Shown here: in pieces, positions 1 through 64,000 of the stretch
How the letters are laid out: every line of letters begins with the position of its first letter
Numbering within the stretch: the first letter of the stretch is position 1
IMG/VR virus record: IMGVR_UViG_3300034418_011142
Coordinates: 4,864-68,863 of that record
Direction: 5' to 3' (one strand)
DNA length: 64,000 nucleotides
Source: a virus
Program-made: the position numbers and the translations under genes
Notes under the pieces: model-generated
What the model was told of the DNA's origin: nothing
Database searches by the model: none
Seen by the model: the letters and a program-made list of their open reading frames with translations, nothing else

Positions 1-2213
1 TAGTAAACGAATTAATAAAAGGGTTATTACCTGAAGAGGAAAAAAAACAAACTACAGCAGTATATGCTGGTGGTTTTAAACCACCTACTTCTGGGCATTT
101 TGAAGTTGTAAAACAAGCACTTAAAGAAAATCCTGAGATAGATGAGTTTATTATTTTTGTAGGTGCTAAAGAACGAAATGGTATTTCCCAATCTGAATCC
201 TTATTAATTTGGGAAATATATAATAATTATCTTCCGTTTAAAGTTAAAATAGAACCTACCTCTATTCCTCCAATTAAAGCAGTATATGATTTTTCCAAAA
301 ACCATCCTACAAGAGAGGTATTATGGGTTATAGGTGCAAGAGAAGGAAACGAAGAAGATTTTAAAGATATTACCTCTAGGACATCTTCAATTTCAAAATA
401 TCCAAATCTAGAACTTCGTACTATTATAACTAAAGGTGGAGTATCAGGTACAGCCGCTCGTAACGCAGCTAAAGTTTCACTTGATAAGTTTGCAAAATTT
501 GTACCCGACCAACTATCAGACGAAGAAACAGAAGAAGTATATAATATAGTAGCAGATAAAATCCAAGAAATCCAAACACCAGCTAAAGAAAAAGATGTTG
601 ACCCTAAAGAACTTAAAATGGGGATCAAAGTTGAAATGGAACATACAGATGATCCAGCTAAAGCTAAAGTAATTGCTTTACAACATTTAGCTGAGGATCC
701 AAAATATTATACTAAATTAGCTAGTTTAGGATTAGAAGAAAAAAAAGATCCTAAAAAAGGTACAGGCAAAAAACCAGAAGGTTCAGGACGTAGATTATAC
801 ACAGATGAAGATCCTAAAGATACAGTAGGTGTTAAATTTTCTACTAGACAAGATATTGTAGATACTTTAAACAAAAAATCTTTTAAAGCTAAATCACATG
901 CTCGTCAATCCCAAATTATTAATTTAATACATCAAAGAGTAAGAGCGGCATATGGTAGAGCAAAGGATCCTGATGTTAAAAAACGTTTAAAAACAGCTTT
1001 AGATTATGCTGAAGAAAGAAAAGAAGCATCTAAAGAAAAAACTCAACGTTTAAAAAAACAAAAAAGCGAAAATGTAGCTCCTAATCATAAAGGTAAAGCT
1101 GCACCTTATGGCTCAGGATATAAAAAACTAAAAGAAAATGCTACATATTCTCAACACATAGACATAGTTGAAAAAATAGCTGATTTAACTAACTATATGA
1201 TAGAAAGTGGTTTAAATATTGAACCTCTACCTACTATGGAATTTATAGATGGTGACACAGAAAATGCTCAAAATTTCTTTGGTAAAACAGCATATTATGA
1301 TCCCAATAATCAGCATATTGTATTGTATACTGAAGGTAGACATCCAAAAGATATATTACGTTCATATGCGCATGAAATGATACATCATATACAATATTTA
1401 GAAGATAGATTACATAATATCACTACTACAAATACTAATGAAGATGAAGATTTAGATGCTATTGAAAAAGAAGCATATGTTAGAGGTAATATGACATTTA
1501 GAAATTGGACAGATAGTTTAAATGAAGCAATTGTAGGTGAAAAAATCGAATGTGATAATTGTGACTGGAGTTGGAATATAAAAGATGGTGGTGATGATTT
1601 ATTTATATGTCATAAATGTGGGCATAACAATAAACCTCTAAGTGAAGGTAAGAAAAAAGACCCATTTGGTTTATTAGCATATGCTCAAGAATTAGGTCGT
1701 TTGAGAGAGGAAGAAAGCGAATATAAAGTCTATTTAGATATGGATGGTGTATTAGCTGATTTTGATCAACGTTTTAGAGACATATCAGGAATGGAACCGA
1801 AAGAATTTGAAAATAAATATGGTACAAAAGCATTTTGGAACCTTATAGACGAGGAAAATAAAATTAAATTTTGGGTTGGTATTCCCGTAATGCCAGGTGC
1901 TGCTGATTTAGTAGATGCTGTTAAAGATTATAATTATGAATTATTAACATCACCCTCAGCTAAAAAACAATCATATTTAGGAAAAATTCTTTGGGTAAAA
2001 AATCATACAGGTGACGTGTTTCCCTCAAAACCTCGTATTAACTTTAAGAAAGCAAAGGAAAAACACCTTGTTAAACCACAGCTAGCAAAAACAGATATTC
2101 TAATAGATGATAGAGAAGATACTATTGGAAGGTGGAATGCAGCAGGTGGTACAGGTATAGTATACAAAAATATAAGCCAAGTACTAAACGACTTGGGCAA
2201 ATTAGGTTTATGA
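1..2213 (+). CDS. 5'-truncated multidomain protein: HIGH-type nucleotidyltransferase + DUF5661-like module + basic module + HExxH zinc metallopeptidase-like domain + Zn ribbon + HAD 5'-nucleotidase-like domain
   Basis: The frame of ORF 618..2213 is open back to nt 3 (VNELIKGLLP...AVYAGGFKPPTSGH...GVSGTAAR...ELKMGIKVEMEH). Motifs: GGFKPPTSGH 69-98, HEMIH 1371-1385, CDNC..CHKC, DMDG 1737-1748, LIDD near the C-terminus. Confidence 0.8.
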   Translation, partial: VNELIKGLLPEEEKKQTTAVYAGGFKPPTSGHFEVVKQALKENPEIDEFIIFVGAKERNGISQSESLLIWEIYNNYLPFKVKIEPTSIPPIKAVYDFSKNHPTREVLWVIGAREGNEEDFKDITSRTSSISKYPNLELRTIITKGGVSGTAARNAAKVSLDKFAKFVPDQLSDEETEEVYNIVADKIQEIQTPAKEKDVDPKELKMGIKVEMEHTDDPAKAKVIALQHLAEDPKYYTKLASLGLEEKKDPKKGTGKKPEGSGRRLYTDEDPKDTVGVKFSTRQDIVDTLNKKSFKAKSHARQSQIINLIHQRVRAAYGRAKDPDVKKRLKTALDYAEERKEASKEKTQRLKKQKSENVAPNHKGKAAPYGSGYKKLKENATYSQHIDIVEKIADLTNYMIESGLNIEPLPTMEFIDGDTENAQNFFGKTAYYDPNNQHIVLYTEGRHPKDILRSYAHEMIHHIQYLEDRLHNITTTNTNEDEDLDAIEKEAYVRGNMTFRNWTDSLNEAIVGEKIECDNCDWSWNIKDGGDDLFICHKCGHNNKPLSEGKKKDPFGLLAYAQELGRLREEESEYKVYLDMDGVLADFDQRFRDISGMEPKEFENKYGTKAFWNLIDEENKIKFWVGIPVMPGAADLVDAVKDYNYELLTSPSAKKQSYLGKILWVKNHTGDVFPSKPRINFKKAKEKHLVKPQLAKTDILIDDREDTIGRWNAAGGTGIVYKNISQVLNDLGKLGL

Positions 2214-2779
2214 AAGATAACGTTCTAAAAAAAGATTTCCAAGAAAGAGACGTACAAAGGTTACGCAATTTAATTCAAGGTAAACAAGGAGAAAAAACAC
2301 GTTCTAGTGTTGGTTTTTCTAAAGCAGATGAATTCCATGCTGAAGGTGATATTTGGGAAAGTGATGGTCGTACTTGGACTATTAAAGATGGTATCAAACA
2401 AAACATTACAAAGCTAGATAAAGCTAAAAAAGCACACGTTATGCCTTTACTTTGTCCTAATTGTAAAAAGGTAATGAAACATCGTAATGATAAACAATTT
2501 TATAATATACATAAAAAATGTTGGGGTTGTGTTATTGATATGGAAATTCAATTAAGAAAAGAAGGTAAATTTGAAGAATACCAACGTAATATTAAAAACA
2601 ACGAAATAGATAATCGTATAGCTGAATTTAAAATTTGGGTTAAAGAAAGATTAGAAGAGGGCAACAATAGCTTTGTATCTGAAGCAGGTGAAGTAGAAAG
2701 ATGGGTAGGTAAAGTTAATGAAGAAAAAGTTAAAGAATATGTTCAACAGGTTACAGAATATTTAGAGTCACTTAAGTAG
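2210..2779 (+). CDS. Phage protein with a CxxC...HxxCxxC zinc-binding motif
   Basis: Start moved from 2132 to the ATG at 2210, which overlaps the upstream TGA (ATGA); CPNC...HKKCWGC. Confidence 0.7.
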   Translation: MKDNVLKKDFQERDVQRLRNLIQGKQGEKTRSSVGFSKADEFHAEGDIWESDGRTWTIKDGIKQNITKLDKAKKAHVMPLLCPNCKKVMKHRNDKQFYNIHKKCWGCVIDMEIQLRKEGKFEEYQRNIKNNEIDNRIAEFKIWVKERLEEGNNSFVSEAGEVERWVGKVNEEKVKEYVQQVTEYLESLK

Positions 2780-2788
2780 TAACTTTAT

Positions 2789-2802
2789 ATATTTATAATA
2801 AA
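2789..2802 (+). promoter_or_regulatory. Putative late promoter ATATTTATAATAAA
   Basis: Recurrent intergenic motif, 9 nt before ATG 2812. Confidence 0.7.
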
Positions 2803-2811
2803 TATATTATT

Positions 2812-4008
2812 ATGAAAGACAATTTTGATATACATGCTTGGAATATAAAGAGATATTTAAATGAATTAGATATAGACAACCAAGATGATATAGATGGTTC
2901 ATTAAATGTAACTGGTGGTGGAGACGATCCTAAACTAGGTGGAGAACTTGAAGCTGGAGTTGTTGGAGATAGAGTAGAAGAAAACCAATCTCAACTAGAA
3001 TTTTTAGCTCAATATTTAAATTCAATGCATCCTGAATTAACATGGGAAGTTGAATTTGGAGAAAGAATTGAAGCTTATGGTTCAGCTCAAGATTTAGCTA
3101 ATTTTGGAAACAAATACCATGGTAAAAAATTTGGTGAATATGAAGTATTCCATGTAGAAGATGATGATAGATTAGACATAGTTCGTATTATTAAATCTTC
3201 AAGCATAAAAAGAGGAGGTATAAATGAATACTCTAAATACAATAATATAGCTAGTTATGGTTATAAAGGATATAAAGATAAACACTTTGATATTTGTCCA
3301 GCAGCCGAAGGTTTAAGAGATAGATTATTAGCTGGAGAATTTAAAGATAATAACTGGGCTACAGGAACTGATTTTGAAAAAGAAGTAGGTGAATGGCTTT
3401 ACAGACATGATATTTTATTTCAAATTGAAAAACAAGTATTAAGAGATAAAGAAGGTGATCAAAGCGATGTAGAAGATGCAAAAAAAGCTGTAGATAGAAT
3501 TGTTAATTTATCTCGCGATTTAGGTATCCCCGCTGCCGAAATTTCTTATTTAAAAGCTCATATTCAAAAAATTAAAGATATAGTTGAATATAGTTCTTTA
3601 ACAGAAAAAGAAGATGATGAATTTGCAGGATCTGATCCTAAAGCAGGTTCAACTATTCAAGGTACAGGATTTGATTGGAAAAAAAAAGATTCAATTAAAG
3701 AAACCATTAAATTTATAATGGATAACCTTCAAGGTTACTCCAATTACTTCCCAGGTGGAAAAACAAAAGGTTTAAGCTCAGATGAAATGTCTACTATCTT
3801 AATGCAAATTGCTAAAGATATTGAAGATGATGGAATGCAATTAGATGAATCTAAACTTTGTAAAAGAGGCAGAGATTATATTGCTGCTAGAAAAAGAGCA
3901 GGAGAAAAATCTTCAGCTTATTTATCTGGTCGTGCTGTAAAAGTTTGTAAAGGTCAAATTAAGGGTACTAAAGGTAAAAAACGTAAAGACTATAAAGGTA
4001 ACAAATGA
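2812..4008 (+). CDS. Putative internal head protein (modular, L-x-E sites, basic C-terminal module)
   Basis: Leader MKDNFDIHAWNIKRYLNE resembles the MDNFDL leaders; internal INE, LTE, IKE and LDE sites; C-terminal KLCKRG...SAYLSGRAVKVCKG. Confidence 0.55.
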   Translation: MKDNFDIHAWNIKRYLNELDIDNQDDIDGSLNVTGGGDDPKLGGELEAGVVGDRVEENQSQLEFLAQYLNSMHPELTWEVEFGERIEAYGSAQDLANFGNKYHGKKFGEYEVFHVEDDDRLDIVRIIKSSSIKRGGINEYSKYNNIASYGYKGYKDKHFDICPAAEGLRDRLLAGEFKDNNWATGTDFEKEVGEWLYRHDILFQIEKQVLRDKEGDQSDVEDAKKAVDRIVNLSRDLGIPAAEISYLKAHIQKIKDIVEYSSLTEKEDDEFAGSDPKAGSTIQGTGFDWKKKDSIKETIKFIMDNLQGYSNYFPGGKTKGLSSDEMSTILMQIAKDIEDDGMQLDESKLCKRGRDYIAARKRAGEKSSAYLSGRAVKVCKGQIKGTKGKKRKDYKGNK

Positions 4009-4280
4009 CCCCAAATTACGAAGAAATATTACGTGAATCTTTAAAAGATTGGTTCGGTAAAGAAGATTGGGTCCGAATTAATACCTCAGGTAATATAGCT
4101 GGTCCTTGTGGTACAATGAAAAAAGGTAAACCTACAACTAGATGTTTACCTCGTAAAAAAGCTCAATCACTAACTAAAGCAGAACGTAAAGCTACTGTAG
4201 CTAAAAAAGTACGTGGTAGTAAAAAAGGTAAACAGTTTGTAAAAAATACTGAAAAAGCTGAATTTAAAAAGAAAAAATGA
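4005..4280 (+). CDS. Small basic protein, DUF5872-like
   Basis: LKDWFGKEDWVRI...CG...RCLPRKKA..LTKAER pattern recognised by eye; leader ends ILRE. Confidence 0.5.
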   Translation: MTPNYEEILRESLKDWFGKEDWVRINTSGNIAGPCGTMKKGKPTTRCLPRKKAQSLTKAERKATVAKKVRGSKKGKQFVKNTEKAEFKKKK

Positions 4281-4870
4281 GATTTATATATTTAGTACTT
4301 GTATTACTTTTTACTAGTTGTGGTCTTGAATGGCAATACACAACATTAAACCATGCTGCTCAGGTAGATGCTATTTATAGATCTAGTGATTATAGAGTAA
4401 ATACTTTCAACTATAATTTTTCCCAATACACATTTGATCAGCCTTTTATCTGGGGTAATCCTATGTTTCGTAATAGATATAATTTTTATAATCCTTACTT
4501 AGGTTATAACTCATATTGGAACAGATGGGATTGGTATCATCCCTATAACAACTGGTATTGGAATAGATGGGATAGACCCTATAACTATTGGAATTATTAT
4601 TCTATAAATAGAAGAACATCTAATATATCATATATAAATGGGTATAGAAATACTACTAGAACTCCTTCAGTAAGTAATAGAACAAGATCTGCAACAACTA
4701 GATTACAAGTGCAAAATAGAACATATACACCAACAAATAGAACGATATCAACTCCAACCCGTTCTACTACTAGGTCTACTACTACACGTTCTGTAGTTCG
4801 ACCTTCAACAACTAGAAGCACTACACGTTCAACTTCTCCACGAAGAAGTAACAGTAACAAAAGAAACTAA
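4277..4870 (+). CDS. Putative lipoprotein with a W/Y/N-rich core and an R/S/T low-complexity tail
   Basis: Signal peptide II MRFIYLVLVLLFTS-C. Confidence 0.65.
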   Translation: MRFIYLVLVLLFTSCGLEWQYTTLNHAAQVDAIYRSSDYRVNTFNYNFSQYTFDQPFIWGNPMFRNRYNFYNPYLGYNSYWNRWDWYHPYNNWYWNRWDRPYNYWNYYSINRRTSNISYINGYRNTTRTPSVSNRTRSATTRLQVQNRTYTPTNRTISTPTRSTTRSTTTRSVVRPSTTRSTTRSTSPRRSNSNKRN

Positions 4871-4882
4871 TATTTATAAATA
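4870..4882 (+). promoter_or_regulatory. Putative late promoter ATATTTATAAATA
   Basis: Motif upstream of ATG 4896. Confidence 0.65.
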
Positions 4883-4895
4883 AAAATATACTATA

Positions 4896-5531
4896 ATGAG
4901 CGATTTTAATTATCAAGAATATTTAAGAAACAATCCTTTACTTAAAGAAGAAGTGAAGGACCAATTAATCACTGAATCTCAAGAAGTTGAGGAAGTAGAA
5001 TTACCTTCTTCTACCTTAACTAAAACTAATTCTGAGGTAACAAATATCAAAACCATGGCACAAGCTATGTTAGATTTTTTTAACCAAGTTAAAGAAAAAG
5101 AAGCAGTAGATTTTGAATCTAATGCTAGTATGAAAGTAGTATTAGACAAACTTAATACCTTAGCTAAAACAGAAGAAAAAGAAACTGAAGCTGTAGCAGA
5201 AAATACAGAAGAAGTAACTGAAGAAACTACATCTAAAATGAAAGTATCTGAACTTAAAGCTAAAATTAAAGAAGATATTATTTCATTACTTCAAGAAGAA
5301 GAAGAAGAAGATGTAGAAGCTGAAATTGAAGACGAAGTAGAAGTAGATGTTGAAGAACCAGCAATGAATGCTTCCGATGCACAAGAAGGTCTTACAGCTG
5401 ATGAAAAAGAAATCCAAGATAGCTTAAAAATTGCTTACGATAATGCAGTAGCTATTGGTGATACAAAATTAGCCGATCAAATCGGTAACTCAATTACCTT
5501 TTTTACTAGAACACACGTAGTAGAAAGATAA
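4896..5531 (+). CDS. Acidic putative internal head/core protein
   Basis: Leader [19 protein letters not shown]; Glu-rich; LITE and LLQE sites. Confidence 0.55.
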
Positions 5532-5532
5532 T

Positions 5533-7785
5533 ATGTTAAACGAGCGCAAACTCACCGAAAACGAATTGGAGCAAAGAAAAATCGCTCTCAAAGGTTTGTT
5601 GAAAAACAAACGTGCTCTAGTTAAAAAGTACGGTGCGGATGCGGAAAAAGTTATGTATGGTATTGCTACTAAACAAGCTAAGAAAAAAGTTGAAAATATG
5701 AACTTAGACAAACTTAAAGAAATGATCCAGGATGCTCTTACAGTTAAAGAGGCATCCCCTTTTGTATTAGCAGCAGACGCAGCTAGAGATGCAGGTAAAA
5801 AAGAATTTGAATTCCCTAAAGGCAGTGGCAAAATGCACCCTGTTACAATTAAACAGGATATTAAAGAAGATGATTTAGATATAGATGATACTATAAATAT
5901 TGATACTGGTTTTTCTGGTAGAGCAGATTATGGTGAAGAAGATAAAGCATTAGGTCAAGAAGATGAACTCGAAATGAAAGGTTTAGAAGAAGATAAATTC
6001 CGTGATTCTTCAATGGAAGATGTATTTCAATCTATTAGAAATCTTGCCCATACTACAGGTATGTCAGAACAAGAAGCAGCTGAAAATGCAATAGATGAAA
6101 TTAAATTTAAGTTTGGAGTTGATGCTATGTACGAATCTTTAAACGAAAACCTAAACCCTGAAGTAACTCAAAAAGTAAACCAGTTTATTAAAGCAATGGC
6201 TAAACGATATGATTACAGTGAACAAGATGCTGTATACGCTATCATGGCTGCTTTAAAACAAAGAAAATTTGATGGTTTAAATGAAGATCTAGACGTTGGG
6301 CATCAAGACAACGAACCTCACATGCTTAAAAAAGATTTATATAGAATAGCTAAATATGCAGCTGAACTATATAAAATGATGGATAAATACGATCAAGGTG
6401 GAGAAGTAGATTTTCCACACTGGTGGCAATCTAAAGTTATCAAAGCAAGAGATTATATGGTAGCTGCTAAACACTATTTAGATGGTGAAGAAAAAGTAGA
6501 CCAAATCGATGCTATGTTAGATGTTAATGAAATTGATAATAGTGAATACGCTATGAAGCTTAGAGCACTTAAATCACAACCAGAACCATCTAGAGGTGGA
6601 ATTGACTACGATGAAGCTTTAACTTTAAGAGGTATAAAAGCTGAAATCGAAGCTGAAATTGCCCAATTATACAGAGATATGGAACAAGAAGCTGAACCAG
6701 AAGGTGGTGAGGTAGCTGATAGATATGGACGTGAATTAGAAAGGTTAGAAGACCGTTTATATAAAGTTCAAAAACAACTTCGTGATTATGATATGAATGA
6801 AGGAGTAAATGAAGAATTATCACCTGAAGATCATTTACAAATTGTTAGAGCTATGCTTGTAAAAGCTGAAAAGGATGGAGATGATGACTTAAAAAGAAGA
6901 GCTTTAGCTGATATGGAAACCGTTAAGAAAGCATATAATTTAAAAGAAGAAATGGATGGTGGTCAATTATTTGATTACTTTGCTAAACAAGGATATGATG
7001 TAGAAGAACGTAGACCAGATGGAAGAGAAGCTGGATTTGAAGGTTATATGGTAAGCTACGGAGATGGTCCATACCCTCAATCAGTAATATTCCAACATAA
7101 TAAAGATACTGATCAATTTATGATTAGTAGAATGGGTGGTTATAGAATCGATCAAAAAGATGCTATAAAAGCAGGAATGAGACAAGCAGGCTCTTCAGGT
7201 ATTGCTGGAAGAGATTCTTATATGACAGATGGAAATTACACCCCAGTAGATATTTCAGCTGAAGGTTTAAAAGATATAGTTGATCACGTAATGGGTGGTT
7301 TAGGAAGAGAAGCTAAAGCACAAGCAGACTTTTATGGTGCTAGAGGACGTACTTCAGGTACTATAGATGAAGAAAAAATCGAAGTAGATGCTGATACAAA
7401 ATTTGAATTACCTTTAAAACACCTTATCCAAAAACACGTTAAAGAGGTAATGGATAGCAGAAAGAAAAAAGAATTCAAAGTAGGCGATAAAGTAACATAC
7501 TTAGGACATCCAGGTGAAATCACTAAAGTTAATAAAGAAATGACTGGTGCTACTACCTATAATGTATCATATGATAAAGGTACAGGTAAAACTAAAGCAT
7601 CAAACATCTATAATAAAGGTGGTGAAATAAAAGCTTTAGAAGAAAAACTTACCAAAAAATCATCAGTAGAAAAACATATTGAAGATTTTAAAGATTCAGA
7701 TGCACCTCAATTTAAAGGTAAATCTCAAGAAAAAAGACGTAAAATGGCTGTTGCAGCTTATTTGTCTAAAAAAGATAAAAAATAA
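5533..7785 (+). CDS. Large modular putative internal head protein
   Basis: Short modules separated by LNE/VKE/LEE/LKE/IDE; SH3/KOW-like FKVGDKVTY module; C-terminal [25 protein letters not shown]. Confidence 0.6.
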
Positions 7786-8234
7786 TGACAGCTTCTGAAC
7801 TAAAAGAAAAAATAAAAGTACTTGTAAAAAAAGTATATAAAGAAAAAGGCAAGGGAGAAGATGCTGCTATCGCATATGATGAGCTAGTTAAATTTCCTGA
7901 ACTTAAAGCAGTTATTATAGATTTACTTACAGTTGATTTTGATAAATTCTTAGAATCAGTAGACTGGATCGCTCCACGTCCTTCAACTTTCCGTATAAAT
8001 CTGTTGAATGGTGAAAACTTTGTTCTTATATTTGATCCTAGAAGTTGGATAGCCCAAATATCAGGTAAAAAATATTACCTACTTAATTTGGATGAAGAAG
8101 AAATGGCCGCTAAAGCTGTAGCCCGTTTATTATCTTATGGAGGTAAAACAGCAACAGGTGCAGGAGCTGATATTGAAGGAGCAGAAGAAATTGAAACCGA
8201 AACAGAAACTGAAACGGAAACTGAAGAAGCATAA
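7785..8234 (+). CDS. Hypothetical phage protein with an acidic ETETET tail
   Basis: ORF coupled by TAATG overlaps at both ends. Confidence 0.6.
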   Translation: MTASELKEKIKVLVKKVYKEKGKGEDAAIAYDELVKFPELKAVIIDLLTVDFDKFLESVDWIAPRPSTFRINLLNGENFVLIFDPRSWIAQISGKKYYLLNLDEEEMAAKAVARLLSYGGKTATGAGADIEGAEEIETETETETETEEA

Positions 8235-9406
8235 TGAGCACATTTAATAAATTTTTTAAAAAATTCTCTTATAAATTTGAAAAAGGGTATCCTGATATGG
8301 ATAACCCTACTGATGTTGCTTTATTAGAATCATTATTAAGTAAAGTTATTGGGGAAAAAATTATATTAGAAGCTATTAGTAAATCTAAATCGATCCAAGC
8401 AGCACAAGATTTTGTTGATAATAGCCAATTTGCTAAAGATAATGAAGTAAAAAAATTTAAAAGTGGTAAATATGCTAATAGACTTAATTCAAGTAAAGAA
8501 AAAGATATAGATAAAATTAAATCAGCTTTAAAAGATTATTTTGGGGTTTTAGATAGTGAAATAGAATTTGTTGAAGCTGGAACGGGCCCTGCAAGTAAGG
8601 ATTCAATGCCTGGATTTAAACTAGACACTGAGGAATTTGGTGAAATCTATATTTCAGTTAGTACAAGTAAAAAAGGTGCTGGGGGTAAATTAAATGAACA
8701 AAACTTTAATAAAAATATTAATGCTTATGCTAGTAAAGAATCCCCTATTACTGTAAAACTTATAGGAGATAATAAAACATTAACATATGATAATGTAGCT
8801 GAAGCCATTGATGTAGCAGGAGGTACCCAGAATAAATTAAAAGCTGATACAGCTTTATTATCACCATCAGGAGATAGAGTTGCTAATATATCACTTAAAC
8901 AACCCGAAGGATTTAGGTGGGCATCATTAAATAATGATAAAGAAACAGATTTTAGAAAAGAATTTATTAAAGCTGCCTTTAATGATCCTAATTTTCCTAT
9001 TACTCTAAAACCAAATCCAAAATTCCCTGATAAAGAGAGATATGAAATGTATAAAGAGGGAACAGATGACCGTATTACATTAGTAGTAGTTACTGATTCC
9101 CCTTACAGCAAAGATCCAAAAAATATTTTTGGTACGGATGATCCAAAAACTGTTGTAGTAGGTAAAACATTTAAACCTGAAGACTTTAAATTTAATGAAA
9201 ATACAAGTATATTAGATGTAAAAGTTGATCATATATATGAAACGATGGAGGAGATAGATGGTTCCCCATTTGAACCTGTATTTATAGTTGCTCAACACAG
9301 TGGTAATCCTTATGGGTTAGATTTTAGATCATACCCAAAATTTATGGCTAAATTACCTAAAAAGGGAACAGGAATTGAAATTAAATATAGTGACCTTATA
9401 AAATAA
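8234..9406 (+). CDS. Putative PD-(D/E)xK-like nuclease with an N-terminal leader
   Basis: LNEQNF...KADTAL...ISLKQ pattern; leader FSYKFEKGYPDMDN...IILE. Confidence 0.45.
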   Translation: MSTFNKFFKKFSYKFEKGYPDMDNPTDVALLESLLSKVIGEKIILEAISKSKSIQAAQDFVDNSQFAKDNEVKKFKSGKYANRLNSSKEKDIDKIKSALKDYFGVLDSEIEFVEAGTGPASKDSMPGFKLDTEEFGEIYISVSTSKKGAGGKLNEQNFNKNINAYASKESPITVKLIGDNKTLTYDNVAEAIDVAGGTQNKLKADTALLSPSGDRVANISLKQPEGFRWASLNNDKETDFRKEFIKAAFNDPNFPITLKPNPKFPDKERYEMYKEGTDDRITLVVVTDSPYSKDPKNIFGTDDPKTVVVGKTFKPEDFKFNENTSILDVKVDHIYETMEEIDGSPFEPVFIVAQHSGNPYGLDFRSYPKFMAKLPKKGTGIEIKYSDLIK

Positions 9407-9410
9407 ACTT

Positions 9411-10181
9411 ATGTGTAAATGTGGATGTAATACTTGTGAAACTAAAATTAGAGGCCCTTTACTAACCGAAGGTAAAGTAAAATCTTTATTATCTGAAGGT
9501 TTACAATACCATATAGATAAAAAAATACCTTTATTTGAAACAGTATATCGTATTGGTTCAGAAAAACATTTAGCTTTAATTAAAGAAGCTAGAAAAATGT
9601 ATTCACGTAATGTAATCGATTTATGTGAAGAAGATGAAGCGTTAATTGGTACACATTTAGGTGAATTTGCTTTATATGAAGGCGAATCTGTACCATTAGA
9701 TTTACCTATGTTAAATGAAGCTAAAGTTGATTATAATTTTTCAAAAGAAGAACTAATTAGAGTTATCAAGCAACTTAAAAGAGGAGCTAGTACTGAAATA
9801 GGAATGATTAAAGCCTTTGAAAAAGCTTTAGGTAGAGAACTTACAGATGATGAAATTAGAGGATTCAAACTAAATGAAGCAGAATTAGATGAAGCTGAAT
9901 TTAGAGGTAAAGATGTTCCACTAAACAAACCAAAACGTGGTGGTTCAAAAGCATATTATGTTTATGTACGTGATCCTAAAACTAAAAAGATTAAAAAAGT
10001 ATCATTTGGATCAGGTGGTTTAAGAGCTAAAATAAAAAACAAAGAAGCACGTAACGCCTTCGCAGCACGTCACAATTGTAAAAATAAAAAAGATAGAACA
10101 AAAGCGGGATATTGGTCTTGTAATTTACCAAGATATGCTTCAGCATTAGGTTTAGGTGCTAATATGAATACTTTTTGGTAG
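9411..10181 (+). CDS. Modular phage protein with a basic C-terminal domain
   Basis: CKCGCNTC N-terminus; LTE/LSE/LNE/LDE sites; LNKPKRGGSK...VSFG...FAARHNC...AGYWSC. Confidence 0.6.
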   Translation: MCKCGCNTCETKIRGPLLTEGKVKSLLSEGLQYHIDKKIPLFETVYRIGSEKHLALIKEARKMYSRNVIDLCEEDEALIGTHLGEFALYEGESVPLDLPMLNEAKVDYNFSKEELIRVIKQLKRGASTEIGMIKAFEKALGRELTDDEIRGFKLNEAELDEAEFRGKDVPLNKPKRGGSKAYYVYVRDPKTKKIKKVSFGSGGLRAKIKNKEARNAFAARHNCKNKKDRTKAGYWSCNLPRYASALGLGANMNTFW

Positions 10182-10182
10182 G

Positions 10183-10467
10183 ATGTTTAAATTTAAGGTT
10201 GATATATTTAATGAAATTCCTTGGCAAAAATTTACACAATTGCCGCAAATATCTCCTTTACCCTTAAATGAACAAGTAAGAAAATATAATCTTTACATAA
10301 ATGAACTTACGTATGAACGCAATGTTTATTTACATTGGTTAGAAGGACATAAAAAAGGACCTAGAGTTGAAACCACCCCTACCCCACCAGTAGAAGAGGG
10401 ATTTTTATTACAGGAAAATTTATTTGACTTACTACAAGAAACAGGAGATAAAATTATAATAACATAA
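10183..10467 (+). CDS. Hypothetical protein, possibly virion-associated
   Basis: C-terminal FLLQENLFDLLQETGDKII motif; abuts the next gene. Confidence 0.5.
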   Translation: MFKFKVDIFNEIPWQKFTQLPQISPLPLNEQVRKYNLYINELTYERNVYLHWLEGHKKGPRVETTPTPPVEEGFLLQENLFDLLQETGDKIIIT

Positions 10468-10469
10468 CA

Positions 10470-11471
10470 ATGCCAAATTTACCAATTTCCCAATTATCTG
10501 CCTCATCTGCTTTAGATGGAACTGAACTATTAGTAAATGTTCAAGGAGGTGTAACTAAAAAACAAACAGTTCAAGATACATTAAATGCTGACCTACCTAT
10601 AACTTCTTCAGGTATTACTCTTTCAGGAGATATTGTTCCATCTACTCCTCAAGGATCTACATTAGGAAGTGTAGATAGACCATTTGCCGAACTATACCTA
10701 CAATCGGGTTCTATTTCAATTGAATCAGATACACCTGGTGACCCATCGGCTATTATTTCAAATGTAAGTGGTAACTTAGAAATATCAGTAGGGGGTATGT
10801 TACTTATTGAATCCGGTTCATCTTTTACTTCACCAACTGGTTCTTTTGATCAGTTGTCAGCTGATTTACAAGAAAATTATATTTGGATTGGAGATTCTAA
10901 TAACAGAAACATAGAAACCCCAGTCTCATCCCTCCCAGGTTATTTTCCATTTAACTATGGTTTATTTAGCCAAACAGGTTCATCATCACCTATATCAGGT
11001 AGCACCCATATTTCAGGTAGTTTAATTGGGGGAGGAGTTGGAACACTATCGGTTCCCGCCAATGGTTTTACTAAAGGAGATGCATATCAAGCTACTTTTT
11101 CAGGAGTAGTAAATGCTGAAAATAATAAAACACTTGAAATTACAGTTAAAGCTGGAGATGTAGTTTTAGCAGATACTGGAATAATATCTATGCCTGGGGT
11201 TACTGGCGATAAAAGATGGAGAATGGATATTGATTTCTCTATTAGAGAAATTGGTGGAACTGGAACTGCTGAAATTGCAACAGCAGGTACAATACAATTT
11301 AGAACAGATTCATCAGGTGATGTTGTAACTGAAATTTTTAGTGATGTTAATAATACAACTTTTGATACTACAATAGATAATACTTTAACAGTTGAAGCAG
11401 AATGGGGTAGTGGTCCAACTAATTTAAGTTCTATTTATTCTAAGTTATTTACTCTACTGAAAACTTACTAA
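10470..11471 (+). CDS. Putative virion fibre/decoration protein
   Basis: N-terminal MPNLPISQL...ELLVNVQGGVTKK; rich in S/G/T with beta-strand character. Confidence 0.5.
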   Translation: MPNLPISQLSASSALDGTELLVNVQGGVTKKQTVQDTLNADLPITSSGITLSGDIVPSTPQGSTLGSVDRPFAELYLQSGSISIESDTPGDPSAIISNVSGNLEISVGGMLLIESGSSFTSPTGSFDQLSADLQENYIWIGDSNNRNIETPVSSLPGYFPFNYGLFSQTGSSSPISGSTHISGSLIGGGVGTLSVPANGFTKGDAYQATFSGVVNAENNKTLEITVKAGDVVLADTGIISMPGVTGDKRWRMDIDFSIREIGGTGTAEIATAGTIQFRTDSSGDVVTEIFSDVNNTTFDTTIDNTLTVEAEWGSGPTNLSSIYSKLFTLLKTY

Positions 11472-11719
11472 TGCAGCCATACAAAAATAAAGGTAATATA
11501 AGAACGTTTTCGAAAGATGTAAATAAACTAGAACTAGTTTGGCATCAAGACGCTGAAGATAGAGATATCGAGATATTAGAAGGTAAAGGATGGGAATTAC
11601 AAATGGATAATGAATTACCCTTTGAATTAGTAAAGGGAGATCGTATATTTATAACAGAAGGTAGAATACACCGAATATTAAAAGGTACAACCGATTTAAA
11701 AATAAAAATAAATGGATAA
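11471..11719 (+). CDS. Small cupin-like protein
   Basis: WHQDAEDR..ILEG.GW...GD.IFITEGRIHRI two-His cupin pattern. Confidence 0.55.
   Translation: MQPYKNKGNIRTFSKDVNKLELVWHQDAEDRDIEILEGKGWELQMDNELPFELVKGDRIFITEGRIHRILKGTTDLKIKING
11645..11655 (+). promoter_or_regulatory. Late-promoter motif embedded in the cupin CDS
   Basis: ATATTTATAAC, 56 nt upstream of ATG 11712. Confidence 0.45.
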
Positions 11720-11768
11720 TTTCGATTTAAAAAAATATTTAGCTGAAGGTAGGCTATTTGAAGAAGAA
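11699..11768 (+). repeat. 70-bp repeat, copy 1 (5' UTR plus leader-coding sequence)
   Basis: Matches 12060-12129 with 3 mismatches. Confidence 0.95.
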
Positions 11769-12056
11769 ATGAAAGCACCTAGTGGCTGGACTGAAATCAA
11801 AGACTTATCAGACCTACATTATAGCGAAGAAGATGGCGAAATAGCTGTTAAAGCATGGGATGCACCAATGGAAGGGTGGGATGAAGAACATAAAGACATG
11901 ATCATAATAAGAAAAGATGATGATGGATTTTATTTAGATGGGTATGTATCTTTTGGTGATTTTGAAATGCAAGGTCCATTTAACACATATGAAGAAGTGC
12001 TTAAATTAGCTGTTGAAGAAATGGAAGCCTTTAAAGAAGATTGGGACAAATCATAA
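11712..12056 (+). CDS. Putative internal head protein with capsid-targeting leader, paralog 1
   Basis: N-terminus MDNFDLKKYLAEGRLFEEE. Confidence 0.7.
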   Translation: MDNFDLKKYLAEGRLFEEEMKAPSGWTEIKDLSDLHYSEEDGEIAVKAWDAPMEGWDEEHKDMIIIRKDDDGFYLDGYVSFGDFEMQGPFNTYEEVLKLAVEEMEAFKEDWDKS

Positions 12057-12059
12057 ACT

Positions 12060-12129
12060 AAAATAAAAATAAATGGATAATTTCGATTTAAAAAAATATT
12101 TAGCGGAAGGTAGACTATTTAAAGAAGAA
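12060..12129 (+). repeat. 70-bp repeat, copy 2
   Basis: Matches 11699-11768 with 3 mismatches. Confidence 0.95.
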
Positions 12130-12567
12130 CAAATGGGTTCTTATGGAAAATTTTTAAAGGTAGTAAAATCATATGAAGATGAAGAAATACTATCCGATTT
12201 TTTAGATTCATACCCTAAGGGACAGGATATTAGTAAAAGTGAATATGATAAATTTACTGAAAAACATTTTGGTCTAGCTGACCCTGAAGATCACCGAGGT
12301 AAAAATTGGAAATATATTATGTCTGAAGGACGCTTATTAAAAGAAGAATTAACTCCCCTTCAACAGTATGTTTACAACTTCGAAAAAGAAGTTAGTGGTG
12401 AAGATAATGCAAAAGAGTTTTTAGATGGTATTAAAAAATTAAATACTCCTAAAGATGTTTATGATTATTATGCTTTTGAAAGAAATTGGGAAGGTGATAG
12501 TGATCTAGAAGGAGATTTAGAAAATATTTACAATCAAGTATTAGATAAATTTAAAAGTAAAAATTAA
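12073..12567 (+). CDS. Putative internal head protein with capsid-targeting leader, paralog 2 (two modules)
   Basis: N-terminus MDNFDLKKYLAEGRLFKEE; internal KYIMSEGRLLKEELT. Confidence 0.7.
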   Translation: MDNFDLKKYLAEGRLFKEEQMGSYGKFLKVVKSYEDEEILSDFLDSYPKGQDISKSEYDKFTEKHFGLADPEDHRGKNWKYIMSEGRLLKEELTPLQQYVYNFEKEVSGEDNAKEFLDGIKKLNTPKDVYDYYAFERNWEGDSDLEGDLENIYNQVLDKFKSKN

Positions 12568-12573
12568 AACAAA

Positions 12574-13155
12574 ATGGATAACTTTGATTTAAGAAAATAT
12601 TTAGCTGAAGGTCGCTTATTAAAAGAAGAATTAACTTTTTCTTTTGACGAATATAGCTATGAAATCGATGATGCTGCTTATCAAGCAGAAGTAGAAGCAG
12701 GTATTAAAGCTCAATTACCAAACATTTCAGATAAAGTTCTACAAGCTATTATAGATAGTTCTGTAGAATACTACTATGATCAAAGAGAAGAAGATGTACC
12801 TTCTAGCAATATCGTAGATATGGCAGTTGATTATTACAACGATGAAATGACTGGAGACAGTAAACCATCTGCTCCAAGACAAAAATATGATTTATCTGGT
12901 GTTGATTTAAGTGGATTAGATAAAGGTCAAAAAGCAGCTTTTGATGTATTTGTAGATGTTTACCTTAAACCTTATGGTGAAGATGAAACACAAGAAGAAC
13001 TAGAGCGTTATGTTAGACAATTTGGAAAAGTAGAAGATGCGTACGATATCGATTCTATCATCCCAAACTCATTTCAGTACGATAGTGATGAAAGAGAAGC
13101 TATGCAATCTAAAGTAAGAAACGCTTATTTATTTGCTTTTCAACCTATAAATTAA
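12574..13155 (+). CDS. Putative internal head protein with capsid-targeting leader, paralog 3
   Basis: N-terminus MDNFDLRKYLAEGRLLKEELT; nt 12605-12636 matches 12323-12354 at 31/32. Confidence 0.7.
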   Translation: MDNFDLRKYLAEGRLLKEELTFSFDEYSYEIDDAAYQAEVEAGIKAQLPNISDKVLQAIIDSSVEYYYDQREEDVPSSNIVDMAVDYYNDEMTGDSKPSAPRQKYDLSGVDLSGLDKGQKAAFDVFVDVYLKPYGEDETQEELERYVRQFGKVEDAYDIDSIIPNSFQYDSDEREAMQSKVRNAYLFAFQPIN

Positions 13156-13218
13156 AAATAAAAAACATATAGACTGATTCATAGCCAGTCGATTTAATTA
13201 AAAAATATTATGGAGCTG

Positions 13219-13247
13219 TGGCCCATCCTTTGGATGGGTCATTTTTT
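13219..13247 (+). terminator. Intrinsic terminator
   Basis: Stem TGGCCCATCC-TTT-GGATGGGTCA followed by T6. Confidence 0.8.
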
Positions 13248-13258
13248 GTTTGTATATT
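13229..13258 (+). promoter_or_regulatory. Putative early (host-sigma, Bacteroidota-type) promoter
   Basis: TTTGG-N16-TTGTATATT. Confidence 0.6.
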
Positions 13259-13282
13259 AACGTGTTAAAATAAAGGACAAAT

Positions 13283-13507
13283 ATGAGTAAAAAACTTACC
13301 TCAAAAGAAATGATAGAAATGGAACAAAGAGGATTTAGAATACCTCTCCCAGTTTGGTTATATAATTTAAAAAAAGAGGATAAAATAGATTTTACTGAAG
13401 ACAGAGTAAAAGATATGCTAAAATTTGCTGTTGAAAGAGAGTATTATGAAAAAGCAGCTATATTGAGAGATTTTTTAAAAAACAAAAATAAAAGTATAGA
13501 TGAGTAA
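13283..13507 (+). CDS. UvrB/UvrC (UVR) motif protein
   Basis: MLKFAVEREYYEKAAILRD. Confidence 0.65.
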   Translation: MSKKLTSKEMIEMEQRGFRIPLPVWLYNLKKEDKIDFTEDRVKDMLKFAVEREYYEKAAILRDFLKNKNKSIDE

Positions 13508-14792
13508 AAACGTAGTAATGATTGGAGCAGGTGTAGCAAATGTAAATGCTGCTACTAAGCTAGTTGACAATGGATTTAAAGGTAAAATCACTATTATTGA
13601 TATGGGTAAAGATCCATATTTAAGACCTTATGAAGAAGTAATGACGGGCTTTTTAGGAGCAGGAGGTTGGTCTGATGGTAAATTAACTTACCATACTTCA
13701 ATTGGAGGACAATTATCTAAATATTGTGGTGAAGAAAAGGCAATGGAATTGTTTGACCAGGTGATAGATAATTTTAAACGTTTCCACCCTAAACCAGAAG
13801 AAGTACAATGTTCAAATCCAGTTGCAGAACCTGATTTTATTAAACCATATTTTGGATTACGTTTATTCCCTGTATGGCACGTTGGTACAGATTACTTACA
13901 TGAAATAGGTAAAAATTGGTATGACTATTTAGTTGATAATGGTGTTGAGTTTGTATGGGAAACTAAAGTAACTGATATTGATTTTGATAATCAAGAAGTA
14001 CATATTGGGTTAGGAGATGATTGGATAGATTATGATGAACTTATTTTTGGTGTAGGTAAATCAGGTATTGACTTTGGTAAACAATTAGCTGAAAAATATG
14101 ATTTACCAACTGAACCAAAACCAGTACAAATAGGTGTTAGGTTTGAAGCACCACAAAAACACTTCCAAAAATTAATTGATATCTCATATGATTTTAAATT
14201 ATACAGAAAATATGAAGATAAAGGTGTATCATTACGTTCATTTTGTACAAATAATAACGCTGCTTATGTTGCTGTAGAAGAAACATATGGAGACCATAGT
14301 TACAATGGACATGCCAAAAAAGATGAAGCATTTAGAAATGATATGACCAATTTTGGTATTCTAATGGAAGTTAGAGGTATTGAAAAACCATTTGAATGGT
14401 CTAGAGATGTAGTAAATAAACTACAAAAAGATGGTACTGGTTTATATTATAGTCCAAGTAGAGAACCATCTACAACATCTGAAGGTGTAGAAGTATCAGC
14501 AGTTAAAGTAGATACACTACATGAAATAACTAAAGCAATGCAACCTTATTTTTGGTATGTATTGGATTTTATAGAGGATATGAAAAAAGTATTCCCAACA
14601 CTTGAAGATGATTGGGGTATTTATGTTCCTGAAGTAAAATATCTATCACCTGAGCCACTTGTCGATTATACTAATTTAGCACTCACTAAGTATCCTAACG
14701 TACACTTTGTAGGCGATGCTTTATCAGCTAGAGGTATAACGGTAAGTGGTGCACAAGGTACTTATGTTGCTGAATCACTTTTGGAGAATTAA
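13500..14792 (+). CDS. FAD/NAD(P)-dependent oxidoreductase
   Basis: IGAGVA Rossmann motif, GFLGAGGWSDGKL, C-terminal HFVGD...RGITVSGAQG. Confidence 0.85.
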   Translation: MSKNVVMIGAGVANVNAATKLVDNGFKGKITIIDMGKDPYLRPYEEVMTGFLGAGGWSDGKLTYHTSIGGQLSKYCGEEKAMELFDQVIDNFKRFHPKPEEVQCSNPVAEPDFIKPYFGLRLFPVWHVGTDYLHEIGKNWYDYLVDNGVEFVWETKVTDIDFDNQEVHIGLGDDWIDYDELIFGVGKSGIDFGKQLAEKYDLPTEPKPVQIGVRFEAPQKHFQKLIDISYDFKLYRKYEDKGVSLRSFCTNNNAAYVAVEETYGDHSYNGHAKKDEAFRNDMTNFGILMEVRGIEKPFEWSRDVVNKLQKDGTGLYYSPSREPSTTSEGVEVSAVKVDTLHEITKAMQPYFWYVLDFIEDMKKVFPTLEDDWGIYVPEVKYLSPEPLVDYTNLALTKYPNVHFVGDALSARGITVSGAQGTYVAESLLEN

Positions 14793-14809
14793 AATATTTT
14801 TCGTATATT
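14780..14809 (+). promoter_or_regulatory. Putative early promoter
   Basis: TTTGG-N16-TCGTATATT. Confidence 0.65.
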
Positions 14810-14831
14810 TACATTAAATAAAAACATTATT

Positions 14832-15098
14832 ATGAGCATAGAAACAGGACAAACATTTCCAAAATCAAGAAGATTAACAAAACCAGATGGTACAATTGCT
14901 TATACCTGGGATGGTAAATTACACAATTGGGATGGTCCCGCTTTAATACCTGAAGGTAACGAGAAAAAAGCAGAATATTATCTTTATGGTTATCAAAAAA
15001 CAGAAGAAGATTGGAAGGAAATGAGACGTCAAAGAGAAGGTATTCCATTCTATAAAAATCAATCAATGAAATCACAATTGTCAGATTATAGAAATTAA
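14832..15098 (+). CDS. Hypothetical protein with an LHxxDGPA motif
   Basis: GKLHNWDGPALI...EYYLYG. Confidence 0.6.
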   Translation: MSIETGQTFPKSRRLTKPDGTIAYTWDGKLHNWDGPALIPEGNEKKAEYYLYGYQKTEEDWKEMRRQREGIPFYKNQSMKSQLSDYRN

Positions 15099-15101
15099 GA
15101 T

Positions 15102-15632
15102 ATGAAAATAGGTTTATGTGGTACAATGAGTGTAGGTAAAACTACATTAGTTAATGCTTTAAAAGAAACAAAACAATTTAAAGATTATATGTTTAGAACA
15201 GAACGTTCTAAATTTTTAATGGAGCAGGGTATTCCACTTAATACTGATTCTACATTAAAAGGTCAAACAGTATTTTTAGCAGAACGTTGTTCTGAGCTAT
15301 TTCAGGATAATATTATTACGGATAGAACTGTAATAGATGTTATGGCTTTTACTTTAAATGCTAAATCAATTGGTCAAAATGAAAAAGAAAAATTTGAAAA
15401 GTACGCTAAAGACTTTATCTCGGAATATGATTATATTTTTTATATTTCTCCTTATGGTATTCCTGTTGAGGACAATGGTGTAAGAGAAACAGATGAACAT
15501 TATAGAGATTTAATTGATTTTACAATCACAACTCTCATCAAAAGATATGGCCATAGATGTCCAGTAGTAGAAGAAATATCTGGATCTACAGATGAACGAA
15601 TTAAACAAATATTAAATATTACTGGCCTTTAA
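15102..15632 (+). CDS. P-loop nucleotide kinase/ATPase (AAA_28/NadR-like)
   Basis: GTMSVGKTT, ITDRTVID, YDYIFY, EDNGVR. Confidence 0.75.
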   Translation: MKIGLCGTMSVGKTTLVNALKETKQFKDYMFRTERSKFLMEQGIPLNTDSTLKGQTVFLAERCSELFQDNIITDRTVIDVMAFTLNAKSIGQNEKEKFEKYAKDFISEYDYIFYISPYGIPVEDNGVRETDEHYRDLIDFTITTLIKRYGHRCPVVEEISGSTDERIKQILNITGL

Positions 15633-15633
15633 T

Positions 15634-15647
15634 ATATTTATAATAAA
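15634..15647 (+). promoter_or_regulatory. Putative late promoter
   Basis: ATATTTATAATAAA before ATG 15666. Confidence 0.7.
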
Positions 15648-15665
15648 ATCTAATTATATTATATA

Positions 15666-16031
15666 ATGAAAAAATCTGAATTAACAGCCTTTATTAAAGA
15701 AGAAATTTTATCTACATTAAGTGAAGATGCTAAAACTCAACAAGATATTAAAGATACAGAAGAGTTAACTAAAGCAATGGCTAATTTAGCTAAAGCAAAA
15801 GAAGAAGCAGGTTTAACAGAAGAAGAAGATAAAGAACCAACTAAAGCAGATTTAAAAGCAACTAAAGGTTTAGCTAAAGCAAAGGAAGAACTTGCTCAAT
15901 TAACTAAACAAATGAAATCTTTGGCTCGCGATTATAAAAAAGCTGAAGGGGCTGAAAAAGAAAAAATTGTAGCTGATCTTAAGAAAAAGACAAAACTCAA
16001 AAAAGAGTTAGAAGCTATCATAGATAAATAA
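15666..16031 (+). CDS. Coiled-coil putative head/core protein
   Basis: Leader MKKSELTAFIKEEILSTLSE; internal LAKAKEE repeat. Confidence 0.5.
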   Translation: MKKSELTAFIKEEILSTLSEDAKTQQDIKDTEELTKAMANLAKAKEEAGLTEEEDKEPTKADLKATKGLAKAKEELAQLTKQMKSLARDYKKAEGAEKEKIVADLKKKTKLKKELEAIIDK

Positions 16032-16035
16032 AATA

Positions 16036-16413
16036 ATGTGGTTAAAAAAGAATCTTAACCTTTTAGTTATAATAGGAGCTTGTATTATAGTTTTTGCATT
16101 TTTTAATAAAAAAGAAGACTATGTAGAGGAATATAATGCTAAAATTCAAGCATTAGAAAAAAAAGTCGATTCGTTACACAGTGAAAATGACGAATTGACT
16201 TTTAAAATCGATACATTAAACCAACAAATTGGGGTATTAGATCAAGAACTTGATCTTAAAGATAATAAAATAAACAATTTAAGGTATGAAATTAGCACTA
16301 AAGTGGACGCTGTTGATAATTTTAACAATGATGAGCTTCAACAGTTTTTCACAGAACGTTACAGACAGTACTTCGATTCAATTAAAAAAGCCAATAGCGA
16401 AATTAGTAATTAA
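16036..16413 (+). CDS. Membrane-anchored coiled-coil protein (i-spanin-like)
   Basis: N-terminal hydrophobic helix followed by a long heptad region. Confidence 0.5.
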   Translation: MWLKKNLNLLVIIGACIIVFAFFNKKEDYVEEYNAKIQALEKKVDSLHSENDELTFKIDTLNQQIGVLDQELDLKDNKINNLRYEISTKVDAVDNFNNDELQQFFTERYRQYFDSIKKANSEISN

Positions 16414-16699
16414 AGATTTAATTACAGGTGATGGAGCTAAAGAAGAATTGATATTAGTTGTAGATAAAATCAAACTTTTAGAACAAAAAGTAGTTTTAAA
16501 AGATAGTATTATCGTTAATTTAAATTCTAAAATAGATAATTTTAATTCTATTCTTTTTACTAAAACTGACCAGTTAGCACTATCCCAAGAGCTTTCAAAA
16601 AAATTACAAGTTGATTTAAAAAAGCAAAAATTTAAAAATAAACTAACTGCTGGAGCAGGGGTTGTAGCTGTAATTGCAACAATCCTTTTAGTAAAATAA
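16286..16699 (+). CDS. Secreted/membrane coiled-coil protein overlapping the previous gene (spanin-partner-like)
   Basis: Signal peptide ending FS-Q, coiled coil, C-terminal hydrophobic helix; 128-nt overlap. Confidence 0.5.
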   Translation: MKLALKWTLLIILTMMSFNSFSQNVTDSTSIQLKKPIAKLVIKDLITGDGAKEELILVVDKIKLLEQKVVLKDSIIVNLNSKIDNFNSILFTKTDQLALSQELSKKLQVDLKKQKFKNKLTAGAGVVAVIATILLVK

Positions 16700-16702
16700 T
16701 AT

Positions 16703-18271
16703 ATGTCTGATTTAAAAAAAGTAATACGTCAAGAATATTTAAAATGTGCCCAAGATCCGGTACATTTTATGCGTAAATACTGTTATATACAGCACCCACA
16801 ACGTGGTCGCATACAATTTAATCTATACCCCTTTCAAGAAAAAGTACTCAAGTTATTTAGAGATAATCCATATAGTATTGTACTAAAATCAAGACAGTTA
16901 GGTATATCTACTTTAGGAGCAGGTTATTCTTTATGGTTAATGTTATTTCATAAAGACAAAAATATTCTATGTATTGCTACAAAACAGGAAACTGCTAAAA
17001 ACATGGTTACAAAGGTAAAATTCATGTATGAGAATTTACCTTCTTGGCTTAAAGTAGATGCTGATGAAAATAATAAATTAACATTAAGATTAAATAATGG
17101 GTCCCAAATTAAAGCTACCTCAGCAAGTTCAGATGCTGGTAGATCCGAAGCAGTATCTTTACTATTAATTGATGAGGCAGCATTCATTGATAATATTGGT
17201 GAGATATGGGCATCAGCTCAACAAACATTAGCAACTGGTGGTGGGTGTATAGCATTATCCACTCCTTATGGTACAGGTAACTGGTTTCATCAAACATGGG
17301 CAAGAGCAGAAGCAGCAGAAAATGAATTTTTACCTATTAAATTGCCATGGTATGTTCACCCAGAACGAGACCAAGCATGGAGAGATAGACAAGATGAATT
17401 ATTAGGAGATCCTAGAATGGCAGCTCAAGAATGTGATTGTGATTTTTCAACTTCTGGTGATATTGTATTTTATCCTGAATATATAGAATATTACGAAAAA
17501 ACTTATATAAAAGATCCCATGGAAAAACGGGGTGCAGATCAAAATTTATGGGTTTGGGAATCACCTGATTATTCAAGAGATTATATTGTAGTAGCTGATG
17601 TATCTAGAGGTGATGGAAAAGATTATTCAGCATGTCATGTAATTGATGTAGAAAATAATGTACAAGTTGCAGAATATAAAGGACAATTAGGAACAAAAGA
17701 ATATGGTCATTTATTAGTTGGTTTAGCTACGGAGTATAATGAAGCAATGTTAGTAATAGAAAATGCAAATATTGGTTGGGCAACTATACAAGTAGCAATT
17801 GATAGAGCATACCCTAACCTCTACTATTCACAAAGGAGTGATTCCCGTAATGCTGATTCGTATTTTGACAAATACCAAGACCATTCAAAAATGGTAGCTG
17901 GTTTTACTATGTCATCTAGAACTAGACCTATGGTAATAGGTAAATTTCAAGAATATATTAGTGATAAAGGAGTAACAATTCAATCTAAAAGGTTGATAGA
18001 GGAAATGAAAGTATTTATTTGGCGTAACGGAAGAGCAGAAGCACAATCAGGATATAACGATGATTTAGTTATGTCTTTTGGTATTGCTATGTATATTAGA
18101 GATACGGCTTTAAAACTAAGACAACGAGGTTTAGATGCAACCCGAAATGCATTAGGTAATATAAAAGTAAATAGAACTACTTATCAAGGTGGCTATTTTT
18201 CTAGTGGAGTTGATAATCCTTACCATATAGACACAAACCATGGTAAAGAAGATATTAGTTGGCTCCTATAA
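16703..18271 (+). CDS. terL: Terminase large subunit (T4 gp17-like)
   Basis: LYPFQ, KSRQLGIST Walker A, LLIDEAAF Walker B, STPYG, nuclease acidic motifs ADVSRGDGKDYS and NDDLVM. Confidence 0.95.
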   Translation: MSDLKKVIRQEYLKCAQDPVHFMRKYCYIQHPQRGRIQFNLYPFQEKVLKLFRDNPYSIVLKSRQLGISTLGAGYSLWLMLFHKDKNILCIATKQETAKNMVTKVKFMYENLPSWLKVDADENNKLTLRLNNGSQIKATSASSDAGRSEAVSLLLIDEAAFIDNIGEIWASAQQTLATGGGCIALSTPYGTGNWFHQTWARAEAAENEFLPIKLPWYVHPERDQAWRDRQDELLGDPRMAAQECDCDFSTSGDIVFYPEYIEYYEKTYIKDPMEKRGADQNLWVWESPDYSRDYIVVADVSRGDGKDYSACHVIDVENNVQVAEYKGQLGTKEYGHLLVGLATEYNEAMLVIENANIGWATIQVAIDRAYPNLYYSQRSDSRNADSYFDKYQDHSKMVAGFTMSSRTRPMVIGKFQEYISDKGVTIQSKRLIEEMKVFIWRNGRAEAQSGYNDDLVMSFGIAMYIRDTALKLRQRGLDATRNALGNIKVNRTTYQGGYFSSGVDNPYHIDTNHGKEDISWLL

Positions 18272-18273
18272 TA

Positions 18274-18284
18274 ATATTTATAAC
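18274..18284 (+). promoter_or_regulatory. Putative late promoter
   Basis: ATATTTATAAC before the portal ATG. Confidence 0.65.
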
Positions 18285-18298
18285 AATAACTATATACA

Positions 18299-20203
18299 AT
18301 GGCAGATAAAGGCTTATTTAGTAGATTACAAAGATTATTTTCAACTGACGTTATTATTCGTAACGCAGGGGGGAACCAAGTAAAAGTAATTGATAGTAAC
18401 ACAATTCAAACTAGTGGTGAACTACAAACAAATTCATTAATAGATAGATATAATAGAATATTTTCTACTAGTCCTTCTTCCTTATACGGATCCCAATTTA
18501 ATGTAAACTATCAATACCTTAGACCCCAATTATACTCAGAATATGATTTAATGGATCAGGATGCAATTATAGCTTCTGCTTTAGATATTATAGCTGATGA
18601 ATCTACATTAAAAAATGATATGGGTGAAGTATTATCTATTCGTTCTTCAAACGAAGATATCCAAAAAATACTTTATAATTTATTTTATGATGTTTTAAAT
18701 ATTGAGTTTAATTTATGGTCATGGGTTAGACAAATGTCTAAATATGGAGATTTTTTCTTAAAATTAGAAATTTCAGAAAAATTCGGTGTTTATAATGTTA
18801 TACCTTACACTGCTTACCATATTGAAAGACAAGAAGGATTTAATCCTGAAAACCCCTCTGAAATTAGATACAAATATTCCCCAGATGGTTTAGTTAGTTC
18901 TAATTCTGGATTATACAGAGTTCCTGGTCAATCTTTTGAAAATAACCAAAATGGGATATTTTTTGATAATTATGAAATGGCTCATTTCAGATTAATTGGT
19001 GATGTCAATTATCTCCCTTATGGTCGTTCATATATTGAACCGGGACGTAAATTGTTTAAACAATATACGCTAATGGAGGATGCAATGTTGATCCATAGAA
19101 TTGCTCGTGCCCCTGAAAAACGTATTTTCTATATGAATGTTGGATCTATTCCTCCAAATGAAATAGAAAATTTTATGCAAAAAACTATATCTCAAATGAA
19201 ACGTACTCCTTATGTTGACCAAAAGACAGGGGAATACAATTTGAAATATAACATGCAAAACATGATGGAGGATTTCTACATCCCTGTTCGTGGAAATGAC
19301 ACAACAACAAAAATTGAAACCACTCCTGGTTTAGCATATGATGGTATTCAAGATGTTGAATATTTAAGAGATAAGTTATTTGCTGCTCTTAAGATACCAA
19401 AAGCATTCTTAGGATATGATGAAAACATTGAAGGTAAAGCTACATTAGCAGCAGAAGATATTCGTTTCGCTCGTACAATTGAAAGAATACAAAGAATACT
19501 AGTATCAGAACTTAATAAAATAGCACTTGTTCATTTATATTCTCAAGGATATAGAGATGAAGCATTAACTAACTTTGAGTTATCAATGCAAACTCCATCT
19601 ATTATATTTGAACAAGAAAAAATTGAGTTAATGAAGTCTAAAACTGAATTAGCTACATCACTTAAAAATGAAGGATTACTCCCTACAGATTGGATCTATG
19701 ATAATATTTTCCATTTATCAGAGGATCAATATGATGAATATAGAGATTTAATGCGTGAAGATGCTAAACGTAAGTTTAGAATGGCACAAATTGAGGCCGA
19801 AGGTAATGACCCAGTTGAAACCGGTAAATCTTATGGTACTCCTCATGATTTAGCTTCATTGTATGGTAAAGGAAGAATGTATTCTGATCCTGGAAATGTT
19901 CCTGATGGGTATGATGAGGATTCTGATTTAGGTCGTCCTAAAGATAGTATTACTAAACATGGGAAACAAGATAGTAATTTTGGAAAAGACCCATTAGGTG
20001 TAAAACGTATGAAAGATACAGATAAAAATGATTCAAGAGATAGTAGAACAGACACAAATAAATCAGGTTTAGCTCTTGAAAATGCCCAAAGTACTTTTTT
20101 AAAAAATCAAAGTATGTTCAAAAAGATGAATAAAAAACAATTAGTATTTGAACATGATAAAGATAATACATCACTTTTAGATGAAAAACAATTAAAGGAA
20201 TAA
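18299..20203 (+). CDS. Portal protein (T4 gp20-like)
   Basis: LMEDAMLIHRIARAPEKRIFY, EDFYIPVRG, YLRDKLFAALKIP; follows terL. Confidence 0.93.
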   Translation: MADKGLFSRLQRLFSTDVIIRNAGGNQVKVIDSNTIQTSGELQTNSLIDRYNRIFSTSPSSLYGSQFNVNYQYLRPQLYSEYDLMDQDAIIASALDIIADESTLKNDMGEVLSIRSSNEDIQKILYNLFYDVLNIEFNLWSWVRQMSKYGDFFLKLEISEKFGVYNVIPYTAYHIERQEGFNPENPSEIRYKYSPDGLVSSNSGLYRVPGQSFENNQNGIFFDNYEMAHFRLIGDVNYLPYGRSYIEPGRKLFKQYTLMEDAMLIHRIARAPEKRIFYMNVGSIPPNEIENFMQKTISQMKRTPYVDQKTGEYNLKYNMQNMMEDFYIPVRGNDTTTKIETTPGLAYDGIQDVEYLRDKLFAALKIPKAFLGYDENIEGKATLAAEDIRFARTIERIQRILVSELNKIALVHLYSQGYRDEALTNFELSMQTPSIIFEQEKIELMKSKTELATSLKNEGLLPTDWIYDNIFHLSEDQYDEYRDLMREDAKRKFRMAQIEAEGNDPVETGKSYGTPHDLASLYGKGRMYSDPGNVPDGYDEDSDLGRPKDSITKHGKQDSNFGKDPLGVKRMKDTDKNDSRDSRTDTNKSGLALENAQSTFLKNQSMFKKMNKKQLVFEHDKDNTSLLDEKQLKE

Positions 20204-20213
20204 TAATCTTTAC

Positions 20214-20226
20214 ATATTTATAAATA
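20214..20226 (+). promoter_or_regulatory. Putative late promoter
   Basis: ATATTTATAAATA. Confidence 0.65.
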
Positions 20227-20236
20227 AATATATTTT

Positions 20237-21106
20237 TTGATGAAAATTAAACACTCCAAGTACAAAAATACGGGTATCCTATTTGAACTATTGGTGCGTC
20301 AAATTACTGCGGATACATTAAAAGGTGGAGATTCTCCAGCTATTGATATACTTAAAGAACATTTTGTAAAAACTTCTTTGGGTCGCGAGTATAAGTTGTA
20401 TGAATCAATTTTAAAATCTAAAGTTTTAAATGAAGGAAGAGCTAATATGGTAATATCTACTATTTTAGAATCTTCTTCTAAATTTAATCGTACCTCGTTA
20501 AGAAAACAAAAATATAATTTAATTAATGAAATCAAAAAACATTATGATTTAGATGTTTTCTTTGGTGCTAAAATTAAAAACTATAAAGAATTAGCTTCAC
20601 TATACACTTTAATTGAAGGATATAACTCAAAAGAAGCTAGTGATTCCCAACAATTAATAGATAATAAAGTAACTTTATTAGAACATTTAACTAAACAAGA
20701 AGTAAATGAAAAAGAAGTTAAAGAAGATGTTCTAAAGGAATTTCAAACATATGATAAAGATTTAAGAATTCTTACTTATAAAGTACTTTTAGAAAAATTT
20801 AATTCTAAATACGAAAATTTATCTACAGAACAAAAACAAGTACTTAAAGAATTTATTAATTCGGTAGATTCAACCCCTGGATTAAGAGATTTTTACAATA
20901 GTAAAATAAATGACTTACAAGCTACTTTAAACGAAGAAGTTAAAAATATTAAAGATAAAGCTACACAAATTAAAATTACAGAAGTAGCTAAATATTTAGT
21001 TGAATTAGATAAAACTACTAAAATTACAAATGATAATTTAGTTGACTTGTTACAATATTACGAATTAGTAAAAGAAATTAAAGTAGCAAATGGGGTTCAA
21101 GTATAA
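20237..21106 (+). CDS. Helical head-module protein (unknown function)
   Basis: KHSKYKNTGILFELLVRQIT N-terminus; lies between portal and protease. Confidence 0.65.
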   Translation: MMKIKHSKYKNTGILFELLVRQITADTLKGGDSPAIDILKEHFVKTSLGREYKLYESILKSKVLNEGRANMVISTILESSSKFNRTSLRKQKYNLINEIKKHYDLDVFFGAKIKNYKELASLYTLIEGYNSKEASDSQQLIDNKVTLLEHLTKQEVNEKEVKEDVLKEFQTYDKDLRILTYKVLLEKFNSKYENLSTEQKQVLKEFINSVDSTPGLRDFYNSKINDLQATLNEEVKNIKDKATQIKITEVAKYLVELDKTTKITNDNLVDLLQYYELVKEIKVANGVQV

Positions 21107-21686
21107 ACTTAGTGAAAAATTTAAAGTAGGGGATACTGAAGTAAGAGATGGTGTTAAGTCAACAGTTGTAGATATTGACCCTGAAACTGGTGCTATTTCA
21201 TGGGATATTGAAAATGTACCTGCTATTGGTTCTACCTTTAAAGAATTTCAAGATTTAAGAAAGTTTATAACTGCTTTATCTCGTGAAACTAAAGATGAAG
21301 TAATTGATGATATTGCAAATGATATTCGTAATATATTTAACAAATATAGAACACATATTAGAAAAAATTATCCTGAATCTTATAAAAGATTTACTATGAA
21401 TGAAGAAGAAGTAGAAGAAATATCTACTTCAGCAGGTGCAGGTGCTTATTTAACTAAATATGCTTTTAAAAAACCTAAAAAACAGGAAAAATTACCTGAA
21501 GGAGTAGGGGCAACATTAGGACCCGGCCCAAAAGCAGGACCAGAAGGTGTAAAGGATAATTATTACGTTAAAAAATTTAAATTTAAATTAGTTCCTAAAA
21601 ATAAAAATGGGAATTATGTCCAAAAAGGTAGTGGTTTAGAAGTTAAAAACTTATTCAAAGATGACAAACCTCATGGATATGTATAA
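21090..21686 (+). CDS. Putative prohead core/internal protein
   Basis: Leader MGFKYKLSE; module EEISTSAGAGAYLTKYAF. Confidence 0.5.
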   Translation: MGFKYKLSEKFKVGDTEVRDGVKSTVVDIDPETGAISWDIENVPAIGSTFKEFQDLRKFITALSRETKDEVIDDIANDIRNIFNKYRTHIRKNYPESYKRFTMNEEEVEEISTSAGAGAYLTKYAFKKPKKQEKLPEGVGATLGPGPKAGPEGVKDNYYVKKFKFKLVPKNKNGNYVQKGSGLEVKNLFKDDKPHGYV

Positions 21687-21924
21687 GTATAAATTAATTG
21701 AACAAGAAGAATCTAAAGCTAAAAACTTCCAAGAAGAACGTATAAGAGCTTTTGATGTACTTGAAAATAAATTAGACGAACTAAAAAAATTACTACGTCA
21801 GAGTAAAATTGAAACTATAAAATACTACAGAAATAACCCACAAAGTTTTGGTGTAGTAGTAGGAACAGATTTAATTACTGACTATTTTAAAGATATTGAA
21901 ACATTACTAAAATCAAAAGAATGA
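21679..21924 (+). CDS. Small head-module protein
   Basis: Probable start at 21679 (MYKYKLIE, like the neighbour's leader); the ORF track starts it at 21661. Confidence 0.5.
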   Translation: MYKYKLIEQEESKAKNFQEERIRAFDVLENKLDELKKLLRQSKIETIKYYRNNPQSFGVVVGTDLITDYFKDIETLLKSKE

Positions 21925-23210
21925 AAAAAGCAGAAAAATTATTTAAAGATTTGCTAAATGAAAATTTAGGATATATTGATCTTAAACCTATTAGCCAAAT
22001 AGAAACTACACCTAAAGCAGATTTTGAAAATAAATTTGCTGAATTTTTAGCTGAAGAAAGCAAAAGAGAAAAAGAAGATGAAGCTGTAAAAGTTGATTCT
22101 AAAAAAGTAGCTAAATCTGTTGAAGAAATTGAAGACCATAATTTTGACTATAAAGATCAAAAGAATTTAGATAATCAAATTGGTCAAGAAGTAATGAATG
22201 GTGTTTACTTTGAAGCTAAACAAAACCCAGATAAAACAATTGATGAAATTAAAGAAATTGTAAGTAAAAATTTAGCTAAAGATCGTCAGTATTATATGAA
22301 AAATGCTGCTTTTGGTGTAGAAGGAATTGGATATGAAGATACAGAGTTGGAAGAAGTTAGTGGTAAATATGCTGCTAGTGGATATTCGGATAAGCTTAAA
22401 AAAGTGGTTAAGGAATCTTTAATGGGAGAATCATATGATGAATTCCAGCGCGATGATAAAGGTGCTAAAGGTGTAGATAAAAAAGATAAAGGTGAAGAAG
22501 AAGCATTTGGTGCTGGGGTAGAAAAAGGTGAAAAAATCGAAAAGAAAAAGATGTCTAAAAAAGCTAAAAAAGAATCAATTGATACTGATTTAGCTGAAAT
22601 TGATAAACAAGCCCAAATTGTAGCTTTAGAAGCTAAATTAAATAAAATAGATGAAGTTATTGAAAGTAAAATGAGCCGTATCAATATGGTATCCGAAGAT
22701 GAAAACTTATCTGAATTAGTAGATAAGAAGAAAATGAAAGCCATGCAAAAAGAAGTTAAAGTCTTAGAAAAAAGAAAAGCTAAGATGGGAAAAATGTATG
22801 AAAAAATGTGTGGTAAAACATATCAAAGAGAAGAAATCGTAGATGAAGTGGAAACTATTAATGAAAATGAGCAATTAAATGAAAATGATATGGTTGTAAG
22901 CTATAGGGGCGAAAAAATACCTATTAAATTTACAGGATTTAAAGCTTTTGATGGAAGAGATGGTAGCCGTGATACAACAGACAATAAAGGTAGATTTGTT
23001 GTAGCTTTAGATGCAGAAAGAACTGATGGTAAACCATTTATAGATAAAGAAAAATTTACTGTACATATTGTTACTAACCCAGGTGTTAGTAAAATAACCC
23101 AAGATGGAACCGTTCCTTTCCCTGATTTTAGTTCTTATACATTTAAACCAAAAGTTGAAGATTTTGGGAAAACTATAGATTTTATTAAAAAAAATATAGA
23201 TAATGGGTAA
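21921..23210 (+). CDS. Putative prohead core protein (charged, coiled coil)
   Basis: LLNE/LAE/VKE/INE/LNE sites; directly upstream of the protease. Confidence 0.55.
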   Translation: MKKAEKLFKDLLNENLGYIDLKPISQIETTPKADFENKFAEFLAEESKREKEDEAVKVDSKKVAKSVEEIEDHNFDYKDQKNLDNQIGQEVMNGVYFEAKQNPDKTIDEIKEIVSKNLAKDRQYYMKNAAFGVEGIGYEDTELEEVSGKYAASGYSDKLKKVVKESLMGESYDEFQRDDKGAKGVDKKDKGEEEAFGAGVEKGEKIEKKKMSKKAKKESIDTDLAEIDKQAQIVALEAKLNKIDEVIESKMSRINMVSEDENLSELVDKKKMKAMQKEVKVLEKRKAKMGKMYEKMCGKTYQREEIVDEVETINENEQLNENDMVVSYRGEKIPIKFTGFKAFDGRDGSRDTTDNKGRFVVALDAERTDGKPFIDKEKFTVHIVTNPGVSKITQDGTVPFPDFSSYTFKPKVEDFGKTIDFIKKNIDNG

Positions 23211-23808
23211 ATCACTCTTAATAGAAACTAATACCTTTAAGGTTAACCCTCTTCAATTAACAGAAAATGTTAACAAGGAGACGGGTAACTTAATGGTTGA
23301 AGGAATTTTAGCTACTGCTGAAGTTAAAAACGGAAATGGTAGATATTATTCTAAAGATCTCTGGAATAGAGAAATGGATAAGTATGATGAACTTATCAAA
23401 GAAAGACGCTCAATGGGCGAACTAGACCATCCAGAATCTTCAGTTATAAACCTCCAAAACGTATCTCATTTAATCTCAGACTATTGGTGGGATGGAGATA
23501 ATGTAATGGGTAAAATAGAAATTTTACCTACTCCTTCAGGTAATATACTTAAAGAACTAATTAAAGCAGGTGTAACAGTAGGTGTTTCATCTCGTGGAAT
23601 GGGATCGTTAGAGCAAAATGGTAACGTAATGGAAGTACAAGATGACTTTGAATTATTATGTTGGGATTTTGTTTCAACACCTTCTAACCCAGGTTCATTT
23701 ATGCACACTTTAAATGAAGGAAAACAAACATTTGTTTACGATTACAATAAAGTAAATAATATAGTACGAGAAATTCTTTGTTCAAAAGGTTCTTGTCCAA
23801 TAACTTAA
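23203..23808 (+). CDS. Prohead protease (T4 gp21-like)
   Basis: NGNGRYY, GELDHP (His), GVSSRGMGS (Ser), WDFVSTPS. Confidence 0.93.
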   Translation: MGKSLLIETNTFKVNPLQLTENVNKETGNLMVEGILATAEVKNGNGRYYSKDLWNREMDKYDELIKERRSMGELDHPESSVINLQNVSHLISDYWWDGDNVMGKIEILPTPSGNILKELIKAGVTVGVSSRGMGSLEQNGNVMEVQDDFELLCWDFVSTPSNPGSFMHTLNEGKQTFVYDYNKVNNIVREILCSKGSCPIT

Positions 23809-23836
23809 CCCCTCTAAATTCAACCGATTTAGACCT

Positions 23837-23859
23837 AAGCCTTCTTTTTGAAGGCTTTT
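23837..23859 (+). terminator. Intrinsic terminator
   Basis: AAGCCTTC-TTTTT-GAAGGCTT followed by a T-rich tract. Confidence 0.65.
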
Positions 23860-23880
23860 ATATTTTTCCCAAATACTCAT

Positions 23881-23890
23881 ATACGTATAA
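23881..23890 (+). promoter_or_regulatory. Variant late promoter ATACGTATAA
   Basis: Two-mismatch version of ATATTTATAA after the terminator and before the scaffold/capsid genes. Confidence 0.45.
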
Positions 23891-23984
23891 CCGTAATATG
23901 CCATCCCTTATATGGCATCGATAAAAAAATATTCCCTATTACGGTTCCTAATAACCGTATTTCACAAATTTAAATTTTGCGATT

Positions 23985-25334
23985 ATGTCAAACAACAGAG
24001 ATTTGCTTAAAGAAGCAATTGCTGATGCTAAAGCTGTAAAAGAAACTGCTATAGCAAATGCCAAAGCTGCTTTAGAAGAAGCATTTACTCCACATTTAAA
24101 ATCTATGCTAGCTGCTAAGTTAGAAGAGATGGATAAAGACGACGTTGATGAAGGGTACGATAAGTACGAAGAAGACGATGTTAAAATGGAAGAAGTAAAT
24201 GAAACTGAAGAAGTAACTGAGGTAGAAGAGATTGAAGAAGAAATCAATCTTGACGAATTACTTGCAGAACTCGAAGAAGGTGAAGATAAGGACGAAGTTA
24301 AAGAATCTGAAGAAATTGAAGAATCTGAAGAAGTAACCGAACAGGAAGAAGACGAAGCCGAAGAAGAAGGCGAAGACGAAGAAGCTGAAGGTGAAATGGA
24401 AGAGGAAGAAATCGATTTAGAAGACATGACTGAAGACGATCTTAAATCTTTTATCGAAGATGTAATTAAAGACATGGTAGAAGCTGGTGAATTAGAAGCT
24501 GGAGAAGAAATGGAAATGGATGATGAAGAATCAGAAATGGATATGGATATCGAAGTGGAAGATGAAGAAGAAGAAATCATGGAAATGGACGAAGTAAGCT
24601 GGAATGAAAAGAACAACCCTACAAGAGGAGCTAGTAAAAAAGAATTAGATCCTAAAAAGGTTGGAAAATCAACTGCTGCTTATGCCATTAATGAAGAAGA
24701 AGTAACTGAAGGTGATCCTGATGCTGCTGCTAGAGGCCTAGAAAACATTATTAACTTTGTTATCAAGAATGCCAAAAAAGGTAAAGATTGGTTAAAGAAA
24801 AATGTTGAAAAAGGATCTATGCAACAAGCTATGACCGAAATGGAAATAGAAGAAGGTGATCCAGATGCAGCTGCTAGAGGACTTGAAAACATTATTAATT
24901 TTGTCATGAAAAACGCCTCTAAAGGTGCTGATTGGCTTAAAAAGAATGTTAAAGTAGGTTCTATGCAGGATGCTATGACTTCAGAAGCGTTAGCTGAAAT
25001 TGAAGAACTTAAAAAAGAACTTCAAGAAGTTAATTTACTAAATGCTAAATTACTTTACACTAACAAAATCTTCAAATCTAAGAATTTGTCAGAAGACAAA
25101 AAAGTTAAAGTGTTAAAAGCTTTTGATAAAGCTGCAACCGTAAAAGAAGCAAAAGTTATTTTTGAAACATTAAACGAAGGTATGTCATCTAAAATGACAA
25201 AATCCCCAATTAATGAAGTAAAAGGTAGTGCTTCAAAAGCTACAGGAGTTGCTCCTAAGGCTAAACAGCCAATTGTTGAAAACGCTGCATTTGCGCGTAT
25301 GCAAAAATTAGCTGGAATTATTAAAGAAAATTAA
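23985..25334 (+). CDS. Prohead scaffolding/core protein
   Basis: Very acidic; between protease and capsid; LLKEAIADAKAV...ALEEAF N-terminus and RMQKLAGI C-terminus. Confidence 0.8.
   Translation: MSNNRDLLKEAIADAKAVKETAIANAKAALEEAFTPHLKSMLAAKLEEMDKDDVDEGYDKYEEDDVKMEEVNETEEVTEVEEIEEEINLDELLAELEEGEDKDEVKESEEIEESEEVTEQEEDEAEEEGEDEEAEGEMEEEEIDLEDMTEDDLKSFIEDVIKDMVEAGELEAGEEMEMDDEESEMDMDIEVEDEEEEIMEMDEVSWNEKNNPTRGASKKELDPKKVGKSTAAYAINEEEVTEGDPDAAARGLENIINFVIKNAKKGKDWLKKNVEKGSMQQAMTEMEIEEGDPDAAARGLENIINFVMKNASKGADWLKKNVKVGSMQDAMTSEALAEIEELKKELQEVNLLNAKLLYTNKIFKSKNLSEDKKVKVLKAFDKAATVKEAKVIFETLNEGMSSKMTKSPINEVKGSASKATGVAPKAKQPIVENAAFARMQKLAGIIKEN
24708..24980 (+). repeat. Internal duplication in the scaffold gene (144-nt period)
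   Basis: EGDPDAAARGLENIINFV.KNA.KG.DWLKKNV..GSMQ.AMT occurs twice, at 24708-24836 and 24852-24980. Confidence 0.9.
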
Positions 25335-25362
25335 AAATTAAAACTTAAAAAAACTTAAAATC

Positions 25363-26985
25363 ATGAGTTTACAAACTTTATTAGAAAGTGCAAACCCATA
25401 TCACTCAGTACAAAGCGATGCCGCTAGATTGTCTGAAAAGTGGGAAAAAACAGGTTTGTTAGAAGGTTTGAAAGGTGCTTCCAAAAATAACATGGGAATG
25501 ATCCTTGAAAACCAAGCTAAGCAACTTGTAGTAGAAAGCTCTCAAACGGGTGGTGGTAGTGCCTCACAAGGTACCTTTACTGCTGGTGTAGGTGAGCAAT
25601 GGGCTGGCGTAGCTCTTCCTTTAGTACGTAAAGTATTTGGACAGATCGCTGCTCAAGAATTCGTATCAGTACAACCAATGAACTTACCTTCTGGTCTTGT
25701 ATTTTTCCTAGATTTCCAATATGGAACTTCTAAGAATCCATTTACTAGTGGTGATTCTATGTATGGTGATGCTGGTGCTGATCCATTTGGAAATACTAAC
25801 ACAGGTGGTCTTTACGGAGCTGGTAGATTTAGTTATTCAATCAATAATACTGCATCAACAGCAACTATTACACCAACTACAGCCTCTTGGTCTGACTTAA
25901 ACTTCGATTCTGATTATTCAGCTTCTGCTACAGCTAACAAGTACAGACTTGTAACTTTTAGTCTTGCAAACAAAAATGCTGATTTCGAAGGTGCTAGAGC
26001 ATTTGTTCTTGAAGGTGGAGTTGGAGTTGAGGAAGGTATTGCTTTACCTCAATTTACTACTGTATCAGGAACTGACGTAGTTTTCGTAATTTCTTCTTCA
26101 TCTGAAGTAGGTGGTGGTGGTGCTGGATCTTACACTGTAGATTACCAGGTACAACCAACTGACCAATATAGAGGTGATTTCGAAGATGGAAACAATTCAT
26201 TAAACGGAGGAAATACTCCAATTTCTATCCCAGAAATTAACGTACAGATGAAATCATCTGCTATCGTAGCTAAAACTCGTAAGTTGAAAGCTGTATGGAC
26301 TCCTGAGTTCGCACAAGACTTGAACGCTTACCATGCTCTAGATGCTGAAGCTGAATTAACTTCTATCTTAAGTGAGTACATTTCACTAGAAATTGACCTT
26401 GAGATCCTAGATATGTTGATTGAGTCTGCTGCTGCTGGAACAGAAGTATGGTCAGCTGTAAATAACAGATCTATCGTAGATAACGGTGCTGATGGTACTA
26501 TTTCAGACCTAGGTTTCTACAATAGCCAAGGACAGTGGTTCCAAACTTTAGGAACTAAAATCCAAAAATTAAGTAACATCATCCACCAGAAAACTCTTAG
26601 AGGTGGTGCTAACTTCCTAGTATGTTCTCCAACTGTAGGTACTATCCTAGAATCTATTCCAGGATTTGCTGCTGATTCAGATGGTGATACTTCTAAAGCA
26701 AGTTACGCTTTTGGTGTACAAAAAGTAGGTGCTATTAACAGCCGTCAGAAAGTTTATAAGAACCCTTACATGAAAGAAAACCAAATCCTATTAGGATTTA
26801 GAGGTGGACAGTTCTTAGAAGCTGGTGCTGTATTTGCTCCATACATTCCATTAATCATGACTCCTCTTGTATACGATCCAGATACGTTTACTCCACGTAA
26901 AGGTCTCTTGACTCGTTACGCTAAGAAGATGGTACGTCCTGAATTCTATGGATTGATCAAAGTAAATGGTTTAAATACTCTATAA
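25363..26985 (+). CDS. Major capsid protein (T4 gp23-like)
   Basis: LPLVRKVF, VSVQPMNLPSGLVF, AKTRKLKAVWTPEFAQDLNAYH, FAPYIPL, PRKGLLTRY. Confidence 0.96.
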   Translation: MSLQTLLESANPYHSVQSDAARLSEKWEKTGLLEGLKGASKNNMGMILENQAKQLVVESSQTGGGSASQGTFTAGVGEQWAGVALPLVRKVFGQIAAQEFVSVQPMNLPSGLVFFLDFQYGTSKNPFTSGDSMYGDAGADPFGNTNTGGLYGAGRFSYSINNTASTATITPTTASWSDLNFDSDYSASATANKYRLVTFSLANKNADFEGARAFVLEGGVGVEEGIALPQFTTVSGTDVVFVISSSSEVGGGGAGSYTVDYQVQPTDQYRGDFEDGNNSLNGGNTPISIPEINVQMKSSAIVAKTRKLKAVWTPEFAQDLNAYHALDAEAELTSILSEYISLEIDLEILDMLIESAAAGTEVWSAVNNRSIVDNGADGTISDLGFYNSQGQWFQTLGTKIQKLSNIIHQKTLRGGANFLVCSPTVGTILESIPGFAADSDGDTSKASYAFGVQKVGAINSRQKVYKNPYMKENQILLGFRGGQFLEAGAVFAPYIPLIMTPLVYDPDTFTPRKGLLTRYAKKMVRPEFYGLIKVNGLNTL

Positions 26986-27012
26986 TTAGAGCTTAAACAT
27001 ACTTTATAAATT

Positions 27013-27038
27013 AACCCGGCCTTGTGCCGGGTTTTTTT
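27013..27038 (+). terminator. Intrinsic terminator after the capsid gene
   Basis: AACCCGGC-CTTGT-GCCGGGTT plus T run. Confidence 0.9.
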
Positions 27039-27047
27039 ATCCTTTTC

Positions 27048-27058
27048 ATATTTATAAC
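27048..27058 (+). promoter_or_regulatory. Putative late promoter
   Basis: ATATTTATAAC right after the terminator. Confidence 0.65.
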
Positions 27059-27181
27059 TAACAAACGTTACATGGGTATACTACTTATCTCATTATATTC
27101 TTATATTAAAATTTACCCGTTTATTAACGTATTTACACTGTTTGCTTTAATCATTTGTATAACCCCTAAATTAAGAAGTCT

Positions 27182-27919
27182 ATGGCGTCTAAACCGCATA
27201 CAGACGACGTGTATCGTCCTAAGAGAATTCCAAAAAACCCAATTAAGTTTAAACTCCAACTTAATGAAGAACAAAAACAAGCGAAAGCAGTTATACTCGA
27301 AAATACAATTACCTTATTAGCAGGTGGAGCTGGAAGTGGTAAAACACTTTTAGCATGTAATGTTGCATTAGATGGTCTGTTAAGAAGAATGTATGATAAA
27401 ATCATAATCACCAGACCTACAGTATCAAAAGAAGAAATAGGTTTCCTCCCAGGTGACCTAAGAGAAAAAATGGATCCCTGGGTTCAACCTATATACCAAA
27501 ATTTTTACCAACTATATGATAAAGTTAAAATCGAAAAACTTATTGAAGATGGTAAAATAGAAATTGTACCTGTATCATTTATGAGAGGTAGAACATTTTT
27601 AGATTCAATGATTATAGTAGATGAAGCACAAAATGTTACTCATGAACAAATGGAAATGATTACTTCACGTATTGGTTTAAGAAGTAAAATGATGATATGT
27701 GGAGATTCACACCAAACAGATCTAAAGAAAAAATCAGATTCTGGGTTTAAATTTTTATATACAGCAGCAAGAAAAATTAAAAATTTAGAAGCTATTACTT
27801 TAACTACTAACCATAGAGATTCAATTGTAGAAGATTTATTAAAATATTATCAAGAAGCAGTAGAAAGAGGTATATCAATTACTACTTCTGGATCATATAT
27901 TTATAATAATAAGAACTAA
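27182..27919 (+). CDS. phoH: PhoH-family ATPase
   Basis: GGAGSGKT, IITRP, IGFLPGDLREK, FMRGRTF, DEAQN, GDSHQTD, NHR. Confidence 0.93.
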   Translation: MASKPHTDDVYRPKRIPKNPIKFKLQLNEEQKQAKAVILENTITLLAGGAGSGKTLLACNVALDGLLRRMYDKIIITRPTVSKEEIGFLPGDLREKMDPWVQPIYQNFYQLYDKVKIEKLIEDGKIEIVPVSFMRGRTFLDSMIIVDEAQNVTHEQMEMITSRIGLRSKMMICGDSHQTDLKKKSDSGFKFLYTAARKIKNLEAITLTTNHRDSIVEDLLKYYQEAVERGISITTSGSYIYNNKN

Positions 27920-27923
27920 CATC

Positions 27924-27937
27924 ATATTTATAATAAA
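27924..27937 (+). promoter_or_regulatory. Putative late promoter (a second copy lies at 27897-27909)
   Basis: ATATTTATAATAAA. Confidence 0.7.
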
Positions 27938-27945
27938 ACAAAATT

Positions 27946-28488
27946 ATGGCATTATGTACTCCTACTGGTTCATTAGAAGTATTTATACGGGAAAGTATAT
28001 TACTTCCCAACGGTAATGAAGAAATAGCAACTAATCAAATCAAAATTCCTGGTGTAAATCAATTAACTAGAAGAATTGATACAATCTCAGCTAAATGGGA
28101 AAAAACAGGAGTTGAACTTTTAAGATTTGTTGATAACGAAGCTTCACAGGTAGCTGGTTCATTTGTTAGAAATACAGTAAAATATTTAAGATTTACTAAT
28201 TTAGATTGTGATAATTATCTTTCTTTATACTTAATTCAACATAGCCCAGATGCTCAAGCACCAAATACAGGTGATGTAGGCTCGGGTGATGAAGGAGTAT
28301 TCAGATTAGATCCAGGTAAATCAATGATGTTATCTAATGCTCAATTTGAAAGTAGTAATTATTATGACTATGTAGTAGATGGATATGTTGATATACAATA
28401 TTATTCTTCATTTGCTTCACTTTATAGTATAAAAGCTAAAGCAAACAATAAAGATATAAGAATAGAGTACCTTGTAGGTTCCTCTTAA
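27946..28488 (+). CDS. Hypothetical virion-module protein
   Basis: Late promoter and position; VKYLRFTNLD motif. Confidence 0.55.
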   Translation: MALCTPTGSLEVFIRESILLPNGNEEIATNQIKIPGVNQLTRRIDTISAKWEKTGVELLRFVDNEASQVAGSFVRNTVKYLRFTNLDCDNYLSLYLIQHSPDAQAPNTGDVGSGDEGVFRLDPGKSMMLSNAQFESSNYYDYVVDGYVDIQYYSSFASLYSIKAKANNKDIRIEYLVGSS

Positions 28489-28501
28489 TATTTATAATAA
28501 A
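28488..28501 (+). promoter_or_regulatory. Putative late promoter
   Basis: ATATTTATAATAAA. Confidence 0.7.
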
Positions 28502-28517
28502 AATAATTTAATATAAA

Positions 28518-29060
28518 ATGGCATTAACATTTAGAACAGGTTCGGGTGGCAAAAATTCAGCTTTAACAATCGAAGAACTAGATAATAATTTTAGACACTT
28601 TACAGGATCACATTCAATAACTGGTTCCCTTATTATTTCAAGTAGTTTAATAGTAAGTGGAAGTATGGGTATATCAGGAAGTATTATTCCTAGTCAGGCA
28701 TCTTCAACATTAGGAACAGTAGATAATCCTTGGGGGGATTTATTTGTAAGTGATAGTTCAATTATATTTGTAAGTGGTTCAACTACAAGTTCATTTGGTG
28801 TTGATGAATCAGGTTCTTTATCTGGATCTATATCTAATGCAACATCCGCATCATTTGCTACTACAGCTTTAAGTGCAACATCTGCGTCATATGCAGATAA
28901 TACTCCTTATAACTCTGGATCATGTTTAATTGGTTGTACCTCATCAGCAATCCCAACAGGTACTAGACCAGAAGGTACATTTGAATTTGTAGTAAGTGGT
29001 AGTGAACATTTTATGTATGTTTACTTAGATGGAGGTTGGAGATATACTATTTTAACATAA
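28518..29060 (+). CDS. Putative short fibre/decoration protein
   Basis: KNSALTIEELDNNF N-terminal motif; ten (S/T)GS motifs. Confidence 0.55.
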   Translation: MALTFRTGSGGKNSALTIEELDNNFRHFTGSHSITGSLIISSSLIVSGSMGISGSIIPSQASSTLGTVDNPWGDLFVSDSSIIFVSGSTTSSFGVDESGSLSGSISNATSASFATTALSATSASYADNTPYNSGSCLIGCTSSAIPTGTRPEGTFEFVVSGSEHFMYVYLDGGWRYTILT

Positions 29061-29087
29061 AATTAAAATTTTTTAAATAAAAATATT

Positions 29088-29113
29088 AGACCTCAATTTG
29101 AGGTCTTTTTTTT
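29088..29113 (+). terminator. Intrinsic terminator
   Basis: AGACCTCA-ATT-TGAGGTCT plus T run. Confidence 0.85.
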
Positions 29114-29114
29114 C

Positions 29115-29128
29115 ATATTTATAATAAA
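29115..29128 (+). promoter_or_regulatory. Putative late promoter
   Basis: ATATTTATAATAAA. Confidence 0.7.
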
Positions 29129-29140
29129 ACTAGGTATAGT

Positions 29141-30328
29141 ATGAATATTCCAATTTATGATGGCGATCCAATTTGGAACCCAAACGCAACAGCTTTTGGT
29201 TTTTATAATAATGATATTGAATTTCAAGTTGATTGTGTTAAAGTAGCAAAGTTTGTAACTACTCGTTTAGGTTATCCTTTGATGGATGTTGAATTACAAA
29301 CAGGATCAATATTTACAGCATTTGAAGAAGCTATAACAATGTATGGAAATGAGTTATATGCTTATTTAATTAGAGAAAATGTACTAGATCTTACTGGACT
29401 TCCCTATGAAAATGTAGATTTAAGTGAAGTTATAGTTAGACCTAATTTTGAAACTATAATTAGATTATCTGAACAATATGGTGAAGAAGCTGGTGTTGGT
29501 GGTGATATTCCATGGTATAAAGGAAATATTCCTTTAACTAGTAGTATACAAGATTATGATCTTAAAACATGGGCTGAAGAACAAAACCCACCTATAACAG
29601 GTAGTATAGAAATTAAAAGAATATTTTATGAAGAACCAATCCCAGCATCTTCCAGATATCTTAGCCCTTATGATGGGTTTGGATTTGGAGGTGTAGCTGC
29701 TGCTGGATTAATGGGACTAGGAGGATTTGGTGGAGGATATGGTTATTTAATGATGCCCTTAAATTATGATATACAAGTAATTCAAGCTATTGAAATGAAT
29801 ACTCAAGTTAGATTATCTAACTATAGTTTTGAAGTACATAATAATGTTATTAGAATTTTCCCTATACCAAGCCTTAATTCAGGATTTGGGGATGCAAATT
29901 TAGAGGGAAATGCTGGACAACTTTGGTTTGAATATATTTTAAGAGATGAAAGATTAAATGCTTCTTTAATTTGTGCAGAAGATAAAATTACAAATGTATC
30001 TAATATGCCATACCAAAATCCTGTTTATAGTTTAATTAATTCAGTTGGTAGACAATGGATATTTGAAATGACTTTAGCTATATGTAAAGAGATTTTAGGG
30101 TATGTTCGTGGTAAATATAGTACTGTTCCTATACCTAATGCTGAAATGACTTTAAACCAATCAGATTTATTAGCAGCAGCAACAGCAGAAAAAACAGCAT
30201 TATTAGAAAGATTAAGAGCATATTTTGATGAAAATTCTCGTGCTTCTTTACTAGAAAGAAAAGTAAGAGAAGCAGATGCAGTATTAAAAGAGTTAGAACA
30301 AGTACCAAGAGTAATTTATATAGGATAA
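29141..30328 (+). CDS. Neck/head-tail adaptor (T4 gp13-like)
   Basis: RLGYPLMDVEL, LAICKEILGYVRGKY, LNQSDLL; position. Confidence 0.75.
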   Translation: MNIPIYDGDPIWNPNATAFGFYNNDIEFQVDCVKVAKFVTTRLGYPLMDVELQTGSIFTAFEEAITMYGNELYAYLIRENVLDLTGLPYENVDLSEVIVRPNFETIIRLSEQYGEEAGVGGDIPWYKGNIPLTSSIQDYDLKTWAEEQNPPITGSIEIKRIFYEEPIPASSRYLSPYDGFGFGGVAAAGLMGLGGFGGGYGYLMMPLNYDIQVIQAIEMNTQVRLSNYSFEVHNNVIRIFPIPSLNSGFGDANLEGNAGQLWFEYILRDERLNASLICAEDKITNVSNMPYQNPVYSLINSVGRQWIFEMTLAICKEILGYVRGKYSTVPIPNAEMTLNQSDLLAAATAEKTALLERLRAYFDENSRASLLERKVREADAVLKELEQVPRVIYIG

Positions 30329-30329
30329 T

Positions 30330-30860
30330 ATGGCAATGTTTGCAAGACAGAGAGATGTATCTCTGGTAAGACACTTAAATAGAGAAGTTATGGGTAATGT
30401 TATTACCCAACAAGCTGCATTTTATAAATTTAAAATAGAAGAAACTAAAGTAAATTTATATGGTGAGGCAGCAGGTGAAAAATTTTACAATGGTCCCTTC
30501 TTATTTGATTGTTTAATAAACAGAGAAGATCAATCATATCCTATATCATCTGAAGAAGTAAGTTTTGCTCAAGGTATTAGTTTTGCATTTTTAAGAGATG
30601 ATTTAGTAGATGCTGATGTAGTACCTGAAGTAGGAGATATTATCCTATATCAAGAAAATTATTACGGAGTGCAGAGCACAGTATCAAATCAATACTGGTC
30701 AGGTAAAAATCCTGATTATCCTAATAATAATTCAGATGGTACTCCTAACCCATTAAATCCCGATTTAGACTTATTTGGGACAAATTTATCAATTATTGTT
30801 GATACTTATTATATACCAAGAGATAAAGTAGCTATATCACCTTATAAAGAAAGATTTTAA
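30330..30860 (+). CDS. Neck/head-closure protein (gp14-like)
   Basis: NLYGEA, PEVGDII; follows the gp13-like gene. Confidence 0.65.
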   Translation: MAMFARQRDVSLVRHLNREVMGNVITQQAAFYKFKIEETKVNLYGEAAGEKFYNGPFLFDCLINREDQSYPISSEEVSFAQGISFAFLRDDLVDADVVPEVGDIILYQENYYGVQSTVSNQYWSGKNPDYPNNNSDGTPNPLNPDLDLFGTNLSIIVDTYYIPRDKVAISPYKERF

Positions 30861-31846
30861 TGGCAGAATATAGAAAACCCATACCTAAAACTCAAAAAGA
30901 GATAAGTAAAGGTCTACAAAATGCATTTGATAGACATAGGGGAAATCCTAATGCTGAATTAAACCCTAATGAAAATGAAACTGGGATTGATTTTAATAGA
31001 TCTACTAAATTAAGTTTTAAAGGAGATACAGCTAAACAATTTACAATTGGTATACAAGATTTAGATGAAGCAGTATTTTATTATTTTAAAAATGTAATTA
31101 AACCATTTGTATATCAAAATGGTCAAAGAAGAAATGTTCCTATAATTTATGGTGCTCCTGAAAGGTGGAAATCGTTTCAAAAAGATGGATATTATAGAGA
31201 TAAAAGTGGAGCTGTAATGTTGCCCATTATAGTGATTAAAAGAGATACTATAACTAAAGATAGAACAGTTACAAATAAATTAGATGCTAATATGCCTAAT
31301 CTATATGGTACATTCCAAAAAGCATTTAATCCTAAAAATTTCTATTCTAATTTTGCAGCTTTAAACAATAGAATACCTACTAAACAATTCCATGCTGTAG
31401 CAGTACCTGATTATGTCACTTTAGAATATAGTTGTATAATCCAAACATATTACATGGAACAATTAAATAAAATAATTGAATCGTGTGAATATGCTTCTGA
31501 TGCCTATTGGGGTGATCCTGAAAGATTTAAATTTAGAGCTTTTATAGATAGTTTTACAACTGCTACAGAATTAACTCAAGGTCAAGATAGGTTAGTAAAA
31601 GGAACATTTAATATAAGACTACGAGGATATATCATCCCAGAAGTAATGCAAAAAGAATTAAATTCTATTAAGAAATTTAACTCTAAATCTAAAGTAATAA
31701 TACAAACAGAAGCAGTATCTAATTCTGATATATTTGATCCTAATGTTACCAAACTAAGTGATGGTAGAACTAGAAGAAATAGAGAAGTAGAGGGCAATGC
31801 TTCAAATGTACAAGATGTAAGTGCAGGAAGAGAATTAAAAAATTAA
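30860..31846 (+). CDS. Tail terminator/sheath stabiliser (gp15-like)
   Basis: VPIIYGAPERW...LPII...VPDYVTLEY...EQLNKIIE; position. Confidence 0.65.
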   Translation: MAEYRKPIPKTQKEISKGLQNAFDRHRGNPNAELNPNENETGIDFNRSTKLSFKGDTAKQFTIGIQDLDEAVFYYFKNVIKPFVYQNGQRRNVPIIYGAPERWKSFQKDGYYRDKSGAVMLPIIVIKRDTITKDRTVTNKLDANMPNLYGTFQKAFNPKNFYSNFAALNNRIPTKQFHAVAVPDYVTLEYSCIIQTYYMEQLNKIIESCEYASDAYWGDPERFKFRAFIDSFTTATELTQGQDRLVKGTFNIRLRGYIIPEVMQKELNSIKKFNSKSKVIIQTEAVSNSDIFDPNVTKLSDGRTRRNREVEGNASNVQDVSAGRELKN

Positions 31847-31855
31847 AAAATAGAA

Positions 31856-32242
31856 ATGGCAAACGTTAGATTTATAGATTCCTTAAAAGTTGGTGCCTAT
31901 GCAGTTAATGCAACGGGTGGTACTAGCCTTACTATTGAAAATAATGTTAATGATTATATTTTAACAGCTACTGGGCAATTAGATGTAATCAATGGTGAAG
32001 CACAACTTAGATTTAATGGTACTAATTTAGGACTAGGAGGAGCCCCTGGTGCTTCAAGATTTGAAATAAGAGACACAACAGGAAGAGATTTACTTTTAAT
32101 TAAAAATGCTAATACAGATCAAGGTATAAAAGTTAACAGTGCAGGGGTTTTACAATTAATAGAATATGCTAGTAAACCTACAGCAGTAGAAGGAGGAATT
32201 ATATACAATTCCGACGAATTTTGGATAGGAGTATCTTCTTGA
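31856..32242 (+). CDS. Putative fibre-associated virion protein
   Basis: Its IxNxxxxxI.T...NxEAxxxFxGxNL module is also present in the 34282 fibre. Confidence 0.5.
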   Translation: MANVRFIDSLKVGAYAVNATGGTSLTIENNVNDYILTATGQLDVINGEAQLRFNGTNLGLGGAPGASRFEIRDTTGRDLLLIKNANTDQGIKVNSAGVLQLIEYASKPTAVEGGIIYNSDEFWIGVSS

Positions 32243-32244
32243 TC

Positions 32245-32258
32245 ATATGTATAATAAA
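32245..32258 (+). promoter_or_regulatory. Putative late promoter (variant)
   Basis: ATATGTATAATAAA. Confidence 0.6.
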
Positions 32259-32310
32259 ATAACAACTTAAATAAATATATCAAATAACAACTTAAATAAA
32301 TATATCAAAT
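32257..32310. repeat. Perfect 25-bp tandem duplication in a 5' UTR
   Basis: AAATAACAACTTAAATAAATATATC at 32257-32281 and 32282-32306, plus a partial AAAT. Confidence 0.95.
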
Positions 32311-33682
32311 GGCAACATGGAAAAAAGTCGCGGTATCAGGATCTAATATATCGCAGTTTAACAACGACTCTGGGTATATAACCTCGGTAACAGCACAGCA
32401 CGCTTTTACAACAGCTTCTTTCAATGGTACTGAATTATTTGCTGATTCTTCTCAAGGAAATTTAACATTTGCATCTGGTTCAGGAGCAGGTTTAAATATT
32501 ACAGCAAACGCAGGTACTGATACTTTAACTTTTACCCTGAATAATGTACCAAATTCTTCATTAGCAAATTCTACTATTAGTGGTATTTCACTAGGTAGTG
32601 ATTTAAATGATTTAACAGTTGATAATGCAACATTAACTTTAGATTCAGGTACAACTTATAATGGTAGTGCTGCTAAAACCATCAGTGTTAAAGATGGTGG
32701 AATTGATACAGATGCAATTGCAGATTCTTTAGGTACAATTGGTGTAAATAGCTTTACAGGTTCCTTCAGTGGTTCATTTACTGGAGATGTAAATATCGAT
32801 TTAGCTGATTTAACCCCAGGTGATGGATTATTCGGTTCTGCTTATGATGGTAATGCAGCTAGAACATTTTCAGTAGATTCAGGATCATTAGCAGGTAATG
32901 GTTTAACTACTTCAGGAGGTACATTTGTAGTAGAAAACGATGGTTCTACAATTACTGTTGGAGCTTCAGGTATTAAAGTAACAGATGGTGGTATTGGTAC
33001 TACTCAAATTGCTGATTCTTTAGGTATCTTAGGTGAAAATGAATTTACAGGTTCATTTACAGGTTCCTTCACAGGTGATGGTTCAGGACTAACAGGAATA
33101 ACAGCTGATACTTTAGCTAATGCTTTAACAGATACAGCTGGTGGAGGTTTAACAGATTTCTCTTTTGATGGTTCTTCTGCTGTAAATATAGCAGTATCAG
33201 GTGCTGCTGATTTAACTGATAATACTGTTGTTAAATGGGATAACACATCAAATAAATTTGCTAATACAATTGCTACAGATGATGGTTCTACCTTTACTAT
33301 AACAGGAGATTCACGTATTACAGGTGATTTAACTGTACAAGGTACAGCATCCTTCCAAAACACTACAGAATTACAAGTAGCTGATAGATTTATCTTAATG
33401 GCTTCTGGTTCAAATACTGCTGGAGATGGTGGTATAGTAATACAACAAGGTACCCAAAATATTGGCGAAGTATTTGGATTCGATTCAGCTACCACTCGTT
33501 TCGGTTTAACAGGTTCATTTAACGCAAGTGATACAGCATTCACCCCGGATGCATTTATGGCAGCTGTTGTAAATACAGCAGGTAATGATCCAAATGGTGC
33601 AAATGCTCCAGATACTAGATATGAGAAAAAAGGTAATCTATATGTAGCTAATGATAGTGAAGATATTTGGATTTATTCATAA
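32309..33682 (+). CDS. Tail/neck fibre protein
   Basis: MATWKKVAVSGS N-terminus; FTGSF(S/T)GSFTGD repeats; G/S/T-rich. Confidence 0.7.
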   Translation: MATWKKVAVSGSNISQFNNDSGYITSVTAQHAFTTASFNGTELFADSSQGNLTFASGSGAGLNITANAGTDTLTFTLNNVPNSSLANSTISGISLGSDLNDLTVDNATLTLDSGTTYNGSAAKTISVKDGGIDTDAIADSLGTIGVNSFTGSFSGSFTGDVNIDLADLTPGDGLFGSAYDGNAARTFSVDSGSLAGNGLTTSGGTFVVENDGSTITVGASGIKVTDGGIGTTQIADSLGILGENEFTGSFTGSFTGDGSGLTGITADTLANALTDTAGGGLTDFSFDGSSAVNIAVSGAADLTDNTVVKWDNTSNKFANTIATDDGSTFTITGDSRITGDLTVQGTASFQNTTELQVADRFILMASGSNTAGDGGIVIQQGTQNIGEVFGFDSATTRFGLTGSFNASDTAFTPDAFMAAVVNTAGNDPNGANAPDTRYEKKGNLYVANDSEDIWIYS

Positions 33683-33722
33683 TATTTAAAAAAAATTGTT
33701 CCAAAAAATATTAAAAAGGTTT

Positions 33723-33956
33723 ATGGGCTTTAAAGCTTCAAATTTACAAGTAGGAGGAGAGACTCAAAAAACAGAGTCCTCCTCTACTTCTATTGAAAAA
33801 ACACAAGTAGAATTATCTGAAAAAGAATTAGAATTTATTTTAGTCACTATAAAAAACGGATTATTTAAAGGAGAATATGTAGAGACGCTTTACAATTTAA
33901 CTTTGAAACTCCAAAAACATTTTGTAGATTTGAGGACTAAAAATATAAAACCATGA
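33723..33956 (+). CDS. Small helical protein, possible fibre chaperone
   Basis: Probable ATG at 33723 (the track uses TTG 33696); resembles the next ORF. Confidence 0.5.
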   Translation: MGFKASNLQVGGETQKTESSSTSIEKTQVELSEKELEFILVTIKNGLFKGEYVETLYNLTLKLQKHFVDLRTKNIKP

Positions 33957-34207
33957 CAATATACTCCCTAGATGATCTTACTTTAAGAGAAATTAAAGCT
34001 TTACGTAAGTCCTTAGATTATTTACCTATTACAGGTATAGATGCTGCTTTTATAGCTATGTTACAGCATAAAACAACTTCTCAAATTCAGGAAATTGAAA
34101 ATCATATTCAAAATGAAGAAATTGCTAAACAAAAAACTTTAGAGGAAGCACTTCAAAACGACCCTGAATCTACTCAAAAACAAACACGAGGGAAGAAAAA
34201 AGCTTAA
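33953..34207 (+). CDS. Small helical protein, possible fibre chaperone
   Basis: LTLREIKAL..SL...PITG pattern resembles the previous ORF. Confidence 0.5.
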   Translation: MTIYSLDDLTLREIKALRKSLDYLPITGIDAAFIAMLQHKTTSQIQEIENHIQNEEIAKQKTLEEALQNDPESTQKQTRGKKKA

Positions 34208-34217
34208 TATTTATAAC
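34207..34217 (+). promoter_or_regulatory. Putative late promoter
   Basis: ATATTTATAAC. Confidence 0.65.
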
Positions 34218-34219
34218 TA

Positions 34220-34273
34220 TATTACGGCCCTTCGGGGAAGTGGGCTAGACATATTCTAGTAACCAACCTAATA
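34220..34273 (+). ncRNA. Candidate structured 5' UTR RNA (three-way junction with a cUUCGg loop)
   Basis: TATTA-c-GG/CC-TAATA outer stem, CCC-TTCG-GGG hairpin, TGG/CCA and CTAGA/TCTAG stems. Confidence 0.5.
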
Positions 34274-34281
34274 AAGTAGAT

Positions 34282-37200
34282 ATGCCCAATTGGAAAAAAA
34301 TTATAGTTAGCGGATCAGACGCTACATTAAATTCTTTAGATGTTAGTAGTAGCATTACCGGCTCAGCATTACAGCTTGGAAATTTAGGAGATGAAAATGA
34401 AATCCTTATTGTTGGAGCTAATACAGAAGTTACTTCATCTAATCTATTAGCTATTGATACGGTTAATCAAAGGGTAGGTATCGGAACCTCAACTCCTCAA
34501 GTAAAATTAGATTTAGTTGGTGAATCAAGTGGAGAAGCACAAATTAGAGTAGCCCAACACGATGATACTTCTGATGGTCCTGACATACGATTTTTCAAAT
34601 CACATGGTACGGCAGCAGCTTCTTCCTCAGTTGCTAATAATGATTATATTGGAGCAGTAAATGCTTTTGCTTATGATGGTAGTACCTATATTCAATCAGG
34701 ATTCTTTGGATTCCAAGCAGACGGTACTGATGGTGACTCTAAATTTGGATTAAGAACTCGTGTAGGTGGAACACTTACAGATAGAATTACAATAGATTCT
34801 GCAGGTGATGTAGGTATAGGAGGTTCTTTAGATGTTAGTACTTTTATAACAGGCTCTTCAGCAAAATTAACTTCAGTACCAACTGGTACAACAGAAAATA
34901 AAATATTATTAACCGACGGATCTGGTAATCTAGTTACTAGAACTGATTTATCGTTACAAGGTGCAACTGGAGCTCAAGGTACTACAGGCACACAAGGTAC
35001 AACTGGTACACAGGGTACAACAGGGACTCAAGGTACTACAGGAACTCAAGGAGTTACTGGAACCCAAGGAACTACAGGTACACAAGGTACAACTGGAGAC
35101 ACAGGAAGTCAGGGAGCAACAGGTACACAAGGTACAACGGGAGATACAGGAAGCCAAGGTGCAACAGGAACTCAGGGTACTACAGGTACTCAAGGAACCA
35201 CAGGAACACAAGGCACAACAGGAATACAAGGCACAACTGGAGATACAGGAAGCCAAGGAGCTACTGGAACACAAGGAACTACAGGAGATACAGGTTCACA
35301 AGGCGCTACAGGTACTCAAGGCATTACAGGAACACAAGGAACAACTGGAGATACTGGTTCTCAAGGAGCAACTGGAACTCAAGGAACAACTGGTACTCAA
35401 GGCACTACAGGCACACAAGGTACAACTGGTACACAGGGTACAACAGGGACTCAAGGTACTACAGGAACAGATGGTATAAGTACTTATGGTATACCTTATG
35501 ACTTTGATTCTTCAACAACAGCGGCAGACCCTGGAAGTGGAGATATCAGATTAAGTATTGATTGGACTACAGGTATAGTAGGTAATTCTTATGAAGCTTA
35601 TGTAAGCGAAACAGATGCGGATGGATTAGGTAGACCTTCTGTTTTAGATACACTTACTGAATCTACTAATGATAATAAAGCGATTATTACACTTTATGCT
35701 ATAAACAATACTAATAAAAAAGCCCAATTTTACATTACAGGTCAAACAGATAATGGCTCGTGGAGAACTTTAGATATTGTTTATATTGATAGAGATAACT
35801 GGACAATTAGTAATGGAGATCCTTTATATTTTTCAATTTCCCTTATAGGAGATGAAGGAGCACAAGGTGCAACTGGAGCACAAGGTACAAATGGTACTCA
35901 AGGCACAACAGGCACACAAGGAACAACTGGAGATACAGGATCTCAAGGCGCAACTGGAACTCAGGGAACTACAGGAGATACAGGAAGCCAAGGAGCTACT
36001 GGTACACAGGGAACAACAGGGACTCAAGGTACAAACGGAACACAAGGTACAACAGGTACACAAGGAACTACAGGAGATACTGGTTCACAGGGAGCAACAG
36101 GTACTCAAGGAACTACAGGTGATACAGGTTCACAAGGTGCTACTGGTACACAAGGTACAAACGGAACACAAGGGGTTACAGGAACTCAAGGCACAACAGG
36201 TACACAAGGCACAACTGGAGATACAGGAAGCCAAGGAGTTACTGGAACACAAGGAACTACAGGAGACACTGGTTCACAAGGTGCAACAGGAACACAAGGA
36301 ACAACAGGCACACAAGGTATTACAGGCACACAAGGAACTACTGGAACACAAGGCACAACTGGAGACACTGGTTCACAAGGCGCAACTGGAACTCAAGGCA
36401 CAACTGGAGATACTGGTTCACAGGGTGCAACAGGAGCACAAGGATCTCAAGGTACAACAGGCACACAAGGCACAACTGGAGATACAGGAAGCCAAGGTGC
36501 AACAGGAACACAAGGTACTACAGGTACACAAGGTACAAATGGTACTCAAGGCACAACAGGAACACAAGGTACTACAGGTACTCAAGGGATAACTGGTACC
36601 CAAGGAATTACAGGTACTCAAGGAGCTACAGGAACACAAGGTACAACTGGGACTCAAGGTGCAACAGGAAGCCAAGGTACAAATGGTACTCAAGGTACTA
36701 CAGGCGCTCAAGGAACTACAGGTACGCAGGGTGCAACAGGAACTCAGGGAACAAATGGTACTCAAGGAACAACTGGTACACAAGGTGCAACAGGTACACA
36801 AGGAGCCCAAGGTGAAGATGGTATTCAAGGAGCTACAGGCGCTCAAGGTACTACAGGCGCTCAAGGTACTACAGGAACACAAGGTGCAACAGGAAGCCAA
36901 GGTACAAATGGTACTCAAGGAACAAATGGTACTCAAGGTACTACAGGCACACAAGGAGCAACTGGTGCACAAGGTACAAACGGAACACAGGGTACAAATG
37001 GTACTCAAGGAACAACTGGTACACAAGGTGCAACAGGAAGCCAAGGTACAAATGGAACACAAGGTACAACTGGGGCACAAGGGGCTATAGGAACTCAAGG
37101 AATAACAGGAGCACAAGGTGCAAATGGTACTCAAGGAATAACAGGAGCACAAGGTGCAAATGGTACTCAAGGAACAAATGGAACACAGGGTACTACAGGA

Positions 37201-39837
37201 ACACAAGGTGCTACAGGCGCTCAAGGCACTACAGGAAGCCAAGGAACAACTGGTACACAAGGTGCAACGGGAAGTCAGGGTACAAATGGAACCCAAGGGA
37301 CAACAGGAACACAGGGTACTACAGGTACACAAGGAACAAATGGTACTCAAGGAGCTACAGGAACACAGGGTACTACAGGTACACAAGGAACAAATGGAAC
37401 CCAAGGGACAACAGGAACACAGGGTACTACAGGTACACAAGGAACAAATGGAACCCAAGGGACAACAGGAACACAAGGAACAAACGGAACACAAGGTTCT
37501 ACAGGTGCACAAGGAGTAGATGGAGCTTTAACTATATCAAATTCTGGCAATAATAGAGTTATTACAGATATAGATGGTACAAATGTCAATGCAGAAGCTA
37601 ATATGACCTTTGATGGTAGTAATCTAACAGTTGGTGTATCACACACAAACTCAGGAACAAATACTACAATAGCAGGTGGTGTATCAAACTGTGTAACAGG
37701 TGATTACTCATCAATAGTAGGAGGTACTTTTAACACAGCTTCAGCAGCACGTAGCTTTATAGGAGGTGGTTGTTCAAATGATATTGATACTAATACATCA
37801 TATGCTCTTATAGGTGGTGGACGTAGTAATAAAATATGCGGTCTTGGAACAGACACTGTAAGTTCATATAGTGCTATAGTAACTGGTGAAGGGAGTAAGA
37901 TTTTATCGTCTTCATATAGTTTTATGGGAGGAGGGATATTTAACCAAATATCTGGAAGTAATTATTCTACAATTGTTGGTGGTGTTAATAACGAAATAAA
38001 CTCCCTTAATCTTGCTGGAAGTGGATTATCAATAATTGGAGGTGGAGAATGTAACTTTATAACAGATACTTGTTATGGAACAATAGGAGGGGGATGTGCC
38101 AATTTAGTAACCGGTACCAAATCTACTATAGCAGGAGGTACCCTAAACACAGCTTCAGCAGCATGTACTTTTATAGGAGGTGGTAATAGCAATAGTATCC
38201 TTGGTAACCATGGTTTTATAGGAGGAGGTGATAGCAATATCATCTGTAGTACTATAACTTGTGCTGTAATTGCAGGAGGACAAGGCAATATAGCTAAAGG
38301 GGTTCAATCATTTATAGGAGGTGGAAAAGGAAATCTAGCTGCATCTGGAGGTTCAATTGTAGTAGGAGGTGCGTTAAACGTAGCTGGGGGAGATTATACT
38401 ACTGTTGTTGGAGGAAGTGAAAATGTTTTAGATGGAGCAGCGTGTGGTTTTATAGGAGGAGGAAGTGGCAATGATGCTTTTGGGGCATATGATATAATTG
38501 TAGGAGGTCAAGATGGATTTTCAAAAGGTGGTCAATATAACTTTATAGGATCAGGTAAAGGAAATTGTATAGAAGGTACTGATTTTAGTGCTATTGTAGG
38601 AGGTGTTTCGGTATGTATTCTTAATGTTGAAACAAGCTTTATTGGGGGTGGTAATGGTAATATTATAACCATTGGTAATTCTAGTGTTGTTGTAGGAGGT
38701 CAAGCCAATTGCGCCTGTGGAGCTTGTGGTTTTATTGGAGGTGGATGTTGTAATATAATTTGCAATGCAGAAACATTTTCAGCTATTGCTGGTGGTAGAC
38801 GAAATTGTGTAGATGGAGATTATTCTGCTATAGTTGGAGGTTATCTTAATACTATATCATCAGAGGCTAACTGCTCATTTATTGGTGGTGGTTATAATAA
38901 TGATGTAGGAGCTAGTGATTGTTGGGGAACTGTTGGTGGTGGATATCAAAACGTTGTTAATAATGATTATGGTACAATAGCGGGAGGACGAGACAATAGT
39001 GTTGCTGGAGGAATGGGATTTGTAGGAGGTGGATATTTAAATGAAGCTGATGGTAATTGCTCTACAGTTGGGGGTGGTTATAATAACTGTATAACAAGTC
39101 AATGTGGTGCTATTTTAGGTGGTAGTAATAATACAGCTACAGGAGGTGTAGCATTTATTGGAGGAGGAAATTTTAATTCAGTTTCAGGAATTGCTTCTAC
39201 TGTAGCTGGTGGATGTTCAAATAACGTTACAGGAGCTTGTGCTTTTATAGGAGGAGGACAGGCAAATACTAACTCAGGTACTTGGAGTGGTATTTTAGGG
39301 GGATGTGGTAATAATACAAATAATAAACAAGCTGCATTCATTATAGGCCAATCAATTACAGCTTTATCTAATTGTACTACTTATGTAAATAATTTTGCTT
39401 TCCACGCACATAATAATCAAACACCATACTTAGGAATCGCTAATACCGCAGGTGAATTAATTTATGTAGGAGCAACTTCAGTAACAGCAGGAAACGTTTA
39501 TTATTTAGCAGAACCTGTATCAGGAACATCTAGTTGGACCTTAGCGGATGCAGATGCTGCTAGTTCAGCAACTAATATGCTTGCAATGGCAGCTGGTACC
39601 GGTAATTCTAATGAAGTAGGTATGCTTATAAGAGGATTTGCAAGATTCACATCAGTATTCGGTCTTACAGGAGAAGTTATAGGATCGCCTCTATACTTAT
39701 CAACTACAGCAGGGGGTATTACAGCAGGAGCTCCTTCAGGTACAGGAGATATTGTAAGAGTAGTAGGACATTTAATTGATGATGCTACTGAAATAATATA
39801 CTTTAACCCAGATGGAGCTTGGGTAGAAATAGCTTAA
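34282..39837 (+). CDS. Giant collagen-like tail fibre/adhesin
   Basis: MPNWKKIIVSGS N-terminus, RVGIGTSTP fibre motif, two Gly-X-Y blocks, IGGGxxN repeat array, globular C-terminus. Confidence 0.85.
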   Translation: MPNWKKIIVSGSDATLNSLDVSSSITGSALQLGNLGDENEILIVGANTEVTSSNLLAIDTVNQRVGIGTSTPQVKLDLVGESSGEAQIRVAQHDDTSDGPDIRFFKSHGTAAASSSVANNDYIGAVNAFAYDGSTYIQSGFFGFQADGTDGDSKFGLRTRVGGTLTDRITIDSAGDVGIGGSLDVSTFITGSSAKLTSVPTGTTENKILLTDGSGNLVTRTDLSLQGATGAQGTTGTQGTTGTQGTTGTQGTTGTQGVTGTQGTTGTQGTTGDTGSQGATGTQGTTGDTGSQGATGTQGTTGTQGTTGTQGTTGIQGTTGDTGSQGATGTQGTTGDTGSQGATGTQGITGTQGTTGDTGSQGATGTQGTTGTQGTTGTQGTTGTQGTTGTQGTTGTDGISTYGIPYDFDSSTTAADPGSGDIRLSIDWTTGIVGNSYEAYVSETDADGLGRPSVLDTLTESTNDNKAIITLYAINNTNKKAQFYITGQTDNGSWRTLDIVYIDRDNWTISNGDPLYFSISLIGDEGAQGATGAQGTNGTQGTTGTQGTTGDTGSQGATGTQGTTGDTGSQGATGTQGTTGTQGTNGTQGTTGTQGTTGDTGSQGATGTQGTTGDTGSQGATGTQGTNGTQGVTGTQGTTGTQGTTGDTGSQGVTGTQGTTGDTGSQGATGTQGTTGTQGITGTQGTTGTQGTTGDTGSQGATGTQGTTGDTGSQGATGAQGSQGTTGTQGTTGDTGSQGATGTQGTTGTQGTNGTQGTTGTQGTTGTQGITGTQGITGTQGATGTQGTTGTQGATGSQGTNGTQGTTGAQGTTGTQGATGTQGTNGTQGTTGTQGATGTQGAQGEDGIQGATGAQGTTGAQGTTGTQGATGSQGTNGTQGTNGTQGTTGTQGATGAQGTNGTQGTNGTQGTTGTQGATGSQGTNGTQGTTGAQGAIGTQGITGAQGANGTQGITGAQGANGTQGTNGTQGTTGTQGATGAQGTTGSQGTTGTQGATGSQGTNGTQGTTGTQGTTGTQGTNGTQGATGTQGTTGTQGTNGTQGTTGTQGTTGTQGTNGTQGTTGTQGTNGTQGSTGAQGVDGALTISNSGNNRVITDIDGTNVNAEANMTFDGSNLTVGVSHTNSGTNTTIAGGVSNCVTGDYSSIVGGTFNTASAARSFIGGGCSNDIDTNTSYALIGGGRSNKICGLGTDTVSSYSAIVTGEGSKILSSSYSFMGGGIFNQISGSNYSTIVGGVNNEINSLNLAGSGLSIIGGGECNFITDTCYGTIGGGCANLVTGTKSTIAGGTLNTASAACTFIGGGNSNSILGNHGFIGGGDSNIICSTITCAVIAGGQGNIAKGVQSFIGGGKGNLAASGGSIVVGGALNVAGGDYTTVVGGSENVLDGAACGFIGGGSGNDAFGAYDIIVGGQDGFSKGGQYNFIGSGKGNCIEGTDFSAIVGGVSVCILNVETSFIGGGNGNIITIGNSSVVVGGQANCACGACGFIGGGCCNIICNAETFSAIAGGRRNCVDGDYSAIVGGYLNTISSEANCSFIGGGYNNDVGASDCWGTVGGGYQNVVNNDYGTIAGGRDNSVAGGMGFVGGGYLNEADGNCSTVGGGYNNCITSQCGAILGGSNNTATGGVAFIGGGNFNSVSGIASTVAGGCSNNVTGACAFIGGGQANTNSGTWSGILGGCGNNTNNKQAAFIIGQSITALSNCTTYVNNFAFHAHNNQTPYLGIANTAGELIYVGATSVTAGNVYYLAEPVSGTSSWTLADADAASSATNMLAMAAGTGNSNEVGMLIRGFARFTSVFGLTGEVIGSPLYLSTTAGGITAGAPSGTGDIVRVVGHLIDDATEIIYFNPDGAWVEIA
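34960..35481 (+). repeat. Collagen Gly-X-Y block 1 (about 58 triplets)
   Basis: GTQ/GTT/GDT/GSQ/GAT triplets with degenerate 9/18-nt periodicity. Confidence 0.9.
35848..37530 (+). repeat. Collagen Gly-X-Y block 2 (about 187 triplets)
   Basis: GTQ/GTT/GAT/GTN triplets, no proline. Confidence 0.9.
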
Positions 39838-39847
39838 AAATAATTTT

Positions 39848-40513
39848 ATGGCAGAATTTGATACAGGATACAAAGAAAGAACTCTTACTTTCGAAAGTAG
39901 TAAAATTAAATATACTAAAGACGGTGAAGAGTTTAACGTAATGATGGATTGGGAAACCCCAATTATGAAAAGATCAGCTGAATGGGTAACAAATGGAGGT
40001 AGAGCAGAAAGCATATTAGAACTAGGTTTTGGCATGGGTATATCAGCAGGATTTATTCAAGCATACCAACCAAATCAACATACAATAATGGAATTACACC
40101 CAAATATAGTAGAACGGGCAGAAGAATATGCTAATCAAAGAAATAAGTATTATAGTAGTTCCAAAGCAACAGCTCATAAAAGAGTTACTATAATTGGAGG
40201 TAAGGACTGGTATGATGAATTTGGAAAAGAATTCAGCAAATCAGGTTTACAGGAATTTGATGCTATTTTTATAAATACTTATCAAGATACAAAGTTACAC
40301 GAATTTAAAAATTACATTACTAAATTTTTAAAGGTAGGAGGTAGAATGACTTGGTGGAACCCAATGGAAAATTTCATCCCAGACGAAACTACTAAAAATA
40401 GAAGAGGAGTTAGCTATGAATTAATTAGATTAAGTGATCATAAAATTAAAATTCCACAAAATGAATATCATAGCACAGACGAGTATTACATGCCAATGTA
40501 TATAAGACAGTAG
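39848..40513 (+). CDS. SAM-dependent methyltransferase, Rmt2/GAMT-like
   Basis: VMMDWETPIM, ILELGFGMGI, HTIMELHP, FDAIF. Confidence 0.75.
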   Translation: MAEFDTGYKERTLTFESSKIKYTKDGEEFNVMMDWETPIMKRSAEWVTNGGRAESILELGFGMGISAGFIQAYQPNQHTIMELHPNIVERAEEYANQRNKYYSSSKATAHKRVTIIGGKDWYDEFGKEFSKSGLQEFDAIFINTYQDTKLHEFKNYITKFLKVGGRMTWWNPMENFIPDETTKNRRGVSYELIRLSDHKIKIPQNEYHSTDEYYMPMYIRQ

Positions 40514-40517
40514 AATT

Positions 40518-41204
40518 ATGCCATCAGTAGCCCCGGAAACAACATCAGGAGAACTTTTTACATATTTAGATGCTACTTCATATACTTGGAGTGATACAAG
40601 GAATGCATCTACTGCAGGTTTGGCTTATGTATATCAACAGGGTGTTGTAATTGTTGCTGAATATACTGGAGGAAGAGGTAGTTTATTTAGAATTAGAAGA
40701 GGATATTTACATTTTGATCTTTCCTCAGTTAGCGGTACAATTACAGATTTAGACTTAGATTTATATACAAGATCCCCCTCTGTAGCCAGAGACATTATAA
40801 TTGTAAAATCTACTGCACCTGATGGTTCTAATATTGCAGTTGGTGACTTTGGAGCTGCAGATTTAAGCACTGCTTACTCAGCTGAATTTACCACCTTTAG
40901 TAACACTGCAGATGCTCAAAATACTATAGCATTAAATAGTACTGCAATATCGGATGCTAATACAAATTCTGAATTAATTTTAGCAGTAGTAGACCATACT
41001 TACGACTATTCAAACTCACAACCTGCAACAGGACTTCAACTATCACTACAATATCATCTTTCCTCTTTAACTTTAAGACCAACCTTAACTTATACGGCAG
41101 TAACCGGATATGGAAATACTGTAATGGGGGTAGTATCTGCTAATATAGGAGAAGTAACAGGAGTTGCAACAGCAGATATTGGAAAAGTAATAGGAGTACA
41201 GTAA
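40518..41204 (+). CDS. Putative virion accessory/fibre-tip protein
   Basis: RRGYLHFDLSSV...RPTLTYT beta-sandwich pattern; C-terminal VxGVxxAxIG repeats. Confidence 0.45.
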   Translation: MPSVAPETTSGELFTYLDATSYTWSDTRNASTAGLAYVYQQGVVIVAEYTGGRGSLFRIRRGYLHFDLSSVSGTITDLDLDLYTRSPSVARDIIIVKSTAPDGSNIAVGDFGAADLSTAYSAEFTTFSNTADAQNTIALNSTAISDANTNSELILAVVDHTYDYSNSQPATGLQLSLQYHLSSLTLRPTLTYTAVTGYGNTVMGVVSANIGEVTGVATADIGKVIGVQ

Positions 41205-41234
41205 TTTGGAATTTAATAAATAAATTCGTATATT
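41205..41234 (+). promoter_or_regulatory. Putative early promoter
   Basis: TTTGG-N16-TCGTATATT. Confidence 0.65.
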
Positions 41235-41257
41235 ACTAGTACTAGAAATAGGTTTTA

Positions 41258-42487
41258 ATGAAAAATAAAGTTAGTTGTACTATTGTATCTATTATTATAG
41301 GTAGAGAGTTTTCTATAGATAAACTCCTAGACTATTTTTCTAATTTATCTATCCCTAATCAAATAAATCAACTTAATTTAAATTTAGTTTTAGGATGTGA
41401 CAATAATTTTACAAATCAACTTAAAAGTAAAATTAAAGAATTAAAACTATCTGACAAATACAATAAAATAAGTTTTATAGAAGGTAATAGAAGGTGTCAC
41501 CCCGATTTAAACTGGGAGGAATGGGAACAATATACCCGCAAAAAAGACACGCTTGTTAAACATGATTCTGCTTTACAAAATATCAATATAGGATTACAAT
41601 CAGTTGAAGAAGGAGATTTTATTCATTTTGTAGATGATGATACTATACCACCTTATTTTGCTTTAAAAGATCTTTTTAATGCTTATAATAAAATAGAAAA
41701 TTGCGGTATAACAAGCGGGATTTATTTTAATAAAGAATGGTTAGGGCCTACTATAGTTACAGAAAAACCTGAAACAAAAAGGCGTATAGTAGCAAGTGTA
41801 AGAAAAGATAAATGGATAGAAACCTCTATAGATGATCTAACCTATACAGATTACACAGATATAGGTTTTGTAGGAAATGGATGTATGCTCCTTTCAGTAA
41901 ATGATACAAAACAAATTCTTCCTTTAACTGAAAATCGAGATTATTTTGATACTGATGCTCCTCCTGATTCTAAAATATGTCATAGAATAAGGCTGTTAGG
42001 GAAAAAAATAAGTGTAGTTCCTTCTATAGTATGTAAGCATTTAGATGATAAAGGAGAACCAGTAGGATTATCAGAAAAATATTTAGAAAAAATCAAAAAT
42101 TCTGGTAAACCTAAAAAAATCCTTTTTATGAATTTTAACCCTTATATAAACTATCTAAAATTAACATCAGAATATGATTATACTATTATAACAGCATTTA
42201 CTGAACTAATTAATTCAAACCATAAAAATAAATTAAAAACACTAACAAACTTTAGTAATATTAAATTAGTAAAAAAAAGTATAGTTGATGTAGTAAATAA
42301 ATATTCTTTAGATTTTAAAATTAAACATGAATTTAATATGTTACTTACTTTCCAAGAAATATATTCTTATATTAGTGATAAAAGTGAATATAAAATTTAT
42401 GCTTACAGAAATAGTAAAAATGATATAAATTTAGTGGCTACATTAGATAGTTCTAAATTAAAAAACTTATTAAATACAAAAATATAA
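41258..42487 (+). CDS. GT-A fold (GT2-like) glycosyltransferase
   Basis: IHFVDDDTIPP DxD motif, GNGCMLL, D..IC.R....G.KI..VPSIVCKH. Confidence 0.65.
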   Translation: MKNKVSCTIVSIIIGREFSIDKLLDYFSNLSIPNQINQLNLNLVLGCDNNFTNQLKSKIKELKLSDKYNKISFIEGNRRCHPDLNWEEWEQYTRKKDTLVKHDSALQNINIGLQSVEEGDFIHFVDDDTIPPYFALKDLFNAYNKIENCGITSGIYFNKEWLGPTIVTEKPETKRRIVASVRKDKWIETSIDDLTYTDYTDIGFVGNGCMLLSVNDTKQILPLTENRDYFDTDAPPDSKICHRIRLLGKKISVVPSIVCKHLDDKGEPVGLSEKYLEKIKNSGKPKKILFMNFNPYINYLKLTSEYDYTIITAFTELINSNHKNKLKTLTNFSNIKLVKKSIVDVVNKYSLDFKIKHEFNMLLTFQEIYSYISDKSEYKIYAYRNSKNDINLVATLDSSKLKNLLNTKI

Positions 42488-42488
42488 A

Positions 42489-42746
42489 ATGATAATAGGT
42501 AATCAAAAATTAACAGAAGAAGAATTTAACATTGGAAATTCTTTACATAATAAAAGGTTAGAATATTTAATACAATTAGGTGAAATTAAATTAGCCGAAT
42601 TAGAAAATGAACGTCGATTAGAAGAAGTTTATACTAATATAATTGAATTAAATACTAAAGAAAATTTATTTCAACAAGATATGTTTAATAAGTATGGAAA
42701 AGGTCAAGTTGATTTAGTAAACCAAGTATATGTTAGAAACGTTTAA
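42489..42746 (+). CDS. Small coiled-coil protein (paralog of 48217)
   Basis: KLTEEE...LGEI...KYGKGQVDL. Confidence 0.55.
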   Translation: MIIGNQKLTEEEFNIGNSLHNKRLEYLIQLGEIKLAELENERRLEEVYTNIIELNTKENLFQQDMFNKYGKGQVDLVNQVYVRNV

Positions 42747-43395
42747 GTCAAAAGGATTTATACATCTGCGCTCTGTATTAGATAGAGATCTTTTAAAATA
42801 TACAAGAGATCTTGCTGTAGAGATGAAATATAAATATGCTTCATCTGCAGGACAATTAAGAGAATGGGGTACTGGCGTATTTTGGTCAGGGTATGAAATG
42901 GCAAGTAAGTTAGATGAAAGATTATACGATTCATATACTAGCCCTTTTATGTATGAATTATCTTCTTTATTATTAGAAACTAAAGAACCATACTTATTTA
43001 ATGATCAAGTAGTAGTTAAACTACCAGGAGAAGGATTTGCTTTTGAAGCACATTACGATAATCAATATGGTCCAGATCCAACTGCTGCTGCTGAAGGAAA
43101 ATATAAAACAGTAAATATATCTTGGATATTAGATGATATGCCAACTGAAACTGGACCCCTTATTTGTAGAAATAATCAAACAGGTGAATATGAAGAGTTA
43201 GTAGCTAAAGCAGGAGATGTAGTTGCTATAGAAGGTAATACTCTACACGGTTCTAATTTAAATACTTCTAATAATATCAGAGGATTATATGCTTGTGTGT
43301 ATTCAACTCATCCAATAGGGAATTTTCATAATAATCCTAATTACCCATATCCACATTTTAAAGGCTTTTATAATGAAAAATTCCCTAAGATTTAA
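42730..43395 (+). CDS. PhyH-like Fe(II)/2-oxoglutarate dioxygenase
   Basis: KGFIHLRSVL, VVKLPG...AHYD (HxD), WILDDM..ETGPL, KAGDVV.....LHGS..N.S...R. Confidence 0.8.
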   Translation: MLETFKSKGFIHLRSVLDRDLLKYTRDLAVEMKYKYASSAGQLREWGTGVFWSGYEMASKLDERLYDSYTSPFMYELSSLLLETKEPYLFNDQVVVKLPGEGFAFEAHYDNQYGPDPTAAAEGKYKTVNISWILDDMPTETGPLICRNNQTGEYEELVAKAGDVVAIEGNTLHGSNLNTSNNIRGLYACVYSTHPIGNFHNNPNYPYPHFKGFYNEKFPKI

Positions 43396-43945
43396 TCCAC
43401 CCAAAGAGTGGAACTTAATGGCATCAGGAAATAGATACTATATCGGGCTTAGTATACTAATAATAGACGTATTAAATACTCTCAAAAATAAAACTAATTT
43501 AAAAATGTTGGAAATTGGTTCTTATAAAGGAGAATCTACTTTTATGTTTGCTTCATCTGGCATATTTGACGAAATACATTGTATAGATCCTCATAGAGGC
43601 AACGAAGAAGCAAATGGGATATTTAATGATAATTGGGAAGAAATACAAGAAGAATTTAAATTAAATACAAGATATTTTAATAATATAACTTTACACCAAG
43701 ATTACAGCTATAATATAGTTGATAAATTCGAAGATGGTTATTTTGATTTTATTTATATAGACGGTTCTCATGAGTATGAAGATGTAAAAAAAGATTTAGA
43801 ATTATATTTACCTAAAACAAACCACCTTATAGGAGGCCATGACTACCAGAAAGAATGGCCTGGAGTAGTTAAGGCAGTAGATGAAATAATAGGTAAACCT
43901 TATAAAACATATATAGATGAAAGCTGGGCTCACTCTATAATTTAA
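43373..43945 (+). CDS. Class I SAM methyltransferase (Methyltransf_24-like)
   Basis: LEIGSYKGEST, CIDP, DFIYIDGSHEYEDVKKD, GGHDY. Confidence 0.85.
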   Translation: MKNSLRFNPPKEWNLMASGNRYYIGLSILIIDVLNTLKNKTNLKMLEIGSYKGESTFMFASSGIFDEIHCIDPHRGNEEANGIFNDNWEEIQEEFKLNTRYFNNITLHQDYSYNIVDKFEDGYFDFIYIDGSHEYEDVKKDLELYLPKTNHLIGGHDYQKEWPGVVKAVDEIIGKPYKTYIDESWAHSII

Positions 43946-43950
43946 AATTA

Positions 43951-43980
43951 TTAGGATAAGTAAATTAATTTTTGTATATT
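43951..43980 (+). promoter_or_regulatory. Putative early promoter
   Basis: TTAGG-N16-TTGTATATT. Confidence 0.55.
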
Positions 43981-43989
43981 GGTTTTTAT

Positions 43990-44982
43990 ATGATAAAAAA
44001 TTTAGCTAAATTAGTTTTAGACCATAATGGATCTATCTCTCCTTTAATTATCCCCTCAGATTTAACAGATGGAACTGGATTATGTAATCCTTCTGTATTC
44101 ATAGATGATAATGGAGATATATTGTGTAATGTACGCCATGTCCATTATACCTTATATCATTCTGAATTTGATCAAAAATTTTATTGCAAATGGGGTTGTT
44201 TAGCTTATTTAAATCCTGAGGATGATATATCATTAAAAACAGGAAATTATTTATGTAAATTAAACCCTGACACATTAGAAGTAGAATCTTTTAATAAAGT
44301 AGACACATCTAAATATGATACCCCTCCAGTATGGGAATTTCATGGTTTAGAAGATGCTCGTGTTTTTAGATGGGATGATCAATTATATATTTGCGGTGTA
44401 CGTCGTGATGTTAAACCTGATGGTGAAGGGCGTATGGAATTATGTGAAATAGAATGGGATGGTGATAAATGCGTTGAAAAAACACGAGATAGAATAGAAG
44501 TAGATCCTCATACTTATCTTGAAAAAAACTGGATGCCTATTTTAGATATGCCTTATCATTTTGTAAGATGGACAAATCCTGTAGAAATTGTTAAGGTTGA
44601 TCCTAAAACTCAAACAAGTAAGGTAGTTTTAAAAAAGGATAAAAAAATAGATGTACCTCTGGAATTACGTGGAGGATCCCAAGTTATAAAGTTAGGAGAG
44701 AATTATATAGCAATAACTCATGAAGTTAAATTTTGGCACCATCCAGGGGAACATAAAGACGCTTTTTATTACCATAGATTTATAGTCTGGGATAAAGATT
44801 GGAATTTAGTTAAGTTATCTAAAGCATTTAGTTTTATGGATACTAGAATTGAATTTGTTTGTGGTTTAGCTGAATTAAAAGACGATTTACTTATAACATT
44901 TGGATATCAAGATAATGCTTCGTATCTTTTAAAGATGCCTAAGACTCTATTAGATAAATTAGAATGGGAACAGATAGACTAA
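43990..44982 (+). CDS. Beta-propeller glycosidase/phosphorylase-like protein (GH130/GH43-like)
   Basis: CNPSV, GLEDARVF, EKNWMP, RGGS, YYHRF, IEFVCGL, FGYQD; probable ATG at 43990. Confidence 0.7.
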   Translation: MIKNLAKLVLDHNGSISPLIIPSDLTDGTGLCNPSVFIDDNGDILCNVRHVHYTLYHSEFDQKFYCKWGCLAYLNPEDDISLKTGNYLCKLNPDTLEVESFNKVDTSKYDTPPVWEFHGLEDARVFRWDDQLYICGVRRDVKPDGEGRMELCEIEWDGDKCVEKTRDRIEVDPHTYLEKNWMPILDMPYHFVRWTNPVEIVKVDPKTQTSKVVLKKDKKIDVPLELRGGSQVIKLGENYIAITHEVKFWHHPGEHKDAFYYHRFIVWDKDWNLVKLSKAFSFMDTRIEFVCGLAELKDDLLITFGYQDNASYLLKMPKTLLDKLEWEQID

Positions 44983-46931
44983 AAGAAAAAATAAATAAAT
45001 ATATTTCTACTCCTTTAAATCCTTATATTAATTCGGAACTAGCTGTTGAGTATGAAAGCATAGGTCAAACTGCTTCTGCTTTATCTTATTACCTAAGAGC
45101 AGCTGAATTAACTTATGAAAAAAACCCAACTTTTGCTTATAGTTGTTTAATTAAAACTTTTCAACAAGTACAAAAACAAACGAGAAGAGAAGAATGGGAA
45201 AAAGAACAATTACATACCGCATTAGCATTCCTACCTAAAAGACCAGAAGCATATTACTTTTTAAGTTTATGGTATGAAAAAAATGGTAATTATAAAAAAA
45301 GTTATTCTTATGCCTGTATGGGATTAGAAGTAGCAGATCATAATCTCCCACCATTACCTCATGATGTAGGGTATCCTGGAAAATTTGTATTTAAATTCCA
45401 AAAAGCAGTTAGTAGTTGGTGGATTGGCCAAAGACATTATTCAGAAACATTATGGACAGAATTATATAAAGACCCAGATGTAGATGAATTTCATTTTCAG
45501 TTTGTAATTAATAATTTAATTAATTTTAAATTACTAAAAAATTCTCACGGTTTACTAGAATATAAAAAAGATGGTATAGATAAATTAAAATATAAATTTA
45601 AAGGGATAGAAAATATAGAAAAAAACTATTCCCAATGTTATCAAGATTTATTTGTACTAACAGTTTTAAATGGTAAAACTAATGGAACTTATTTAGAAGT
45701 AGGAGCTGGGGATCCATTTTATGGCAATAATACAATGTTATTAGAGGAATTAGGTTGGAAAGGAGTATCTTTAGACCTTGATAAAAAGTTTCTAAATAAA
45801 TGGAAAATGAAACGTTATCAAACTAATAAATGTATTAAACAAGATGCTACTACTGCTGATTACCTACAGATTGTAAAAGATAATGAGTTATCTAACACAA
45901 TAGACTATTTACAATTAGATTGTGACCCCGCTAAAAATACATATAAAGCACTTAAACAAATCCCTTTTGATAAATTACAATTTAGGGTAATTACTTATGA
46001 ACATGATTATTATTTAGATGCAACTCGTTCTTATAGAGAAAAATCACGTGAATTTTTACTATCCCAAGGTTATTTACTAGTAGCAGGAAATATTTCACCA
46101 GATAAAAAATCTCCATATGAGGATTGGTGGGTACATCCTGAATTAGTTGATATGAATATTGTAAATTCTTTAATTAATGATGGTAAAGGTATTTTACATG
46201 CTAAAGATTATATTTTAAATTCCCCCTTTGATTTTGGCCCTGTTAGTGATAACACAGAATTTTTAAAAGTGCTAAGTAAAGAAATTATAGAAGATAAAGT
46301 GTATGAAAAATTCAATCCTATTAAAGAAGGAGATATAGTAGTAGATTTAGGAGCAAATGTAGGATTATTTTCATATTCTATCTTAGATAAAAAACCTAAA
46401 CATATTTACTGTGTAGAACCAGAATCAGAATGTTATAATACACTTGTAAAAAATGTAGGCAATAACCCTAATGTAACTTGTATTAATAAGGCTATAGCTG
46501 AAAAAACGGAAGAAAAAGTTATTAAAGGTTTATTTAATAAAGATTCTATAGTTTGTTATAGTAATAAAGAAACATCCTGTCCTACTTTATCTTTAAAAGA
46601 TTTAGTAAAACAAAACAATATTAAAAAAATAGATTTTTTAAAATGTGATTGTGAAGGGGGAGAATATGAAATTTTTACTAAAGAAAATTACGATTGGATT
46701 ACTAAAAACGTTAAATATATAGCTGGGGAATTTCATCTTGCTGATATTTTTGATAAAAGAAATTTTATAAAATTTAGAGAACTTTACCTTCCTAAAAATA
46801 GTAAAAATTGGAAAATATTAACTATGGATTTAGAAGATATTACATATAAAGTTTGGGATGATGACTTTGTTAAAGATGATGATTGGGATTTTCTTTCTTT
46901 TAACCTCTATATTAATAATATATATTTATAA
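44964..46931 (+). CDS. TPR protein fused to two FkbM-like methyltransferase domains
   Basis: PKRPEAYYFL TPR region; YSQCYQD...YLEVGAGDP..GNNT...IDYLQLDCD; VVDLGANVGLF...VEP...IDFLKCDCEGGE. Confidence 0.8.
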   Translation: MGTDRLKEKINKYISTPLNPYINSELAVEYESIGQTASALSYYLRAAELTYEKNPTFAYSCLIKTFQQVQKQTRREEWEKEQLHTALAFLPKRPEAYYFLSLWYEKNGNYKKSYSYACMGLEVADHNLPPLPHDVGYPGKFVFKFQKAVSSWWIGQRHYSETLWTELYKDPDVDEFHFQFVINNLINFKLLKNSHGLLEYKKDGIDKLKYKFKGIENIEKNYSQCYQDLFVLTVLNGKTNGTYLEVGAGDPFYGNNTMLLEELGWKGVSLDLDKKFLNKWKMKRYQTNKCIKQDATTADYLQIVKDNELSNTIDYLQLDCDPAKNTYKALKQIPFDKLQFRVITYEHDYYLDATRSYREKSREFLLSQGYLLVAGNISPDKKSPYEDWWVHPELVDMNIVNSLINDGKGILHAKDYILNSPFDFGPVSDNTEFLKVLSKEIIEDKVYEKFNPIKEGDIVVDLGANVGLFSYSILDKKPKHIYCVEPESECYNTLVKNVGNNPNVTCINKAIAEKTEEKVIKGLFNKDSIVCYSNKETSCPTLSLKDLVKQNNIKKIDFLKCDCEGGEYEIFTKENYDWITKNVKYIAGEFHLADIFDKRNFIKFRELYLPKNSKNWKILTMDLEDITYKVWDDDFVKDDDWDFLSFNLYINNIYL

Positions 46932-46935
46932 TAAA
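46922..46935 (+). promoter_or_regulatory. Putative late promoter
   Basis: ATATTTATAATAAA. Confidence 0.7.
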
Positions 46936-46948
46936 ACAAATTTGCATA

Positions 46949-47263
46949 ATGACACACACTTGGAAAATTTTAGACCTTAAAAGAACCATATCTGACGGAG
47001 TAGTTAATTTAGTATCGTATGGATGCTTTACAGAACATGAAGAAGAACGTACTAGAACAATAGCAGACCTTGAAGTAACAGGATCTATAGATAACCCAGG
47101 ATTTATTGCTTATGATGATCTTACTCAAGAAGATGTTTTAGGATGGGTGGATGCCAATGTAGATAAAGCTGCCATTGAATCTCAAAATGAGGATAAAATA
47201 AATGCTTATATAGCTGAAAAAGCAGCCATTACTGAAGCTAATGGTACTCCTTGGGGAGAATAA
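46949..47263 (+). CDS. Small tail-fibre-associated protein
   Basis: TWKI..L...DGVV...FIAYDDLTQEDVLGWV...PW pattern typical of fibre-adjacent genes. Confidence 0.55.
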   Translation: MTHTWKILDLKRTISDGVVNLVSYGCFTEHEEERTRTIADLEVTGSIDNPGFIAYDDLTQEDVLGWVDANVDKAAIESQNEDKINAYIAEKAAITEANGTPWGE

Positions 47264-47300
47264 TTAAGATAAAATAGTTTTTAAAATTTAAAATAAAGTT

Positions 47301-48176
47301 ATGAATATTATATTTCAAATAGACGGTGGTCTAGGTAAATCTATTATGGCAACAGCCATGGTAAAAGTTATAAAAAAACGCTATAAAAATTGTAAATTAA
47401 TAGTAGTAACAGCCTACCCTGACGTATTTTTAAATAACCCTCATGTTGATAAGTTATACAAACCTGATCAAATGAATGGGGCATATCTTAAGTATGTTAA
47501 AGATCAAGATTGTAAAATATTTGTAGAAGACCCTTATCGCCATTCTGATTTTATTACTGAAAAACACCATTTATTTAGAACATGGTGCAAAATATTTGGT
47601 TTAAACTATGGAGGAGAACAACCTGAACTTTATTTAACCCAACCGGAAATAGATTACTTTACTCCTTTTTATAAATTAGATAAACCTATTTTAGCTATTC
47701 AAACAAATGGAGGACCACAAGGTCAAGGATTCAAATACTCTTGGACAAGAGATATCCCAGATCCAACAGTGTTAGATATTATTAATCATTATAAAAATGA
47801 TTACGCTATTATCCACATAAAAAGACAAGATCAAAATACCTACCCTGATACCATGCAAGCTTTAGATGGTTTTAGAAGTATAGCTATTCTGTTACAATTA
47901 TCACAAAAAAGATTATTAATGGATTCTTTTGCCCAACATTTAGCTGCAACCCAAGGAAAAAAATCAACTGTATGTTGGGTAACAACTAAACCAGAGGTAT
48001 TTGGGTATAAATTACATGATAATATTTTATCTAATCCTTTTACTAAAGACCCATTTATTCAAAATTCAATTTATCAACCTTTTAATTTAGCACAAGACAT
48101 TTCATCTATCCCCTATAATGATTTAAGGGAAGTATTTGATACAAATAAAATTATAGAATCAATAAACAAACAATAA
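47301..48176 (+). CDS. GT-B fold glycosyltransferase (GT9/heptosyltransferase-like)
   Basis: GGLGKSIMAT...NNPHVD...PELYL...MDSFAQHLAA...W..T.PEVFGY. Confidence 0.7.
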   Translation: MNIIFQIDGGLGKSIMATAMVKVIKKRYKNCKLIVVTAYPDVFLNNPHVDKLYKPDQMNGAYLKYVKDQDCKIFVEDPYRHSDFITEKHHLFRTWCKIFGLNYGGEQPELYLTQPEIDYFTPFYKLDKPILAIQTNGGPQGQGFKYSWTRDIPDPTVLDIINHYKNDYAIIHIKRQDQNTYPDTMQALDGFRSIAILLQLSQKRLLMDSFAQHLAATQGKKSTVCWVTTKPEVFGYKLHDNILSNPFTKDPFIQNSIYQPFNLAQDISSIPYNDLREVFDTNKIIESINKQ

Positions 48177-48194
48177 TTTTTAATATAAAAATAT

Positions 48195-48208
48195 ATATTT
48201 ATAATAAA
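48195..48208 (+). promoter_or_regulatory. Putative late promoter
   Basis: ATATTTATAATAAA. Confidence 0.7.
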
Positions 48209-48216
48209 GTTACAAA

Positions 48217-48471
48217 ATGAGTGAAGTAATCAAATTACAAGAAGAAGAATTGCAAAACTTAAAAAAGTTGCAAAACGAAGGAAACGAAATACAATTTGCT
48301 TTAGGGCAAGTTGAATTTAGTAAAATTAACTTAGAAAAAACAAAATCTAATATTCTAGAAAGATTAGATAAGCTACAACAAGAACAAACAACTGTAGCTA
48401 AACAACTTCAAGAAAAATATGGAGAAGGTAATATTGATCTAGAAAAAGGAGAATTTACTAAAGCAAGTTAG
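48217..48471 (+). CDS. Small coiled-coil protein (paralog of 42489)
   Basis: KLQEEEL...LGQV...KYGEGNIDLEKGEF. Confidence 0.6.
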   Translation: MSEVIKLQEEELQNLKKLQNEGNEIQFALGQVEFSKINLEKTKSNILERLDKLQQEQTTVAKQLQEKYGEGNIDLEKGEFTKAS

Positions 48472-48490
48472 TTTTTTGAAAAAGGTTTCA

Positions 48491-48504
48491 ATATTTATAA
48501 TAAA
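48491..48504 (+). promoter_or_regulatory. Putative late promoter
   Basis: ATATTTATAATAAA. Confidence 0.7.
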
Positions 48505-48530
48505 AACAATATTAAAATAATATATTTAAA

Positions 48531-50273
48531 ATGGCAGAAACTTTATTATCTCCAGGTGTATTAGCAAGAGAAAATGATCAATCTCAAATAACACAAGGTC
48601 CTCAGGAAGTTGGAGCAGCTATTATTGGTCCAACTGCTAAGGGTCCAGTAGAAATCCCAACTTTAGTTACATCTTATAGCCAATATCAAGGAATATTTGA
48701 TGCAACTATAGAAAGTGGATCTACTACTTATTCTTATTTAACATCCATTGCAGTAAATAATTATTTTCAAAATGGAGGAAGATCTATGTTAGTAACACGT
48801 GTTACTAGTGGTTCATTTACTCCTGCAACCAGTTCAATTATTCCTACGGGATCTGAAGGTCCTACTACAGGTTTATCCCCTTTTGTTTTAGAAACAATTT
48901 CTGAAGGAGAAATTATGAACTCAACTTCAGATGAAATTGGAGGTGGAGCTTTAGACTCAGGTAGTGTAGATAATATTAGATGGGAAATAGCTAGTGCTAA
49001 TTCATCATCTGGTACCTTTAGTTTATTAATTCGTAGAGGAGATGATCAGCATAATAGAAAAGTAGTATTAGAAACATATAGTAATTTATCACTAGATCCT
49101 TATGCTTCTAATTATGTTTCTAAAGTAATTGGTGATGTAGATTATACTTTAGTAGAAGATACTACAACAGGTGAATATTATATTCAAGAAAGTGGATCTT
49201 ACGCTAATGTTTCACGATATGTAAGAGTAAAACAAGTAAATTATAATACACCAAAATATTTTAATAATACAGGAACTGCAAAAGATATATTTACAGGATC
49301 TTTACCTGTAATTTCATCAGGATCTTTTGGAAACGCTGCTGGATCTAACATTCCAACAGGTAGAAAACAAAATTTCTACAATAGTATAGATAATACAGAT
49401 TCTCAAGGATTGCTAGGTTCAGATTATAATAATGCAATTTCATTATTATCTAATACAGATGATTATAGATTTAATGTTATAGTTGCTCCTGGATTAATTA
49501 ATGCTAATGGATCTACAGGTACTACTCAAATTACTAATATAGTTAATAACTCTATTTCTCGTGGAGATTCTATCGCAGTAATTGATTTAGTAAATTATAA
49601 TGCACAAGTTACTACTGTAACAAACGCTGCTGCAGGATTTGATAGTTCATATGCCGCTACATACTGGCCTTGGTTACAAACAGTAGACCCAAATACTGGA
49701 GAATTAGTATGGGTACCAGCTTCAACAATGATACCAGGAGTATTTGCTTATACAGATGCTTCAAGTGAACCATGGTTCGCACCAGCAGGTATTACAAGAG
49801 GTGGATTAGGACAAGTTACTAGAGCTGAAAGAAGATTATCTACAGCAAACCGTGATTTATTATATGAAGCTAATGTTAACCCAATTGCAACATTCCCAGG
49901 AAGTGGAGTTGTAGTATTTGGCCAGAAAACATTACAGAAAAGAGCTAGTGCTTTAGATAGAGTAAATGTACGTAGATTATTAATTGCTCTTAAAGGATAC
50001 ATTTCTCAAGTAGCTGATAATTTAGTATTTGAACAAAATACAATTGCTACAAGAAATAACTTCTTAACACAAGTTAACCCATATTTAGAGTCAGTACAAC
50101 AAAGACAAGGATTATATGCTTTTAAAGTAGTAATGGATGATACAAATAACACTCCAGATGTGATAGATAGAAATGAATTAATTGGACAAATTTTCATTCA
50201 ACCAACTAGAACAGCTGAGTTTATTATCCTAGACTTTAATGTATTACCAACAGGTGCTACATTTCCAGCATAA
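48531..50273 (+). CDS. Tail sheath protein (gp18-like)
   Basis: LSPGVLAREND, YWPW, PWFAPAG..RG, NVNPI, FGQKT, DRVNVRRLL, FEQN, PTRTAEFI. Confidence 0.95.
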   Translation: MAETLLSPGVLARENDQSQITQGPQEVGAAIIGPTAKGPVEIPTLVTSYSQYQGIFDATIESGSTTYSYLTSIAVNNYFQNGGRSMLVTRVTSGSFTPATSSIIPTGSEGPTTGLSPFVLETISEGEIMNSTSDEIGGGALDSGSVDNIRWEIASANSSSGTFSLLIRRGDDQHNRKVVLETYSNLSLDPYASNYVSKVIGDVDYTLVEDTTTGEYYIQESGSYANVSRYVRVKQVNYNTPKYFNNTGTAKDIFTGSLPVISSGSFGNAAGSNIPTGRKQNFYNSIDNTDSQGLLGSDYNNAISLLSNTDDYRFNVIVAPGLINANGSTGTTQITNIVNNSISRGDSIAVIDLVNYNAQVTTVTNAAAGFDSSYAATYWPWLQTVDPNTGELVWVPASTMIPGVFAYTDASSEPWFAPAGITRGGLGQVTRAERRLSTANRDLLYEANVNPIATFPGSGVVVFGQKTLQKRASALDRVNVRRLLIALKGYISQVADNLVFEQNTIATRNNFLTQVNPYLESVQQRQGLYAFKVVMDDTNNTPDVIDRNELIGQIFIQPTRTAEFIILDFNVLPTGATFPA

Positions 50274-50288
50274 AAATTAAAAAATAGA

Positions 50289-50300
50289 ATATTTATAATA
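50289..50300 (+). promoter_or_regulatory. Putative late promoter
   Basis: ATATTTATAATA. Confidence 0.7.
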
Positions 50301-50320
50301 GATAAAAAAACATATACAAA

Positions 50321-50809
50321 ATGGCAGTATTAGATCCAAACGAAATATTTTTTACAGCTTTTGAACCAAAACAAAAGAACAGGTTCATTATGTACATTGA
50401 TGGATTTCCATCTTATATAATGAAAGGTGTAGGAGCTGTAACTGTAGAACAAGGAACAGTACCTTTGAACCACATTAATGTTGAAAGATATGTAAAAGGT
50501 AAAACAAAATGGGGTACTATTGAATTTACATTATTTGATCCAATCACCCCATCTGGTGCCCAAGCAGTAATGGAATGGGTACGTTTACACCACGAATCAG
50601 TAACTGGTAGAGATGGTTATAGTGATTTCTATAAGAAAGACTTAACAATTAATGTACTAGGACCTGTAGGTGATATCGTTTCAGAATGGATTATCAAAGG
50701 AGCAATGATTACAAATGCTTCATTTGGGGATTTCAATTGGGATACTGAAAATGCTGCTCAAGAACTTACAATGACTGTACAACCAGATTATTGTATATTA
50801 AATTTCTAA
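50321..50809 (+). CDS. Tail tube protein (gp19-like)
   Basis: FEPKQKNRF, GKTKW, YKKD...LGPVGDIVSEW..KGA; follows the sheath. Confidence 0.88.
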   Translation: MAVLDPNEIFFTAFEPKQKNRFIMYIDGFPSYIMKGVGAVTVEQGTVPLNHINVERYVKGKTKWGTIEFTLFDPITPSGAQAVMEWVRLHHESVTGRDGYSDFYKKDLTINVLGPVGDIVSEWIIKGAMITNASFGDFNWDTENAAQELTMTVQPDYCILNF

Positions 50810-50840
50810 TACAACCAACCCTCACATACCTCAAAAAATT

Positions 50841-50866
50841 GCTTGGCTTCGGTCAAGCTTTTTTTT
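50841..50866 (+). terminator. Intrinsic terminator
   Basis: GCTTGGC-TTCG-GTCAAGC plus T8. Confidence 0.9.
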
Positions 50867-50872
50867 ATCTTA

Positions 50873-50883
50873 ATATTTATCAA
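50873..50883 (+). promoter_or_regulatory. Putative late promoter (variant)
   Basis: ATATTTATCAA after the terminator. Confidence 0.55.
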
Positions 50884-50912
50884 CGTAAAAACGTTTTAAT
50901 TAAATAAAGATT

Positions 50913-51638
50913 ATGAGTGAATTTAAATTCCCAACTGAAGAAGTTGAATTGCCATCAAAAGGATTAGTTTATCCTGAAGATAATCCTCTTTCAAGTGGTA
51001 AAGTTGAAATTAAATATATGACTGCTAAGGAAGAAGATATTTTATCTAACCAATCTTATATCCAAAAAGGTACAGTTTTAGATAAATTATTAGAATCTGT
51101 AATTATTTCTAAAATTAATATTAATGATTTAATTATAGGGGATAAAAATGCTTTACTAGTAGCTACTCGTATTTTAGGATATGGAAAAAAATATTCTTTT
51201 ACTTATAATAGAAAGCAATATGATATAGATTTAACTGAATTAGAAAACAAACCATTTGATGAATCTTTAATTACTAAAGGTAAAAATGAGTTTTCTTTTA
51301 CTCTTCCTAATAGTGGAACCCTTATTACCTATAAAATCCTTACAGGAAATGATGAGAAAAAAATAGAAAGAGAATTAGCTGGGCTTAAAAAACTTAATAA
51401 AGATAATGTTCCCCAACTTACTACTAGATTAAAGTATATTATTACATCTGTTGATGGTGAAACTGAAACTAAAAAAATTAGAGAATTTGTTGATGGGTAT
51501 TTACTAGCTCGTGATTCCCGTGCTTTTAGAGAACATATGGCCCAAACCCAACCAGATGTTGATTTAACTTATGTCATTGACAGTGGAGAGGAGGTAAGTG
51601 TGCCCATTGGGCTTAACTTTTTTTGGCCTGACCTCTGA
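50913..51638 (+). CDS. Baseplate hub/tail assembly chaperone (gp26-like)
   Basis: VELPSKG, MTAKEEDIL, GDKNALLVATRILGYG, C-terminal NFFWP. Confidence 0.75.
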   Translation: MSEFKFPTEEVELPSKGLVYPEDNPLSSGKVEIKYMTAKEEDILSNQSYIQKGTVLDKLLESVIISKININDLIIGDKNALLVATRILGYGKKYSFTYNRKQYDIDLTELENKPFDESLITKGKNEFSFTLPNSGTLITYKILTGNDEKKIERELAGLKKLNKDNVPQLTTRLKYIITSVDGETETKKIREFVDGYLLARDSRAFREHMAQTQPDVDLTYVIDSGEEVSVPIGLNFFWPDL

Positions 51639-51918
51639 AATAGCATCCGAAGCTAGAGTTGGATTATTTAAACAAATCCACGAAATAATATTCCATGGGA
51701 AAGGTGGGTATGATTTTTATACCATATATAATATGCCTATTTGGTTACGAAAATATACTTACTCAGAAATTAAAAAGTGGTATGAACAAGAAGCAGATGC
51801 GGCAAAAGGCAAAACTTCTAAAAACGAAACTAACCTAATTAATCCAGATGGCTCTGTAAATACCCCAGAGTTTTTAAAAGCATCAAAACCATATAAGGGG
51901 AAAAGCAGCTATAAATAG
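51619..51918 (+). CDS. Frameshift-extension ORF of the tail assembly chaperone (gp51/gpT-like)
   Basis: +1 frame overlapping the chaperone end at a T7 run; only a GTG start at 51598; IYNMPIWLRK motif. Confidence 0.6.
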   Translation, partial: FFGLTSEIASEARVGLFKQIHEIIFHGKGGYDFYTIYNMPIWLRKYTYSEIKKWYEQEADAAKGKTSKNETNLINPDGSVNTPEFLKASKPYKGKSSYK

Positions 51919-51929
51919 TTGCTTTTTTT
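51901..51929 (+). terminator. Intrinsic terminator
   Basis: AAAAGCAGCTA-TAAA-TAGTTGCTTTT plus Ts. Confidence 0.8.
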
Positions 51930-51930
51930 A

Positions 51931-51941
51931 ATATTTATAAC
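51931..51941 (+). promoter_or_regulatory. Putative late promoter
   Basis: ATATTTATAAC. Confidence 0.65.
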
Positions 51942-51955
51942 ATATACATTTTTAT

Positions 51956-54292
51956 ATGGCCACATCTGACGAAATCAAAAAATTAAATGATCAAATACAA
52001 CAACTTTCTAAAGAGTTGGGGAAAAAGTCTTTTAAAGTATTTGATAATAGTGAATTAAACGAAGCAAATGCCGTATTGAGGGGTCTACGAAGTGAATTAA
52101 ATGAAATGACATCCGATATAGGGGATATTGCTGCTGGGTTTAAAAATGTAGTCCAAGAAATGCAAAAAAGTAGTGTTCCTTTAGGAGATACTAAAAAATC
52201 ATTTCGAAATTTATCTAAATTAGCTCAAGATCTTAAAAATGATCAAGAAGGAATTGAAAGATTAAATCAAAAACAACTTAAATCTCTTCAAGATAAAGTT
52301 CTAAAAGAAAGATCAAATTTAGAAACCACTAAAAAGAATCTTCAAGCAAAATACGATGAAAATACTGCAACAGATGCCGAACTTGCAGCATTAAATGAAA
52401 TAACAGGAACATTAGAAGGAAATAATGCTTTGTATGAAGATTTAACTAATCAAGTCCAAGCTAGATTAGATAAAGAACTAGAAGTTCAAGATGCACTTGG
52501 TGCAGGTCCTAAAATACTAGGAGCTATTGGAACACAATTAAAAAAATTAGGCCTTCCTGATTTTGGGTTAGAAAAAAGTTTACAAGAAACTGAAGATCTT
52601 TTAAGAGATGAAGAAGGAAGAGTAGATGCTCAAAAAGCCATATCTACATTTAGTGGCAAATTTAAAGAAAATCTATTAAAATCCTTCACCCCAGCTAATA
52701 TGATTGCTTTTGCAGCCAAATCATTATTAGAAGCGGTTGTTGGAGCGGATAAAGCTACTGCGGAATTAGCAAAAAGTATGAATACGTCATTTGATGCCGC
52801 TAATAATCTAAGGTCTGACTTAACTAATATTGCAATGCTTTCTGGGGAAACTTTTGTTAATACAAAAGGTTTACAAGATTCTTTAGTATCTATCAACCAA
52901 ACATTAGGTACTAATGTAATGCTTAATGAAGAAAATTTAGTTACTTTTACTAAATTAAGGGAACAAGCGGGTCTTACCAATGAAGAATTAATGGGAATCC
53001 AATCTATAGCAAATGCTACAGGGGGGGATTTAGAAAATATGACAGGAGAATTTTTAGCTCAAGCTAAAATAACTGCTACACAAAATGGAGCTATATTAAA
53101 CGAAAAACAATTACTTTCAGAAGTAGATAAAATATCAGCAGCTACTACCTTATCATTAGGTAAAAACCCAAAAGCATTAGCGGAAGCATCAGCTACCGCA
53201 AAAGCATTTGGGATGGAAATGTCTAAAGTAGAAGCTATAGCTGGAAGTTTACTTGAGTTTGAATCCTCAATTGAATCCGAACTTGAAGCAGAATTATTAT
53301 TAGGTAAAAATATTAATTTAGAAAAAGCTAGACAAGCAGCATTAAATAATGATTTAGCTACTGTAGCAAAAGAAATTGCAGATCAAGCAGGTTCGGCTGC
53401 AGAATTTGCTGAAATGAATAGAATCCAACAGGAAGCTTTAGCTAAATCTGTTGGTATGTCTAGAGAAGATTTAGCTCAAACTTTATATGTACAAGAACAA
53501 ATAGCAGGAGTTAGTAAAGAAGAAGCTGAAAAAAGAGAAAAATTATTAAATCAAAGAATCCAAGAAGTTGGGTTAACTCAAGCACAAAATGAACTAGCCA
53601 AAGATGGTTTTGAAACAATAGAAAACCAGGCAGGTGTAGCTGATAGATTAGGGGCTATAACTGATAAAATTAAAGATGTTTTTGTTGCAATGAGCCCTGC
53701 AATTTTAGCCATAGGAGATGCTTTAACTTTAGCATTAGAACCCTTAAATTTAATATTTGGTGTTATTGGATTTATAGGAGATTTATTTAGTGGAATAGGA
53801 GAAAAAATTAGTAGTTTAATAGGTCCTTTAGGAGTAGTAGGAAAGATTTTAAAAGGACTAGCTAGTATAGCCATTGTATTTGCAGCATATAAAGCATACG
53901 CTTCATTAGCATCTATTCCAGTATTCGGAGTACCTTTAGGAATTGCAGCTGCCGCCGCTGTAACATCTGCAGGATTTGGTTTATTAAAAGCTATAAAAAC
54001 AGGAGATATGCTTTCTGAAGCAAAGGGTAAAACTATGGTTTCTTCTAAAGAAGGAGGGCTATTTGAACTTTCTCCTAATGATGACTTAGTTGCCGCTCCT
54101 GGAGCAGCCCAAGCAATTAGAAATGCTTCCCAAAATAATAACCAAACTACTAATCAAGTAGTAATGGAAAATAAAGAAGCTAAAGAAACAAACGAATTAT
54201 TACGTCAAATTTTAACTAAACAAGGAACAGTAACTATGGATTCTACTGAAGTAGGTACTGCATTTGCTATGAGTTCATATCAAGTTCAATAA
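51956..54292 (+). CDS. Tape measure protein
   Basis: Long helical Ala/Leu-rich protein after the chaperones, with hydrophobic segments near the C-terminus. Confidence 0.85.
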   Translation: MATSDEIKKLNDQIQQLSKELGKKSFKVFDNSELNEANAVLRGLRSELNEMTSDIGDIAAGFKNVVQEMQKSSVPLGDTKKSFRNLSKLAQDLKNDQEGIERLNQKQLKSLQDKVLKERSNLETTKKNLQAKYDENTATDAELAALNEITGTLEGNNALYEDLTNQVQARLDKELEVQDALGAGPKILGAIGTQLKKLGLPDFGLEKSLQETEDLLRDEEGRVDAQKAISTFSGKFKENLLKSFTPANMIAFAAKSLLEAVVGADKATAELAKSMNTSFDAANNLRSDLTNIAMLSGETFVNTKGLQDSLVSINQTLGTNVMLNEENLVTFTKLREQAGLTNEELMGIQSIANATGGDLENMTGEFLAQAKITATQNGAILNEKQLLSEVDKISAATTLSLGKNPKALAEASATAKAFGMEMSKVEAIAGSLLEFESSIESELEAELLLGKNINLEKARQAALNNDLATVAKEIADQAGSAAEFAEMNRIQQEALAKSVGMSREDLAQTLYVQEQIAGVSKEEAEKREKLLNQRIQEVGLTQAQNELAKDGFETIENQAGVADRLGAITDKIKDVFVAMSPAILAIGDALTLALEPLNLIFGVIGFIGDLFSGIGEKISSLIGPLGVVGKILKGLASIAIVFAAYKAYASLASIPVFGVPLGIAAAAAVTSAGFGLLKAIKTGDMLSEAKGKTMVSSKEGGLFELSPNDDLVAAPGAAQAIRNASQNNNQTTNQVVMENKEAKETNELLRQILTKQGTVTMDSTEVGTAFAMSSYQVQ

Positions 54293-54296
54293 TCTA

Positions 54297-54310
54297 ATAT
54301 TTATAATAAA
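54297..54310 (+). promoter_or_regulatory. Putative late promoter
   Basis: ATATTTATAATAAA. Confidence 0.7.
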
Positions 54311-54319
54311 ACAAAAATT

Positions 54320-54529
54320 ATGAGTTTATTAAATAAATTACAACAACAAGGTTCAGATCTATCAGGTTTAAACGGAGGAACTCCTGCAATCCCAAATTTT
54401 GCAGATTCAAAAGTACATGATACTTATTCAATTAATGGTAACCCTAGCAGAACAGGAAAACCAGCTCCTTCAAATTTAGATTTAGATGGTATAACACCAT
54501 CTAAGTATTCTGATAACTTACCTTCATAA
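54320..54529 (+). CDS. Small tail/baseplate-module protein
   Basis: ORF behind a late promoter; PSNLDLDG..P.KY.DNLP. Confidence 0.5.
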   Translation: MSLLNKLQQQGSDLSGLNGGTPAIPNFADSKVHDTYSINGNPSRTGKPAPSNLDLDGITPSKYSDNLPS

Positions 54530-54537
54530 ATTAAAAT

Positions 54538-56625
54538 ATGGGTCTAGTTAATTTAACAACTAATCTTAAATCCTTAAGATATGGTAAGGATAGATTAGGC
54601 GGGGGTAGTAGTAATCAACCCTACGTCAAATCTTCTATACCTTCGGGAGATAATGTTGGTAGAACTGGAGGACCCGATTTTTTACTAAGAGGAGGAACAC
54701 TAACCCCCGGCAGAATTATTGAAGATGGGTCTCGTTTAGCCCAAATGTTTTTTGATTTAAAATCCCCTAATGGATTATTATTTACAGCTAAACAAAATAT
54801 TCTGTCAAGAAGTGCTGTTGCTACACAAGCTAGTGGTAATGCTTTAAATGAAGGTATTTACTTGCCAACTTCTACACTTTTAGCTGCTGCTGGTACCCCA
54901 CTTGGACTTCATTTAAATAAACAAGGTTTAGACCCAACTAAACGAACAGGACCAGATGCAGGTCAAAATGGTTTATTTGATTTATTAAATATTAAAGATC
55001 CTTTAGGATTACCTGTTTATAGTGAGTTTGTATCTATTAGACAACCTAAAAATGCTAATAGATTATTAGATTTTACTACAAGTAAAATCAACACAGATAC
55101 TCAGGGAGTAAATGTGTTATATGAATACAATGGAGGACCTGGATCTATAGTAGGTGTAGGTAAAACCCAAATAAAATTATCAAGTGAAAGAACAGGAGAA
55201 AATAATCCTGAATTACGAAATATAGGATTTTTTGCTAATACCGGTAATGGATTTAGGAATTACCAAACTTTATTCCCAAATTTTAGACCTATAAAATACC
55301 AGGGGTTAAGTATATTTAATAATCCTAATAGTGTAAGCCAATTATATAGTTCATTAACTGCAACCGATTTATTTGTAGGAAATGGTTCCCTTTACTTTGA
55401 TAATTCTGGAAATGAACAAGATGGCTTAAGAAGATTTAATTTAAGTGTTTATAATCAAGGGACACTTACAACTCCATCATCAATCTATAATGAGCAAAAA
55501 ATAGATGCTTTTACCCAACAACAAATTATAGATAAAGAATCAAGTAAAGATAATCCTTCATCTTCAAAACCTGATTTTAGAAAAACTTTTGCACCCAATG
55601 GAAACGAAAGGATACCAAATAGTTTACCTTATACTCAATTTAATATTGAACAAAGAGTTAATTTAGGGAACCCGGGTACAACAGCAGGTAAAGATAAATC
55701 AAGTTATGTAAAAGGAACAGGTAAGATATTAGATAAAATAAACGGTTTTCCTTTATATAAAAGTAGCAAGGTTACTAATAATAGAACTAAAAATGATTTA
55801 GTTAAATTTAGAATTGGAGTAATAGATAATGAAAATCCATCTAAAAAAACCTATATCCATTTTAGAGCATTTATTAGTGGTATGAGTGATTCATACACTG
55901 CAGATTGGCAAGGAGAAAAATTTATGGGTAGAGGTGAAAAACTTTATAGATATAGTGGATTTGATAGACAAATTTCATTATCTTGGAAAGTAGCAGCTCA
56001 ATCAAAGCAAGAGTTAATTCCAATGTATCAAAAACTAAATTATCTTGCTTCAGTTTGTGCTCCTGATTATTCTAAAACAGGATACATGAGAGGTAATTTA
56101 ATCACTTTAACTGTAGGAGGTTACTTATATGAACAAACAGGCATAATGACGGGAATTACTTATACAGTACCAGATGAATCTCCTTGGGAAATAGCAATCC
56201 CAGATAATTCTAATATTTCATTTAATCAAAATGGAACTAATAGAATAGCAACTGATTCATCTGTTAAAGAAATGCCTCATATAATAGAAGTATCAGGATT
56301 TAATTTTATCCCAATCCATGATTTTGTACCAAGAGTACAACAAAACTTATTTAGTGAAAATGGATCATTTGGGTATGGTGATAATAATGGAACAGGTAAT
56401 ATACTTACAGGACATGGTGCAGAAAGATATATAGCATTAAAAAATGGATATAGTGAAAATTATAAAGGAGCAGGAGCAAGTGGTAACATATATGTAGAGG
56501 AATCCCAAGAAATTTTAGAAGCAGAAGTAGCAGATCAACAACCCGTAACTTCTGCTACAAGTATACCACCAGTAAGTAGTGATTTAGAAGGAGCTCCTTC
56601 TCAAATACCAAACTTTGGCCGATGA
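54538..56625 (+). CDS. Baseplate/tail-tube initiator-like protein
   Basis: C-terminal FRAFI..MSDSYTADW...MGRGE..YRY.GFDRQISL...LTVG.YL tube-like domain. Confidence 0.65.
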   Translation: MGLVNLTTNLKSLRYGKDRLGGGSSNQPYVKSSIPSGDNVGRTGGPDFLLRGGTLTPGRIIEDGSRLAQMFFDLKSPNGLLFTAKQNILSRSAVATQASGNALNEGIYLPTSTLLAAAGTPLGLHLNKQGLDPTKRTGPDAGQNGLFDLLNIKDPLGLPVYSEFVSIRQPKNANRLLDFTTSKINTDTQGVNVLYEYNGGPGSIVGVGKTQIKLSSERTGENNPELRNIGFFANTGNGFRNYQTLFPNFRPIKYQGLSIFNNPNSVSQLYSSLTATDLFVGNGSLYFDNSGNEQDGLRRFNLSVYNQGTLTTPSSIYNEQKIDAFTQQQIIDKESSKDNPSSSKPDFRKTFAPNGNERIPNSLPYTQFNIEQRVNLGNPGTTAGKDKSSYVKGTGKILDKINGFPLYKSSKVTNNRTKNDLVKFRIGVIDNENPSKKTYIHFRAFISGMSDSYTADWQGEKFMGRGEKLYRYSGFDRQISLSWKVAAQSKQELIPMYQKLNYLASVCAPDYSKTGYMRGNLITLTVGGYLYEQTGIMTGITYTVPDESPWEIAIPDNSNISFNQNGTNRIATDSSVKEMPHIIEVSGFNFIPIHDFVPRVQQNLFSENGSFGYGDNNGTGNILTGHGAERYIALKNGYSENYKGAGASGNIYVEESQEILEAEVADQQPVTSATSIPPVSSDLEGAPSQIPNFGR

Positions 56626-56942
56626 GTAGATATAATGACATAGCAATATTATCTAAAAAACAAAAAGGTAAAAATAATAAAAATATAAATTTTGTAGCTA
56701 ATACAAAATACCCAGATGTCCCTTTAAGTTTAAATGATATTTACGTTTATACTACCGAAGGAGATAGGTTAGATATTTTAGCTCAACAGTATTATAGTGA
56801 TTCATCTTTATGGTGGGTTATTTCTATAGCCAACCCTCAATTAACTCAAGGATCTTATTATGTTCCTATAGGAACTCAATTAAGAATACCAAGTGATATA
56901 GAATCCATCAAAAATGCTTTGAATGAACTTAATAAATTTTAG
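56622..56942 (+). CDS. LysM/tail-X-like baseplate wedge protein
   Basis: EGDRLDILAQQYYSDSSLWWVISIANP...GTQLRIP. Confidence 0.8.
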   Translation: MSRYNDIAILSKKQKGKNNKNINFVANTKYPDVPLSLNDIYVYTTEGDRLDILAQQYYSDSSLWWVISIANPQLTQGSYYVPIGTQLRIPSDIESIKNALNELNKF

Positions 56943-56944
56943 TT

Positions 56945-59900
56945 ATGGTAGGGAATATAGTTGGAGAACCAACAGAAAGATATGTCAATGAAGAAATTGT
57001 ATTAAGGCAAGCAGCCCATGGTTCTGGGGGTAATGTTAATGTTTCTAGAAACCCTAGTGTTTTAAATTATCTAAATAATAGACAAGCATGGATCAAATTA
57101 GCTTCTGGAATTAGTTTAGATAATATATCTAGATTAAAAGATATTACTAAGGGTGAAATTGGAACAAGTATTACAGACACAGTAGCTAGAAATTATGCTG
57201 GTCCTTTATTAGCTAAAAATTTTATTTTATTTAATACTATAAGTTCTTTAGGTAAAAATTATACTTTTAGAAGTGGTGTTAAAAATACCCAAGATTTACT
57301 AGATATTTTTGCACAATATGGAGGTATAGGAGGAAGCAACCAAGGTTTACAACCTATTCCTGGAATTGTTAGTGCTACGGTAAAAGCTAGAAATAGAGGA
57401 TCTATTAGAGAGGCTACAGTTCAACTTAAAGCGTATAATAAACTTCAATTTTCAATCATAGAATTACTTTACTTAAGATTAGGGTGTAGTATGATGTTAG
57501 AATGGGGGTGGGACAAAGAATTAGTAGTAGAACAACAATCTCCTTTAAAGTTAGGAACTAGAGATGTTGGCAGTACCATTATAGAACAACAATGGTTTAA
57601 ATCCTCAGGTACTTCCCAATTGCAAATGTTAAACTCAATAGAAACCTATAGAAAAACATATAGTGGAAACTATGATGGGTTTTTTGGAAAGGTTTCAAAT
57701 TTTAACTGGACTTATAACCCTGATGGTTCTTATGATATTGATCTAAAATTAATTACAGTTGGTGATGTTATAGAATCATTAGTTGCTAATGTTGGATTTA
57801 AGGGATTAAATGGTTCTTCTTTAGTCAATTTAAAAAACCAATACCAAAAATTTACAGAATCTTATAATTACGGGATAGGCCAATCTTCATACAACCCAGA
57901 CCCAGAAAATGAACTTTCTCCAAACACTGAGGAAGATACAGCCTTAATGATAGATGTAGCTTCAACTGATGCTATTACTAATTATCTTTTTGTAAATAGT
58001 ATTGCTTTAAAAAGTGATTCTTTTAGGGGAGATTTTTATAACATAAGGTCTGCTGCCTATAAACAGTATGGGGAAGACATAGTTAAACAAGTTCCTGAAT
58101 TTAAAAATTTTTATGTAAGGTTAGGGACTTTTTTAGAATTTTTAGAAGATACTATTTTAACAAAAACTAAAGGAACAGGTAATTTTGAAACAATATTAAA
58201 TATAGATACAGATACAGATACTAATTTAGTAAGTGCTTATCTTGATCAAATCTCTTTTGACCCTAGAGTTTGTTTAATTCATCCAAAATTTAGTAAAAAA
58301 GTTAGTGATTCATTACCTAAATTAGAAGGTAAACCTGAACCCATATTTTTCCTAGAACAAAAACTTCCAGAATACACTTATGTAACAAAAGGAGTAGTAT
58401 ATGCTAAATTAATGAATTTATATCTTAATACAGATTTTTTAATTAATCTTATTAAAAATAAAAAAACTGATAAGAATGAAGTTAAATTATTTCCATTTTT
58501 AAATGATATTTGTAAGGAAATAAATAAATCTTTAGGTGGCGTAAATAATATAGAACCTATTATAAAAGATGATAAAACTATTACTTTTATAGATCAAAAC
58601 CCAATTTCAGGATTTGGAAAAATTGCAAGTGATTTAGGAATTGAATTTAATAAGTCTATAACTCCATTAAATGTGTATGGTTATGGTAAAGATAATTCTA
58701 ACTTTGTTAAAAATATATCATTTAACACTAAAATAGGTCCAAATTTATCTACAATGATAACTGTAGGTGCAACAGCTGCAGGAAAAAATAATACTAAAAA
58801 TTATGAAGCGACTGCTTTTGAAAAATGGAATGATGGGTTAAGTGATAGGTTTAATCAAGAGATGGTAGATCCTGAGTATGATCCTAACATAGAAGCTGCT
58901 CCTGTAGATAATACTCAAATAGCTAATAAAGCAATAGTTTATATAAATAGCCAAAGTTCACAATACGGTGCCTCTTATGCTAGATTTAATAAAAATGGAG
59001 AAGTAGGAGAATTAGCAGAAGAAAATGCATTAGCAAATAATTCAGTTGCATTTAATGGTAGTAACAGATATAAAAATTATAAAAATAAAAGAGAAAAAAG
59101 AAAAAATTTACTAGGTCAAGAATATGAAGCATCAGTAGGTAAAATATTTTTAGGTTATAGCGATCAATTTGGTAATGTATATCCTGCCTCTCAATATCCT
59201 GATAATGAAATAGGGTTTAGAAAATTTGCGATAGCTGCTTATAAAGTATTTAATCAAAAAGAATTAGAAAAAGCAGCAGATGAACAAGCTAAAAAGAATG
59301 CTGCTGAAGAAATTAAAAGTAGTTTTGAAGGATGGATAGTACAAGCATTTGGTGGAGAAACTAGTAAAGCTAATAATCTAGGAACAAATATTGCTGTTAA
59401 CCAAACCACATCAAAAGAAACAAAAACTACTAATACTGAAGTTACAGCCAAGGCCCAACCTAAAACATCGTATAATGTTAGCAAATTATATTCTAAATAC
59501 TTTAACTTTGCAGAAAGTAATGATTTTTATTCTAGAGGTAAAAAGGCATTTAAAGAATATATAAATAAAGAAGCTAACAATAAATTTGTAAAAGATAGTA
59601 CCCCTTCTAATACTATAGGTTTTATCCCTGTAGAATTTAATTTAGATTTAGATGGAATATCTGGTTTTAAGTTGTATAATTCTATTAAAATTAACCAACA
59701 ATTTTTACCTCCACAATATCCTATAGCATTAAGATTTTTAATACAAAATTTAGACCATAAAATTGATGGTAATGGGTGGATAACTTCTTTAAAAACCCTA
59801 TCTGTTCCTGTAACAGAAGCAGATACTGGATTAACTTTAGCAGATGAACTAAGTTTAGAAGACTTACAAGCATTAGAAGCATCCTTACCAGAACCCCCAC

Positions 59901-61336
59901 CACCAACTACAACACCAGGATATTCACCATCTGGAGCTACTTTTGATATTACAAACCCAGGAAGTATTGATGTTACTTCTCCATCTGGATTCCCTGTTCT
60001 TACTAAAAATAAAAACACAGGACAAAATCAAATTGTTAATGGAAATGGGGGTAAATATGCAAGATTTGTTGGAGATATAGATAAAACACCAGGATTAAAA
60101 CGTATATTCTTTGATGAAATTACAATGAAAACTAGTGTAATTATTCACCATACAGCGGGTTGGTCTTATGGTCAACCTAATGCAGCTGCTAGTTCAATAG
60201 AAGGGTGGACAGAAAGAGCAATAGAAGAAAATTATCCTGTAGCTACACAATATGTAATAACTCAAGATGGTCATATAGAATTAGTATTTAATGAAGCATT
60301 TTGGTCACATCACGGTTCTATTGGAACGCAGGATAAATATACTATTGGGATTGAATTACAAGCTTTAGGTTACATGAAGGGTAGAAGACAAACAAGTAAT
60401 GGTTCTGTCTCTTATACTAGAGGAGATTTAACTGTTGATCAAAATAGAGCTAGAAAATATATAAAAAGTAGTATAACAAGCCAAGATGTAATTGATGTAG
60501 ATGCTTTATTTTCAAAACCTGTAGATGAAAATGGAAATGAAATTACATTTAGAGGGTATAATTATTTTCAAAAGTATTCTCCTGAACAATTACAAGCTTT
60601 AGAACAGGTATTAAGAGGAATAAAATCTAGACATCCTCAAATAGATTTTACCTATGATTATAATAGAATGTTCCCACGTAGTCCATTATATGATAGTAGT
60701 ACTGCAAATTTAAAAAATAGAAGTGGAATTTATACCCATAATACTTTTAGAAAGAAAACAGATGTATTCCCCCAATTAGAATTATTACAATTACTTAAGC
60801 GTTTAGGCACAGAACTAGGAGGATCTCAACCATTACCTAATGGTCAATTTTATGGTCAAAATGGAAACTTTACAGCTGGTACAACAAATACATCTTTTGC
60901 AGGTGCTGTATCTGAACCAACCCCATCTAATGCTTGGGATTACAAAACATTAATGTTTGATGTGGTAGATACGGTGTTCCAAGAAATGAGAGCATTATCA
61001 AGTGAATTTGGTGGAACTTTTGTACCTAAAGAAGGAGGAGATAAAGATAATCCAAATTCAGAAGTAGGAAGATTATTTGATGCAGCTGAAAGATTAAAAC
61101 AAGCTATTAAAACAGATAGTGATTCTAGAATTTTAGAAAGGTTTAATAATACTGATGGTTGGTTTAAAACAAATGAAGGGAAGAAAAAATGGGCTATATC
61201 TCAATTAGCTGATAATAGAACATATAGAAAAGATTCCTATGATGGGTATGATTCTCCTAACACTCTTGATAGTGATTTAGAAAATGGATGGGAAGCTTTA
61301 GGAGGGGTATTTAATGGAGAACAAGTTGATTTTTAA
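56945..61336 (+). CDS. Baseplate hub protein with a C-terminal N-acetylmuramoyl-L-alanine amidase-like domain
   Basis: PIPGIVS...GSIREATV...LRLG..MMLEWGW...NYDG..GKVSNF.W hub motifs; IIHHTAG...TQDG...IGIEL...EQLQAL...THN...D amidase motifs. Confidence 0.75.
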   Translation: MVGNIVGEPTERYVNEEIVLRQAAHGSGGNVNVSRNPSVLNYLNNRQAWIKLASGISLDNISRLKDITKGEIGTSITDTVARNYAGPLLAKNFILFNTISSLGKNYTFRSGVKNTQDLLDIFAQYGGIGGSNQGLQPIPGIVSATVKARNRGSIREATVQLKAYNKLQFSIIELLYLRLGCSMMLEWGWDKELVVEQQSPLKLGTRDVGSTIIEQQWFKSSGTSQLQMLNSIETYRKTYSGNYDGFFGKVSNFNWTYNPDGSYDIDLKLITVGDVIESLVANVGFKGLNGSSLVNLKNQYQKFTESYNYGIGQSSYNPDPENELSPNTEEDTALMIDVASTDAITNYLFVNSIALKSDSFRGDFYNIRSAAYKQYGEDIVKQVPEFKNFYVRLGTFLEFLEDTILTKTKGTGNFETILNIDTDTDTNLVSAYLDQISFDPRVCLIHPKFSKKVSDSLPKLEGKPEPIFFLEQKLPEYTYVTKGVVYAKLMNLYLNTDFLINLIKNKKTDKNEVKLFPFLNDICKEINKSLGGVNNIEPIIKDDKTITFIDQNPISGFGKIASDLGIEFNKSITPLNVYGYGKDNSNFVKNISFNTKIGPNLSTMITVGATAAGKNNTKNYEATAFEKWNDGLSDRFNQEMVDPEYDPNIEAAPVDNTQIANKAIVYINSQSSQYGASYARFNKNGEVGELAEENALANNSVAFNGSNRYKNYKNKREKRKNLLGQEYEASVGKIFLGYSDQFGNVYPASQYPDNEIGFRKFAIAAYKVFNQKELEKAADEQAKKNAAEEIKSSFEGWIVQAFGGETSKANNLGTNIAVNQTTSKETKTTNTEVTAKAQPKTSYNVSKLYSKYFNFAESNDFYSRGKKAFKEYINKEANNKFVKDSTPSNTIGFIPVEFNLDLDGISGFKLYNSIKINQQFLPPQYPIALRFLIQNLDHKIDGNGWITSLKTLSVPVTEADTGLTLADELSLEDLQALEASLPEPPPPTTTPGYSPSGATFDITNPGSIDVTSPSGFPVLTKNKNTGQNQIVNGNGGKYARFVGDIDKTPGLKRIFFDEITMKTSVIIHHTAGWSYGQPNAAASSIEGWTERAIEENYPVATQYVITQDGHIELVFNEAFWSHHGSIGTQDKYTIGIELQALGYMKGRRQTSNGSVSYTRGDLTVDQNRARKYIKSSITSQDVIDVDALFSKPVDENGNEITFRGYNYFQKYSPEQLQALEQVLRGIKSRHPQIDFTYDYNRMFPRSPLYDSSTANLKNRSGIYTHNTFRKKTDVFPQLELLQLLKRLGTELGGSQPLPNGQFYGQNGNFTAGTTNTSFAGAVSEPTPSNAWDYKTLMFDVVDTVFQEMRALSSEFGGTFVPKEGGDKDNPNSEVGRLFDAAERLKQAIKTDSDSRILERFNNTDGWFKTNEGKKKWAISQLADNRTYRKDSYDGYDSPNTLDSDLENGWEALGGVFNGEQVDF

Positions 61337-61347
61337 AAAAATAATAG

Positions 61348-62196
61348 ATGTATTTCCCAAAATCACAAATAAAAACAAACCAAGTTACTAATGGAGGAGA
61401 ATTTCAATTCTTATCTACTGGAGAAGAATATGTTGGGTCCTATTTTACCACATCTACAGGTAAAATTTATTCGGGGAAAACACCACAAGATCTTCCTGTT
61501 AAAGAATTAGTACCTTTAAATAATGATAGAATAGTTCAAGGATACGATGCGGATGATGATCCTATAGGAAGTTGGGATAGAGAAAGTTCTTTATATACTT
61601 TAGATGAAGGGTATTTAAATTCAACAACTTTAAATTTTAATCAAGATGCCCCTTTACCCCCAAAACAATTTTATGTTCGTCCTACAGAAAAAAATTATGA
61701 AAATGGAGAAATATTAAGGTTTTTTGCAAGTAAAAACAATGAACCTAAATTTATTGAAATAGATATTAACCAATACAAAGAATATAAAAATAGATCCCCT
61801 TTAACTCAATATATATTATATAATGTATACAGTTTATTCTGGCAAATAAGTGGAGATAGAAATGAAGTTTATAATACTAATCTCAAAACAGTTACTTTAC
61901 TTCAACAAAACAAACAACTCCCAGGATTCGTTTCTTATTTTCAAAATAAATTTGATCAATTTTATAAAGCTTCTAACATAGTAGAAAATCTTGAAACTGA
62001 TGGAACAGAATTTAGAAATAGAAGATCAGGAGAACCTTATACTGGACCATATCATATTCACCCTGAATTTGGTCCTATGGTAGGAGCTACTCATGTTAAT
62101 ACCCCTCACGATTATTTAGATCCTATAATTTCGACAACAACAACAGGTTCTAGTAATAATCAACAAGTAGGCAGAGGATCATTTGGCGGCTACTAA
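61348..62196 (+). CDS. Hypothetical baseplate-module protein
   Basis: MYFPKSQI...TNGGEF...YVGSY; C-terminal YTGPYHIH...MVGATH. Confidence 0.55.
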   Translation: MYFPKSQIKTNQVTNGGEFQFLSTGEEYVGSYFTTSTGKIYSGKTPQDLPVKELVPLNNDRIVQGYDADDDPIGSWDRESSLYTLDEGYLNSTTLNFNQDAPLPPKQFYVRPTEKNYENGEILRFFASKNNEPKFIEIDINQYKEYKNRSPLTQYILYNVYSLFWQISGDRNEVYNTNLKTVTLLQQNKQLPGFVSYFQNKFDQFYKASNIVENLETDGTEFRNRRSGEPYTGPYHIHPEFGPMVGATHVNTPHDYLDPIISTTTTGSSNNQQVGRGSFGGY

Positions 62197-62211
62197 ATAG
62201 TTTCGTATATT
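62182..62211 (+). promoter_or_regulatory. Putative early promoter
   Basis: TTTGG-N16-TCGTATATT upstream of the polymerase gene. Confidence 0.65.
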
Positions 62212-62227
62212 CACCCAAAATGGTTAT

Positions 62228-63505
62228 ATGTACTGGCTAATAGAAGATTTAGAGCAGTTAAAGGTTTTTTGCAATAGTAGTTTTAAAGAAGCATTCATTG
62301 AAGTAATCCCCTTTAACGATATAATACACCCGGCGCAAAATAGTGTGTCTTTGGTGTATATTAGACCATTACTTGCAAGTAAAGGGTTTATGTTATGTGT
62401 TGACCATAGTGAGACTCTAAATGAAGTAAATACGCATATAAACGCGGTTTTAAATAAGTTTGATAAGCTATATTGTAGAGATAAAAAGGAAGTATTACAT
62501 TATTTTTGCCTAAAAGAGCTTTATGACATCAACCCACCCCCTACTACGTATATACGACCTACAACACAAACACACGAATTATTCTATAGACAACACGGTA
62601 ATAATCCGGAATTAAATAAAATTATCCCTATTGTAAAACATTATGAAATATGTGAGATGATTTGGGGGGATCTAAAAGACAATATAAATAAAGAGAAAAA
62701 TAAATATTATGAATTCTATAACAATAAAACCTCAGTGGTATTCAACGCTATCGAGAGAAGTGGATTACGAGTACACGTACCAACATTCGAAAGATATTTC
62801 CACCCCATTGATAGTGAATACGTCTACACTCAGTTCAACTTAAAAACAACCACAACAAGACCATCAAACAAATTTAAAAATGTAAATTATGCCGCACTTA
62901 ATAAAGAAAACGGATGTAGAAAAAGTTTTATACCACGTAATAGTAAATTTGTGGAAATTGACATTAGCGCTTACCATCCTAGTTTGGCTGCTCGTCTCAT
63001 TGATTATACTTTTCCCACTAATGATATTCACTCTCATTTTGCATCTTTATATAAGGTGGATTATAAAAAAGCAAAAGAACTTACTTTCAAACAACTTTAC
63101 GGAGGCGTATTTAAAAATTATAAACACCTGGAATTCTTTCAAAGAATTGAAAAATATGTAGAAAAAAACTGGGATAAATTTAATAGAGATGGGTTTGTGG
63201 AGTGTCTGATATCAAATTTTGTATATACAAAGGATGGTTTGGGGGAAATGAACCCACAAAAACTATTTAATTATGTGTTACAAAATTTAGAAACATCTGT
63301 AAATGTGTTGGTTTTGTGGGATATATTTCGTATATTACGGGGATATAAGACAAAGCTAGTGCTTTATACTTATGATTCGTTTTTATTTGATTTTAATGAG
63401 AATGAATTACATATACTAGAGAAGATTAGAGAAGTCTTCAAAAAATATAAATTAAATATAAAAGAAATAGAGGGTTATGATTACAACTTTGGAGAGACCA
63501 CTTAA
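62228..63505 (+). CDS. Compact family A DNA polymerase-like protein
   Basis: TTTTRPSN, motif A EIDISAYHP, motif B KAKELTFKQLYG, NYVLQ, motif C LYTYDSFLFD. Confidence 0.8.
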   Translation: MYWLIEDLEQLKVFCNSSFKEAFIEVIPFNDIIHPAQNSVSLVYIRPLLASKGFMLCVDHSETLNEVNTHINAVLNKFDKLYCRDKKEVLHYFCLKELYDINPPPTTYIRPTTQTHELFYRQHGNNPELNKIIPIVKHYEICEMIWGDLKDNINKEKNKYYEFYNNKTSVVFNAIERSGLRVHVPTFERYFHPIDSEYVYTQFNLKTTTTRPSNKFKNVNYAALNKENGCRKSFIPRNSKFVEIDISAYHPSLAARLIDYTFPTNDIHSHFASLYKVDYKKAKELTFKQLYGGVFKNYKHLEFFQRIEKYVEKNWDKFNRDGFVECLISNFVYTKDGLGEMNPQKLFNYVLQNLETSVNVLVLWDIFRILRGYKTKLVLYTYDSFLFDFNENELHILEKIREVFKKYKLNIKEIEGYDYNFGETT

Positions 63506-63944
63506 TATGTATAATACAGAATATGATGTTATAAACAGCATCGAAAATCTTAAAGATTTGAATAACAAACTATTTTGTACGTTTACAGACTTAGAAGGTC
63601 TTGATGCACTTATCGAAAATATACAATCAAGATATAGTATAATCTATAATAAAATGTTTGTCTTAGAAATTGTGGGGAAAAACGAATATGTTGTTACTTA
63701 CAATGTTGAGCAAGCTAATGTAGGTTCTATACCTGATAATACTATTTTAGTACATAGAAAAAAAGAATCAAATACTCTTTACACTATTAATGCTCTGAAC
63801 GAGTTAATTAAAAAATTAAATGGTGGTGTAGTAGATACTAAGTATCAAGTAGAATGGCAACATTATAGAAATTGTATCTTACTTACCCAGCATAATGAGT
63901 TAAATCAACTCAATACAAAAATTTATAAAATAATCGAAATTTAA
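63477..63944 (+). CDS. Hypothetical phage protein (start uncertain: ATG 63507 or TTG 63558)
   Basis: NNKLFCTF...HRKKESNTLYTINALN; late-type motif ATATGTATAATA at 63505-63516. Confidence 0.6.
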   Translation: MITTLERPLNMYNTEYDVINSIENLKDLNNKLFCTFTDLEGLDALIENIQSRYSIIYNKMFVLEIVGKNEYVVTYNVEQANVGSIPDNTILVHRKKESNTLYTINALNELIKKLNGGVVDTKYQVEWQHYRNCILLTQHNELNQLNTKIYKIIEI

Positions 63945-63954
63945 AAAACACACA

Positions 63955-64000
63955 ATGAAAAAGTTATTATTATTATCCTTAGTACTATTACTAACTGGAT
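63955..64000 (+). CDS. Partial ORF with a signal peptide (possible lipoprotein), cut by the window end
   Basis: MKKLLLLSLVLLLTG; the next codon begins with T, so it could be Cys. Confidence 0.4.
   Translation, partial: MKKLLLLSLVLLLTG

What the first reader, a model, noticed from the sequence alone, without database searches (positions are those of the whole stretch)
11699..13155. Cassette array of genes sharing a capsid-targeting leader with unrelated cargo domains
Seen: three tandem genes begin MDNFDL(K/R)KYLAE-GRL(F/L)(E/K)EE and then diverge into unrelated acidic domains. The UTR plus leader is a 70-bp repeat (11699-11768 vs 12060-12129, 3 mismatches). Gene 2 has an internal leader remnant (12323-12354) matching gene 3 (12605-12636) at 31/32 nt, giving four cargo modules. 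Known: T-even IPI-locus genes share a cleaved targeting leader, vary between isolates, and IPI* inhibits the GmrSD nuclease. Inference: a recombination-shuffled array of injected anti-defence proteins; their acidity suggests DNA mimics or inhibitors of nucleic-acid-binding defences.
Basis: partly seen in the sequence, partly recalled or inferred. Interest (0 to 1): 0.82.

Follow-up and report, generated by a model that had tools for sequence, protein, structure and literature searches.

The report
Shared leader tags phage cargo genes
Three neighbouring genes of an uncultured T4-like aquatic phage begin with the same short tag, which probably sends many unrelated small acidic proteins into the virus head and is shared by thousands of proteins in related phages.

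Summary
ORFs 11712-12056, 12073-12567 and 12574-13155 all begin MDNFDL[KR]KYLAEGRL. Their cargo modules show no detectable similarity.

The leader is not local. A profile of it finds 2123 protein clusters (50% identity) among 1.84 billion. In 77 related viral loci it heads 151 distinct proteins; 143 of their cargos fall into 42 similarity groups, almost none with a Pfam or PHROG name.

- Selection acts on the peptide: synonymous codons vary at invariant residues.
- The leader ends in an invariant [LI]-x-E, the T4 gp21-type cleavage motif.
- The phage encodes an S77 gp21-like prohead protease, an acidic scaffold and a gp23-like capsid protein.
- The slot between two conserved flanking genes holds 0 to 6 leader genes in relatives. 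In 6 loci the leader genes flank the protease or scaffold genes.
- Fused genes keep only the L-x-E-G-K-L part at module joints.

Best reading (0.6): a T4-CTS-like head-targeting propeptide that also serves as a recombination joint. Packaging, injection and anti-defence function are untested. The cargos are acidic, the opposite of the basic T4 internal proteins.

The parts
11471..11719 (+). Conserved 82-aa gene that forms the left flank of the cassette slot. Its stop overlaps the start of gene 1.
   Evidence: Homologues lie directly upstream of leader genes in most of the 44 loci classed at this slot.
11699..11768 (+). Repeat copy 1: A-rich 5' region plus the leader codons of gene 1.
   Evidence: 3 of 70 mismatches to 12060-12129.
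11712..12056 (+). Leader gene 1 (114 aa). Leader is residues 1-19. The cargo is a small sheet plus a C-terminal helix.
   Evidence: The search found 17 homologues of the cargo. In the alignment of 19 sequences (these 17, the window's own and P0069) some of them carry other leader types.
12060..12129 (+). Repeat copy 2 (5' region plus leader of gene 2).
12073..12567 (+). Leader gene 2 (164 aa): leader, module g2n, internal joint, module g2c. It is a fusion of two cassettes. Its stop TAA plus AACAAA is in frame with the ATG of gene 3.
   Evidence: L116 carries a read-through version that continues into a full in-frame leader, with I where the start M stands.
12323..12354 (+). Internal leader remnant (..SEGRLLKEELT) at the joint between the two modules of gene 2.
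   Evidence: 31 of 32 bases identical to 12605-12636. The leader HMM matches it, domain E 0.024.
12574..13155 (+). Leader gene 3 (193 aa). Leader is residues 1-19. The cargo is two helical halves.
   Evidence: 41 unnamed homologues. AF2 pLDDT 80.4.
13218..13252 (+). Intrinsic-terminator-like hairpin (11 pairs) plus a T run. It closes the transcription unit after gene 3.
13500..14792 (+). FAD/NAD(P)-binding oxidoreductase gene that forms the conserved right flank of the slot.
   Evidence: Pfam Pyr_redox_2 and phrog_12409. Flank in relatives.
23203..23808 (+). Prohead protease (Peptidase_S77, T4 gp21-like), the proposed enzyme that removes the leader.
   Evidence: Pfam E 3.3e-29. T4 gp21 structure 5jbl_A, E 1.2e-15. 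H76, S130, E21 and E172 are invariant in 13 homologues.
23985..25334 (+). Acidic scaffold-like protein. Its C-terminal tail ..ARMQKLAGIIKEN recurs as an N-terminal tag on other cargo proteins.
25363..26985 (+). Major capsid protein (Gp23 family) with an N-terminal propeptide that contains LLE-G and ILE-N.
   Evidence: Pfam E 1.9e-74. Alignment to mature T4 gp23. Sequence.

Best explanation
The first 15-19 residues, MDNFDL[RK]KYLAEG[KR]L(LKEE), are a head-targeting propeptide of the T4 capsid-targeting-sequence kind.

Inferred mechanism: the N-terminal half (MDNFDLRKY) docks the protein onto the scaffolding core while the prohead assembles. The S77 gp21-like prohead protease then cuts after the invariant Glu of [LI]-x-E (LAE|G, possibly also LKE|E). 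This frees a small, acidic, mostly novel cargo protein inside the head, from where it is probably delivered with the DNA.

Shown by comparison: because the leader is the only sequence the genes share, it also acts as the homology at which cassettes are exchanged, deleted and fused. This gives a slot with 0-6 genes in relatives, and multi-module proteins whose joints keep only the L-x-E-G-K-L part. Under this reading these are polyproteins with one address and several cut sites.

What the cargos do after delivery is not shown. Host take-over or anti-defence is the most likely class.
For: 1. Breadth and unrelated cargo.
- 174 leader ORFs, 151 unique, in 77 loci.
- 2123 of 1.836e9 cluster representatives at E<=1e-3.
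- 143 cargos fall into 42 similarity groups, 24 of them singletons.
- Pfam matched 2 families over 144 proteins: DUF5872 in 2 and PSD3 in 1. PHROGs gave 11 single hits, 10 of them with no described function.

2. Selection on the peptide.
- F4 is TTT 110 / TTC 100, N3 is AAT 133 / AAC 72, L15 is TTA 93 / CTA 74, in 210 unique contexts.
- For gene 3, the leader has dN/dS 0.03-0.09 in the two pairs with synonymous change (in the third pair dS was 0). The cargo has 0.30-0.61 in three pairs.

3. Cleavage motif.
- Position 12 is E in 145 of 149. Position 10 is L or I in 148 of 149. Position 11 varies (A123, T8, S6, V6, K3, I2).
- F4, L6 and E12 are invariant in 144 aligned proteins.
- In the T4 record, ipII and ipIII start MKTYQEFIAE-A. 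Cleavage of ipI after ITE19, giving the 76-residue IPI*, and of gp23 after LTE65, giving the 456-residue mature chain, is inferred here from the lengths of the mature forms.
- Passages of PMC5694885 say these proteases cut after Glu, that T4 CTSs are 10-20 residue propeptides, and that Alt is cut at ITE-6 and LTE-619.

4. Machinery.
- S77 protease, acidic scaffold and Gp23 capsid protein are in the window.
- PF03420 is found in 17 of 24 leader-bearing records; the other 7 are 27-77% complete (6 of them under 40%) by CheckV's estimate.
- The protease's own ends carry invariant E21 and E172 within [LIV]-x-E-[GNSA].

5. Context.
- All placed leader genes sit in the late structural region. Of 77 loci, 44 have them in the 82-aa/oxidoreductase slot upstream of TerL, 10 after fibre-like genes, and 6 beside the protease, scaffold or h429 head gene: protease-leader-scaffold in L016, L019 and L072, protease-leader-MCP in L013, leader-scaffold in L069, h429-leader-protease in L018. 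The other 17 have no labelled flank.
- A terminator follows gene 3.

6. Internal joints (174 unique contexts).
- Leader positions 1-9 are kept in 13-39%. Position 10 is L in 72% (L or I in 136 of 174), followed by E-[GN]-[KR]-L.
- Joints are enriched: 1.46 per 1000 aa in leader proteins against 0.27 in other ORFs.
- The same upstream module (..GLERDELY|EG) is joined to four different downstream modules.

7. Independent link to the capsid.
- The same gene 1 cargo also occurs behind an N-terminal ..ERFQQLAGIKPLYE tag (P0192-P0194..RFQELAGIKS.. in P0195). This tag matches the extreme C-terminal tail of the scaffold protein (R[MFW]xx[LI]AG in 12 of 13 scaffolds).

8. The leader is a low-confidence N-terminal extension (short helices at residues 6-17) in both AF2 models.
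Against: - There are no virion proteomics, N-terminal sequences or cleavage assays for any member. Packaging and cleavage are inferred.
- The leader shows only pattern-level likeness to the T4 CTS, not demonstrable homology.
- The cargos are acidic: median pI 4.32 and net charge -0.12 per residue (n=143). Sixty other window ORFs have pI 5.31 and -0.027. The mature T4 internal proteins have pI 9.0-9.65. Acidic proteins beside packed DNA are less expected.
- Four leaders lack E12.
- L-x-E is a common tripeptide in Glu- and Leu-rich proteins, so its presence in the head proteins is weak evidence.
- The internal-joint counts lean on the top 150 profile hits, which favour proteins with several leader matches, and on a regex that requires E[GN][KR][LI].
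- One record that is 77% complete has leader genes but no PF03420 match.
Confidence: 0.6

Rival explanations
1. The leader does target proteins to the prohead, but the cargos are assembly material rather than injected effectors. They would be acidic core or filler proteins that are degraded or expelled at maturation, as the T4 scaffold gp22 and core proteins gp67 and gp68 are.
For: The cargos are as acidic as a scaffold. Leader genes flank the protease or scaffold genes in 6 of 77 loci. Passages of PMC5694885 describe T4 core proteins being cut into fragments that leave the head.
Against: A structural filler would not be expected to come in 42 or more unrelated groups, or to vary from 0 to 6 genes between close relatives. 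Gene 3 and gene 1 cargos are predicted to fold into compact domains (pLDDT 80 and 70), and gene 3's cargo evolves under purifying selection (dN/dS 0.30-0.61).
Confidence: 0.15
2. The shared N-terminus is a docking peptide for something other than the prohead core. The partner could be another virion site (neck, baseplate, fibres) or a cytoplasmic hub such as a chaperone, a host protein or a cytoplasmic protease. The cargos would then not be inside the head.
For: In 54 of 77 loci the arrays lie among or just after fibre-like genes. The 333-aa upstream protein has tail-fibre-type look-alikes, as leads only (score 0.83). Residues 30-93 of gene 3 weakly resemble helical head-to-tail adaptor proteins: best Z 6.9, and about 11 of the top 50 rows are phage portal-tail or neck entries.
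Against: Z under 8 for a helical bundle may reflect only a common arrangement. This reading does not explain the invariant [LI]-x-E with a free middle residue. It does not explain why only that part is kept at internal joints. It does not explain the alternative tag that copies the scaffold's C-terminal tail.
Confidence: 0.15
3. The repeat carries no protein-level function. It would be conserved as DNA or RNA (start-region or expression signal, or recombination site), or simply homogenised by gene conversion between paralogues.
For: Copies 1 and 2 in the window are near-identical and include 13 bases upstream of the ATG. The region upstream of the ATG is A-rich and mildly conserved. Module swapping at the motif shows that it does recombine.
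Against: Invariant residues are encoded by freely varying synonymous codons across 210 contexts. The motif is kept in frame at internal joints, far from any start codon. The leader's dN/dS is 0.03-0.09.
Confidence: 0.03
4. One reading: the acidic cargos are DNA mimics, or inhibitors of nucleic-acid-binding defence proteins (Ocr/ArdA-like).
For: Strong and general acidity: 80% of 143 cargos have pI below 5.
Against: Gene 3 and gene 1 models gave no Foldseek match at E<=1e-3 in the PDB, and gene 3 none in BFVD. With 42 or more unrelated groups, one common mechanism is unlikely. One leader protein carries an OmpA-type peptidoglycan-binding domain instead. Acidity is also a feature of the scaffold.
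Confidence: 0.1

Closest known systems
T4 capsid targeting sequence (CTS) of internal proteins IPI, IPII, IPIII and Alt, with the polymorphic T-even internal-protein loci
   Same: A short N-terminal leader is shared by otherwise unrelated proteins and ends in [LI]-x-E. T4 ipII and ipIII start MKTYQEFIAE-A. Both phages have a gp21-type protease with a scaffold core. Passages of PMC3012670 describe the T-even internal proteins as a highly diverse set with only a conserved CTS. Here the locus likewise differs between relatives.
   Different: There is no demonstrable sequence homology between the two leaders. Here there are up to 7 leader matches per record in the five records searched, thousands of cargo clusters and multi-module fusions with internal joints. 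Alternative tags B and C occur on the same cargo. The cargos are acidic, whereas the T4 IPs are basic. Packaging, cleavage and injection are proven for T4 and untested here.
Ejection or inner-body protein paralogues of giant phages (SPN3US gp53/gp54; phiKZ gp93-95, 162, 163)
   Same: Passages of PMC5694885 report that SPN3US gp53 and gp54 share an identical 15-residue N-terminus, MANFVKSKLARESVE, with an A-x-E-12 site, although the proteins are only 34% identical. The authors liken this to T4 CTSs. Head paralogue numbers vary between phages. The leader here also reaches its Glu at residue 12 and shares M1, N3, F4, K8 and E12 with that peptide (my comparison).
   Different: Those proteins are homologous paralogues (pfam12699) with propeptides over 100 residues long, cut by an S80 protease at A-x-E. 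Here the cargos are unrelated, the leader is 15-19 residues, and the protease is S77.
Scaffold C-terminal coat-binding tails (P22-type scaffolds; recalled knowledge, not tested here)
   Same: An alternative tag found on the gene 1 cargo (..RFQQLAGI..) copies the conserved C-terminal tail of this clade's scaffold protein.
   Different: It is not shown that this tail binds the capsid protein in this clade. The tag sits at the N-terminus of the cargos and in all eight examples read is followed within eight residues by an [LI]-x-E tripeptide.

Membership tests
T4-type CTS-bearing internal head proteins | Short (10-20 aa) N-terminal leader conserved among otherwise unrelated proteins of one phage | tested here: met
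   Three window genes share 17-19 of the first 19 residues, and their cargos have no similarity. Across 144 aligned proteins, conservation ends near residue 19.
T4-type CTS-bearing internal head proteins | Leader ends at a gp21-type cleavage site ([LI]-x-Glu) | tested here: met
   Sequence level only. L or I at position 10 in 148 of 149, E at position 12 in 145 of 149, middle residue variable. T4 sites read from the T4 record. Actual cleavage was not tested.
T4-type CTS-bearing internal head proteins | Genome encodes a gp21-family prohead protease and a scaffolding core | tested here: met
   PF03420 E 3.3e-29, 5jbl_A E 1.2e-15, acidic 449-aa scaffold-like protein, Gp23 capsid protein. PF03420 found in 17 of 24 leader-bearing records.
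T4-type CTS-bearing internal head proteins | Leader homologous in sequence to the T4 CTS | tested here: not met
   Read by eye against the T4 ipI, ipII and ipIII N-termini. Only a pattern is shared (M, an aromatic near position 4, aromatic-[IL]-A-E). No alignment statistic is possible for 10-12 residues.
T4-type CTS-bearing internal head proteins | Protein present in the virion, N-terminally processed, and ejected with the DNA | not testable with these tools
   No proteomic data were found. Among cultured phages only Flavobacterium phage immuto matched the leader, weakly (4 records, E=9, 15 residues), in the 50,697-record collection; the translation of its gp003 then showed the leader.
T4-type CTS-bearing internal head proteins | Locus polymorphic between related phages | tested here: met
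   The slot between the 82-aa gene and the oxidoreductase gene holds 0-6 leader genes with different cargos.
DNA-mimic anti-restriction proteins (Ocr/ArdA type) | Fold with a DNA-like array of acidic residues | tested here: inconclusive
   Acidity is met. Foldseek of the gene 3 and gene 1 models gave 0 matches at E<=1e-3. VIA-align of gene 3 reached at most Z 6.9, to unrelated helical proteins. Gene 2 was not folded.

The most novel reading that the evidence does not exclude
A whole clade of aquatic T4-like phages (Immutovirus-like, probably infecting Bacteroidota) runs a plug-and-play head-loading system. Interchangeable address tags are followed by an [LI]-x-E cut site: type A MDNFDLRKYLAEG, type B MKELxRFRQFLTEG, and type C, which copies the scaffold's own C-terminal tail. 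These tags are placed in front of thousands of unrelated small acidic proteins. Cassettes recombine at the tag. When cassettes fuse, the joints keep only the cut site, so that polyproteins with one address are diced into several cargos by the prohead protease inside the capsid. The cargo set would be a very large, almost wholly unannotated library of injected effectors.
Probability: 0.35. Interest if true: 0.85.

Novelty: new variant of a known kind. Interest (0 to 1): 0.72.

Why it matters
If the tag works as proposed, it marks proteins that a phage carries into the cell ahead of gene expression. That is the class that includes the T4 anti-restriction protein IPI*.

- A simple profile of the tag pulls out 2123 protein clusters that currently have no annotation. 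This gives a ready list of candidate counter-defence or take-over proteins for a group of phages whose nearest cultured relative infects Flavobacterium and whose sequence occurs in freshwater, estuary and marine runs.
- It would extend the CTS principle, so far documented experimentally mainly in T-even and giant phages, to a distant T4-like lineage.
- It would add two features not described for T4: polyprotein cargos with internal cut sites, and a tag that mimics the scaffold tail.
- It also suggests a protein-packaging handle for engineering these phages.

The motif strings were not found in the searchable literature.

Tried and rejected
- Complex prediction of the protease (alignment A4) with the leader (alignment A2): no verdict, score 0.00. 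This is evidence neither way.
- Foldseek of the gene 3 model against PDB and BFVD, and of the gene 1 model against PDB: nothing at E<=1e-3.
- The protein-atlas search for gene 3's cargo gave no usable hit.
- blastn of the locus against 50,697 phage records: no match.
- tblastn of gene 3 against the phage records: only chance-level hits.
- tblastn of a type C N-terminus and of a type B protein against the phage records: no credible hit.
- Read laying. Single-contig joints linking the leader of gene 1 to that of gene 3 (skips of about 805 bases, sides of 27-39 letters) are most likely repeat artefacts and are not used. The runs are contigs, so depth and gaps say little. RNA-library contigs matching genes 2 and 3 with 0-1 differences are at most a weak hint of transcription, since DNA carry-over is possible.
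- Within-genome homogeneity of leader variants (G or N at position 13) was examined and found mixed. Only small examples (L009, L044) are uniform, so no co-evolution claim is made.
- A leader-like small ORF between protease and scaffold, as in immuto gp069, was sought in the window and not found.
- Repoila et al. 1994 (PMC395341) is not held. Its content is known here only through the sentence in PMC3012670.
- Supplementary files of papers were not consulted. Supplementary Figure 1 of PMC5694885, which lists T4 CTSs, may bear on the comparison.
Full report
**What is in the window**

Three tandem + strand ORFs lie at 11712-12056 (114 aa), 12073-12567 (164 aa) and 12574-13155 (193 aa). All begin MDNFDL[KR]KYLAEGRL[FL][EK]EE.
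- The 70 bases 11699-11768 differ from 12060-12129 at 3 positions.
- The 32 bases 12323-12354 inside gene 2 differ from 12605-12636 at 1 position.
- The third leader copy differs from the first at 11 of 70 bases.
- A profile of the leader run over the six-frame window finds these three genes and the internal remnant, and nothing else.
- None of the three proteins matches Pfam or PHROGs convincingly.
- A strong terminator-like hairpin follows gene 3 at 13218-13242.

**What kind of genome this is**

The window is part of a 68.9-kb viral record estimated 42% complete. It carries a T4-type head module:
- large terminase, 16703-18271, and portal, 18299-20203;
- a Peptidase_S77 prohead protease, 23203-23808 (E 3.3e-29; T4 gp21 structure 5jbl_A at E 1.2e-15);
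- a very acidic 449-aa scaffold-like protein, 23985-25334;
- a Gp23-family capsid protein, 25363-26985.

The nearest cultured phage is Flavobacterium phage vB_FspM_immuto, whose capsid protein is 58.7% identical. Public runs that hold the locus are labelled freshwater, estuary and marine metagenomes.

**The leader is a widespread tag, not a local duplication**

- A scan with gene 3 found 77 related viral loci, many matching only residues 1-20.
- In these loci a regular expression finds 174 leader ORFs, 151 of them unique.
- A profile built from 112 leaders finds 2123 cluster representatives (50% identity) at E<=1e-3 among 1.836 billion proteins.
- In 144 aligned full-length proteins only F4, L6 and E12 are invariant, and conservation fades after about residue 19.
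- By BLASTP, 143 cargos fall into 42 single-linkage groups. Of these, 24 are singletons, and the largest group (49 members) is chained together by mosaic modules.
- Pfam matched 2 families over the 144 proteins (DUF5872 in 2, PSD3 in 1). PHROGs gave 11 single hits, 10 of them with no described function.
- Of ten further long or unusual members, one has an OmpA-type domain.

**Selection is on the peptide**

Across 210 unique contexts, invariant residues use both synonymous codons freely: F4 is TTT 110 / TTC 100, N3 is AAT 133 / AAC 72, L15 is TTA 93 / CTA 74. The upstream region is merely A-rich.

Gene 3 was compared in three close relatives:
- the leader has dN/dS 0.03-0.09 in two pairs (in the third, dS was 0);
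- the cargo has dN/dS 0.30-0.61;
- flanking genes have dN/dS 0.06-0.34;
- the cargo's dS (0.13-0.27) is lower than that of the flanking oxidoreductase and w15102 genes (0.39-0.67), which suggests recent exchange of the cassette.

**The motif fits the protease**

Position 10 is L or I in 148 of 149, position 12 is E in 145 of 149, and position 11 is free. This gives [LI]-x-E.

The T4 record gives matching examples. ipII and ipIII start MKTYQEFIAE-A. ipI would be cut after ITE19, which gives the 76-residue IPI* named in PMC3012670. gp23 would be cut after LTE65, which matches the 456-residue mature chains in the PDB.

Passages of PMC5694885 state that T4 internal head proteins join the core through 10-20-residue CTS propeptides. 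They also state that these proteases cut after Glu and that Alt is cut at ITE-6 and LTE-619.

In 13 protease homologues of this clade, H76 and S130 are invariant. So are E21 and E172, each inside [LIV]-x-E-[GNSA]. These are plausible self-cleavage sites with the same shape as the leader's LAE-G.

The capsid protein's propeptide holds LLE-G and ILE-N close to where mature T4 gp23 begins in the alignment. Such tripeptides are common, so this last point is weak.

**Co-occurrence and context**

PF03420 is present in 17 of 24 leader-bearing records. The other 7 are 27-77% complete (6 of them under 40%) by CheckV's estimate. Among five records searched, leader matches number 7, 7, 3, 1 and 2.

The 77 loci divide as follows:
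- 44 have leader genes in the slot between the conserved 82-aa gene and the oxidoreductase gene upstream of the terminase;
- 10 have them after fibre-like genes;
- 6 have them beside the protease, scaffold or h429 head gene: protease-leader-scaffold in L016, L019 and L072, protease-leader-MCP in L013, leader-scaffold in L069, and h429-leader-protease in L018;
- 17 have no labelled flank.

The slot holds 0 to 6 leader genes, with different cargos, in relatives whose flanking genes are 76-96% identical.

**Fusions and joints**

The C half of gene 2 occurs elsewhere as stand-alone leader genes, and its N half occurs in another fusion. Gene 2's stop and gene 3's start are in frame. One relative, L116, carries a read-through version that continues into a full in-frame leader.

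Alignment of gene 3 relatives shows many multi-module proteins joined by internal leader remnants.

Over 412 unique leader proteins there are 174 unique internal E[GN][KR][LI] contexts:
- leader positions 1-9 are retained in only 13-39%;
- position 10 jumps to L in 72% (L or I in 136 of 174; LIVMF in 158 of 174);
- 151 of the 412 proteins have at least one joint.

Joints occur at 1.46 per 1000 aa in leader proteins, against 0.27 in other ORFs of the same loci. One upstream module is joined at the same point to four different downstream modules.

Two caveats apply. The regular expression defines what counts as a joint, and 147 of the proteins are top profile hits, which favour repeated leaders.

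I read the step between positions 9 and 10 as retention of the cut site without the address. That would make these proteins polyproteins. This is inference.

**Other tags, and a link to the scaffold**

The gene 1 cargo (17 homologues) also occurs behind two other N-termini:
- type B, MKELxRFRQ[FY]LTEG.. This type lies in the same loci as type A (16 loci);
- type C, ..ERFQQLAGIKPLYE..

The type C core matches the extreme C-terminus of the scaffold protein..ARMQKLAGIIKEN in the window and ..SRWQKLAGIIK in immuto. A tail of the form R[MFW]xx[LI]AG ends 12 of 13 scaffolds examined.

As an N-terminal tag, this core is followed within eight residues by an [LI]-x-E tripeptide in all eight examples read. 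These are immuto gp083, L029, L059, L192 and P0192-P0195.

That scaffold tails bind the coat protein is recalled from other phages and was not tested here. Even so, a cargo tag that copies the scaffold's conserved end is independent support for head targeting.

The T4 gp22 N-terminus (MLKEQLIAEA) resembles the T4 CTS. The window scaffold's N-terminus (MSNNRDLLKEAIADA) loosely resembles leader A. These are leads only.

**The cargos**

- Gene 3 folds with pLDDT 80.4 as two helical halves; the linker has no helix (94-116) and pLDDT under 50 at 95-101.
- Gene 1 folds with pLDDT 70.1 as a small sheet plus a helix.
- In both models the leader is a low-confidence extension.
- Foldseek finds nothing at E<=1e-3.
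- VIA-align gives at most Z 6.9 for residues 30-90 of gene 3. Several of those rows are phage head-to-tail adaptor entries. This is below the level that means more than a common helical arrangement.
- The cargos are strikingly acidic: median pI 4.32 and -0.12 charge per residue (n=143). Sixty other window ORFs have pI 5.31 and -0.027 (Mann-Whitney p about 1e-10). The mature T4 IPs are basic.

The function of the cargos is open.

**Verdict**

The most likely reading (0.6) is a CTS-like propeptide that is removed by the S77 protease and that doubles as the recombination joint of a cassette system.

Shown here:
- the tag, its breadth and its peptide-level constraint;
- the [LI]-x-E shape;
- the protease and scaffold genes;
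- the variable slot, the fusions and the scaffold-tail tag.

Inferred, not shown:
- docking to the core;
- cleavage, presence in virions and injection;
- any anti-defence role.

The rival readings are assembly filler (0.15), a docking peptide for another partner (0.15) and a DNA-level signal only (0.03). The DNA-mimic sub-claim stands at 0.1.

The kind is known from T4 and from giant phages. The leader family, its scale, the acidic cargos, the internal joints and the scaffold-tail tag are, as far as the searches reach, undescribed.

Noticed in passing
window 25296-25334 (C-terminus of the scaffold-like protein): The tail ..ARMQKLAGIIKEN is conserved at the very end of 12 of 13 scaffold homologues. 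It also ends an unrelated 224-aa protein in L087, L150 and L165, and it starts several cargo proteins (immuto gp083, L029, L192).
   Followed up: partly
window 21921-23210: The 429-aa protein just upstream of the protease has an internal ..FENKFAEFLAEES.. stretch that recalls the leader, and a coiled-coil region weakly similar to the long leader protein P0084. It may be a core protein.
   Followed up: no
window 12664-12852 (gene 3 residues 30-93): VIA-align lists about 11 phage portal-tail, neck or adaptor chains among the top 50 matches (best Z 6.9, 60 residues aligned). This is below the level that is reliable for helical bundles.
   Followed up: partly
window 12574-13155 versus L005, L006 and L007: The synonymous divergence of gene 3's cargo (0.13-0.27) is lower than that of the flanking oxidoreductase and w15102 genes (0.39-0.67). 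This suggests the cassette was exchanged more recently than its flanks diverged.
   Followed up: partly
protein P0075 (leader protein from the profile search): A 510-aa leader-bearing protein carries an OmpA-family peptidoglycan-binding domain at residues 338-422 (E 4.8e-8). Besides DUF5872 and PSD3, this is the only recognisable domain seen in any cargo.
   Followed up: no
window 10400-14900 in runs X3, X4 and X6: Contig depth spikes 10- to 100-fold in the two bins that hold leaders (11608-11758 and 12514-12664). Contigs diverge right after the leader at 12612. This fits many different leader genes being present in the same samples.
   Followed up: partly
window 618-2213 and 27182-27919: Auxiliary genes: a protein with a 5'-3' deoxyribonucleotidase domain, and a PhoH-like ATPase a short way downstream of the capsid gene. 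The order matches that in phage immuto.
   Followed up: no
window 34282-39837 and 56945-61336: Two very long ORFs (1851 and 1463 aa) in the structural region were not examined.
   Followed up: no
locus L081 18346-18573 (immuto gp069): A 75-aa gene between protease and scaffold begins MENNFDIHKWQAKFLKES, a leader-like variant. The window has no counterpart in the 177-bp gap at 23808-23985.
   Followed up: yes
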